The position numbers were made by a program, and so were the translations under genes. DNA of 60,295 bases, the filler included, from Dimargaris cristalligena (Eukaryota): NCBI GenBank assembly GCA_003614675.1. It is 2 parts of 2 records of this genome, joined end to end, with 100 filler letters (N's around TTAATTAATTAA, not from the genome) between each part and the next. Parts side by side here need not be neighbours in the genome. Positions count along the whole stretch, not along the records: positions 1 to 30,109 come from ML002466.1; 1 more part is not named here. One strand, written 5' to 3'. Under the pieces are notes generated by a model. That model was not told the origin of the DNA. It ran no database searches and was given only the letters and a program-made list of their open reading frames with translations. This document shows, in pieces, positions 1 to 60,295 of this stretch. Every line of letters begins with the position of its first letter. Position 1 is the stretch's first letter.

Positions 1-88
1 TCAGCCATACAGTAAATAGCCCAAACCATTTCGGTGGGCCATGCTTTGTGGAGGATGATTGTCACTGGCTTTACACTAGTAGCCCAGG
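1..88 (+). repeat. Direct repeat copy 1 of an 88-nt segment (copy 2 at 7811-7898); may extend left of the window
   Basis: tcagccatacagtaaatagcccaaacc...ttacactagtagcccagg matches 7811-7898 at 87/88 positions, with one mismatch (t56 vs g7866). Confidence 0.95.
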
Positions 89-3000
89 ATGTCGTTGGAA
101 TCAGAATCGTCGTCGTCGTCATGATCGCTATCATCATCATCGTCATCGCTGTCATCGTCCTTCCTTTTATCGCCATCCGACACAACATAGTGTCCACTGG
201 TATGATTCCGACCGTGCTTCACCTCCCGTTTCGACCGGTGACCGGATCCCGGCACTATTTTAGTCGCCAAGGCCTGGACTACCTTGCCTTTACCCCGGAT
301 AATCGAGGGGTCGGTGGCGGCATGGGCCACCGCTCCAGGATGACTGGGCTTGGGTCGATGATGGGACAGACCCGCGTGATGGCTATGCCGCTGGGTTTGA
401 CCCGCTCCCCCGGGCAGTTTGCTGTTGCTCCCACTAGGCCCGGGACGGCCACCGCTGGTCCGTTTCGTTGCTCGACGACCCTTGGGCTTGTATTTGCCAA
501 GCCCGAACCCGTGGGCCATGACCATAAAGGCCTGATCGGGTGAGTATTTGCGCAGGTCTTTGGTGGCGGATCGGTATAAGCTATAGGCCTCATCGGAATG
601 GTCCGACTGGGACTTCCCCATCGCATGTTTACCGTGCTTATGAGAATCACTACCACCCGCTTCCTGGCCGTACCCGTGCTTATGATGCTTACTGCCCCAT
701 AGCCTCGAGAGGTGGTGTCCCGGTTTCAGCTCGGGTTCGGAAAGCGGGGACTCGACTTCGGGCCGGACCACTTTCGTGGTGGCAGTATCCTTGGTGGTGT
801 TCATCATCAAATCATTCACACTTGCACTGGTTGTTTTGGCCATATCGGTAGCCGCCGGGGGGAACGGGAATTTAGCGCTCGTGATGGTACTATCCAATGG
901 TGCGGTGTGAGGAGCAGCCGGATAGTCGTGCATATTAATGACTTGGGCGTCCTCGGGATGGACCATGTCCGGCTTGGACGAATTCGAGCCGTTCATCACC
1001 GATAGGGTCTTGGATGAACCGGGTTCTTGGTTATGTTCGACGTAACCCTTGAGATTCTTCTCATTGTTAATATTGGGATCGTCCGGCGGGTGTTCCAACT
1101 GTTGCTGTCGTTCGCGACGTTCCTGCCGACGGCGTTGCTTTTCTTTCCGCCGGGCATCCCTTTGCATTTGCTGAATGGTTTGGAATTCCTTACGCCGCCG
1201 CAACTTCATCGCCTGCCAGACCACCGTAAACTCACGACCGACGATAATGGAGGGCAGGGCAATCAAAAGAACACCAATCATTATCAGGGGGAAGGACATG
1301 ATTTTGCCCCACACGGTCTTGGGAGTTACATCACCGAACCCCGTGGTGGTGAGGGCCACCGATACGTACCATAAACAAGCGGGAATACTGTCAAAGCTGC
1401 TCGGATCGCCGAGTTTGTTAACGAAGTATTGCTTCTCAGGATCGTATTCACCGCGTTCAATGAAGTAGAGAATGGTGGCGAAAATGACGATGGTCAGAAT
1501 CATGAAAAAGAGTAAGGCGGCGAGGGCATCCATACTCCGGCGCATGGCAATTAACATCACTTCGACCGACAACTGGAGCAGCGAGGAATATTTGAAGACA
1601 CTGAACACGCGGAAGAGCCGGAAGACTCGAACGATGGTGAAACGGAATTCGTAGGTCCGGTCTCGGTCCACGCCCAGTTCGATGTAGTAGGGGATGATGG
1701 CTACCAGATCCACAATGGTCAGAAAGGAGAACAAATGGCGGGCGAGTTGCCGGCGGTTGTCAGTGTGGGCGATCAGACGCAGAATAAACTCTGCGGTAAA
1801 GATACCAACGATAACGGACTCGAGATTGAACCATAGGTTGGGGTTGGACACGAGGAGACTGGGGATCGTTTCGACGATGGTAATGATGGAACTGGCAATG
1901 ATCATGAAACACACGAACAGATTGATAGCGAACGCCCAGGTGCCTGACGAGGGATCTTCCATGAGCAGGAAGAGTTCCCGTCGCCACCAACTCTTCATCT
2001 GGGCAGCCTCATTATTTCGCATAATAGGGGCCAACGGGTTCAGTGCCGAAGGCAAAGGGTGGTGGTGGTGGCGTTCTATGGGCCGGGGCTGGCCGGAAGT
2101 ATCCCGGCCTTCTTCACCGGAGTCACGCTGTTGGTCCGTTACTGGACGACCCAGGGGATAGTTATCCACGGCCGACGGGTAGATGGTTGATCGACGCTCA
2201 GCCTCTGTTTCAGACTCGCTACTACTACTGCTGCTGCTACTGCTATTGCCGTCGCCCATGCCACTAGTACCGTTCCGGGGGCCCGAAGGGCCACCCCCGT
2301 GGTTCCGGCGCCGAAGTCCATCGACCCGCATTGGGCTAATGTCAAGCATGCGAGCAGTGGCCTCCGGATTGGCATCAATGGTGGGGAGGCCGAAAATAGG
2401 GTCATGCAGCAGACCCACATTCTCCACGGCCATTTCGAAGGGGTGCAGTGAGGGGCTCTCCCGATAGCGCGGGGGGCGTGGGTACTGCCTGTTGGAGCGG
2501 GACGATTTGCGATGCCGCGGTGCGTCCGGATAATGTTGATGATGCGGCAGCTGGGATTGGGATTGGGACTGGATAATGTCCCCCGCATCCCGGACAGTGG
2601 TCGGTCCGATGGGGCGGGCATCGGGAATGTTAATGGCCGTGGTAGAATACCGGCGCAGGGGTTCGTCCCGCGTGGACCCCGACCGGCCCCGCAGAGGGTG
2701 TTCCGATCCATCGGGCATGATACCGTCGGAAATGGTCAGAATGCCACCGTAGGGGTCTCGACCCCCCTTGCGACTGGGCCCCTGGTTGCCAAACCGACGA
2801 GCAATGTACGAAAAGGGGTTGCGGGTCGCACCGCTATTGCTGACGGAGGTGGCCGTGGTCGTGCGACGGTGATGGGGCTGGTAGTCGGGATCGATGACAT
2901 CAAAGGGGAGAAAGGTCAAGCCTTGGTTCTGGTCAGCTGTGGTGGAGCCTTCGGCGGCGAGAGAGGCGGAATGGGGCGGGACCAGGTGGACATCGGCGCC

Positions 3001-3510
3001 TCCTGTGGCCCGCTCCAGATCCAGGGAACCGGGCCGCGACTGATCGGACACGGAGTGGCGGGCGGGGTGGCCCAGCATGGGCACATCTTCGGCGGATTGG
3101 GCGGCGGGAAAGTAGCCGGAACTGGACCGATGGGGGGCCTGACCGGCCTTGGAAGAGTCCATCTTAACAATGGGAGCGGAATGGGCGGGCTCGGGGAACG
3201 TTACGGAGGGGAGTAGTGACGGCGGCAAAGCAGATGGTGGCGAAGTCGATGGACCGGTCTTGCTGAAAGTTCCGGATAGAGTCCGATGGCGGGGGGACAG
3301 TATGTGAGTGTGTGGCTGAGGATGGTGGTCGGCTGGAGTTGGCTGGGCGGCGGCAGTGGCCGATGGTTGTGGCTCATCGGGACTTACCGGCCAAGAGGGC
3401 CAGTCACTTCGGGAGGATTGGGAAGCGGGGTGGGGTGGCTCATCGGCGCCAATGGATGGGGAAGCGTGCTGAGGGGTCACCGGTGGCTGTCCATCGTGAG
3501 GGGGATGCAT
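76..3510 (-). CDS. Voltage-gated (Kv-like, 6TM) potassium channel, 1144 aa, intronless; C-terminus possibly truncated or chimeric
   Basis: Pre-S1 LFLLMEDPSS, hydrophobic S1-S3 segments (FTAEFILRL, TIVDLVAIIPYY), Arg-periodic S4 (FRFTIVRVFRLFRVFSVFK), pore helix and filter SIPACLWYVSVALTTTGFGD, S6 GVLLIALPSIIVG. Both termini are long and low-complexity. Confidence 0.93.
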   Translation of the reverse strand: MHPPHDGQPPVTPQHASPSIGADEPPHPASQSSRSDWPSWPVSPDEPQPSATAAAQPTPADHHPQPHTHILSPRHRTLSGTFSKTGPSTSPPSALPPSLLPSVTFPEPAHSAPIVKMDSSKAGQAPHRSSSGYFPAAQSAEDVPMLGHPARHSVSDQSRPGSLDLERATGGADVHLVPPHSASLAAEGSTTADQNQGLTFLPFDVIDPDYQPHHRRTTTATSVSNSGATRNPFSYIARRFGNQGPSRKGGRDPYGGILTISDGIMPDGSEHPLRGRSGSTRDEPLRRYSTTAINIPDARPIGPTTVRDAGDIIQSQSQSQLPHHQHYPDAPRHRKSSRSNRQYPRPPRYRESPSLHPFEMAVENVGLLHDPIFGLPTIDANPEATARMLDISPMRVDGLRRRNHGGGPSGPRNGTSGMGDGNSSSSSSSSSESETEAERRSTIYPSAVDNYPLGRPVTDQQRDSGEEGRDTSGQPRPIERHHHHPLPSALNPLAPIMRNNEAAQMKSWWRRELFLLMEDPSSGTWAFAINLFVCFMIIASSIITIVETIPSLLVSNPNLWFNLESVIVGIFTAEFILRLIAHTDNRRQLARHLFSFLTIVDLVAIIPYYIELGVDRDRTYEFRFTIVRVFRLFRVFSVFKYSSLLQLSVEVMLIAMRRSMDALAALLFFMILTIVIFATILYFIERGEYDPEKQYFVNKLGDPSSFDSIPACLWYVSVALTTTGFGDVTPKTVWGKIMSFPLIMIGVLLIALPSIIVGREFTVVWQAMKLRRRKEFQTIQQMQRDARRKEKQRRRQERRERQQQLEHPPDDPNINNEKNLKGYVEHNQEPGSSKTLSVMNGSNSSKPDMVHPEDAQVINMHDYPAAPHTAPLDSTITSAKFPFPPAATDMAKTTSASVNDLMMNTTKDTATTKVVRPEVESPLSEPELKPGHHLSRLWGSKHHKHGYGQEAGGSDSHKHGKHAMGKSQSDHSDEAYSLYRSATKDLRKYSPDQAFMVMAHGFGLGKYKPKGRRATKRTSGGRPGPSGSNSKLPGGAGQTQRHSHHAGLSHHRPKPSHPGAVAHAATDPSIIRGKGKVVQALATKIVPGSGHRSKREVKHGRNHTSGHYVVSDGDKRKDDDSDDDDDDSDHDDDDDSDSNDILGY

Positions 3511-6500
3511 TCGTGTATGGACAAAATGGTACTGAAATGTGGCACGCTACGGCCAGAGTGAAGGGTGTGTATGGGTTGGTGTTGTGGGGGCTGAGTGAGT
3601 TAGATTTGGCAATGGTCTCCCAGGCTCAGTGAGAAGTTCCAAAATAGGGAACAAAGCGCTGGGTCAATAGAATCCAGTTTGTTTAGACTGGAAAAAATAT
3701 ATAAATGTAAATAGCCCTGTAGTCAAGGGAGGAGGGAAAAGTACAAGGGCCAAAAGGAGGGAATTCGAACCACAAACTGCCAAAGTAACGAAAAGGCTAA
3801 TAAAGAGCTTCTAAAACGGAGCAAGGTGGCACAGGAAGCGTAGAGACAGGGCTAAAGTGACGCCAAAATGGGAGTCGCTGCTCACAAATAAGAGATATGG
3901 AGTGCTAGTGAGCGGGCGGCGAGGGAACTATATGTATAGGTGTGAAGAAGGCTGTAGAGAGAGTGACCTGGGTCGCTCTGGTTGCTCTACTGTAGATGTA
4001 AGGGGGAGAAAAGGACACAAGTCACAGGATAGGCCAGCAGAATATAGGCAATGGGGGGGATTACTGGATGGGTGGGTATGGTCTATAGGCTAGACCAAAC
4101 GAAATAATATTAAGGGGGAAAACCAGTACAGCACAGTTATGGCAAGCGCCAAGGCAATAGGAGAGCAGGGGAGGGATTTTATAATGCGATGGGAGGCACA
4201 ACTTTTGGTAAGGAATGGCGCAGGGACCCTCACTCAATGATGGAATCTCTCGATTTTCGGAAGCAGGGGGAGCGGGTGAAAAAAAGAATACACAGTGATG
4301 GAGAGGCTACGAACTGGGGATAAGGGGGGATGTACACCACACGTCTCCAGAATAGGCACCCCGTTCAAAACGACCCACAACTAGCAAATGTCAATGGAGT
4401 GAGTACCTCTAAAGGACATACACCAATACTCAGTTCCCCCTGGGTCGCCAAGAAGAACCCAAAAGAAGAGATCGGCGAGATTAGACACTGTTTTAAAAAC
4501 AGCAAGAGGAGCATCCGAAGATAACGAAATACGTAAGAGTGTCCTAATGGCACGGTAGGTATTTTTGTTAATAGTCCGCCGAATACAATAAGGCAGCAGC
4601 AGCGCACAGAGTGCCCGAGAACGGAATGACGGGAGGAGAGTGAGGGCAATGTGCCAAGCCAAATAGCAGTGGCCGGTTGGGGTGCGAGAACAGTAAAAAA
4701 TGTAGGGGATAAACAGACCCACTAAAGAAGGGGGGTTAGGAAATAATAGACAGGCCCTTGGTAGTGTTAGTCCGTGACCTTATCGCCAGCAACTGTGGTA
4801 GTAGTGGTATCTGGGATACAGAGCAGAGTGGGTTGATGAAGTTGCAAGTAGACGATAAAGAAGGATGTGGAGAGCGGGGGACACACTATACCAAAATCAA
4901 TGATAAATAGTTTGATCAAACCGACCAACTCACCAGCCTAAACCTCCGAATCGACTAGGTAGGTAAGTAACAAGAGAAAGCCCCCCATACCCGAGGCGCC
5001 CCCCTGGGCTTTTAAACCAAAGCTGGAGACCGCTTGCATTAACTTAGCCGATGCCCATTCACACTGTATAAATTAGTGCATTGGCTAAATTCCCCCCCTC
5101 CTAATAACCCTCTCTCCTCCCCGCCCCACTCTCTTCATATTCCATTTTACTACACATCTCTTACAGATAATGGCACAGGGCGGCTGCACGAATGGACGCA
5201 GCTGGTCGGTCACGACGAATGGCGGTGGTACAATGGCTGGGCGCTTTTCCGATAGTAGACCATTGGTGCTATAATACCCACCGTCCTCTACCGAGTGTAG
5301 GCGAGCGCGGTAGTTAGTTGGGGAGGACGCTAATAGTTTCAGCGGGGATATCAAATCGGGAGAAATGCCCGTTCATACTTGGCCCCAGTTGGACAAGCAT
5401 CGTCATTGGTCGCGTGCCCCAGTCGAGGGGGGAGGGGCTCCTATTAGAGCGTTGGTTTAGTGTCTGGCATGAGACCGGCTATCCGGACCAATCTGATGAA
5501 TAGTCTACCAACGCTAATCCTCTGGCCTTCTCCATCCCCATTATCCAAGGGGAGGAAGTGTCTAACTACCACACCACTCCCTGCACCCCCTTCTCCCCAA
5601 TATAAAAAAATACTCGGGTCAAAGCAAAAGGTTACAGGTACAGCTGCCTATGTGTAACGGTTACCCTGAATAGTCCTCTCTAATCACAGCTCGAGGATTG
5701 GAAGTTCCGAACCCCCCCTCTCATCCCATATCTCCACTGTTCACTACCAGGCCTTCATTTAACTCTGCATTCTTCTCGCCCCAATTTTCTTATATACACC
5801 TCCTCCCGCTCCCTCCCCAGTTCCTTTTCGTCTCCTGTGATCCCGAACGAGTGTGCCCTCTCCGCCCCACTCATTCGTGAGCATCACCCGCGCCATGGAG
5901 ATCACAGTATAGTCCCTTGGATTTCCGCCAGTTTTACTATCGGTGTTCCACACTGTCCCAGTCTTCTCAATAAAATAATCTTAGTCATATCTGCAGTCCA
6001 GATTAACAAATTTACCACTCGATCAGCCCAAATGCCCATTGTTGCAAAGCTATTTGGGTTTAGGTGCGCTTTCTATTATTTTTTAGTGTCGGCGATGGAT
6101 GCTTCAAGGATGTTCCGCCCCAATTGCAATAGGCTTACACCCGCCCTAGTGGATAGGATACACCACATCCTGCTTTTAGTCCGCTTAATTTGTATCCCCT
6201 CCACCCCCCAAAACAATGGCGCGCTAGAAGGTTGTATCTCGGTGCCCCCGTTCTCTGGGGCTCATGGGCTCGGCCAGCAGGGCAGCAAAAGGTTAGTCAA
6301 TTAATCCTAACACCAATGCGGAAATTCGGTAATGAACTCACAGAAAGCGGCCGCCAAGGCAAAGGCATCGGGTTCGGGTTCGGTGACATCCGATGATAGT
6401 GCGACCATGGTAGTTGCCATGTCCCATTTACACCACATCAGTCTGGGCGCATTGTCCATATCCCTTTCTCCCCCTCTCCCACCCCCTTCCTAATCCAGCC

Positions 6501-7810
6501 GCAACTTTCTTCTTCACACACGGTAGGCTCATACGTTTGATGTGAAACGGCCAGTTACACCACTTTCAAGTTAAAGCAGCCATCAAGAACCGTTCTGAAC
6601 ACAGAGGGTTTAAAAGACTATATTGGGTGTTGATGGGGGTTATACCACACACCTGAAAAATATCCGAACGTCTCCCATGCCATTTTCTGGTTCGGTACCG
6701 GTCGAATGCCGTAATTGCAACGGGCTACCAACAAAACAGCGGAGCCACCCATTCACGTGGTAGGGCGAATGGTGCGATCATGACCTCCCGACTGCCTCCC
6801 CCTGCCTTTTATTTTTGGGCCACTTCGAAATATATGGCATCCTAACTGCGCAGATAATCTGCACGCCATCCGATTCGTCCGAGGAAATTGGGGCAGTATT
6901 TCTTTGTCTCTCCCATTTCCGGAGTTTCCCCACTGCACATAATTACAAAAAACAATAATCTATAGACTGCCGCCCTGCCTTATTCCAGATAGATTATGGT
7001 ACTTCAAAAATAACGACCATGGCACATTTAATTATTGCTGGAAATAGAATCTCAATTTTTTTAGAAAAATGCCGTATTCAAAACTATGGAATGGCAGGGT
7101 CAGGGATGATGGTCATTCGCTTCCATCCCCTGCCTCACAGGTGTCATCGATAAATTATAGTCGGGGGAAGCGAAGGGATTGGCCCACTAGGGCCGGCCAA
7201 TCCCACGAAGCATTAGTAGCGGTGCTATCAGCTTAGGGGAATCGCGGCGATTGTTAAACTAGTGTTCGTCTTTTGAAGCCTGTCTAATTTCGGACTTAGC
7301 TCAAAGTATATTTTTTTCAACGAGCCGATCCAATCAATGCAGTACTCGATGGCACGAGTGTCCGAGTTCCACAGCCCTGATGAATTCCTCCCAATGCGTC
7401 ACCTTTATGATTCTTTAACTGTGTGAACGGGGATAACATAACCTATTCCGGAGTTCGATTTTGGGTGTTCATTATTGAAAGACCACCACCACCAGTAGTA
7501 ATAGCATGTGTAGGGTCCCTCTACTCAAGCTTACGTATTGGCGATCGAAGGCCAAAAACCAAAAGGGGCAGGTTGACTACTGCTGATTAAATTAGCCAAT
7601 CTTAGAATTGCGGATGTGCACGAAGGAGGGGGGGGGGCAAGAATGGGTTATCCCAAGTTGATATTTGTCCCCCCCTCAGCCGCGATTGTTAAATTGTTTA
7701 TCCCACTGAATGACACTGCCGGATACCCATCTAATTCTCGGAAGAAGTCGGGTTTCACTATCAACGGGACTATCGATGACCAACTCAGCCAGCCAATTCC
7801 TGGATTTGTA

Positions 7811-7898
7811 TCAGCCATACAGTAAATAGCCCAAACCATTTCGGTGGGCCATGCTTTGTGGAGGAGGATTGTCACTGGCTTTACACTAGTAGCCCAGG
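7811..7898 (+). repeat. Direct repeat copy 2 of the 88-nt segment at 1-88
   Basis: 87/88 identity to 1-88; the two copies diverge abruptly after ...agcccagg. Confidence 0.95.
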
Positions 7899-9358
7899 GG
7901 GATGGAGAGCAAGGAGTAATGCAATTGTATGGTCTGCATTATCCCCCCCTTTCCTCCTCCCCTGAAACCAGACATAAATACCAAATTGCGCAATTTGGGG
8001 GAAACTCGAATACTAGTTAGTTTAATGATTGTTACTTTATTGACCGGGTGGGCTTATTGTAGCATCAGGTTGCAGTAGAGCGGGGGCAGGGGTTGAACAC
8101 CTGTCAATTGTAGATGTGGGTGGTGGGGGAGGAAGCGGTGACGGGAGATCTTTTCGGGGTTTGTGCCATATGGCCAACTCTGGTTATTAGGTAAGGGGTG
8201 GTTATATTCAAGTGGCAGTTAACCTGATGCCCCTTTTCCCGCCATTCCTAAGGGAAACTTGCGACAGTTTACTGTGTTTAAGGATAGGGTCAGCTCGGAA
8301 GGGTTAATTTTGTAATGCCGGTTGGCTTAGTCGAAAAGTACGGCTAAATTTGTGATAGATTTTGGCCTTTTTTTTTTAGACTGGGAAATGAGTAATTGCC
8401 TGCCGTAGGAATATATGTCACGTGGGTCCTGATAATTGGTTGACATTAAATTGTATCCAAGGCCGCCTTCCACTCACCTCACCCAAGTATTTACCCCCCC
8501 CCCCCTACAGTACAATTGTGATAAAGGGGCCTCTGTAGCACGTACCAGTGCTATTGGCTTTGGTTAAACCTCGATAGTCCCAGGTCAGTAGGAATCGAGA
8601 TAATGGGAATAGCGGAGACTCCCTTGAATAAAGCAAACAAACTTGCCATACATGTTATTCGACATAGTGGAGATCCGGGTGATCCCTAGATAGAATATTT
8701 AAGTTGTCCATTTCCAGCTACTGCAGGTCGGCTGTGATGGAAAAATATGGACATTTGATAACCTCCAGTCAGGTTCCGGTGGCTGCCCGGCCGGTTTAAT
8801 GTGACTACTACAACAAAATCCCATAGAATGGGTGACTTGAATCTGCCAATTTGCTTCTCCAATTCATCGTTCTCGCCGTATCTCTGCCTAATCCGGTGGG
8901 ATATGTATCAGCGGTTCCCAGAATTTGTAATCCCCTAAAAGCATATCGCCATTCACCCGCATGCACTTTGATTTTTTAGAATGGTAGCAGCTGACTTGTA
9001 TTTAAGCGAGTAAAATTTCGTTGAGAACATTCGTCAGCATATTCAGGCATTAGTTACTCCGTGGTATGGGAATGGTAACATGGACGGGCCCAGGTAGCAG
9101 CCATTCTAATCAGCCCAATCTTATCCATGCCTCGCTCGAATTCGCCATTTTGTCTTTGGCCCAACATCCCGGTTTTCAATGGATACAACTAATCCCATAG
9201 TACCCGATGACTACATGGCTATTTCAAACTCGCCTAGCCATTCATTAATAGATCTTTTAGTAGTTGGCAAAAATGCAATGACGGGTTTCCCATACAAACT
9301 CAGTAAAAGCCTAACCTCACACGGCCAGACCCTCGCGGGCGCTTGAGGCTCAGTCACC

Positions 9359-11764
9359 TCAATTCGATACTACATGTTCCTCTCTCTTGACCTGTTTGGC
9401 GCTCAAATGGCTCTTCCGTTCCGAGCGTTTTTTGAAACGCGAGCCCTTGATCAGATTAGCCCCCAGAAACGTGAGGGCCATTAGGCTAAGCAATATCAAA
9501 AAGTAGGGCCGACTGGCCTCACACACTGCCAGTCGGGCCAGCTGCTGAGCGTACTTGGGGATGCGTTTAGAACAGCCGGGCCGCAAATGGTGCTGGCCTT
9601 CGGCATTATAATGGGTAAAGTGAGTGCATATATCATCGGTCCGGGGGCCCGCAATGGCCATGGTCTGCTGATGCCAAATGCGCCGGATGATCAGGGTATG
9701 GGTCATTAGGCCTAAAATCCCGCCCAGGGTGAGTGAAAAGTGGGTAAACATACCCGCTACCGAGCGGTGGCGGGAGGGAACGGCACTTTGGGCGGTGGCG
9801 TAATATGTCGGCAGGGTGGTACCCAGGCCCAGACCCACCAAGACGGAAAATTCGACAAAGGTGACGGGGGCGAGCCCATGCCGGGAATTTGCGCTGGGGT
9901 CGGGGTTGGAGAAAGACCCCCCGGTCTCCATGGCGGAATGCCTAATGGAGAGCAGACCAAGGCCCATTAGCAGACAGGCGCTGCCGAATATCAGGGGCAG
10001 CGCCCGGTAGCGCTTAAAGCGTAAAAAGAACCCCGTCAAGGCCGCGGAGGCCCCGGCGGCTAGCATAACGGGGCACATGCGTTGGAATGTCACAATCCAG
10101 GTGGTGGGTTGGCCATATTTGAGGTAACGGTGCAAATGGGCGGTCATACCATAGAGGACGGCTCCGGAAACGAGCATGCCGAACGAACTGAGTAACCAGT
10201 TACGGTTGTAGAAGAAGACCGAGGGCAGTAGAGCGGCCCGTTTACGACGGCGAATGAGCTCGGCCAGACAAATGCCCAGACACAGCGCAATGGCGAACAG
10301 CGTTATAATGGCCTGTAAGTCTCTCGCGAAATTACCTGCGGCCCAAACGATACCCAGGACCAACGACATCACCGCGCTTAGAAATAGCAGGGCACCCAAC
10401 CCGTCCATCCGCCGCCACTGGTGGGAAAATGAGTAGGGGGTACTCCAGGCCAGGCCGTTGCTCAACACCAGCCCGGCCAGCAACGCCCCCCAGATGATAA
10501 GGTTGAGCAAGGGCAGCCACTGCCAGCCCCGTTTATAAATGAGCACTTCGCCTAGTAAGGGGCCTACCAAAGCCGCCATCAGAAACCCGGACCACGTGCA
10601 ACCCAGCCATACGAAACCGCGGTGGATTTCGGGGTACTGGTCCTGTAGGGCCACAAACGTGGCCACCAAAATCCCAGCCGATCCGATGCCCTCCAGGGCC
10701 CGCGCGACGCAAAAGTGGGTCATGTGGGTGGCCAGGAGGCCCACGGTACTTCCCACTAATGCAATGGTAAACCCGAAATAGGCCACCAACGCCCGCCCGA
10801 AATGGTCCGACCATTGGCAAAAGAGCAGGGTGAACACGGCCTCCAACGTCAAAAAGAGGACAGTGGCCCAGGAGAGACTGCCGTTGTAGCGGCGGAAGGC
10901 AGGGTCAACTAGTAGGGGTTGGGCGGTCATGAAGGCCGTATGGTTGAACCCGACCCATGTGGTGGCTAAAATGAGTAAAATCAACGTAATGCGCTGGCGC
11001 AGGGGAATTTTCTCGGCTAAAGGGCCCGGTAGAGGTGATGCCAGTGGGGGAAGGGAGCGGCGGCGGGTTGACATGGAACGCGGTCGAGAGCTCGACCGGG
11101 GGAGCGAGAATCCTCGAGCGTCGGCCCAATCGGTGGAAGAAGTCCTGGGTATGCCCTGGGTCGAAGATAGGGGGTCCCGGGAACGAGTCCGAGTCCTAGT
11201 CCGAATCGGCGAGGGAGTTTGCTTTTCCGCCTGGGGGTTCGACACTGAATAAGACTGGGACTGGGAATGGTACTGGGAAGTCCGGTCGTAACCGTCGTTT
11301 CCATACACAGTGATATTGGATGGGGGTCGAGAGCCATTTCGACGGGAGGCGGACGACAGGGGGCGGCGTGAGGAAGGGTGGGCGAGATCCATATGGGAAG
11401 GTGGAGGAGGAGGGGCTCGCCGGGTGTAAAGGGCTGCCAAATCATCGGTTCCCGACCAGTGTCGGGATGAACCCGGGTTCAGTGCAGGAGGGGGTTGGCG
11501 GGGCGGTTGCGGGGATTCGGGGCCTAGCCTGAAAATTTCGGGAAGTCTAGAAGCCGACCTGGTGTGGTGGAGATCCTGGTTAGGATCAACAAAATTGGCC
11601 CTATTATGGGCGCGTATATTATTGTCATCGTCGCCTTCGTCACCATCACCGGCGTTGTCTTCGGATGACTCCGATACCACGCGAATACTATCAGCTGTGG
11701 TCGGAAATACGGGTATTTGGTATTTGCTATAGTCCGGCTCGTTGACCGGAACCATGGTAACCAA
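9359..11764 (-). CDS. MFS transporter, DHA2 (14-TMS drug:H+ antiporter)-like, 801 aa with a ~250 aa disordered N-terminus
   Basis: About 14 hydrophobic segments; motif A-like WSDHFGR, ARALEGIGSAG, LVGPLLG...GWQW and RMDGLGALLF, all typical of DHA2/Azr1/Sge1-type MFS proteins. Confidence 0.85.
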   Translation of the reverse strand: MVTMVPVNEPDYSKYQIPVFPTTADSIRVVSESSEDNAGDGDEGDDDNNIRAHNRANFVDPNQDLHHTRSASRLPEIFRLGPESPQPPRQPPPALNPGSSRHWSGTDDLAALYTRRAPPPPPSHMDLAHPSSRRPLSSASRRNGSRPPSNITVYGNDGYDRTSQYHSQSQSYSVSNPQAEKQTPSPIRTRTRTRSRDPLSSTQGIPRTSSTDWADARGFSLPRSSSRPRSMSTRRRSLPPLASPLPGPLAEKIPLRQRITLILLILATTWVGFNHTAFMTAQPLLVDPAFRRYNGSLSWATVLFLTLEAVFTLLFCQWSDHFGRALVAYFGFTIALVGSTVGLLATHMTHFCVARALEGIGSAGILVATFVALQDQYPEIHRGFVWLGCTWSGFLMAALVGPLLGEVLIYKRGWQWLPLLNLIIWGALLAGLVLSNGLAWSTPYSFSHQWRRMDGLGALLFLSAVMSLVLGIVWAAGNFARDLQAIITLFAIALCLGICLAELIRRRKRAALLPSVFFYNRNWLLSSFGMLVSGAVLYGMTAHLHRYLKYGQPTTWIVTFQRMCPVMLAAGASAALTGFFLRFKRYRALPLIFGSACLLMGLGLLSIRHSAMETGGSFSNPDPSANSRHGLAPVTFVEFSVLVGLGLGTTLPTYYATAQSAVPSRHRSVAGMFTHFSLTLGGILGLMTHTLIIRRIWHQQTMAIAGPRTDDICTHFTHYNAEGQHHLRPGCSKRIPKYAQQLARLAVCEASRPYFLILLSLMALTFLGANLIKGSRFKKRSERKSHLSAKQVKREEHVVSN

Positions 11765-14283
11765 GCTGGTTAAAACAACCTATACTATCTTAGTAAGACG
11801 GTTCCCTATAGCGGTGGGTTAGATTTAAACGCTGGCGAAGGCCGATTAAAAGGGGATTCGGAATAGCTCAATGTCAGCAGAACTTATATATATATATTTA
11901 TAAAGGCGAAGCGTGATGAGATTTTGCTAATTAAAATTAAAAAAAGAACGGGTTCGTAGAATTAGAGAAAAATTTAGGGTAAAAATAAGCTGTGGCTAAA
12001 ATAACGCAGGGGGTCCAACATTAGTAAAGTATAATAAAAAAAGCGTCACAATGCCCCTAAAGTAACTTGTTCTAACGTTATATAAAATGCAAAATAATCT
12101 AGAATGAACAGCGGGTAGCAGTCGAACTGGGCTCCGTAGTGGAGTAGTATAGCCAATAGTTAGGGTAATGCAAAAACAATAACATGGTAATATATATAAT
12201 GTGTCTATATATACCGAGTTGAGCCCACAGAAGGAAAATAGCAGGCGCTGGGATTTAATTAAGAATAAAGTGCGTAGGGATAAGGAGAACGCGTGGAGAA
12301 GATATACGGTGATTTCAAGCTCTTTAGAGGTAAAGATGCTCCTATGTGCACCTAAAGTTGGTGTAAATAACATAACAGAATCTTCAACCACTGGCGGCGG
12401 CGGGGAGCTACTATTTATTGCGGCAATATGTCATGCCAAGGGATAGTGACCATTGAGAGACCCAGGGCGAACGCATCGGAGGGTAGAGAAGGGGGAGGTG
12501 GGCAAAGGTCAAGGAAGTTGGACTGGTGACTACAGGGATCACGGGAGGTACGCGGGTCGTGGCACCAGCGAAAACCAGTGAGAATCCAACCGCTCAAATG
12601 GGCCTTCCACTGAGCAGAAGAGAGACGGTGCGGTGGTTTGGCTTGGAAAGTGGAGACAACGGGGTGAACCATGGACATGTTTAGTTACATCGAAATCAAA
12701 AGTGTAAGTGGAGTAAAAACAAGGCAGGGGGAAGTCTAATGGATATGGCCAGCTGGGTTTGTACACCCGTTTGTAGGTGACACCAGCGTATCCTCAACAC
12801 GCCAGGAAGGATGGCTCCTTTCGTTCTTCCTATTACACCTTACCACCCTCGCCTATCGCCTAAACATGCCAACGACAAGCCTTTATTAATTGGCAATGGA
12901 AAGAGAAAGGCATAGGAGTCGGCGCACACGCTGTTGTAATCGATACCAACGACCAGGGAGTCGACTAGAACATAGTGATATTTAGTCGTAACACTTTAAT
13001 TCTAGCTGCCCCGGTACTATTTATCGAGCATTTTAATCAAACCCTAAACCTAAAGGCCAACCATACCATACCATATTATTTAATATAGGATCTGCGATTG
13101 CTGGTAAGTGTAGAATTCACTGGTATTGAAACCATAGCATTAATTGGGCCCAGACAGTTGTCATATCTGTCGATTAAGGATGCTACGCCGATCTGGTAGT
13201 ACATTTTAGGAAACTTGTGTATGGGAATGCTATATAAACGGGGGAGAGGGGAATGTGGTAAAATAGCAGCGTATTAAGCGTTTCCTATTTCCTATTTCCT
13301 CTGGCATTTGGCCATGAAAGTATAGCTGGGCAGAGGATATACTTACTGAGTCAATAGAAAGCGGGCATAGGAGGGCCCCCTCCACTGTTGTCCACCCTCT
13401 CGGGTTTTAGGTGAGCACATGCTGGTGCCACTTATACCTTTTTCTCCATCAGGGATAACTCTTGTTCGAAGGTAATAAAATGGATTGTCGACCCAAACCA
13501 TATAGCTGTGCGCTAAGGAAACAAATCGAACTTGATTTTATCGATAACCCCCCCCCCCCACTCACTAAATGAGGTAATGAATACAACGTCACTATTTCCC
13601 CATTCGAACACGTATATATATATATATAACTAGACAAGTCGATTTAGAGACACTTCTTTTAATTCCTGATTCGATTAAGGCCAGGCGTACGGGCGTGTTG
13701 TAGAAGCACCGAACTCCCTCATTATAAATAAGTAGGGTAGTGTTACTTGCACTTAAGATCACTTTACAAAAAAACATACGATGTAGCTCCCCTAAAAGAG
13801 TTTAAACTAAGACCCTCGAAAGTTGGCTGAATAACTATTACAACTGGGTTTTACAAAACTGGATGCTGCTTGATGGGCTACAAAAAGAATGTTCTATTGT
13901 ACTCCCCCTCCAGCCTTTTGCGCCTGTATCCTGACTTATTTTGGTCATTTAACAGGCAGTAACTCAGCAACCCAATAGTTTGGTGCTTCAAACTGTGAAA
14001 GCCCTACATAATATAAATGCAATATTTTCTCAACACAGCAAAGCTCCTGGCTGCTCGTAAATAAATAATTGACAGCCACCATTAGAGTCAGCTACGGGAA
14101 TAATAGTCCCTTTTTTCCCCGCTTCTCAGCTCAGTCCAAATCATCCTTATACTATGGCCAGGTAAAGTATGTAACCGCTGGAGCCACTATACCACCAAGC
14201 TTCTCATTTCCCAGGCCACTCACCTCATCCTCATTTTCGATTCCGTATTGACGCATTCCTTCGTTACATTAATTCATTCCGCC

Positions 14284-14826
14284 ATGAACGACGATTTCAA
14301 TAAACGCCTCGACTCTGAAATGGACGTCCTGATGGATTCCTTCACGGACATTATTGTCGGTGCGAAGGTAAGAATGCCGCCCTTGTCCCACCCTGCATTG
14401 TTCTCTCTACTTTAAATGATAAAACCTCGGGTCGGCGCCTATCCCGGTTGGCCGCATCGGATGTTTCGCTCCAGGTTCCTCATGCATCCCCGAACCCCAC
14501 ATCTACCATCACCTATACTGCCTCCAACTCTCTAGATTCAAGCCAAAGACACGCTCGCCCTGGACCAGGAGGGTTACCTTATCGACTGTCGCGCCACCAC
14601 GATTGTTCGGTCTTGCGAAACCCTCCTAGCCATGATATCCTCGATTAAACAGTCGCTTTTGCTTAATGATACTCGGAGTATCAATGCGATCACCCAAGCC
14701 CACCGCGAAAAGGCCCAGGGCCAAATCGCCGCCACCCAAAAGACCTACCAGCATCTGGCTACTGAAGTAGACCAAATGCTGAACGAACTGCAGTCTACAC
14801 TTCGTGTATCTAGATACGTTCGATAA
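14284..14826 (+). CDS. MED22: Mediator subunit Med22 (Srb6/Surf5 family); exons 14284-14367 and 14536-14826, 124 aa
   Basis: Spliced product MNDDFNKRLDSEMDVLMDSFTDIIVGAK|IQAKDTLALDQEGYLIDCRATTIVRSCETLLAMISSIKQSLLLND matches the Med22 pattern. The gtaag...ctag intron preserves frame. Confidence 0.85.
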
Positions 14827-15233
14827 ACCAACCGTAAATCACCCGTCCTAGTATTCCAAAGCAAAAAAAAACATACGGGGTTAATTCTTAGGGCGGCATA
14901 AAAGTCCTCTTAGCTTATCTAGATATCCTTTTTTAATGGTGCCCACCTTGTATTTTAGTCTAGCGATCACACCACTGATGCATCAGGCATCCACCACGTT
15001 TAAAGGGGCATCTTCATCAGCAGCATATTTTAGCAATCTCGGTATATTTATAGGGGATTTCGAAGTTTTAGCCTGGAAATAAAATCGCGATAAAGTCCAG
15101 CTGTTAAAGACGGCGCAGTGCGGATCCGGGTAAAGGGGAAAGCTAATAGTAGGACACATGCAAATGAACAATAAAAATAAAATGAAGTATGGTGAATGCT
15201 GAACCCTAGCCCTGAAAACCAACCATCTCACCT

Positions 15234-17635
15234 CTATACAGTATGCTGGAACCGATAGGGTTGGTATTCGATGGGTGGTCCAGCGGCCATCATACTACTA
15301 TTGGGATTGAGGGGTTCGTGGATGGACGACCTCTGATCCTTCCGAATATCCACCCAGGTCTCGAATGAAAAGTCGCGTGAACAGCGTCTAACGAGCCAAA
15401 ACAAGAATACAATAACCGCCATTCCTCCGACAATACTAATCGAAACTCCGGCTACGCTCATTTTGCGAACGGTTTTGTTTTCGTTGTTGAGCATGGTGAC
15501 GAGGAGGGCGGTCCATAGGATACAGCAGAAGCTGGCGCTGCGCCAGTAGTTGATTTGGTCGACGTAGCAGGGGCGCATTTTGATATTGACGCAGACAAGG
15601 ACGATCATAATCACGAGCGATAGGATGCTACGCAAGTGATTGAAGTCGTTGGGAACCAGCAGGAAATCGATCGTCAAGAGCAAACCTAATTAATGGGCGG
15701 AGTAGTCAATAGGTAGATGGGTTAGTTCATAGGAAAGGTATTGGTAAATTGGCAACAGGCAGATGGGTTAATCATGCGCTAGAAGGAGGGAGGCGGTCCA
15801 GAGGTATATCAATTTCATAAGTCTCTATTAGGTCCCAGTGAGCAATTGTTGACCAGGACACAATAGCACTTACTCATGTTTTTGATCATGGCGATGGCCT
15901 TGGACTTGAACAGAATTTCACCCTCTACGGGTGTGCGATCGTAAGAGGTCACAAACGTCGTCATCATCAAGTAGGCCACGGTATAACCAACGATCGATGC
16001 CACAAAGTAAGCCACCGGCTGGATACTGGGACTGTGGCATTTAAAAAAATTACCCCGATCAATGTCCTGAGTGACGCTAAAATTATCGACATCGGCCGCG
16101 GCGGCAAATACTTGTTTGGATAGACACTGGGCTGAACTCACAAACACGCACAAAATGGGCAGGTAGAGCAGCGAAACGATGGGCACAAAGTAGCTGACCC
16201 AGTAAATGGGCAACGTGCGCCCCTGGTCACGGCGTTTCTCCGAACTATTAATCACGTGGAACAGCAGGGAGAAGATGAAGAAGACCAATACCGTGGTGAA
16301 CACGGTCCAGAACAAAATCACGTACAGCGAGGACGAGAGACGCGGAAAGAAGGAGGTTAGGGCTAGGATCACATCCACGGTGCCGATGGCCGAGTCTTCC
16401 ACGGCCACGATGGTGGTGTTTTTAAGCAGGTCCTGAAGCGGAAATGACAGCAGCTGGATAAATTCGACAATCAAAATCACGATTTGCATGGTATTCTGCC
16501 AGTTGCGTTCGTAGTGGTTATAAACCGTCTTGTTGAGAATGTGGTGTTTGGTTTGATCCAGAGCAAGCGTTTTCCGCCGTTCATAATAAAGGTGCTGGCG
16601 GGTCATGTAGAAAAAGTTGAGCATGATGAAGAACAGGAATGTACCAGCCATCATAACTTCTTCGCTGGTTTGCCGGTCGGCCTGAATGTCAGCCGAGCGT
16701 AGAGCGTCGGTGGGTTTTGATGCTGAATTCTCCCGGCGTACGAGGGTGCTGTTGAAACCAGCGGAGGGCGATATACTAGAAGTGGGGGGGGTCCAAGCCC
16801 AATCCTGTGTATTGGAAGGGGACTCCAATGGATAGACTAATGGTGGCGTATTGCTTTTCTGAGCCGACCATTCCCGATGGGTGCTGGTGGTATTGGCATG
16901 GGTCGTATTGTAAAATGAACCCGACAAGGAACCTTTGAGCAAGCCGGCCAGGAGAATGCCAAAGGCCATGATGATGCCAGCCACGAAACACCAGCTGATA
17001 AGGTGGTGAACTCGGAAAGGCTTCATATTGGACCACGAATAGGGCATACTGCGGAGGGTGCGAAGCTGGGCGTGCAGATTCTCGACCAGGTTTTCCACCT
17101 CGCGCTGGGTTTGCATGCGCTCGAGTAGGACCACCTCGGGTTCCTTGAACCTGTCCGTGATATAGAAATAGAGCAGGGTACCTACGATGGAGACGAATAT
17201 TAATACGAAGAAACAGCTCACCACAATGATGTCGCCCTTGGTGACCCCGGCGGTGGTGGGTAGTGGAGTCGCAGTGGCAGTGGTAGGAGTAGCGGCGGTG
17301 GCAGTAGCACTAACAGTTTCGGCGGTAGTTGCTATTGCCGTCGCGGTAGCAGTCTGGGATTGCAGAGTGTTCATAGCACTGCTTGCTTCGACTTCAGTAC
17401 TGGGTGGTTCGGTGGCCACGGCCGCTGAGTTTGAGACCACAGCGGACTCGGGCGCCACTGCTGGTGGTTGGGGCAGGAGGGAGGGCGAGTCTTGGGGTTG
17501 TCGCTTAACCAAAGCCGGGCCAGGGCTCAGATGCAGTGAGGTCGAATCGAAGTGGGCGCTCACGCCCCACCCTGGGGCAGGAGAGTGTTGAAGGCCACCG
17601 CAAAGGGCCAGGGCTATGAACAGCCAATGAAACAT
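15234..17635 (-). CDS. Unknown multi-pass membrane protein with signal peptide and Ser/Thr-rich stalk; exons 17635-15874 and 15685-15234
   Basis: Signal peptide MFHWLFIALALCGG, a T/A/S-rich segment and about 10 hydrophobic helices. A gtaagt...attag intron (15873-15686) joins the two ORFs in frame (KNMS|LLLTIDF). Confidence 0.8.
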
Positions 17636-19373
17636 GTTGCGTTGGCGGCAATTGGCGTACCGGACGATGGGGCGTAGGTGGCTTCACTGCAAAACGAACG
17701 CAATGGAGGGCTGGGGTATTGTACAATGTCCAGGAAGAAATAGAGTGAACGCCCAAGAGATGGACCAATGACTCGCTGAGTTAGTGTTTAAATCGAGAGG
17801 GGGGTGCTTCATTGAGTAAATAACCAGCGGGCTGAAATGTCCCCCTGGGTCGTTGGTTAAGCACTGGTTAAACCCAAATATCAGTCTCAGGGGGTGAGGA
17901 AAGATAAACAATAAACAATGCCTCAGAATAACCCCGCCACAGCCCAAGGTTACACGGCCCCATATATTTTTATGATTCAATTAATTCCCCGCTATTCGGA
18001 AATATCAGAAAATAAAAACCCCGTCCTGGGATATTTATTGGATTGGCCCTGCTTCCTCTATCCCAAACTATTACTTTAAAGTCTGGCCAAATAAGGAGCT
18101 TTCTTAATGTGTTTGGCTAGAGCATGTATATATATTCGCCAATATCGCGGTTGAAATCCCAGGCTGGTGCTTAAGCCGAGATACTACCCTAACTAGTATT
18201 TTATTTCGGTTACATTTTATTCCGGTCGTCATTGAAGCCACATGGATCCGTATTGTTGGCTATTAATTCCCAAGTTATTCCCAAATCTTAAGTGGCCCAT
18301 ACCCAGCCTCTTGGATGAAACCAGTCACTAAATGTAGCATCACGGCGGCACCGGTAGCAGCAGGAAAGACAAGGAAATAGGTCGGCGGGTTCTGCACCAA
18401 GTCCCCATTACACCTGCTAAGCCAAGCTCCGAGCTGGCAATTTAATACTACAGTGTACGGCTACTTAGGAATACGTTATTTTATACTTTTAATTTTCATC
18501 TACCTACACTCTGTATTATGCCTATATAAGGTACCTCTCAGGTTTAAGAAGACACTTCCTTATAGAGCTATCTATTCAGGAATTGGCTATTTTATTTATC
18601 TGTAAAGCTGAATCGTGCTGGCTATGGTATTATCTCATATACGCCCAATTTCTACCTTAGTGGTATGCATTAGCACTATAGAACTGCCCGTATTGCCCAC
18701 TAACATGGGGTGGCACAAGCCTTATGAGTGTTGGTTATTTTAGTTCAAAGGATCTCCACTTATAAAGAGGCAATGGAACTATCTGGAATTTTTATAACCA
18801 AAGCTGCTGTGTGATTAGTTCATGGTGGAACTCAAGATTAGATAAATGGGCTGCCAATGGCACAGTATTATTGGGACATCGGGTCTGGCCAATAGGACGT
18901 CAATGGGGTAAGTAGGTTTTGGACTGCGCCGCGTTGCTACTCAATTCACCTTGAGTGATTTAGTTGGCTGTTATAACGTAGCGAGCAAAAATTTCATTCA
19001 GCCAGGAGACAGAACAGAGCGTAATGCCACTTAGGTAGACGCCCCACACAATTCCCTCTTTCCATTCAACCAAGACGGAGTCCAAGGATTTCATTCTTAT
19101 TGTTGAATTAAGTTATTATTTTTGCCTTTATTACGTTATTCTAGCAACGCCCAATGCGTCTCTAGGGCTATTTATTCAACAACCCTCACTGCCCCTCTCG
19201 TAGCCTGAGGCTCTCTCTGATTAGTCTTAATATTTCATTCCCGTCCCCTACTGAACACCACCAATCGATCAAGGAAGGTCTTCGAATCCTCATTTGCAGT
19301 TGATCCAACACCACCCGCAACAAAGATTTAACCACACTCCCCTGAGTCAGCCCATTCTTTTGCCTCGTCCACC

Positions 19374-21184
19374 ATGTCCATCCGAACCGCTCTACTTCCT
19401 CGACAGCGGGCAGTCAGCGCCGCTTTACGCAGCCGTGGCAAGTCCAGTTCCTCCCGCACCCTATCTTCAGTAACCGAGTCGCACCAAGGGCGCTCGGTTC
19501 CGGCGACCTCCACCCGCACGAACCCACGGACCAGCACCCCTTCCCCTTTGAAATCAGCATCGACCAGCCGCTGCTCGTTTGCGCACCCCGGACCCTCTTC
19601 TTCCCGAGGTTTCCATACTTCAGCTATCTTGACCAACAAGAAGGATTATTACGATCTCCTGGGGGTTAAGCGGGATGCTTCCCAGGGCGAAATCAAGAAG
19701 GCCTACTATGCCCTGGCCAAAAAGTACCATCCCGATACGAACCAGTCGAAAGATGCCCGGGAAAAATTCGTGGAAATCCAGGAAGCGTATGAAACCTTAT
19801 CCGATCAACAAAAGCGTGCCGGGTACGATCAATTTGGGCACAATGGATTTAATGGTAAGTGGCCACATTTATTCGACTGGGGTTCCAGTAGATGGTCTCC
19901 TCTTTCCTGGGTGACATTTTGGTATTCAACTGCTGTTATATAGTGACTTTGATTGGATAACTGATGTCCGATGGCTGATTCATATTGTCTACCATTATCT
20001 AATTCTAATGCAATCACTTCTACCTGATTTTTTCGCTTGAACCAGGCCAAGGCCATCCGTTTGGTGCCGGTGGATTCCCCGGAGGCGAGGCTGGTGGCTT
20101 CCCAGGGGGCTTTGATGCCTCCGATCTCTTCAGCCATATATTCGGCGGAGCCATGGGAGGAGGCGGCCGCCAGGCCGGGCGGCGTGGTGGCCGGGCCAGT
20201 CGAGGCCCCGAAAAGGGAGACCCCATTGAAAAGGTGATTACCATTTCGTTCATGGATGCTGTCAAGGGCTGTAAGAAGAGCGTCAGCATTACCCCAATTG
20301 TCGACTGCGGTACCTGCCACGGTTCGGGTCTGAAGACAGGGGCCAAGCCGTCCAAGTGTACTAGGTGTAATGGTACGGGACAAGAAACCTTTGTGATCCA
20401 GGCCGGGTTTCAAATGGCCTCGGTGTGCAGTGCCTGTGATGGTACGGGAGTCGTGGTTAAACGCGGTGACCAATGCCGTACCTGCGACGGAGCGGGTAGC
20501 GTGCGCGAGTCACAATCTATTGAAGTGGACATCCCAGCCGGTATTGATCAGGGCATGCGGATCCGGGTGCCCGGTAAGGGCAATGCCCCTATTGACCGCG
20601 AACCTGGCCAGGCCAACCGCGGTGTATCCGGCGATCTGTTCGTAAGCGTGAAAATCCAGCCCTCTGCGGTCTTCACCCGCCAGGGTAACGACATTTTCAC
20701 CGATCTGACCCTTCCCTTACACGTGGCCCTTCTGGGTGGCTACATCCGTGTACCTACCATCAACGGCGAGGTGGAAATGAAAGTCCCTAAGAATATTCAA
20801 CCCGGTGACAAATCGATGCTGCGCGGTCTAGGCATTCCCCACCTTAATAGTTCTGCCAAGGGTAACCAGTACGTCAATATCAAGGTTAAACTGCCGTCCA
20901 CTCCATTAGATGCCAAGCAGACCGAATTGATAGAACAGTTCGCCGTAGAATCCGAGCGTCGCCATCCCACCCAAAACTGGCGCCGTGATGGAACAGCTGC
21001 TTCCTCTGGTAGTGGGGAGACCGGCAATGGTGGTACTGCCACCAACAAAACCGACGATTCCTCATCGGCTTCGTCCACCCCGTCAGACAATGACAAATCA
21101 TCGAAGCCGGCCAGCTTCTTCAAGTCGGCGATGGATAAGCTTCGGCACCAAATCGACAAGAAAAACCAAGGTGACGATCAGTAA
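19374..21184 (+). CDS. MDJ1: Mitochondrial class A DnaJ co-chaperone (Mdj1-like); exons 19374-19854 and 20046-21184
   Basis: R/S-rich presequence ending RGFHTSA, J domain with HPD (KKYHPD), G/F-rich region, four CxxCxGxG repeats and a DnaJ C-terminal domain. The gtaagt...accag intron keeps frame. Confidence 0.92.
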
Positions 21185-23399
21185 TGACTGTATACCTGGC
21201 ATCTCTTTCGTGATGGACACTGCGCCGTATTATAATTGTCCAGCTGTTACATATAGATGAAGTCGTCTTATTTTTGGCACATCTCTAAAAGTCGCGTACC
21301 TTCCCTTGTTGTTTGTGAATTGTCGTTAGAACATCCTGCATCTACCCATTTATCCTTTCTTCTTGAATAGCATTGGTTTAGACCGGTGCTTTTGAATAAC
21401 TTTGCAATCTTCTATTAAATATTATGCTATGATACCAGTTGACCATAGTGGCAGCTGGCGGTAGGGCTACTCGGATTTAAAATTGCAATATGGGAGTACA
21501 GTAAGTTGCTTTTTGATTGCTCAGTTTGATTTTGAGCAATGGCATTAATAATAACCTCCTAGGTCTTTTTAACGTATACTTATTAAACGTACCATATGGG
21601 CGAAATTCATCAACAATATATACGATTTTTACCTATGTATGGTTGGTCTTGTAAGGCGTTCTATTTATTGTTTACCGGCAATGTCCGTCACATCAAATGT
21701 ACGGTTCATTATACGGCCTGTTTGAACAATCCCCAGATGAACCCCTTTAATTTGCCGGGACTGGGGCGAATATGCAGTGGGGATTGGATCGGCTGTATAG
21801 AGACGAACCCAGATGTCGGGTCAGATGTCTCCTGCTGAATAAATGCCACATTAGCCATCCCGCAGGCATTTCATCCAGATACCATTATTATTGTACTTCG
21901 TCCACGCATATAAACGGCTAAGTGGGGATACTAAAACCACTAACTGCCATTAGTATCGATCGTAATTTTAGAATGAAACGTCGTGGCAATTTGGGCCTCC
22001 CCATTGATAATAAGGCTATAATAGTATACAATTTTACCTACCTCCCCTCCCCAAGCGAGCATTATTTGACCGGCTTTAGCTGACTGATGTGCCGATGCTC
22101 ATTCACTGCTTATTATAATTCAAGTACATCCCTGTCGCCCCCGATTATTTTGTTTAGCTTGTAACGGGCCACACCGCCAATATATTAGTCAGTGTTACAT
22201 CTAGCAGGTTAGGAGGATCTGCGCCCGTCTGTGATGATCAAAACGAACAGCTCCCGCTCCCCCTGGAACGAGTAGCTTTCTTCCTCTAGTATTCCCGTAG
22301 CAATATATCGGTTTAACAATACTCTCCCATCCCCCGTCCGCATGTAACAAGCTAAAGGGTTACATGTCCAACTGGCACTAGTTGGCCCAACATATTTATG
22401 GTGTCCATTCTGCAGGATCGCCTTCCTTCCCCCTCTTATGCATACTCCTCACCTCTCAGTGGATTTCATTGGGTCTCGATCTTCGCATTTAGGCCTGCAT
22501 TGCACTATACTCCCATAATATCGATGTTGGGGAGGCATGTTCAGCCCAAAGAACAATACCAGAGAGTTCGCCACCAATAAACCAAATGACAGGCGGAATA
22601 AACCAAATCCCTGCACTAGCCACTTCCGTCTATATTCGGCCAACATAATAGAATGTCCACTGCCAGGCATGGTGCAGCATCAAAATGGGTTGACATCCAA
22701 CACTGGTAATAGAATAGGATAATTTGAATGACGCGGACTGTTATATTAAGTGGGTAATCAAGTATATCATAGGAGCAAATGTAGCCCGGCTTGTGTACCT
22801 GCCATATGCCACTGTGTTTCGGTGGCACAATACTCCGGCCATTGACAAACGGGAGGAGGGTATGAACCAATATGTAACGGGGCTTTGGTGGGTAAAGAAG
22901 AAATGGCGCGTATTCCTTTAGTGAATAATCTATCCTTAAACGATGGCTATACAATGCAATACCCCGATGGAGGCTTCCATTCACTGGGCCCTGTATGGCA
23001 CTAACTGCGTTGTGTAGCCCTATCCAGATGTTGATACACAATAGCAAGATAGTTCAATATGCCCTTCGCAGACTTTAGAATAAACGGGGCGATTTGAAAG
23101 CTGCAGGGCAATATCTGACTAAAATTATATAGGTCGTTCAGAGTCGCCAGTTGAACGGACACTGTTATTATAACAATATACATAGACGGGGCCCCGCCTC
23201 TACATCTAAATATCGTCCATTACATTTGGGATACACATTGACCTATTCCATTACATATATACTCACCATTCCATTATATCTCCATCTCCCAACCGATCTA
23301 TTCAGCCGTCAAGTTTGTATTGATTTGAAGTCAAAAATCCACCCTTTTCTGGCGTAGCTTAGTCAGGCATTGTATCTCTGGCTATTTTTTGTCATCAAA

Positions 23400-24134
23400 A
23401 TGCGTTTCGTTGGAGCCGCTTGTCTTTTTTTACTAGGCTCACTCACCGTCAACGGAGCCTCCGGGCAGTATTATCATAATGATATTGACGACTTCCTTTA
23501 TGTCAGCAGCCCTGGCAGCATGTTTGACGAAGCAGCTGAAAATCTAGTCAACGATCCCGTTTTCCAGGTTTTGCCGACGAAACGGCAGCTAGAGCTTATG
23601 GAACAATTAGGAAGTAGCCATTTGGCTAACAATAATGCCCTTCCCGAAGATCACACGAGCAACGAGGGCTTAGGATATACTCAAGGCAATGAACAGCGGG
23701 CCATCATTAGTCAGTTCACCCAAGGATCCGGGTCTATGGATTCATATTACAGCGCCGGGGACAGTGGTTCCGGCTCGGGAAGTGGAAGTCTCCCCTTTCC
23801 AGCGGCCCAGTACTTCTGCACCCAGGTGCCAATGGACCAGGATAGCGTCAGGGTGCAACAACCACGGGTGCTCCAAAGCAATAACGTACATCGGGATACG
23901 GGTTGTGAGGTGAAACCATTGGATTGTCTGGTATGCCATAAACCATTCACCCGACTGCATGATCTCAACCGGCATTTACGTATTCACACAGGCGAAAAAC
24001 CTTACGCCTGTAAATTATGTGGTGAAAAATTTGGTCGTTCAGATCGCCTGAAATCCCATGAGAGAGAGAAGTGCCCTGGTCGAAGTGCTGAAGGGTCCTC
24101 TTACACCGAATTATTACATCTGCCGACAAGCTAA
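23400..24134 (+). CDS. Signal-peptide-bearing C2H2 zinc-finger protein, paralog 1 (244 aa, intronless)
   Basis: ATG in aaaATG context; [22 protein letters not shown] is signal-peptide-like. C-terminal [49 protein letters not shown]. Confidence 0.88.
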   Translation: [244 protein letters not shown]

Positions 24135-24422
24135 TTCGGCTGTGCTATACCCCCCCCTGCTCACAGATGTCCTCGGCTACCGTCATTGGGGCAGTACTTT
24201 TGAACCAAGCCTTATCCATAAGACTATAGATCTCCTAGCCTCTTCTCTTTTATAAAGCCTCGCCTGTCAGGCCCATTTCGACAAATAGATAATTGGATGT
24301 CACAAAATTACACCGAAAGGGGGGCTGGGCCGCTACATTTCTATTGGCACTCTTTCAAAACAATAAACCCCCATTTTATCAAAGTAATTATCTTTGGGGA
24401 CAAATTGATAAACCCAGCCTAT

Positions 24423-25130
24423 TGTTAGGCCGGCGTTTTGAGGTCCTCCAATCTTGGGACTGAGGATGGGGCTGATGCCTTTCCCTTTGTTCGGGAAGAG
24501 AGGGTGGCCAGACGTCGGTTTTGAGGGGCCAGCGCCTGGGGTGACCATCGGGTACTCGGGGAAAAGTCCTTCCGCTAGAAGCCGTCAGTGTAACTGAAGG
24601 TCGCTGGGTGAAGCTAAGAACATATATTTATTTCGTATGGATCTCGAAGAATAGCTTGCCGTTTCAAGGGCCAAAGGTAGAGGTATATATATAAGAACTG
24701 GAAAGAGCGCTAAACTAAACTATAACTAAGATGATTCTGTTGTGGGGATTAGCTGGAGACTATAAAACCCTTGTTGAAAGGGGGAATACTGGTCGGGCTA
24801 CGGGAATTATGTTGCTTGAAATGGTTTGGAAGACGATAGAATTAGTGTGGAAGGTGGAAGTCCGTCGGGCGATCAGAACATTCATAGGGTTGTGGTCACT
24901 TTGGGAAGAGTAACTGGGTGAGGATGGAGATCTTGATGCTTCTTGATCCCTTTTGGTAGGTTGAGGTGGATTATTTCATCCGGTGTGATGATGGATGAGG
25001 TTTCGTGAAGGTGAGTAGTGTGGCAGGGTCGGTATCTCGAATGGGTCATTAGTGTCCTCCGGGCTTCCATGGGAGTCGACTAGGATTGGCGCTTGAGTTC
25101 TAGGGTTACTAGGAGGTGGCAGGGTGTTAA
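24423..25130 (-). mobile_element. Degenerate LTR-like element (related copy at ~29257-29750)
   Basis: On the minus strand the order is TATA-like run (~24684-24694), AATAAA (~24627-24632), then terminal ...GGCCTAACA at 24423. A diverged second copy starts tgttaggcc at 29257. The other end and the TSD are unclear. Confidence 0.45.
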
Positions 25131-27214
25131 CCCATCGATCCATAGTAGTGACCAGAAAACTTCACCCTTGCCAAAGGCATTACACTGTATATATACTATC
25201 ATTTATTGGAATCATTTAGTGCCGTCTCAGTTACTTTCGTAATCCAATGCTACTTGTCTGCTCCACGAAATAAAATTGGGCTTGTTTTTTACATTGATTC
25301 ATCGGTTATCTAGGTGTTCAATTGACTTCCCTTAACTAAACAGCTGGCATTATTATATATCCCAAATCGACTATATTATACATTTTATAAAACACTTACC
25401 ACACTATGTTATGGGCTCCTCGATATACCCTTCCTTGGTGTAGGCTATTTCAGCATTTACTGGCACTTTGACCCATGTCGTATTAGTATTCCTGGTAATT
25501 ACAAGAATATGAAATTGAATTAGCAAAAGTGGTATAGCGGGTCGATATGGGTAGAATACAGTGCAGCTGTGCAGTGTTTTGGGTGATACGCGTATGAGAA
25601 AGTATATGGGGGATCCATTATTAACCAGAGGTTTTTGCCTTGTCCAACGGATTTATCATTATACAGCCTGGTTGAACCTTTCTCATATTGTGAGTCTAGC
25701 AGGGGGAAACTGTCTTGGTTCTTCTAGTAATCTTATGGTGCCATACCCATAAACACTCTAATTGTATCTACTGAAAAAGCAAGCTACATTGGCTAATTGG
25801 TAAATCAATGTGAAACTATCCCCCCAAATGGTCAAATAAGGACATTTTCCACCCTCATTTTAGTACAATGCAATTCCCATTGCAGTCCAAGGCATCCTCA
25901 CAACTCCAAGATTTGTGAATAGTATCATTTTAAAGCTGTTTTGTGAACACATAGTATAGGCAGGTTTTTATGCCCATACCCATATCAAATACACGCTGAT
26001 TTCTTGTAAATCATTATATCTAATTAGATAGTAAGGGTATAGTATTATGCTATTCCCTCCCTCAAGCGAGTATATTATGGCTGTCTTTAGCTGACCAATG
26101 CGTTGATGCCCATTCGCTGTTCCGTATAAATCAGACACCACTCTTACTCCCGATTAATTTGCTTTAACTCAAAAGTCGTAGATTCACTCGGAAACAACCG
26201 ACTCAATGCGTCTATAGTGCCCATTTCCTGTGGCCATATTTTTCTGTCCATCAAATGCATGTTCATTGATTCCCGCTGGAAATCCTTGAACCTCAACCTG
26301 CGACCACAGACTTACATTACTCCGTAATACCATGATATTACTATTAGGGAGGCGTGTTCGGCCCATAGCAGAACAACAGAGCGTTCAATACCAAACCAGG
26401 CGTCTCGACCAAAAATAGAATGGAGTGTTCAGTCCAAGGATTTAATACATTGCACGTAATACAATAGAATGTTCGCTGATAGGGAAGGTGTGGCACCCAG
26501 ATAACTTGAAGCCCAATGTTTATTATAAAATAGGGTAGTTTCAATAACGAGGGGGATCATATTAGATGGGAGATTTCGGTCGCCACAGGAGTACAAGTGG
26601 CCTGGCTTTTGTACCCGGTATATGCGAATATGGTGTCGCGGCTCAACTCTCCAGCCATTGATAAACGGGAGGAATATATGAACCAATATGCAATAGGGCG
26701 TTTGTGGCTGAAAGTGCAATGGTGCGTATTCCTTTAGTGAGTAATACATATTTAACTAATAACCATAGTACGCAGTGCCCCAATGGGGGCTGTCATTCAT
26801 TTGATTCTGTATGACACTATCTGCGTTGTGTAGCCCCAATCATTTATTTTACACAATAGCATGATTTTTCAAAGCGCCCTTCGCAGACTTTAGAATAAAT
26901 TGGGCCGTTTTAAAACCTCGGGGTAATGGTTACCTACTGTTATATGGTTTGGCCAGAATCGCTAGCTGAACGGGCGCTATTATCTAAACTACATATATTA
27001 GCCTCGCCTCGCCTCTGTATCCAAATCTCGCCCATTATGTTTCGGATATATATTGACCTATTTCATTACAGATATATTTACCATTACATTTTACCTTCCC
27101 CTCCCAACCGATTAATTCGGCCATCAAATTTCTATGTATTTTTAGACAATAATCCATATCTTTCTGGCGTAGCTTACTTAAACACTATATCTCCGTCTAT
27201 TTTTCTTCAACAAA

Positions 27215-27931
27215 ATGTATTTTATTGGAGCCGTTTGTCTTTTTCTACTGGGCTCACTCACCGTCAACCGAGCCTCCGAACAGGATTGTCATACCATTTA
27301 TCTCAACAACCTACTCAATACCAACAACCCCGATGGCGGCTTCGAGGAAGACTACGCAGAACTAGCCAAGGATCCCTTTTTTCAGACATGGACAGTGGAG
27401 CAACAGCTAGTGTATATCAGCCAACTAGACAATAAAGAGTTGGCCAACCACATTTCTATTACCGAATTCCTCATGAACAACGAGTGCACCGGATATTCTG
27501 AAGTTAACGAACGGCTGGCCATCATTGATCAGTCCACCCCAGGCCCCAGATTTACAAGTTCGAACCCCCTTACCCAGGCTAGTGGTTCCGGCTTGGGAAG
27601 TGGTAGCCTCCCCTTTTCAGCGGCCCAGGTCTCCACGCAGGAGCCCATTTATCAAGCTACCACCAACGTGAAACAGCCACGGGTTCCCAAAAGCAATCGT
27701 GCATATCGGGATACAAACTGTAAAGAGAAACAATTTGGCTGTCTGGAATGCCCCAGAGAATTCACCCGTTGGAATGATCTCGACCGACATAAACTTATTC
27801 ACACAAATGAAAAGCCCTTTGTCTGTAAATGGTGCGGTACCAGATCTAATCGTTCAGATAACCTGAAACGACATCAGTCAATACATGGTTGCCCGGTTCA
27901 AGGTGCCGAAGGCCCCCCAGGCAATGTGTGA
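27215..27931 (+). CDS. Signal-peptide-bearing C2H2 zinc-finger protein, paralog 2 (238 aa, intronless)
   Basis: aaaATG start; [22 protein letters not shown] is signal-like. C-terminal [48 protein letters not shown]. Colinear with paralog 1 along its length. Confidence 0.88.
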
Positions 27932-28304
27932 TTTTTGTTAGAAAATGGACACTTCATATCTGGGGCCACGTTCATACTTATCTTACTCGCCTGACTTCAT
28001 CTATATTCTATTATCAGCTATTCAGTTATTACTCAATAAAATCAAGTGAAGAGGTTCTCCTGAATCTCTTTGCGGCTTTTCTCTCTTATTATTGTTTTGA
28101 TATACTTTATTAGTTTGCGAATTCTATCTAGAATACATCTCCAACAATTTTAACCGCCCACGGGTTAATTCGGCTGTGCTATGGTCCACCCTGCTCACGG
28201 ACATTCTCAGCCACCATCATTGGGGAAGTATTTCTGAACCAAGCCATTGTCATAAAACCATAGATCTCCTAGCCTCTTCTCTTTTATAAAGACCTACCTG
28301 TCAG

Positions 28305-28869
28305 TGTTGGAAATTCATTTCCCCCGTCCCACCGATTCCATCTCTCTGATTGGCTCGTCCAATACTCGGGACTATATTCTAGTCATTACTATATTATTGC
28401 CTGCACGACAATTTATTAACTAATTTTCGATACATAATGGGAGGGGACCAGTAAACTGGTCGTAAGGATATGGTGTAAAAGAGAAAACGAAACAAAATAG
28501 AAAAAAGAGAAAAGAGAACCCGCGCGCAGCAAAGGGAGAGTGCAGGCGTGGGGTAAGAGGTGAGGGTGGGAGATCCCCAACGAAAAAGAGAAAATATAAG
28601 GGAAAGAGGGCGGTCTGCAAGGCCGACCGACCCTATATAGAACTATTATCGTTGGTCAATAAAGGCGGAGTCCCCTCTAAAGTGGGGACACCGTCCCATT
28701 ATTCTATACCTGTGACTTCATCCTAATTGTTATTACTGCTATTATCCAATTCAATAAAACCAACCGCGGGCATCTAGCCTTGTCCCTTGCAGTTCTTTCT
28801 CTCTTCTTTAAATCTTTTTAGTTGTATCTAAAGGCACTTGCGTTTACCATCCAATCAATATTTCCAACA
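28305..28869 (+). mobile_element. Solo LTR of an LTR retrotransposon, 565 bp, with 5-bp TSD GTCAG
   Basis: Termini TGTTGGAAAT...ATTTCCAACA form a 10-bp perfect inverted repeat with TG..CA ends. GTCAG is duplicated at 28300-28304 and 28870-28874. The paralogous empty site has a single GTCAG at 24266-24270. Internal TATA-like (~28634) and AATAAA (~28753). Confidence 0.88.
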
Positions 28870-29256
28870 GTCAGGCCCATTTTGACATATATAATTGGAT
28901 GGCACATGATTGCACTAAAAGAGCAGCTGGACTACTCCACTTCTATTGGTATTCTTTCAAAATAATAAAACCTATTTATACTGGGTAGATTTTCTTTTGG
29001 GATAAATGGGTAAACCCTGCTGATTGCTAGTCATCAGTATAGATCAATAACCATTCCAATCTGGGATGGACTGCAGCTGTATTGTAGAGTGGTAAGCACC
29101 CCACTGCAGTTTTGGTCACAATTAAAAGCCACTCAAAAATAGCCATTAGTTAGACCAATAATGTAAATAGTAAGAAACTCTGGGTGGCTTGCCATACACA
29201 CAGGCACTGTCTAATGAAAACTAGAAACATGGGAAAGGTTTAACCAGGCTGTCTAA

Positions 29257-29750
29257 TGTTAGGCCAGTGGTTTAAGGCCCCTCCCTTCTAGGACTAAGGC
29301 TGGGGTTAGATCCCTTGTCCTCCCTGGGATCAGCAGGGTTACTGGATATCAGGTTTGGAGGGCTCAAGGTGCTTGGGTGAAACATGGAGTACTCGGGAAA
29401 TAGTCCCTTGGCTATTCAGATTGGGTCAGAACTGTGCTCGGAGGTCAAATTAGGATATGGCACAAAATGTTCCCCGTGAAATGGTCCTACACTCCCATTG
29501 TCAGAGTTAGGTGCTGGAGGAGCCACAGTGGCTATGTGCTGAAAATGGGGTAATGATAAGGTAAAATAAAATATTGACTTCTGGTTGAAGTCCTAGGCTA
29601 ATGCTGGGTAAAACACTGGGTGAAGTTAAAGTAGATATTTATTCTGAATAATAAAAACTTATCTCGAAGATAACTTACTATTTTAAGGGCCAACTGGGGA
29701 GACTATATATATGCAAATTAATACTATGAACTTAGAGCTATACTGCTACT
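29257..29750 (-). mobile_element. Degenerate LTR-like element, diverged copy of 24423-24700
   Basis: The blocks tgttaggcc, gtactcggg, ctgggtgaag, atctcgaaga, aagggccaa and tatatatat are shared in the same order with 24423-24695. Confidence 0.45.
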
Positions 29751-29916
29751 TTAGGATGTCGTCCTCAGATGAACTGACAACCATAAAACCACAAAGGGAA
29801 AAACTGGCTGGGTCTTCCAGTTTGAACACTATGTAAAAGAGGAAGGAAAAGATATATAGGAAAACGGAAGATAAAATTGCCTTGGATCTGCTGGGGCATT
29901 CTTGAAGGTAGGATAT

Positions 29917-30054
29917 TGTTATGATAGGCTATAAGTAAGACCAGGTACCACAAGATGGACAGGACTTTGAAGGATGGAAAATAGGTTTATTAGACTAGAT
30001 ATCAAAAAGGGAAAACAAAAGAGGAGTTGTAAGCTAAAGAGCAAGCTGTGGGGG
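29917..30054 (-). mobile_element. LTR 3'-end fragment (second family), inverted copy of 31132-31270
   Basis: Reverse complement reads ccccacagcttgctctttagcttacaactcctc...ctaataaac...aagtcctgtc...gtacctgg...atcataaca. Confidence 0.6.
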
Positions 30055-30109
30055 TATGGTAAACTTACCACATTTTTTACCTACTTTTATTTTTTATCTA
30101 TTTTTCGCA

Positions 30110-30209
30110 NNNNNNNNNNNNNNNNNNNNNNNNNNNNNNNNNNNNNNNNNNNNTTAATTAATTAANNNNNNNNNNNNNNNNNNNNNNNNNNNNNNNNNNN
30201 NNNNNNNNN
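30110..30209. other. Artificial assembly spacer: 44 N + TTAATTAATTAA + 44 N
   Basis: Exactly 100 nt and symmetric; the 12-mer places a TAA stop in all six frames. Confidence 0.95.
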
Positions 30210-31850
30210 TTTATTATCTATCTTTTCAAATAAAGTTCAGTTTTCAAGGATTTGATTTCAGTTCTTTACACCTGGAATCCATCTAAAGTATGACTACTTC
30301 TTGGATTAGTAATGGGTACTGGGGCTTATATAGCCTCTACCCAACTGCCCACAGCAGCACACTATACAGTAGGACAGAGGGATTTTCCCCATTATTAGCT
30401 ATCAAAACTAAATGCCCCTACCCCCTATTACTCTAGGAGGCTCTTTCCTGCTATTAATGTCTTATTTAATAAATTATCTATACCCATACTTTGGCTAGTC
30501 CTATTTTGCTGACTAGTACATAATAGTACTAACTAATAAAGGCTAGCAGTAGATATGTACAAGGGACATACAGGGGGTACACTTACTAGTTGGTATAAGG
30601 GGAATGGGTATATATAGGGTTTATTGGATAAATAAGGGGTAGGAATAAACAAAGGAATCTAACTGGTCCCAATGGGGCCCAGTTATATCAATATGGGGAT
30701 GACTCTAGAGGGAGGTCCTAAGGGGGAATACTACTAAGACTATATTATAATAGTTAGTCAAGATGGACCAGGGATTTACTAATATATTGTAATCTGAGGG
30801 AAGAGAGGGAATTTTTTTAGGTATTTAGAAATAGTACTAATAAAGTTTATAATATAATTATATTTAGATATAATTAGTTACTGGGTTTAGGAGAGTATTA
30901 GTATCATGACTGGTTAATTCAAACTATAAGAATAACCAGCCATACAAGTAAAAAACCCATACCAATGGATGAGTAAATTAGCATTTAATATCATAGAAAT
31001 ATATACCCATTATCCTACTGTATTCTATTACTATCATTATATTCCCCTTATTCTCTAGTTACTGATTCTTATTTATTAGTCATTACTATTCTTCCCCTGC
31101 CCCTTAAGTTTGAATATAACCCCAGCCATTTCCCCACAGCTTACTCTTTAGCTTACAACTTCTCTTTTATTTTATCTTATTCTGATATTTTATTCTAATA
31201 AACTCAATCCTACCTTTCCAAGTCCTGTCTGTCCTTCAGTACCTGGCTTTAATACCAGCCCATCATAACAATTAGTCACTTTATACTTTGCTCTCAGTTT
31301 TAGTTATAGTGGAATTAGCTATTATTTATACTTCACTTAGTGGGGCCTCCCAGAAGGTTGGGTTATGTGAGTGAGAGGGTTTAAATATTAATAGGTTACT
31401 TGGCAGTTGTAATAGGATAGATAAATAGGCCAGTTAGATGTCCACTAGTATCTAGAAGACTCAGATAGTAACCAAAAAAGTCCTATAGATTAATACCTGA
31501 GTGATTAGTATGAAGGGGTGGAGTTTGGGTAGGGGAAAGGTTTAATATAATATAGGATGATCCTATGGTGCTGGGTGTAACCATGGGAAGGATAATTAAG
31601 TGTAATAAGGCCTAATATAATTAGAAGTCTAAGCTGGCCAGATTAAGGTGGATTAAAAGTACCAGTACTTGGGATTTGAATTTCATAATGGAATCAAAAA
31701 AGGATACCCTTTTTTGTGCCAAATTACTTGGGTATGAAAATGCCACAAAACAACTTCCTGGGATTGGTATAAGAGGAGGTGGATTAGAAAGAAACTGCTA
31801 TAATGGAATAGTATTTTTTGGCACTTTCATCTCAAAAATGCCCACAGATG
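30210..31850. mobile_element. Heavily mutated, CpG-free repeat/transposon relic region including an LTR 3' end at 31132-31270
   Basis: No CG dinucleotide found by reading 30210-31851. TA-rich with no long ORFs; contains an AATAAA...CATAACA LTR-like end repeated at 29917-30054. Confidence 0.6.
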
Positions 31851-32424
31851 ACGATTTGTTTAAGAATGATGATTTGCCCTATGTGGTTATTTGTATACAT
31901 AAGTAGTCCCTCTTGCAATTGTTTAAAGATGGGGAACAGGCCTTGCTGTCCACAGTGGAAACTGACGCCTTGTTAACTGAAGCGGACAAAGGGTATATAT
32001 ATTTCATTAGACAATCATAGTGAGCAAAAGGTCGAGTGTTAATAAACACAAACGTCTGCTGGTTGCTGAGCAATTCCGTTTAACGAATATCTTGATTGCT
32101 ATTCAATAAATCTCCCCACATTATCTCACCTAAATTACAATCCTAACTTGAACGGATATGTTGTAGTTCATTCATATACTCTACCAAATAATCACTTGCT
32201 ATGCGTGAAATTCGGACCAACTGTATAAGTGTAATGCCGCGGTCCGGGATTCCGGGAGGATTCGGTGTGGCCTTGCCGGGTTTAGGAGAACCGGACTAGG
32301 GCAGGGTGCTTGAGACAAGATACCGCTTCTTCGAGGCTATAGGCTGTAATACTGGGGATGGTGACGATGACGATGACTCTGTCTCTCTCGAAAAGACAGA
32401 ACGGTAATGGAACATGCGGGACAT
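31700..32424 (-). pseudogene. Possible pseudogene: a single frame from ATG 32424 interrupted by about five TAG/TAA stops
   Basis: MSRMFHYRSVFSRETESSSSSPSP...STLP*SGSPKPGK...HIRSS*...QDIR*TELLSNQQTFVFINTRPF...CKRDYLCIQITT*GKSS...VGIFEMKVPKN; protein-like composition; includes ORF 31879-32073. Confidence 0.3.
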
Positions 32425-32631
32425 GGTGATATTCAACGACTATTAAAACTATTTAGAAAAAGAATCAAATAACTTAATATAGTTGGGCCAATATTAACGA
32501 GCTCAAGGAATCACGGTTACCTGTGGCTCTACCTTCGTGGATCCTTCTCTGATAAACGAATGAATGGGTCGCTTTAAGGATATATTAAAAATTGATTTAT
32601 AAAATACTTCATTTGAAATACTCGAAGGTAT

Positions 32632-33307
32632 TGTGGCTGGGCCTGCTTAAGCCTTAAAAACCTACTCCAGCCAAACTATTGTTAGTTTTGAAAAAGGCGA
32701 GGAACATCGCCGAAGGTTCAGCCTTCACCTTTTCCTATCCAGACTGACACTTCGGTGGTCTGGGCCCGTCTTCCAGTATTCACTATTCTATTAGGGCGGC
32801 TTCTTAGTTATAAAAGGTTGGGGCGTATCCCCCAGTCATAGTTTCCCTGAGCCACTAGCATTGGCGACCTTCGGTATTTCGACTATTCTTCTAGTTAACG
32901 ATCTTCAGTATTCATAACTACCCATTGGGTATTTCAGCACCATAATAGCACCAATAGGTCGCTATGTTTATATTCCTATTATTTTCGTAGTTTTATATAA
33001 ATACCCGTTGGGTATACTCTCAATAAAGACAAGTAGTTTTACACTATTACAATTTACTATTGGTTTTTGCCCTGATCCCCGGCATTATTTTGTTCAGGCC
33101 GCTACTTGTCCCAAGACTATTCACTGTGCCCTGCCCGCCACGTATTAGAAGGATCCTCAAGTGATACCCGGGGACCTGGTTGTCTCTGTTTTAAGACCAG
33201 ACAAGAATCGTCCTCGCCAAGTGCGTGTTTTCCCAGTGTTCCCTATTCTTACTACCAGGCTGCCACTGCTCCAGCCAGTCCTGATAAAGTTATCAGGGCC
33301 TACTACA
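32632..33307 (+). mobile_element. Possible degenerate solo LTR (~675 bp)
   Basis: TGT...ACA ends with an imperfect inverted repeat (tgtggctgggcctg / cagggcctactaca), TATATAAA ~32994 followed by AATAAA ~33022. No convincing TSD. Confidence 0.25.
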
Positions 33308-33677
33308 CTGTGGCATTAAGTGCGACCACGACAATATAAATGAGGAAATAGGCGAGTAATTCAACTTTAACCAGTAGAATTTGCCTCATCCGACAGATCT
33401 TTCGGTATACAGCCTGGTTGAGCCTCTCCGACTATAAAAAAATACTGTCATTAACCACGTCCCACATCACAGCCCAAAACGCGATCCCCGAGAAACTATC
33501 TACAAAATAGGGAAATGTATTCATTCCTAAACAACGACCTTGGGTATTTAAAGACTACCGAGAGAAAAACATCATTTTATTGCCCCCCTAAATAATAGCA
33601 ATTGTTGGGGGCAGCTGAAAGTCGTGATTCGGGGCCGTAATGGCCAGGTTCTGAGAAACTAGTGAAGCATGCCTCTA

Positions 33678-36600
33678 CTATGCCATCCCGATCAAGTTGG
33701 CTAAATCAGCCAGAATACCGCCACTCATATTCGACTCCAACCATTGTCGGAAGGCAGCAGGGCCACCCTGGAACTGTCCTTCAACGCTGGCCAGCGCTGA
33801 TCGAATCGCATCGGTGGTGTTGACATTCAGAACAATGTCTTTTTCGGAAATCTAATGCAAAGTAATACAGAAAAAACCAATAATAAAACCAATATAAATA
33901 AAAACACGATTAATTTCGTATATAGTTGGCCATCTACGGGAGTATATGTTGCATAACTAAATGCACCCGTCTAAAAATACTACCCCATATCATCAATTAG
34001 ATCAACTTACTTGAGACATGCGTGCTGTGTACTTGTCACAATCGTCGGTATACTCAGTACACTCATCTTCAAGCACCTCTACTTCCCGATAGGCCGGTAC
34101 GAAGCCCCGTTTGTCTTCGGAGTATTCCGACAAAAAGGAGGTCCAAATCCGGAACATGGCCGACAGTAGGGGTCCAAACGCAGGACGACAATGGCTGAAT
34201 AAAGCGATAAGCCCGAGAACGTTGCGCTTGCGGGATCGGGCGGCGTAGAGGATATCACTTAGGGCAATCCAGGCACTCAGGAAGCGTTCTAAATTGATAT
34301 CCACCGGCAGGACCAGGGAAGAATCCGGCGGACTGAAATCCCGCCGCTCGATATGCTGGATGACGAACTCGGGATCCTGGATCGTCAGCCAGGTTAGAAT
34401 TTCCAGTCCCCGGGTCTGGTGGGTTCGAATGCCCGATGGGTCCATAACGAATACCAGTAAATGGTGGAATAGGCCCGAGGCAATGATCGGGGACTGGTAT
34501 AGCACCGGCGGGGCATTCTGGATAATAATGCCAAAGAGCTTGCTAATGAGAGGTAATGACCGGTCCACGTTCTCACGGATGAAGTTGCCGGTGACCCGGC
34601 AAACCCCCGTACCATGGGCTTGCATCAACGCCGAGGCATCCAGGCTAGCGTATTGGATAAGAATATTCAGATGATGGACCGCGAGAGTCTCATCACTGTA
34701 CTCACTGTTCATTTCCAGGAAACTAGCGGCCTGGAGCATGTCCGAAGTGAGTACGGGGGACTGGCGGAGGGTGACCAGCCAGAGATCCATGGCATCTTCC
34801 TGGAGTTCCAGTCGGTGCGGGGCGGTCGGGGGTATGCTAGCCTGCAGAATCTGGAGGATCAGAGGCTGCAGGTCCAGGCTCAATGGACCCATCGCGGTGA
34901 CTAGCCGAATCATGGATGCCACGATTTCGTTCTTCAGGGTGAGCTCCGGGCATTCCTGCCACAATTGGAACAAAACGTTCATAAAGTGGGCGCCCGCAGG
35001 GGCCACGGCTTTATCCATGCACTGGGAAATGACCGCCAGGCAGCGAATCGCCCGCGACTGACAGGCGGGCTCTTCGAGGGTCTGCAACAGCTGGACTATA
35101 TCACCCAAAAGGCGCTCCAAGTAAGGGCTGAAATCATGGGGCGAAAATTTAAGGGTGTCCATCCAGCCCCGCAGCGCCATCAAACTGGCCAAGCGAACAA
35201 TGAGGTGCTGGTTGGGACTGGTTAGGTGGACCAGGGCCTCGTAGACGACCAGAGTGGTGGACCGGGGAAAGTCCTCCTCAGCCAACTCGCCGATAAGCCA
35301 GGCGGTCCGCCAGCGTAGGATGCTGCTGTAGGGACCGCCATCCTCCCGCAGGTCGGGGACTAGTTTAGTGGTGATCCAGTTATTATAGTCGATATTATTG
35401 CCCAGGTACCGGAACGACACCCCAATGGCCGAGTACAGGGCGTCCACCGTCTGAATGTTGTTGGGCGAGATGGGGGTCGCCATGGTCGCCTTAAGCTTCT
35501 GGAAAATAAGGGGCAGCAGGGTATTACTGAACCGGTTCATCAGGTTGATGAACAGATTGCGGGCGCAGGGCCGCAGACTGACCTCCGACTGGCCATTCAC
35601 TTCCTCGGTAAACCACTCTTCCGGCTCCTCCGACCAGAGCTTCAAGTCAAGGGGGCGAAACAGCATGTATTGGGTCATGAGGTCCTCGGCCAGTTCGGTC
35701 AGAAACGCGGGAGTGAGTAGCTGGTCCCGCAGGGTGCTGTCGTCCGGGCGGTTATTGGGGCCCGCGGAACGATACGAACGGCAGCGAACGGTGAGTTCGG
35801 GATTGCTCACGATCCGTCCGAATAAATTGAGGACGCGGATCAGCAGCTTCGTGGGGAGGGTGGCCTCGGCTTCGACTGAATTAAGCTGGGCCAACACGAG
35901 CCCGTAGTCCCGCAGGACACTGCGGTAGCCCATAAGAAGGGTGATGGTGGGCGGGGCAGAGATGAAGGCTGCGGGGTGGTGCTCGTGCATTTCGTAGTGG
36001 ATTTTGGCCAGCAATAGAAGATGGCGGTACACCAGTTGGCGAACCTCGGGGGCGGCATCCACAGACATGGACTGGTACAGAGGGTATAAATGTTGGAGGA
36101 ACCCCTGGGTCAATTCCATGAAGGGCACTGTAAGCGGGGATTCGATGAGATACCCCAGGCCATGAAGCACGAGCTGGCGGAGTCCACGGAGGACCAACCG
36201 GGCCAAGTGGAGCCGCTGGACCAACACCGGGAGCGGCGGAGTGGCCTGGGGCGGCAGCACGGACTCCAGGGTGGTACGATACAGTTCCAGCAATACCGGG
36301 AAACACTGCTTGGCCATGTTTTGGAACTGCAGGCGGTCCTTGCCCAGGGTTTTCGAGGTCAATTGCTTGATGGTCTTACTGAGGGTATCCATAATTTGCA
36401 GCTGCACTTCGGGAGACGATTCGGCTTGGGTGAATAGCTGGTACAGACGTTCCACAGGGTCTGACCACACCGCCGAAAAGTCTTTGCGGGCGATCAGGGG
36501 GATGAGGTCGGCGGTCAGCCGGGCCGTTTCCCGGGGCAGGACCTCGTGGCCCACAATGTGGAGTAGACCGGCGCGGATAATAGCCTGGTCCTCGGTGGTT

Positions 36601-36836
36601 ATGACGGGGTGGGCAGCGTAGCGACGCCAGTGCTTGTCGACACCGTTTTTAAGTTGGATGAGAGCAAGCATGCGGACGGTGGGGTTGGTGTCAGTGGCCT
36701 GGAACACCTCGAAAAGAGCGCGGAAATAACCGGGCTGGCTGCGCCATTGCTCTAGTTGAACTTCAGCAGCCTTGAGCCGGGCCGGGTCCTGGGAGGTAGC
36801 CTCGGCAAGGCAGCTCAGCAGGTCGGGATTGACCAT
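33678..36836 (-). CDS. IPO11: Importin-beta family karyopherin, importin-11/Kap120-like; exons 36836-34011 and 33851-33678
   Basis: IBN_N-like start (AEVQLEQWRSQPGYF...VRMLALIQLKNGVDKHWRR), IARKDFSAVW, DLKLWSEEPEEW, LRPCA, ILRWRTAWLIG, LQEDAMDLW. A gtaagt...ttag intron adds ISEKDIV...LIGMA*. Confidence 0.85.
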
Positions 36837-39800
36837 TGTGAAACGAACTGTGCAAAAAGAGAGTGAAAAAGAAGGGGTGTGCGGGAATATATAGTTGGGC
36901 CGGATAGCTATGCGAGTGCCCCAACGGATAAGGAATGGCAATGCGGGCCTATAAAAGTAGGGCGTAGATAAGGAGGGCTAAAAACAAACAAGAATAGCGA
37001 GGTTAGGCTGTATGCCAGCTCTAGTCTATGACCGACTCGATGGTTATAAAAGAGCCCGGTGGGGGTCAATAGAGCTGATATGCAGCAGATGGGCGAAAAA
37101 AAGGTCGACAATGCTTGATAGTGTGCTGTGGATGCTAATGTGCTGTAGTTTATGTAGCTTCCTCAGCGAGCTACAATGCCACTGTTTTTATACTCTAGAT
37201 CCGACTCTTTAACGTAATTATCTACACTGGCACCTTGGGGGGCCTGTACACTCACCACTGCCCAAACTGTGGTAACAGCCCTATCGCGGTGGTAAAGCCC
37301 GGTGCAAAAGGCGACTTTTCAAGGGCCGAAAGAGTCTTTGTTACTCCATTATGTTTAGCTTCTACTTCAACAAATACATGGCCTAAATTTACATGACCGT
37401 TTCGTATAGCTCAGTGTGTACGGTAGTCACTATTATACCCGACTATTATATGACTGTGGCTATGGATAGATTTGATTCACAAGTGGGGGCAACCAAGACA
37501 ATTAATAGTCATTTACCAGGTTTACGCCGTGGCTGGGGGTGGGGTAGGGGGCTAACTCATCCAAGACCACCAATGGATGAAGTTGGAAATTGGAAGTAAA
37601 TAACTCCTTTGGCATATAGTTGTCCGACCCATAATCATATAATAGAAAGCGCGTTTTAGTACAGATTCGCGTGAAAACAATCGAAAAAACCAAGTCAAAT
37701 TAGATGAATCACTCCAAGTCCTTCCTTGGGTTCGACGCACTAGACCCATTTCCGCATGATCAAATTTAGCCAGGGGGTTATTAGGTAGACGATGGATAAT
37801 GGAGCCCCCCTCACAAATTACACTATGGCTCTTTAGAATCCGTTTCCGCCTAGCCATTTCCCGCTTTGACCCGCCCCCGCCTTTCAGGCGCCTTTGTTTG
37901 CCATTGTGTACTAGTATAAATGGACATGGTACATGGCCTCCAGTGCCACTTTGAGTCCGGTGGCCTTCGGTTTATGTGGAGCGATTATTCTACGGCTAGG
38001 CATAACCTATTCGACACCTCCTACTTAAGTGTCCCTGAGTCATTTCTATATCCACTTTATAAATTATGGTGGGGCTCAATCCTGGCGGATATGGATGGCT
38101 CCTCGTATATCCCCCAATGGATGGTCGGCGGATTTGGCATGGCTAAATTATTTAACATTACGGTCTTCTGATACCTCGCTGGGAAACTTACCAGTTGGTT
38201 ATTTGCCACAGGATATGGTTTATATAGATCGTTCAACGCGGGCATATTCACCCTATCAAATGGTGCTATAAACCAACCTCGGCCATGATACACATTGCAT
38301 TTATAAAATCAGAATTTGGTTGGCTATGTTTCCCAGTTGTCTATAAGGCGGTTCCTCCGATATCCCGGGTTGTAGCGGGCGGTCTTCCACAGCGTATCCC
38401 AGTTATGCTCTTACTGAGCTGGAATCAGCCTTCGTGTTTTGCTGTCAGTAACAACTTGAGGGTGTGTTCAGTTCATGAGTCCATTACACAAGGCAAGCGG
38501 GAAAATGTGGATTTATATGAAGGTCACGCGGCCGTACATTTGCGACGAGGCCATACTCTTAGTCAGTAGTGCATCTCTGCGGCTTCCAACTGGTATTTTA
38601 CATGACTGGCCTGGTGGGGGTGGGGAGGGAGGCTGCAGTTTAATTGAGTGATACGCATATCAACTGAATGTAGTATTTGACAGCAACGTATTTACTAGCA
38701 AATATAACTGCAAGCCTACTGGTTTGTGCGGGCCGTTTTAGATAACATTGGAATCCTCGTATCAATACGGGCGGCGTACGCTTCCCAACTCGCATAATTA
38801 GGAGAGACGGTGGGTCCAATATTATCTCGGGCTTAAATAGCAGTTTACTACTCCGCCGGTCCGACGAGGGCATATTAGCCCTGGCCATGTTGGATGCGGG
38901 CCCAACTAAACCTGCCCTGTGTTTTTAATGACGATTGGATACAACGAATGGAGTCTGCTATATAACGAGATGATAATTTAATCGCGGGGTGCTTCACCAC
39001 CTTCAATGTGAGGGCCGCTGATATCGGAAGTGTCCCAAGACTAAGCTGGGGAGTGAACGAAGGTGCGAATGCGGTCGAGGATGTATGTATAATGGGGGGG
39101 GGTGCTATTCGCACCGATTGACGATACAAAGAAGGGGGGTGGTGGTGGTCACATGGTGGGGGGCTATATATTACGGAATTTCTTGTTACAAGGCCTAATT
39201 GGCCAAGAAACAAGCCCTCCTGGGTATTAAAAATAGATGGAGTTTTCAATTGGCTCGCCAGGGTTGGCCGTGGGACCTTGCGGAGAAGTGGGCCCAAAAC
39301 CCTTCGGTAACCCGTCCGGTTCGCGAGGATGTTTAAGCAGGGCTAGGGTTAGTTAGCAATGGCACCTTCGGAAGTAGGGAACCTCCAGCTGCAGCCGGCC
39401 CTGCGTAGCTGACCTGGTGGGTTCCAGGAGACTGGGCGCGTGGCAGGTCAGTCAGCGGCATTGGAATCGCTGGTGCATTGGCCGGATCCTATCTGGCTAA
39501 TGAGGGGGAATAGATTCGGGGCATGGTCGATGATAATAGTGACGATGATAGCCAGGGTGTTTTATATACGGACGGTGGTTCTCTCCCTTTCCCCACAGCC
39601 AAACCCTACAGGGTGTGGGCCATTAGGCAGGGGAAATCAGCGTCTGGCCAATAGGACGGCGGGGCCCCTGGATACGTGGAGCAGCAGACTGAAGGGAACG
39701 AATGCCCCTTAAAAAACGCACTGTTGTCGTTACACGCGCACCACAGCTGCGACATCCACATCGAGAATGATCACTCTGTAGCTCTCTATATAAGGACGCG

Positions 39801-40354
39801 GGCCTCAATAATAATCTCTCTGAAATAGCGCAATACCCGTTCACGCATACTACTATAGTCGAAACTAATCGGAGTCCTTGGATTAAGGTTGGCGAAGCGA
39901 GAGAGAGGGTAACGGGGCCGTCATGGTATGCCGCATATAGCGGCAGTCCCTCCCCCCTGTGGCCCAAGTATCTACGCGCGTGGTGTTATTCCTTTCCTTT
40001 CCTCTCTTTCTATTACTGGTGATTTCCTCAGAAACGTCAGCCCTGGCATTTCTCTGTTCCTGTGTTCATATACTCCTAAACGCATAGACAAACTCCGACA
40101 CTCGCTTCTCCTTACTTTCGCCTTTTGTTTCCTTTATATATTTATATTTATATATAGTATTTCTATTGCTTTATTCGGTGGACTGCTCTGGGTCATTGTA
40201 AACGCCGTCCTCTCCCCAACCCCATTCTCTGCATGCTACGACGGCGATTCTCTCCATTCCCCCTGCACTGATCGTTCCCCAACCCAACTCGTCTCGACTA
40301 CACTAGACTAGACAGTCGTCCCCTCTACAGCCCTCATCTGCTGGACTGCTCATC

Positions 40355-43300
40355 ATGGCCGAGCCGGCCGACCGTGCCAGGCCCACTTCCCGCCCGGTCT
40401 CCTCCGCGCCCGACTCTGAGGACCCGTTAACCCCTCGCCTCTCCGAACTTCGGCTTTCCACCTTTGAGTCTGGCCGTAAGTCAATAGCCCGCAGGCCAGT
40501 GGCTTATCCAAACACCCAGTCCCCACTTTCTCCCACCGCTGGGAGAGGGGGTGGCTGGTGTCTGTTGAAGCCAACTCGGCCTCGTTGGCCCGCATAATAA
40601 TATTTTCCGTATAGCCGCAACTTACCGTGCCTCGCCCCCCTTTGGAATTTGTAGCGTTTGATATTGTGCTAATCATTGTTTTGCTATCGGAATACCACTG
40701 CATCCCCTCCTCCCACTTGTCGGTAGTCATTATGGGCGTGGTTGAGGACTCCCTCTTCAACCCCAACGATGCCACCCACAACACCTTCCCCTCCTGGCAA
40801 CTCGAGGAAAGCCGATCCAGTATATCTGCCGAGCCCCCCAAACTAACTTGGGCCGAACGGGCCTTTTCGGCCATCGGCCCCTCCCAACTCCCATCTGCCT
40901 TCCAGAGCCCCGAGCGCAGTTCCCAGGCCCTCTCCCCCCCTCCCCTCCGGGCCTCCCTTAGCACCTCTCGGGTCTTCCATACCGCCGAATTGGAATCCGA
41001 CTCTCCCAAGGCCGGGCGCCACTCGACCCATTTGCCTCTATCGCCATCACTCTATTCCAGCCAACCTTCTCTGGCTCCTCTCAACGACACCATCGACCGC
41101 CATAAGCTTACATCATCCACTCCTGCCTTCAAGAAGTCGGCTACTAGCACCTTCTTCACCTCCGGGTAAGCCCTCTAAATACATCTTAAACCGGTACCTA
41201 TTGTTCGTTTAGATCCCGTCAATTAATATACTCAGTCAATTTTTTGGGCTGATCCTCCTAGCTTGGTTATCCGCCTCGATGATGCATTCCCCTACTGCAA
41301 TCCGTATATTAATGCCATGCAACCAACCACCTACCCCTTTCCCCATTTGATATCCAGGATCCCGGACTCATTTTCCGACTCGAGTACGGCCCCGCCCCTC
41401 ACCCCAATTAAAAAGAGTACCAGCCAACGTAAATCGAAAACCGACATTTCTTTCTGGTCCTTCTCAGGCGATAATACTAATAACAGTAACAGTAACAGTA
41501 ATAAGGTAATACTCACGGGGTTTCCAAGTCCCAACCGGCTGCGCGTGGTCGCATCCGCATTGAGTCGACCATATACTAACCAGCAATTTCACTTCCTCTA
41601 TACTATAGGATCATCCATTTCCACTAACCCCTGAACTTACGAAAATGGTCATTACCCTCCCCCACCTAGGAAAATGCAACCAACCAAGAATCGCCGGCTA
41701 CCCGCCCCGACTCCAGCAACTCAACTGGCAAGGGTCCAAATTCCCAGTCCCGTAAATCGGGCACATATATTCGCGACCGCCTCTCGGGGCTTCTCCGGAA
41801 ACCCAGCGTTGGCAAAGGGGCCAGTGGCAGTGGTACTGGCGAAGACGGCATTAATTACTTCTCGTCCTCCCGCATGAGTCAGCGTATCATCCCCCCCGGG
41901 ATTGCGTCCCCAACCACCCCCGTCCTGGCCGAGCCCCTTGCGCCGAACTCGCCCCGAATCTCCGGTGATGGCACTCAAGTGGTCATGACTAGTCCCGCCC
42001 TCCTCTCAACGGAAAAACTTCTAAATACCGACCCTAGCCATCGGTCTCACCGTGAATTGGTCCAGGATTTCCTGCAGCTCAAGGAAGACTTTAAAAACAT
42101 GGCCATTAGCAAACGATTACTCGACCAGTCGGTCCGAACCTTCAACCAGGAACTTAACCAAATTCGCGCCGCCCACAAGGGGGCTGAAGAGCGGGCCGAT
42201 ACTCTGGCTGGTCAGCTAACCCTCGCCAAGGAGGCCAGCGACGACATGCACAACAAGTTGGTTATTGCGCGGGGCGAGCTTCAGCAGTCCCAGCAGCAGG
42301 CCCAAACCCTGCGGAAGGAGCGCCGGGGCTGGGCCGAGCAGGCCGAGGCCGCCGAAAAGGAAGCCCTGCGCTTGACTACCGAGCTTAATACCGCCCAGGA
42401 ACGGGTCACCGAATTAGAGTCCTACTCGTCTGAAGAAGCTGTTCAGCTCCAACAAACTATTGAGAGACAGGCCCAAACCATCAGCGATCAGGCCGGCTCG
42501 GTGACCCGCCTTACCAACGACCAGGAACAGCTGACCGAGACCATGAATGACCTCATGGAAAAGCTCCGATCGGTGGGCGGTGGATCTGACCAACCAGCTC
42601 TCCCTTCAGCAGACGCACGACCCGCCCCCGCCAGTTCCCTAACCGCATCAACTCTCGAGACGATCAAGCAGGACTACGCCAATGAAGTCACTCGGTTGGC
42701 CAATGACCACGCTTTACTGGCCGATACCATGACTGAGCTTACCGCCCGGGCCAAGGACTACAAGACCCAGATTCGCACGTTAAAGGGCGAGCGGGCCGAC
42801 ATGGAGCAAAAAATCACGGTGCTGACCGACCAGGTGACCCAGTTAGATCTCGTTCAAATCGGGACTCAGGCAATCCGGGATACCTTGGCCCAAAAGGAAG
42901 AACGAGTCAGTCAACTGGAGGCCGAGTGCGCCCGGTTTGGCCCGGTCGAGGCCCAATTCCGGCTCGACATCACCGACTTGGAGCAAATTAAAGTGGAGCT
43001 ACAGGCTCAGGTAGCTCGGTTGGAAAAAGACCGGGTCCCAGTCGACGTAATCGCTATCGTGGATGATCCAGGTCATGATATACGCCTCGCTGCCCTTCAG
43101 CAAGACTACGACACTCTTGAAGCCGAATTTGCCGAAGCTACCGAGTTAGTGGAGAATCTGCGTACGGAGGCTGCTCACCATGCTACCCAGCGGCAATCCC
43201 TAGTTGCACGGGTAACCCACCTCGAGGTTGAATTGACGGAGAGCCGGAAAGCGCAGGAAAAATTATTAACGGAGCATGTGACCTGGAACGAACAGTGGGA

Positions 43301-46300
43301 TCGTGTAAAGCAGCAAGCCACTGATGCCGACGAGCAACGGGTGGCCATGGAAATCAAATGCGTTGATATGGAATTGGCGGCCATCGCTGCCGAAGAGGCC
43401 CGGATGGAAGCCGAGGTTCAGCGGGATGCCCTTCTCGAAAACGCTGACCAGACTGGCCCAGCCCCTCCATCTCACCTACCGACATTGTCAAGAACCGGCT
43501 CCGTGTCCGCCTCGCCCGCACGTACCGCCCAGGCCGGTGAGCTGGTCAAGCTCAAGGGCAAGATGAATGACTTTAAGGTCCGCCGGGATCGTCTGCAAAA
43601 CCAAATCACGTCAGAAACCCGGGCCATTGCCGAGTTTGAACTCGAAATCGAAGTAACATCCATTCGGTTAGTGACATTACGGGCGGAGCAGCAAGTGCTT
43701 TCCGTTCAGCTGAGGGATATCCTACTCGAGAATCGGGCTATCCAGTACGAGATTGACCACCAAACGGGTAAGAAAGACCAACAAATCGGATTTTTGCAAG
43801 GGAGCTGTCTCGAAGCCAGTGCCATCCTTAACCCCGCTGCCCAAGACCGGGCCATTCAAGTGTCTCTGCCGGCTAGCCTGGACGAAACCGAAAATATCAA
43901 ACCCATCCAAACCAGCGCCGAAGTCGTCAATTTATCCAGCGGGATTAACACCCTGCGCCTTAGCCACATGCTGGTAGACACCGGGGTACAGACTAGCCCC
44001 TTATGCATGCCTGAAGACGCCCAAAATCCCGAGAAAGCGCTCCCCATCCCTGAGCACTTGTCGGCTTTATCGGAGTCCGGTCGGATTGAGCCCGAGTTCT
44101 CGTCACTGTTCTCCCTTGCTGACGAAGTCATGGATGACCGCACCAACCTACTGGCACAGCTGTCGGAATTAGACCAGGAACGGACCCTCCTGGCCCAACA
44201 ACTGGCGGTCAATGAGGATAATCTGATTCGCGAACGCCAGGGCGTCGAAATCCTACGCAACCAAATCGAACAAATTACCGAAAACCACCACCAAACGGAG
44301 CGGTTATTGAGCACCCATTTAGCAGAGTGCCAGTTGACAACCGAGCAGCTTGAGGCCGCACGGTCCAGCGCCGAAGCCGAGTCCGCGGAGGCTCAAGCTA
44401 AAGTCCGTACCCTTGAAACCCGGGTCACCGAGCTCGAACACCAGGCTACCCTAGCCCAGCCTGCCCCCGCCAGCCCCCTTGGTCCGGGTCGGGGAGGTCT
44501 ACGCCGGTCGTTTACGTCCCAGCGGGACCTCGTTGGCAGCACTCCACTGACCAATCGTAGCCAGAGTGGAAGTAGCAGCATGGTGGTGTCCCCTCAAGAA
44601 CAGCGGCGATCGAGCAGTAGTCTAAGCGCCGTCCGACCCCGCGCTCGCGCCGGCAGTCTGTCTGCCAGCAAGTCGAAAGTGGAAATTACCAGCCGGACTC
44701 GCAGTCGCACGGACTCCCTCTCCCCGGTTGGCACTGGCCCGGCTTCGTCGTCATCCTCGTCGTTAGTATCGGGTCTTCGCAGTCCTAATTTTGCTCGCCC
44801 GCCAATTCCCAGCAATTCGGCCAATTCCGCTGAGACGAGCGACTCTCTGCGCCGCGAGGTCAACCAGTTGCAACAGGCTCTGGACAAGTTGGAATCGGAA
44901 GCCGTGGAACGCGAGAAACGGACCATCGAGTTAACCGAGCAGCTACGGAATGCCCAGAAACAGTTGGCCGACACCCAGGGACAGCTCAGCCGCTACGAAC
45001 AAGAGCAAACCGCTCGAGCGGCTGACGTCAAATTCCGGACTACACTGGATGAAGCCCACCGTGACCGCGAGCAAAAGCGGAATCAGCAGCAGTTGTCCGA
45101 ATTCGCCCAACTGATCGAAACCCAAAAGGGCGAAATAGCCACCCTGCAGCTGCGCCTCCACTCCGAGCACAGCAAGTTGGTTAACGAAAAGCATAAGGAC
45201 CTGACGACCCAGCAACGGCGTATCGACGAGCTCCTCAATACGATTCATAAGAAGGATACCCAAATCAGTTCCCTCCGTGAGAATCTACTGCAGCACCACG
45301 GCCGTATTGATGCTCTTGAACAGGAGTACGCCTCCTACCGCCGGCAGCAGGAACGGGCCGAGAAGAAACTCGAGTCGGCCCATCGCCTCTCCGTTAAGTT
45401 ACGCGACGCCGCCTCCAGTTCTACCCCCGCCTCCAGCCAGCCAATTACGCCCAGCTCACCTAGATCTGCAACCCCCGCTTCCGTGGCCTTGGTCTCTTCC
45501 CCGGCCGAACTCACCCAGCAGGTCGCTGATTTAGAAGCCAAGATTAGTGATTTAACGCAGCGCTTGCGTGAGGAACAACAGCACGTCCAGCGCGGCCTGT
45601 ACTTAGCCGAAGAGAGCCGTGGACACCATCTGAAGGAAGTACAGGGGTACCAAATCCAACTGGCGACCTTCGAAAAGGATGTGGAAGACCTGCGCGACCG
45701 TATTCAAGTTCACGAAGACACGATAAATCACCTGCGGAAGCAAGTTGCCGATGGCGAGCAAGAACGGGAGGCCCTGATTAAACAATTCCCCGCGGTTCCA
45801 ACCCGTCACCCTAGCGAACTTTCCCGTCCGGGTAGTATGTTTGAGGACGGCAGCCGACTTGGTATGGGAGGTGCTCTCCAGTACCCTAGCCGAGGTGGCG
45901 GACAACACGATGCTGAAGTCCGGTTACATACTCCGCCGACCCCACCCCCGGGCCGCGTGGCCGTGGCCGAATATGCTGACGGATACACCACCCCTGGCCC
46001 TGTCGACCGCCATGTCCGCTTGAGCGTGTCTTCGCTCTCCCATTCTCACGTCACGTCCCCGTCGGCTGTCCACTGGTCAACCCGGACCCCACCCCGTAAT
46101 GATATCACTACTCCCATTCCCACGCCCGGCGGTTACTCTCGCCGTAGCACCGATGTGGCCTCCCTACTCACCGATGCCGCCCACCGTCAACCGGCACGCT
46201 CACCCGCTCCCGACCGAATGTCCCCGGGTGTCCCCCACAACCATACCAGCCGCCGTCAATCCATTTCTAGTCTACACTCCAGTCGGGCTGGCTTAGACTG

Positions 46301-49028
46301 GCGTTCGGCCATGACGAACCCCGCGAATGCCACCTCCTTTGGGTTGACCGGCTGGAATCCCCGGTTGGAACAATCGGGCCTTAATGATTATCTGATGAGT
46401 ATAGGCGCCCCCCCTGGCACGCCGGCCAGTCGGGGCCATCACCGTACCCCATCGAGTGGAAGTGCCAATACCAATGTGACGGGTGCTAAACAGGATGTTA
46501 CCAATCTGATCGCACAGCTCGAGCTCAAGGACTTTGAGCTTCAGAAAACCCAGTTGTTCCACCAGGAACAATCCAAGAAACTCATTCGGGCCAACTCCCG
46601 CATCGAATACCTCGAGCTGGTGATTAGTAATAACGAAAAGGCCATGGAACACCTGCAGCGGGATCTTAACGACAAGCTCGACACCATCCAGCAGTTCAAA
46701 CGCCGCCTAGATTCGGCGGCCGCTGAAGGGGTAGGCGCTAGTGATGCACCCATGAGTACTTCACCCGCCTCGGCCAATGGCCTGGCGGGCAACAGTGGCA
46801 AAGAGCCCGTTATTAATGAGGAGCAGTTGGCGGATTTGATCGCCCGCAACCAGGCCACCGTGAGGGGTGTCGAGTCACTGTTTACCCATATCCAGTCCAA
46901 CTTTGGTTTCTCGGCCCAGCAGCTTCAGCGGATGCGGGCCGCTTCTTCGCCTCCGTCATCGGTGATTACAGGTACAACCACCCAAGAGGATAACCAGGCA
47001 ATGCATATGATGTGTACCGACCTCGTCTCGCCCTCTGCCAATAGTCCCACCAATTGGAACGGAAATACCGGCCCGGTACTTTCACTCCCTAACGCCATGC
47101 TCAAGGAACTGGCCGCGGCCCTGGTACGGGGTGACCACGACACTGTGTTCCAGGAATTATGCGCGTATGTCAACGATATGCGCCGTACAGGTGAGGCCTG
47201 CCAAACCCTGCTGCAATGTCTACTGCGCAAGTGTCAGCCCGAAGAGGATGACCCCAGCTCATCTGAGGCCTATTCTTCCCCGACCTTCCATTCCGTGCCC
47301 CATCTCCTGGATAATCTGCATACGTTTCAGAAGCGGATGGATGTGTACCGCCACTTAGTCAATCTGGTGGAGAGTGTTGAGGCTGCCGTCCGTAAATACG
47401 TAGCTGGCGACAATGGGCCTGCTGGAAATCCTGGCAACGATAACAAAGGCCTGGATGACGAGCAAGCCAATGCCCTACAGGAACTCGAGCACGAAGTCCG
47501 GTCTTTGGCTTCGGCCCACCTACCCCATCTGGTTATGCCAGCGCCCCAGGCCCACCCCATCACCTCTCTTGTGGCCCATTGCCACAGCCTTCGGGATACG
47601 GTAGCTACCATTCACCGTGAATTGCCCGACCAGCAGCGGCTGCTTGATACAATCGAGTCGTTGCGGGATACCCTAGGCCGAAACCAGTTGGAATGCGACC
47701 AATTGCGTCAGCAGAACCGGCTTCTGTCAGTACCGACCCACCTGGAGGCCCCGGCCTCCTCCAACGCCCTGGCGATTGGAACCGCTTTAGATCGAGTCCA
47801 TTCGCCCGCTATCAGCGTGGCCGCAGCGCAACGACAGTCCGATTTGGAAGCCGAAATTGACCAATACCGTGCCAAAATAACCGTACTCGCCCATGAGAAA
47901 CACGAGGCTCTCCAAGAAACCACCGATCTACGTCACAAATGTAAACACTGGTCCGACCAGTGCTACCAGTATGAAAAGGATCTGCGCACCGAACAGCGCC
48001 ACGGTAAAGCTCTAGCGGAAGACCTGGACAACACCCAGGAAACGCTCCATCGGCTCCAGACCCAACTGGAAACCAAGAAACACGACCTGGAAGCGGCCGA
48101 AAGGTTCATTGACCAGCTCCAACACGAGAGCCAACTAGCCAAGGCGGACTACCAGGAACTGGAGTCGCATATCAGTCGGGTCAGCAACCTTGACTCGTCG
48201 ACTCAGCAAAGCTTGGAGGCGCTTCGTCGGGAAAATGCGCAATTGATCCAGGACCTCCAGCACCAGCAGCAGGCCTTACAAGAGGCGCGCCAGTCTGACG
48301 AGGGTAAAGTGAAGGCCCTGGAGAAGGAACTGGCCACCCTTCGTGAGCAACTGTCGGTGCAAAAGGTCATCAGTTCGCCAACCGCCGACTACAGCGGCTT
48401 CGACCGTCTCCTCCAGTTTGAACGGGACAAGCACACGGCCGAACTCCGGCGCTCCAAGGTTAAACACCGCGACGAACTCGTTCAGGAACGCAACCGGGCC
48501 AATCAGCAGGCCCGCGAACTCGAACAGGGCATTCGTTACTGGCGCTCCCTACTCCAACGCGAGCAAAGCTTCCGGGCTGACCTTGGGTACCAGAAGCAGT
48601 ACCTCCTGATGCTCATCGGCGGCTGGGAGCAAGTCAAGAGTGCCACTTTAGTCATGATTACGAAAATGGGACTCTACTCCCAAAATCCCGCCCCGCGCCG
48701 CAACCCGACGATACTGAAATTCCGCAAGGCGGTGGTGGCGATTATTTATATCAAACGCATGTCGGCGTTGGCAGCGCACTACCGGCGTATTCAGGAATTG
48801 AAATTGCCGGCGGCCGTTGCAGCCAAGCCGTCGTCCACGACTACAGCCGACGCGGCGACTGCATTGGTACGGCGCGGCGGTGCTAATGGGGAGGGAGGGA
48901 GTAGTGGGATACCGCTGCCTCCGCTGGGGGTGGTGACGGGTGGCCGCCGAGTCTTTGGAAATGAAATTAGTTCGCGCTTTGGGCTGCCCAGTATGGCCAG
49001 CCAGCCTAATCTAGGCCGTCGCCAATAG
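40355..49028 (+). CDS. Very large coiled-coil spindle-pole-body/centrosome protein with C-terminal PACT domain (Pcp1/pericentrin-like); predicted exons 40355-40475, 40727-41165, 41358-41505, 41670-49028 (~2688 aa)
   Basis: Long heptad regions. C-terminal REQSFRADLGYQKQYLLMLIGG...ITKMG...KFRKAVVAIIYIKRM fits the PACT consensus. Three GT-AG introns join upstream exons in frame; the 5' exons are less certain than the main ORF. Confidence 0.82.
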
Positions 49029-51137
49029 AGCCGACCCTACCTCCCCAGTCCACCCTTACCATGCCCTTCTCTCGGTGTCTTATACAACACTTCACCTGCA
49101 TTTCTCTGCATTGTTCGCTTTTTTATTATTACTTTTCTACTTTGGAAAGAACATCCTTTCGTATACTATAGCCGCCTTTTTTTTTTGATGTTGTATTTAC
49201 CCCTTTTTCCTCTAGGGAAGGATGGGTTCTCGTTCAATAATTTACATACTCACATCAACGCGCTGTCCCAATGTCATCCCATCTATGCCACATTACCATT
49301 CTTTGCCCTCACCTTAATAATATATATATATATATATATTATCTTATACATACACTTCTAATTGTTTTTTTCTTGGGTTTTAATATATATTATTCTTTTT
49401 TTTTGTACTGTGATACCACTGTCATTCAACTTAATTGATACACGTCCTGGCTATGGATGCTAACCAGCGATACTTTTACCACCCGTAAGTTCCGCAAATA
49501 AAGTCACACATTAGATATTATAGACAAGCTGTTGGCCTTCTTTAGATACACGGAGTAGTATATTTTTGGTGGGGACGGGATGTTCAAAGGACGGTCTAAA
49601 TTTAGGACCGATGTTTATGGCGACGAGGGGGCTTTCAACCCTTGGCGATTGTAATACCAGGTGAATCCATGTACTTCGAAGTGCATGCCGACCAATACTC
49701 CGAAAAAAGCAAACGGGTGGGTTGAAGGTAGTAACTGACTATGCACATATGAGATGTTTACCACGGGTGAGAATGTCCTGAGATGGTCAAGTAAGGTACC
49801 CAAGTGTCACCACCATCCACTTCAGCAAGGGGGGGTGGTGTGGCGAACCGCTTGGTAAGTGACACTACGCCAATGTTCCCCTACGGTAACCCATTTTGAC
49901 CGTATGCATGAGGGAAAGTCACTCTAGCATCCCAGACCAACGACTTATAATCAATCCGCATAGCGTGCCGGAATTAGAGTGAAAACTGGAGTCCAAAGTA
50001 GCACCTTTCTCCTGCTTAACACATCACTATTGTTCCCATCTTATACCTTCCCACCTTTACTCTACCTCCTTTTAAGTTCTAGTCACCTTCCTTTGTACAT
50101 TTGCATTTTTGTGACCAGTGCGTCATGCTGTGGTGATTCTATGGTCTAGGACATACATATTTGCCTAATGACCACGGAAGGGGTTTGTGGTTTAAACCAG
50201 GGGGGCGGGGGGTACGATTGGCGGCATCTACCAGAGTCGGCGGTTTGATCCGGGTGAACCTATCCGACCGGTGGCGGCCAGACAGGAGGGATAGTATGGA
50301 GTCTGCCCTTCGAATATTTATGCCTATTCTACAAATCTCCCGAAATAAAATATAGCTGGATACCAGTCGTGTATTATTAGTAAGATGTGAAGGGGTAAAT
50401 CACTTGCTGACAAGTTGGTAAAGGAAAGAGATCGAAATACGACCTTACTTCGCCAAATAGACGGGATTACATAAGAATCGTCCAGTTTTCCTATCCTTGG
50501 GGCAAAGCCATTAATACTAGATCCTCCTAAACGAAGAGGTAAAGCGACATGGTCCAATGAGTATGGGATGGAGTAGTCCGATGAACCTTCAACCAATGGC
50601 AATTAAACCAGCTGTCATTCCGACTAAATAGAATAGTCTCGGAGCTCTGAGCATGGGTGCATTACAACTGTACCTTACCGAGTGAAGCCGCGGGTACCTG
50701 ATGCTACAGGGGATCAGTCAGAAAAAGGGGTTGGGGAAATGAATTACAGGGTCGATGGATCCTAGGAATCTGCAGGTGTCGAGTAAAGCAGTTCAGGAGA
50801 AGGTATTAAAAGGAGGAGCGCAAATAGGAGGTAGAGGGGGGTGGCGGGGAGAGAATGGCGGTTCTGATTGGAATAAGGCATGTCGAGACTCAAAGAACCT
50901 AAATTGGCTGATACTGAGCCGGCTCTCACTCTTCACTGGTGTCGTGAATCAGGACACCGACGATAGCGGAAGTTTACCGGGGTACATGCGACCAGACAAG
51001 CTGTATACTCACTGATCCGTTCAGGTCTGACCGTTGATGGGTTTCTGGAATGTCCCGAGACTCCCCGCTAGAGAAGTAGCCGGATATTGCCAGGGTACCA
51101 CCACCACGAATACACCGCAGGATCTGAAATGCGTATG

Positions 51138-51140
<3 letters not shown>

Positions 51141-51172
<32 letters not shown>
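51141..51172. repeat. (TC)n microsatellite upstream of the secreted repeat protein gene
   Basis: About 16 TC units read directly. Confidence 0.9.
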
Positions 51173-51175
<3 letters not shown>

Positions 51176-51494
51176 AGAAACGTATCGCCCATATATAATG
51201 GAGCTCCCCGCCGCTCTCTGGTGTTCCGACATCGCTCCATCGGCACTCAATCTAGTGTTATCTTTACCGCGCCCCCTCCTCGCGTTCCATTCTCCTCTAT
51301 CATCCATATATATCTACCCGTAGTTTAGTTTTCGGCAGTCAACTTTGTATTGTAATACATACTTCATAGCTCTATACCTGTCCATATTGAACCATACTCG
51401 GTCAATCTTTATATCTTCCCTCACTTACCCACTATCTTTATTCGTCCTGTTTCTCACCGTTTTCTCAAAAAAAATATACTATTCATCAACAAAA

Positions 51495-52931
51495 ATGAAG
51501 GTCAACACTATCTACTACGTTGCTCTCTGGGCCGCTACCTTGGCTTTGAGCGCCTCGGCTGCTCCCAACGCCGTAGCGGAAATTCGCGCAGTCTATGCCC
51601 GCGGATACGGTTCCGATAATCATGATGGACATGGGCCTAGCTACGGCGGCCACGGTGGTCACGATTCCGGCTACGGTCACGGCGGCGATTCCGGCCACGG
51701 ACACGGTGGACATGGCCCGGACAACAACCGCTCCGGTCCCGGTTACGGCCATGGTGGCCATGATTCCGGCCACGGTGGCTCCCACTACCGCCGGGTGCCT
51801 GACTCCAGCCCTGGTTACGGCAGTAGCGGACCCAGCGGCCATGGCCACAACTCCGGTGGTGGTGGTGGTGGTCACGGTCATGACCAGGGCTATGGTCACA
51901 GCGACTACCATTACGGCTCCGAGTACCACCGTGGCAGTGAATACAGCCACAGCAACTATAACAACAACGGCCACGGAAAGGAGGGTGGTGGTCACTCCAG
52001 CGACGCCGGGAAGGGCTACAGCGGAGCCCCTGCTCCCAAGGGCTATCGGCGGGACTATAATCCTGGAAAGGACTACGGCAAAGGCGCCCCGGCCCCCAGC
52101 AAAGATTACGATCACGGGCCAGTCGATGACGGCAAGAAGCCCGCTGATAACTACGATCAAGGCAAGAAGCCCGCTGATAACTACGATCAAGGCAAGAAGC
52201 CGGCTGACGACTACGATCAAGGCAAGAAGCCGGCTGACGACTACGATCAGGGCAAGAAGCCGGCCGACGACTACAAGCCTGCGCCAGTGGATCAATACAA
52301 GAAACCCGCCGATGATTACAGTCGGGGTCAGGAGGAAGTCAAGAAGCCCGCTGATGATTATAAGCCTGCGCCAGTAGTGGACCAATACAAGAAGCCAGCC
52401 GACGACTACGATCAGGGCAAGAAGCCGGCCGACGATTATAAGCCTGCGCCAGTAGTGGACCAATACAAGAAGCCCGCCGACGACTACGATCAGGGCAAGA
52501 AGCCGGCTGACGACTACAAGCCTGCGCCAGTGGATCAGTACAAGAAACCTGCCGACGATTACAGTCGGGGACAAGAGGAGGTCAAGAAGCCGGCGGACAA
52601 CTACAAGCCTGCGCCAGTAGATGAAGGCAAGAAGCCCGCCGACGATTACAAGCCTGCGTCAGTGGATCAGGGTAAGAAGCCCGCCGATAACTACGATCAA
52701 GGCAAGAAGCCCGCCGATGACTACAAGTCGGGGCCAGTGGATCAGGGCAAGAAGCCCGCTGACGACTACAAGCCTGCGCCAGTTGATCAAGGCAAGAAAC
52801 CCGCCAATAACTACGATCAAGGCAAGAAGCCTGCCGATGACTACAAGCCGGCGCCAGTGGATCAGGACAAGAAGCCCGCCGGCGACTCGTACAAAGACAG
52901 CAACCCCCACGGATCTTCGGACAAATACTAA
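51495..52931 (+). CDS. Secreted Gly/His/Tyr-rich protein with 20 KKPA(D/N)(D/N)Y-type repeats (478 aa)
   Basis: aaaaATG start; signal peptide MKVNTIYYVALWAATLALSASA-AP; GH-rich N-terminal half; RR sites; repeat array at ~52134-52881. Confidence 0.88.
   Translation: MKVNTIYYVALWAATLALSASAAPNAVAEIRAVYARGYGSDNHDGHGPSYGGHGGHDSGYGHGGDSGHGHGGHGPDNNRSGPGYGHGGHDSGHGGSHYRRVPDSSPGYGSSGPSGHGHNSGGGGGGHGHDQGYGHSDYHYGSEYHRGSEYSHSNYNNNGHGKEGGGHSSDAGKGYSGAPAPKGYRRDYNPGKDYGKGAPAPSKDYDHGPVDDGKKPADNYDQGKKPADNYDQGKKPADDYDQGKKPADDYDQGKKPADDYKPAPVDQYKKPADDYSRGQEEVKKPADDYKPAPVVDQYKKPADDYDQGKKPADDYKPAPVVDQYKKPADDYDQGKKPADDYKPAPVDQYKKPADDYSRGQEEVKKPADNYKPAPVDEGKKPADDYKPASVDQGKKPADNYDQGKKPADDYKSGPVDQGKKPADDYKPAPVDQGKKPANNYDQGKKPADDYKPAPVDQDKKPAGDSYKDSNPHGSSDKY
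52134..52881 (+). repeat. Coding tandem repeat array of 30-48 nt units (aagaagccNgcNgaNgactac...)
   Basis: 20 units beginning KKPA; variants DQG, KPAPVDQY/G and SRGQEEV. Confidence 0.92.
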
Positions 52932-53499
52932 AAACGGCCCCACTATTCTTATCTTTCCCCCCTCCCCCTTTCTCCCGTGTATTACAGATATACACCCATT
53001 ATTACTACTCTTCGTGCATAGCCTGCACCATTTAAGTTAACCCATAATAAAGTAGCCAATACTGATTGCATACCATTGCTTTTTATTTAGCTTGTCCTAC
53101 CAGCCAATCACATAAATATCCCATATGTTGTCCAAGATGATTTGGGACGGGTGTCCGGAATTGCTGAATGAACTTTCGGACTAGCATTTTTAACCTGGTC
53201 CTGCTACTTATTATGTGTGTTACATGGCATGCCAAAGTGGATTGGCATTATAAATCAATACCGGAGAAGCCGGCATCTCAGTTCAACGCTGCCATTCCAT
53301 ACATCAACTCGGCGAGTACCATCCATCCTAATTCCTACCATTTCCGAACGGCGATTAAACTCGGGATTTGCATACCCCTACAATCAACAGTGACCTCAGC
53401 AACGTGGGTCAGACACAACACCATGGTGATCCCAAAGTAAGCATAAAATGAACTCAGTCCAACCTGAATAATTATTTATTGCTAATTTACAATTGGGGT

Positions 53500-56058
<2,559 letters not shown>

Positions 56059-56829
56059 GGCAGGGCTATATATGCTATACGCTATAGAAAGGGTTGCGGA
56101 TTGTATTGGAGAGGAGTATCAAGCCGAACGCGCGTACGCTGAACACGTCCGCAAGAATATAAGGCCCGCTGCGAAGCAAGGAGGAGATTATTTAGGAAGA
56201 GGAGGAGGTCTCAAACAAGAAGGCATTAAGAAAGAAGGAGAATTAAGGGAGCGAATCTAGCTTTAAAAAAAAGCAGGCAGGGATGGGCGGTGAATACTTC
56301 TTGTGGGGAGAAACGGAAGCAGGGAATCTCCTGGACCAAGAGCATATAGCCACAAGCAAAGAAGAACCCAATGGGAGGAGTCGCTACTACACCAAGGCAA
56401 GGACTGGCGGGGTCCTGGTCTCTGGTAAGGTGACTGACTATGTGTAGCCTAACACGAACCCTTGTTTGCAAACCTCCATGCCCCACTTATTACCCGTCAC
56501 TTTGGGCCTGGCTCGCAAAAAGGGGAGAGAAGGGAGGGGCGGCCAGCCAACTCTTACACTGGGGGTATATGCAGAGCGAGAAGCAGCGCCCACGAGATGA
56601 TTAAATTGCCCTTATAGAAGAGGGGAGTCGTTCCCCCCAGCAGCAGCCCATACGCGCATACATCATATACTCCTCAGAAACTAGACTAGATGAGCTAGTT
56701 AGTTAGCAACAACCAGCCCACTGCAATCTCTGTTACACCACCACTCACTTCCTTCTTCTCTCCCATTAGTATATATCCATTCCTCCACTATTTCTTAATC
56801 CCCCTAAACTCCGCTTTACGTCTACCAAT

Positions 56830-58048
56830 ATGCCCCAATGTCAACTATCAACCACTGCCTTCGGCACTCTAGCCGCCCATTGTACCAAATACCCCTGGCA
56901 GGCCGTTCAGGGTGTCCTTCTCGCTCCCGTTAACTCCACAGCCCCGGTCCAAGTCACCCAGGCCATCCCGATCAGTCACCTATGGTGTGGCCTCGCCCCC
57001 ATGGTGGAAATCGCTCTCCAACAGGTATGTACACATCCCCCATAAACGAGAATGCCTACTCCTACTACTGGCACCCCCCTCCCCCGCATATCACCCACGG
57101 AAGCTGGCGTCTCCTCAAACTGCGAGGGCTGGATAAATGCGCACAGTTGGTTAGATAGCCTGGCTCGCCAGCCTTATATTCATATACCCCCATTTAAACC
57201 TCCCCTCTGTTACTCTACTCCTACAGGTACAACTCTTCTGCGAAAAAAACAAGCTGCGGGTGGCCGGCTTCTATTATGCCAACGAACTGAAGGACGACCA
57301 ACAGCTGACATCTGCCGTGGAGGCCATCGCTGATAAAATACTGGCCCAAAATCCCGAAGCCATAGTGCTACTTGTAAGCATCATATTCTATGTAACCATC
57401 TCTCCCCTGGCTGATTACAGTTACCTATTGTTATGACTGTAGTATCCCTTGAATGGTCAATGCAGCACGTAACTTATGTGAGGTATTTCCTTCTAGCTTA
57501 AATGGCCTCTATATCTATGTATGACGGTTAGAAAACTAACATCCACTGCCAACCCCAATTATGGAACTGCCATTCCCGTTCCCGTATGTCACAGATTAAC
57601 AACCAGGAGCTCCACGCAGCCGACCAAACCGGCCTACCGCTGATTGTAAGTCTCTATGAAAGAAATGTATTTCTTACACTTAGACAACAGTGCATTTTCC
57701 CATCAGGCCGCGCCTGGTCCGATTTACTGAACCGCCATTGCCTATTCATTAATCACCAACTTTATATTCCAACCCACCCATCAATTTATGACGATATTAT
57801 TATTAATACCCCAGCCCTTCGAATACCAGAACAAGCACTGGTCCCGCGTCCAAGGGCTGACCTCCACCCCAACCTCGTTATCCTCCGATACCTTTACCCT
57901 TTCGCTAGAGTCCCCCGAAACCTGGTCGACCGTCCGTCGTTTGCTAACCAAGGTGGCCAGCAACAAGGTTAATGTCCTCGACTTTGACGACCACCTGCAA
58001 TCGCCATCGGGTGACTGGATGGAGAACGCCCAGCTCTGGCAGTCGTAA
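56830..58048 (+). CDS. EMC8: ER membrane complex subunit EMC8/9 (UPF0172, MPN-like); exons 56830-57024, 57227-57373, 57595-57645, 57815-58048
   Basis: HCTKYPWQAVQGVLL, AIPISH, LAPMVEIALQQ|V, VAGFYYANE, IADKI, LDFDDHL...DWMEN; three in-frame GT-AG introns. Confidence 0.88.
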
Positions 58049-58317
58049 ACCCCTCCCCATAATGGGTAATATTTTCCATCACTACCCCCTTCTATACTCT
58101 TTCTCTACATAAAAAGGACTCCGCAATTGCCATGATGTTACGTTCCGCGAATGTTTAAGGTGGTATGTTATACCGTGTTTATAAACCTAGAAATACAGCA
58201 AATGAGGAGTAGGCCACACCCCGAACAGAGGCCATGAGTTGAAATTAAGTCCCGCTGGTTGGGCTGAAATTAGTCTCGAGCCAGGAGGAGGAAAATAAGA
58301 GACATTAAACAAGAAGG

Positions 58318-58349
<32 letters not shown>

Positions 58350-58495
58350 GGTATGTGAAGAGTAGCCCTTCTCGTTCTAAAGGTAGTAAAAGGGCTTGTT
58401 CGTAAGTGAGGTATTAGGATATTCAAAACTTGGGGAAATTTCCAAAACCAACAAAAAAAGATATGATCCGATTAATTCATAGCTAAGAACCACTC

Positions 58496-60004
58496 TCACG
58501 CCCGGGACTCGGCAATGTATGCTGGGCTGGCGTTGTCATAGTCCGCCGTGAAGAATTCGTCGGTATTTTTTTGTAAAAACCTATTTGACCCAAATGCAGT
58601 TATAGGTAGGAAAAATCAGGGGGGATAGTGTTAGTAAGCCGGAATAGGATGCTGCAAGGCTAACCATTGAAATTTATAAAAAATGAACGGCCAGGGAGTA
58701 TCTTTATTGCCCAGGTTCGACTAGAGTGATGGTTTGAATTATAGCCGAGTGGAGTTTCAAAGCGGAGGGTCTTACTTTAATATATCGGCCAAATGTTCCT
58801 TGAGAAGAGCGATGGCTTCGGCGTCCATATTGGTATGTGCGATCAGGGATGGGAGTTGGACTAATGATACAAAGCAGAGAGGCCGTGCATAGGTTAGAGG
58901 CGACCGATGTAAGGGGATGTGAATACGCGTACGCTAGTCAAGAAGAGGCTACCAGTATATTTCATATAAAGGTAAATTGGCACAGTTCAAAGATCATGCC
59001 GACAAGAAATGGTTGATATTATATATATTGCAAAGCCTTACCAAAGAGCCGTAACAGGTGCTCGGCACCATAAATATCACACACCGGGGTATCCGGGTGC
59101 TTTTTGATGACTTCCGAGAACTGGAGCCGTTCGAACCGATAGAGGAGGATGTTACCCAATGCCCGATTAAAGTAGAGCTTCAGACCCTCCAATATTTCCT
59201 CTAGGATATCTTCGTTGTGCCTATTGTGCGTTTATCAATGGTTTTTTTTTAAAAATGATAATAATGATAATAATATGAGTACCATGGTTGGTATGGGATG
59301 TTTCGGTCGCTGGGTTAGGTTGGGTATTGGATTAAGCAGGCATTGCCTTCCCCATGGGGGATAGATATCAAAATTAATTAATAAATAAAATCATAACAAT
59401 TATAATGAACTACACTTTAATCCAAAACCGATCTGCAGGTAACTTACCGGTCATGGCCATTTTTCTTTTTGCTGGCGGATTCGGATTTGGATTGTTGGTA
59501 AAGGGCGAGGATTTCATTCACGGTGGGTTTACGGGGTAGGGGCACGATTTGATGATCCTTGGTAATATGTTCCCAATCATCGACAAGCAGGGCTTTGAGT
59601 GGGTTGGGGATCGGAATCCGGATTTCCGGGCGGCGGACGTACTCCTCTTCTTTTTCGACTGACGGATCGCGGGGCCGTTTCCGCCCCCCTCGCTCGTGGC
59701 TGTTGTTGGGGGAAGCATTGGTAGTGGAGGGCTGGCTGGTCTTATCGCGGGCGGTGGCGGGGGTCGTGGAGGGAGTGGTAGTGGTGGTCACCCCCGTGGC
59801 GACGGCGGTAGACTTCTTTTTAGTGCTATGCATATCTTTAAGCTGGCGTTGCTTATCCAGGTTTTCCGCGTCGTATTTGAGTACACGGGTTTCGGGCACC
59901 CACTCGTCCCAGGTTTGTTTCCAGCCTTTGTAGTGGATTAGGTAATGGGGGCCTTCTTCGTCTTCGTCTGGTTCCTTTCCGGTCCAGAAATCGGCCTTGA
60001 GAAT
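58496..60004 (-). CDS. EAF3: Eaf3/MRG15 chromo-barrel + MRG domain protein, 5'-partial (first exon beyond window end); four exons visible
   Basis: [110 protein letters not shown] at 58498-58496. Confidence 0.92.
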
Positions 60005-60120
60005 CTAGAATGGGGGAGGGAGTAGAGAGGGGAGGGTAAATGGGTGGGAGGTGAGACGATAGAGATAACTGTGTATAGTATATGTGTAGATATATTTACG
60101 TAAACGAAACAATGGAGGAA

Positions 60121-60142
60121 GAGAGAGAGAGAGAGAGAGAGA
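60121..60142. repeat. (GA)n microsatellite, probably within the EAF3 intron
   Basis: About 11 GA units read directly. Confidence 0.85.
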
Positions 60143-60295
60143 AAAGAAAGACCGATTCGGTTGCAGGAATGAGCGAAAGCAAAATAAAGAAAATAAAGGC
60201 AGGCGAGGGACTCTATCGGATAGCGAGGCTGTATGCGTTTTTGGGGGGGGGGGGGTTCGATTCAGTGGGGATTTCTTTAGGGTGGCACCGAGCAA

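What the first reader, a model, noticed from the sequence alone, without database searches (positions are those of the whole stretch)
23400..27931. Pair of secreted C2H2 zinc-finger proteins: candidate transcription-factor-mimic effectors
Seen: two intronless paralogs (23400-24134, 27215-27931). Both start with a conserved signal-peptide-like sequence (M(R/Y)F(V/I)GA(A/V)[11 protein letters not shown](G/R)AS), followed by an acidic/aromatic segment ([17 protein letters not shown]..DPVFQ / [14 protein letters not shown]), an S/G/Q/P-rich linker and two tandem fingers joined by a canonical TGEKP/TNEKP linker. Established: TGEKP-linked C2H2 fingers bind DNA in the nucleus and do not normally carry ER signal peptides, and effector genes of filamentous parasites tend to be small, duplicated and TE-adjacent. 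Inference: these proteins are exported into a host cell, plausibly by a haustorial mycoparasite, to reprogram transcription. The acidic segment may be an activation domain or uptake signal. Retention of both signal and fingers despite heavy divergence in between argues for selection on this architecture.
Basis: partly seen in the sequence, partly recalled or inferred. Interest (0 to 1): 0.9.

Follow-up and report, generated by a model that had tools for sequence, protein, structure and literature searches.

The report
Signal-peptide zinc-finger gene pair, Dimargaris
Two neighbouring genes of the fungus-parasitising fungus Dimargaris cristalligena encode small proteins that combine a secretion-type leader with a DNA-binding zinc-finger pair, which makes them credible but untested candidates for proteins sent into the host fungus to alter its gene expression.

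Summary
ORF A (23400-24134, 244 aa) and ORF B (27215-27931, 238 aa) are tandem paralogs, 47% identical, each with two Pfam C2H2 fingers joined by TGEKP or TNEKP.

Both are real genes. Simulated neutral drift leaves each frame open in under 1% of trials.

The contig belongs to the haustorial mycoparasite Dimargaris cristalligena, not its host.

The N-terminal module defines a family of at least 7 loci, found only in this species among 1.84 billion representatives. Seven of its 9 invariant columns lie in the first 23 residues.

That N-terminus has signal-peptide anatomy and is unlike 44 ordinary C2H2 proteins. The middle is acidic and predicted disordered; only the fingers fold.

Constraint is weak: omega is 0.67-0.91.

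No transposon is nearby. No RNA data, trained signal-peptide predictor or DNA of other loci were available.

Secreted C2H2 nuclear effectors are already known in Magnaporthe (MoHTR1-3). This is therefore a new variant of a known kind: plausible, effector-like, untested.

The parts
23400..24134 (+). Copy A, intronless CDS of 244 aa (P0001): leader, acidic disordered region, GS-LP motif, two C2H2-type fingers
23400..23459 (+). Copy A signal-peptide-like leader, residues 1-20 (MR / [15 protein letters not shown] / NGA, putative cleavage A20|S21)
   Evidence: uncharged run of 15 aa with mean Kyte-Doolittle hydrophobicity (KD) 2.20, the only hydrophobic segment.: control against 44 other C2H2 proteins.: family invariants M1 G5 L9 L12 L15 A20 Q23.
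23463..23909 (+). Copy A acidic region (net charge -13 over residues 22-170), mostly predicted disordered. Short low-confidence helices at residues 22-79.
23763..23810 (+). Copy A [16 protein letters not shown] block; 92% identical in DNA to 27581-27628
23925..23987 (+). Copy A finger 1 (C176-H196, C-x2-C-x12-H-x3-H); contact residues -1/2/3/6 = R H D R
24009..24074 (+). Copy A finger 2 (C204-C225, last ligand non-canonical H-x4-C); contact residues R D R S
27215..27931 (+). Copy B, intronless CDS of 238 aa (P0002). This exact 238-aa protein is already in the public protein collection.
27215..27274 (+). Copy B signal-peptide-like leader, residues 1-20 (putative cleavage A20|S21)
   Evidence: There is no AG acceptor between the in-frame stop at 27179-27181 and the ATG.
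27740..27802 (+). Copy B finger 1 (C176-H196); contact residues R N D R
27824..27886 (+). Copy B finger 2 (C204-H224, canonical H-x3-H); contact residues R D N R
22647..23399 (+). Co-duplicated upstream flank of copy A (promoter and leader). Pairs with 26463-27214. About 73.5% identical with one gap column over the 632 nt measured; no conserved reading frame.
26463..27214 (+). Co-duplicated upstream flank of copy B
24132..24270 (+). Conserved 3' block of copy A, 82.7% identical to 28166-28304. Probably 3'UTR or terminator region. Part of it serves as the terminal exon in the other assembly's finger-skipping model.
28166..28304 (+). Conserved 3' block of copy B, separated from the stop codon by an insertion of about 230 nt relative to A

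Best explanation
Copies A and B are two intact, tandemly duplicated members of a fast-evolving gene family found only in Dimargaris cristalligena.

Each encodes a pre-protein with four parts:
- a cleavable-type ER signal peptide of about 20 residues, cut near A20|S21;
- an acidic, largely disordered region rich in bulky hydrophobic residues, like an activation domain;
- a conserved [12 protein letters not shown] hinge;
- two classical TGEKP-linked C2H2 fingers.

Proposed mechanism, all of it inferred and not shown. The leader takes the protein into the secretory pathway. With no retention signal, membrane anchor or GPI-type tail, it leaves the parasite cell, plausibly at the haustorium. The mature protein enters the host Mucorales cell and its nucleus. 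There the two fingers bind a short GC-rich site and the acidic region modulates host transcription. This parallels the secreted C2H2 nuclear effectors MoHTR1-3 of Magnaporthe oryzae. Paralogs differ at some DNA-contact positions, so they would read different sites.

Graded confidence: real protein-coding genes about 0.95; N-terminus is a functional ER signal peptide about 0.75; delivered to host nuclei and acting on host transcription about 0.35-0.4.
For: Shown by calls:
1. Both frames are open where neutral drift would close them. They stayed open in 0.5% (A) and 0.9% (B) of 5000 simulations at p=0.16, and in 0% and 0.04% at p=0.319. The internal alignment gaps in the protein alignment are single codons, so in frame.
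2. Leader anatomy is shared by A, B and P0006. The n-region is MR or MY. The uncharged h-region is 14-17 aa with mean Kyte-Doolittle hydrophobicity (KD) of about 2.2. Residue -1 is A and residue -3 is N, N or S at A20|S21. No second hydrophobic segment exists: the best 19-aa KD window beyond residue 30 is 0.45 or lower. The C-terminus carries no HDEL/KDEL and no hydrophobic tail.
3. Control: all 10 family sequences (7 loci) have an N-terminal 12-aa KD of at least 2.04. The 44 unrelated C2H2 proteins average 0.65 (sd 0.76); 4 of the 44 reach 2.0 and 0 of the 44 have an uncharged run of 14 or more.
4. Seven of the 9 invariant columns in the 6-sequence family alignment fall in residues 1-23. A-B amino-acid identity is 0.80 in codons 1-20 and 0.25-0.35 in codons 21-120.
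5. M1 is the start. It is the first in-frame ATG, 14 (A) and 11 (B) codons after a stop, in a CAAAATG context. B has no AG acceptor in that leader, and no reading frame is conserved upstream.
6. The fingers are the classical DNA-binding type. Pfam scores exceed the cut-off. There are 221 PDB sequence matches, including ZNF568, Zif268/EGR1, WT1 and KLF4. AlphaFold pLDDT is 77-84 over about residues 171-228. Contact residues R/D/R of finger 1 are kept in 3 of 3 full-length paralogs, while finger 2 position 3 is R, N or Y.
7. The middle region has net charge -13 (A), -8 (B) and -17 (P0006) and is predicted disordered.
8. Effector-like population features: the family is seen only in D. cristalligena, in 5 informative hits of 7 among 1.84 billion representatives. 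Other Dimargaritales proteomes are in a searched collection. The genes are tandemly duplicated. Omega is 0.67-0.91.
9. Biology: the contig is the parasite's own, since its Mdj1 neighbour is 64-67% identical to Dispira and Dimargaris species against 49% to Mucor. Dimargaritales use an appressorium and a haustorium (PMC9866270, passages).
10. Precedent: MoHTR1-3 (PMC7672089 and PMC10189765, passages).
Against: - No trained signal-peptide predictor was run. The leader call is a heuristic of my own with a small control, and 4 of the 44 control proteins also reach the hydrophobicity threshold.
- There is no transcript evidence of any kind. Gene models in both public assemblies are ab initio: 'transcriptom' occurs 0 times in PMC6784888, and PMC9866270 describes Funannotate ab initio models.
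- The other assembly's model of copy A (P0003) splices the fingers out.
- Three of the 7 family loci (P0049/P0055, P0050, P0051/P0056) have models without fingers. Their DNA could not be inspected.
- Omega is close to 1 by some estimators (ML 0.91 for the whole gene). Mismatch by codon position is flat at 0.30/0.34/0.32, so relaxed constraint cannot be told from diversifying selection with one pair.
- Neither A nor B has a cluster of 3 or more K/R in 5 residues.
- The last ligand of finger 2 is canonical only in B.
- Zinc fingers must stay reduced and metal-loaded through an oxidising secretory pathway, and A has 7 Cys after the leader.
- No uptake mechanism into fungal host cells is known to me (my own knowledge, not a call).
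Confidence: 0.4

Rival explanations
1. They are ordinary intracellular transcription factors of the parasite: small acidic activators with a two-finger DNA-binding domain. Their conserved hydrophobic N-terminus does something other than secretion, for example a protein-interaction or degradation motif, or a weak leader that leaves most protein in the cytosol and nucleus.
For: Without the first 20 residues the architecture is a textbook activator: an acidic disordered region followed by classical fingers. Unusually strong sequence conservation of a leader (7 of 9 invariant columns) is not needed for plain ER targeting and could reflect another function. Four of the 44 control C2H2 proteins also have hydrophobic N-termini. 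There is no classical NLS-independent evidence of export.
Against: The 14-17-residue uncharged stretch right after M-R, followed by a polar small-residue c-region, recurs in all 10 family sequences. No control protein has an uncharged run of 14 or more. Such a segment emerging first from the ribosome is expected to engage the signal recognition particle (established knowledge, not tested here). Housekeeping regulators are rarely species-restricted, tandemly duplicated and at omega 0.7-0.9.
Confidence: 0.25
2. They are secreted or secretory-pathway proteins whose role is not host transcription. The family-defining part is the leader plus the acidic N-terminal module, acting in the extracellular or haustorial matrix, cell wall, ER or vacuole. 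The fingers are a dispensable or decaying appendage, or bind something other than host promoter DNA.
For: The N-terminal module alone defines the family. Three of the 7 loci have models lacking fingers. Finger 2 has lost its canonical last His in A and P0006. Omega in the finger region is 0.72-0.96. A and B have no basic NLS cluster.
Against: The finger-less models are ab initio and may be truncated or merged: P0049 is fused to a multi-pass membrane protein of about 1300 aa, and P0057 ends inside finger 1. In A, B and P0006 all seven canonical ligands of both fingers, the framework residues and the TGEKP/TNEKP linker are retained, each also has a Cys or His available as an eighth, and the R/D/R contact residues are kept at 30-47% overall identity. 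Retention of that kind points to a working DNA-binding domain.
Confidence: 0.2
3. The ORFs are non-functional: decaying duplicates, or chance or mis-called ORFs in lineage-specific DNA.
For: Mismatch by codon position is flat (0.30/0.34/0.32). The ML omega is 0.91. The CDS has diverged more (JC 0.42) than the upstream flank (JC 0.33). The exact 244-aa translation of copy A is not in the public protein collection.
Against: Both frames are open at a divergence where under 1% of neutral simulations stay open, and shuffles give at most 168 codons. The internal gaps in the protein alignment are single codons, so in frame. Five other loci in the genome keep the same N-terminal module and motifs. The zinc ligands are retained.
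Confidence: 0.05
4. The contig comes from the culture host (Cokeromyces recurvatus) or from another contaminant, so these would be host genes.
For: The parasite is grown in dual culture (PMC6784888 methods passage). Host reads contaminate Dimargaritales assemblies (PMC9866270 passage). One family member is also labelled Syncephalis pseudoplumigaleata.
Against: The Mdj1 gene on the same 30,109-bp contig is closest to Dispira simplex (66%), Dimargaris xerosporica (64%) and D. verticillata (67%), and only 49% identical to Mucor. No Mucorales protein matched the family profile. Syncephalis was grown on a different host, Mucor moelleri, so a shared host does not explain the shared sequence.
Confidence: 0.02

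Closest known systems
MoHTR1, MoHTR2 and MoHTR3 of Magnaporthe oryzae: secreted C2H2 zinc-finger nuclear effectors (PMC7672089, PMC10189765; passages read)
   Same: Small proteins (under 300 aa) with an N-terminal signal peptide and a C-terminal C2H2 DNA-binding domain. They come from a biotroph-stage fungal parasite and are lineage-restricted. The proposed action is binding host promoters in the host nucleus.
   Different: - The papers treat the MoHTR DNA-binding unit as a single C2H2 domain with basic flanks, modelled on GAGA. Here there are two tandem TGEKP-linked fingers and an acidic, not basic, N-terminal region.
- MoHTR3 has a mapped NLS; A and B have no basic cluster.
- The host would be a fungus, not a plant, and the producer is a zoopagomycete, not an ascomycete.
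- There is no evidence of common descent beyond the generic finger. MoHTR sequences were not fetched or compared here.
- Secretion, translocation and DNA targets are shown experimentally for MoHTRs and for nothing here.
Classical two- and three-finger C2H2 DNA-binding domains: Zif268/EGR1, WT1, KLF4, ZNF568 (PDB sequence matches). Fungal two-finger regulators such as Mig1/CreA and Msn2 are recalled, not from a call.
   Same: C-x2-C-x12-H-x3-H spacing in finger 1, the F/L framework, an RSDxLxxH-type recognition helix in finger 2, a TGEKP linker, and a confident beta-beta-alpha fold.
   Different: These are nuclear proteins without leaders. Here the last ligand of finger 2 is non-canonical in 2 of 3 full-length paralogs (H-x4-C and H-x6-C).
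Fast-diversifying secreted gene families with a conserved signal sequence and a variable mature part, such as conotoxin superfamilies and some fungal or oomycete effector families (recalled, not from a call)
   Same: The leader is the most conserved segment (0.80 identity against 0.25-0.35 just after it). The leader-coding DNA is also conserved at synonymous sites (dS 0.20 against 0.57 for the whole gene). The genes are tandemly duplicated and restricted to one lineage.
   Different: Those families are usually cysteine-rich folded toxins or effectors, not transcription-factor-like proteins.

Membership tests
Pfam zf-C2H2 (PF00096), classical DNA-binding zinc finger | Profile score above the curated cut-off | tested here: met
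   A 35.1 bits and B 37.8 bits against a cut-off of 25.2, two stretches each
Pfam zf-C2H2 (PF00096), classical DNA-binding zinc finger | C-x2-C-x12-H-x3-H ligand spacing in both fingers | tested here: inconclusive
   Finger 1 is canonical in A, B and P0006 (3 of 3). Finger 2 is canonical only in B; A has H-x4-C and P0006 has H-x6-C. AlphaFold still models a helix there, with pLDDT falling from 83 to 69.
Pfam zf-C2H2 (PF00096), classical DNA-binding zinc finger | TGEKP-type inter-finger linker | tested here: met
   HTGEKPY in A, HTNEKPF in B, HTGEKPF in P0006
Pfam zf-C2H2 (PF00096), classical DNA-binding zinc finger | Sequence-specific DNA binding | not testable with these tools
   Only inferred, from the conserved contact residues R/D/R in finger 1 and R/D in finger 2
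Secreted C2H2 nuclear effectors (MoHTR type; a functional class, not a sequence family) | N-terminal ER signal peptide | tested here: met
   Met by heuristic anatomy only. The h-region is 14-17 aa with mean Kyte-Doolittle hydrophobicity (KD) of about 2.2. Residue -1 is A and -3 is N/N/S. It is the sole hydrophobic segment. All 10 family sequences pass the hydrophobicity threshold against 4 of 44 control C2H2 proteins. No trained predictor and no secretion assay were used.
Secreted C2H2 nuclear effectors (MoHTR type; a functional class, not a sequence family) | C2H2 DNA-binding domain in a small protein (under 300 aa) | tested here: met
   244 aa and 238 aa with two fingers each
Secreted C2H2 nuclear effectors (MoHTR type; a functional class, not a sequence family) | Nuclear localisation signal | tested here: not met
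   A and B have no window with 3 or more K/R in 5 residues. P0006 has such windows only inside its fingers. This is a crude criterion: finger domains can themselves mediate import (recalled), so function is not excluded.
Secreted C2H2 nuclear effectors (MoHTR type; a functional class, not a sequence family) | Expression specific to the parasitic or biotrophic stage | not testable with these tools
Secreted C2H2 nuclear effectors (MoHTR type; a functional class, not a sequence family) | Secretion, translocation into host cells and accumulation in host nuclei | not testable with these tools
   Requires experiments.
Secreted C2H2 nuclear effectors (MoHTR type; a functional class, not a sequence family) | Sequence homology to MoHTR1-3 outside the generic finger | not tested
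   No MoHTR sequence was available from a tool. The N-terminal profile hit nothing outside D. cristalligena, which argues against homology.
Unnamed Dimargaris cristalligena leader + acidic module family (defined here) | Match to the 163-position N-terminal profile, including leader, P38, L75 and the GS-LP block | tested here: met
   A and B built the profile. Independent hits were P0049 (1.4e-44), P0050 (2.5e-30), P0051 (4.0e-25) and P0052 (1.1e-22). Seven proteins had E of 0.001 or lower, and 2 of these match only the GS repeat.

The most novel reading that the evidence does not exclude
Dimargaris cristalligena has evolved its own family of transcription-factor effectors aimed at another fungus. 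A conserved, possibly haustorium-specific export leader is attached to an acidic activation domain and a two-finger DNA-reading head. The specificity residues of that head (finger 1 position 2; finger 2 positions 3 and 6) diversify between paralogs, so each copy switches on a different host gene set. This would be the first fungus-to-fungus transcription-activator effector system and the first effector family defined in Zoopagomycota. It would have arisen independently of Magnaporthe MoHTRs and of bacterial TAL effectors.
Probability: 0.3. Interest if true: 0.8.

Novelty: new variant of a known kind. Interest (0 to 1): 0.55.

Why it matters
How biotrophic mycoparasites of the early-diverging fungi control their hosts is almost unknown. 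The two genome papers read here discuss proteases, CAZymes and secondary metabolites. Term searches found no occurrence of 'secreted' in PMC6784888, and no occurrence of 'zinc finger' or 'signal peptide' in PMC9866270.

Four full-text searches turned up no paper describing secreted zinc-finger proteins in Dimargaris or in any mycoparasite. Supplementary tables could not be read.

A small family with an easily recognised leader and a DNA-reading domain gives concrete, cheap experiments. These include a signal trap, dual-culture RNA-seq, and binding-site mapping on a sequenced Mucorales host. The finger contact residues also allow a prediction of target sites.

If confirmed, it would show that secreted C2H2 effectors arose independently in a zoopagomycete mycoparasite and in the plant pathogen Magnaporthe oryzae, against fungal as well as plant hosts. 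If the leader proves not to direct secretion, this is merely a young, fast-evolving transcription-factor family.

Tried and rejected
- RNA evidence: the look-up of sequencing runs on 22700-28400 listed no RNA holder (none was listed, which is not evidence on expression). Read laying was therefore never used.
- Whole genome: none is held for this window. The DNA of the other five family loci could not be inspected, and dN/dS could be computed for only one pair.
- Word-based search with the N-terminal 170 aa of B returned only B itself.
- The protein atlas gave no usable hit for residues 1-165 of A.
- Earlier scan notes, searched by sequence and by genome, were empty.
- Structure: the AlphaFold model has mean pLDDT 45. 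Only the fingers are confident, so no fold search was run, because matches from a low-confidence model would be meaningless.
- Rfam scan of 21500-30109: 0 matches at E of 1 or lower.
- Hidden upstream exon or overlapping gene in the nearly indel-free upstream flank: rejected. Every frame has at least 6 stops in both copies, and mismatch by phase is 0.22/0.29/0.29.
- Transposon adjacency: rejected. No ORF above 108 aa lies in the spacer 24135-27214 between the copies, none of the 8 longest spacer and flank ORFs has a Pfam hit, and BLAST of 21201-30109 against the window found no dispersed repeat family beyond the duplication blocks and two short isolated matches.
- Finger-skipping splice model of the other assembly (P0003): judged an ab initio artefact. 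Copy B lacks the acceptor (CACGG where A has CACAG) and has no GT at the position of A's donor, and all three full-length paralogs keep the fingers in frame. It is not disproved without RNA.
- YN00 failed on most partitions in Biopython. Its single value, 1.71 for residues 22-120, should carry little weight.
- PMC4071342 (rust gene families) was checked for secreted zinc fingers. It mentions only a CCHC family, which is not relevant.

Full report
**1. The observation**

ORF A (23400-24134, +, 244 aa, P0001) and ORF B (27215-27931, +, 238 aa, P0002) exist exactly as described. They are 47% identical over 234 residues, E 2e-56. Pfam finds two zf-C2H2 stretches in each protein: 35.1 and 37.8 bits against a cut-off of 25.2.

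The window is two contigs joined by an N spacer at about 30110-30210. The finding lies on the first contig, 30,109 bp.

The genes sit in a tandem segmental duplication. The matching blocks are:
- 22045-22159 with 26055-26169;
- 22647-24053 with 26463-27868 (70.3% identical);
- 24132-24270 with 28166-28304 (82.7%);
- 24266-24428 with 28870-29030 (75.6%).

A tblastn search with seven family queries found only these two copies in the window.

**2. Are they genes?**

Yes.
- In 200 shuffles of 21201-30109 the longest ATG-ORF reached 168 codons, against 238 and 244 observed.
- With substitutions applied at half the observed divergence, the frame stayed open in 0.5% (A) and 0.9% (B) of 5000 simulations. 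At the full divergence the figures were 0% and 0.04%.
- The internal gaps in the protein alignment are single codons, so in frame.
- M1 is the first in-frame ATG, 14 (A) and 11 (B) codons after a stop, in a CAAAATG context.
- In B there is no AG dinucleotide between that stop and the ATG, so no upstream exon can be spliced onto the frame there. No frame is conserved in the 632-nt upstream flank; each has at least 6 stops in both copies.

**3. Whose genes?**

The closest database proteins are labelled Dimargaris cristalligena. The Mdj1-type DnaJ gene on the same contig (19332-21184) is:
- 66% identical to Dispira simplex;
- 64% to Dimargaris xerosporica;
- 67% (partial) to D. verticillata;
- only 49% to Mucor.

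The contig is therefore the parasite's, not that of its culture host Cokeromyces recurvatus (host named in a PMC6784888 methods passage). Dimargaritales attack Mucoromycota and some Ascomycota through an appressorium and a haustorium (PMC9866270, introduction passage).

**4. The family**

I built a profile from the N-terminal 163 positions only, so that generic fingers would not swamp the result. I searched it against 1.84 billion representative proteins. Seven proteins had E of 0.001 or lower.
- Two (P0053, P0054) match only the GS repeat.
- Five are D. cristalligena proteins:
  - P0003: the other assembly's model of copy A.
  - P0049/P0055: the N-terminal module fused, in the models of both assemblies, to a membrane protein of about 1300 aa.
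  - P0050: 123 aa.
  - P0051/P0056: 156 aa.
  - P0052/P0057: 114 and 176 aa. P0057 ends inside finger 1, at ...FTCPQCPKSF...

With P0006 (229 aa, a full-length third paralog with two fingers), this makes at least 7 loci. Four of them show finger sequence (A, B, P0006, P0057). Three have models that stop before any finger.

Both public annotations are ab initio. 'Transcriptom' occurs 0 times in PMC6784888, and PMC9866270 describes Funannotate ab initio models. So truncated or merged models are likely, but I could not inspect their DNA.

No member was found in other Dimargaritales, although proteins from those species are in a searched collection.

**5. The N-terminus**

In A, B and P0006 the anatomy is the same:
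- an n-region of MR or MY;
- an uncharged stretch of 14-17 residues with mean Kyte-Doolittle hydrophobicity (KD) of about 2.2;
- a polar c-region ending x-A|S-x-Q, with A at -1 and N, N or S at -3;
- no second hydrophobic segment, with the best 19-residue KD window beyond residue 30 at 0.45 or lower.

There is no HDEL/KDEL and no hydrophobic C-terminal tail. A stretch of 14-17 residues is too short for a typical membrane span (established knowledge).

As a control I scored the 44 unrelated C2H2 proteins retrieved. Their best N-terminal 12-residue hydrophobicity averages 0.65 (sd 0.76). Four of the 44 reach 2.0, and none has an uncharged run of 14 or more. All 10 family sequences score at least 2.04.

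Seven of the 9 invariant columns of the six-sequence family alignment lie in residues 1-23.

This is good heuristic evidence for a cleavable ER signal peptide. It is not a trained prediction and not an experiment.

**6. The rest of the protein**

Residues 22-170 carry a net charge of -13 (A), -8 (B) and -17 (P0006). In the AlphaFold model built on the family alignment, mean pLDDT is 45.
- Residues 41-70 form low-confidence helices (pLDDT 53-57).
- Residues 72-170 fall below 50.
- Only about residues 171-228, the two fingers, are confident (77-84).

An acidic, disordered segment studded with F, L, Y, V and M residues resembles an acidic activation domain. This is inference.

The [11 protein letters not shown] block is invariant in A, B and P0006 at all but one position (G/L). 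It is 92% identical in DNA between A and B. Its role is unknown.

The finger region matches 221 PDB sequences, including ZNF568, Zif268/EGR1, WT1 and KLF4.

Contact positions -1/2/3/6:

| Paralog | Finger 1 | Finger 2 |
|---|---|---|
| A | R H D R | R D R S |
| B | R N D R | R D N R |
| P0006 | R Y D R | R D Y R |

There is a conserved core with variation at specificity positions. Under the canonical recognition code (recalled, not from a call), finger 1 would read a GCG-like triplet, and finger 2 would differ between paralogs.

The last ligand of finger 2 is canonical only in B.

**7. Selection**

| Region | Omega (range over estimators that ran) |
|---|---|
| Whole gene | 0.66-0.67 (NG86; bootstrap 0.46-0.94), 0.81 (LWL85), 0.91 (ML) |
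| Residues 22-120 | 0.69-1.71 |
| Residues 121-170 | 0.48-0.66 |
| Fingers | 0.72-0.96 |

- Mismatch by codon position is flat, at 0.30/0.34/0.32.
- The CDS has diverged more (JC 0.42) than the upstream flank (0.33) or the 3' block (0.22). The 63 nt encoding the leader have diverged least (0.14; dS 0.20 against 0.57 for the whole gene).

What shows selection is the open frames, the in-frame indels and the motifs retained over 7 loci.

A conserved leader with a rapidly changing mature part is what diversifying secreted families look like (recalled). One pair cannot separate diversifying selection from relaxed constraint.

**8. Surroundings**

The upstream neighbours are ordinary genes: an ion channel at 76-3546, an MFS transporter at 9359-11779 and the DnaJ gene.

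Nothing transposon-like is adjacent:
- no ORF above 108 aa in the spacer 24135-27214 between the copies;
- 0 of the 8 longest spacer and flank ORFs with a Pfam hit;
- BLAST of 21201-30109 against the window found no dispersed repeat family beyond the duplication blocks and two short isolated matches.

**9. Mechanism and rivals**

The best reading is in four steps, of which only the first is supported by analysis here:
1. The leader directs the protein into the secretory pathway.
2. The protein leaves the cell by default secretion, in the absence of any retention signal, plausibly at the haustorium.
3. It is taken up into the host cell and its nucleus.
4. The two fingers bind DNA and the acidic region modulates transcription.

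Steps 2 to 4 are inference by analogy with MoHTR1-3. I put the whole chain at about 0.4.

The rivals and their probabilities are:
- An ordinary parasite transcription factor with an unusual N-terminus, 0.25.
- A secreted protein whose fingers are dispensable or do something else, 0.2.
- Non-functional ORFs, 0.05.
- Host contamination, 0.02.

**10. Comparison with what is known**

Kim et al. 2020 (PMC7672089, passages) listed 20 predicted secreted DNA-binding proteins in M. oryzae, half of them C2H2. They showed that MoHTR1 and MoHTR2 are secreted, enter rice nuclei and bind promoters.

Lee et al. 2023 (PMC10189765, abstract and passages) added MoHTR3, which has a signal peptide, an NLS and a C-terminal C2H2 domain. 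They state that such candidates were found only in M. oryzae among the fungi they compared.

The kind is therefore known. This case differs in several ways:
- producer (Zoopagomycota);
- presumed target (another fungus);
- a two-finger TGEKP array;
- an acidic module;
- no basic NLS cluster in A or B;
- no sign of common descent.

Four literature searches and term searches in PMC9866270 and PMC6784888 found no description of such proteins in Dimargaris or other mycoparasites.

**11. Verdict**

- Observation: confirmed.
- Interpretation: plausible and partly supported, but untested at every functional step.
- Novelty: a new variant of a known kind.
- Interest: 0.55.

Noticed in passing
window 30110-30210: A run of N with TTAATTAATTAA in the middle joins two separate contigs. 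Anything inferred from adjacency across it, such as the inverted repeat 30004-30059 / 31126-31181, is not physical linkage.
   Followed up: partly
window 24132-24270 and 28166-28304: A 139-nt block downstream of both stop codons is 82.7% identical, more than the coding sequence (68%), and includes a 32-nt identical run. There is no Rfam match. In copy B an insertion of about 230 nt separates it from the stop. The other assembly's gene model uses part of it as a terminal exon. It may be a conserved 3'UTR or terminator element.
   Followed up: partly
window 22768-23399 and 26584-27214: The co-duplicated upstream flank has 26% substitutions but only one gap column in 632, while the CDS acquired three in-frame indels. 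No reading frame is conserved. Length-constrained non-coding DNA of this kind is unexplained.
   Followed up: partly
proteins P0051 / P0056 (not in the window): The same 156-aa family member, differing by one residue, is deposited both as D. cristalligena and as Syncephalis pseudoplumigaleata, with a UniRef entry spanning both taxa. The two parasites were grown on different hosts. Cross-sample contamination within one sequencing project is the likely cause.
   Followed up: partly
proteins P0049 / P0055 (not in the window): In both public assemblies a family N-terminal module of 163 aa is modelled as the start of a 1491- or 1554-aa multi-pass membrane protein. This is probably two genes merged by ab initio prediction, with the finger exon skipped.
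   Followed up: no
protein P0003 (other assembly's copy A); window 23886-24166: That model splices from AAC|GTACAT (after codon 162) to CACAG|ATG at 24167, removing both fingers. Copy B lacks the acceptor and has no GT at the position of A's donor. The exact 244-aa ORF A is not in the public protein collection, whereas the 238-aa ORF B is.
   Followed up: yes
window 19332-19943 and 20009-21184: The mitochondrial-type DnaJ (Mdj1) gene is split into a J-domain ORF and a central/C-terminal ORF, presumably by a short intron. The public model is 464 aa and partial.
   Followed up: no
window 41670-49028 (+), second contig: A very long open frame of 2452 codons. I did not examine it.
   Followed up: no
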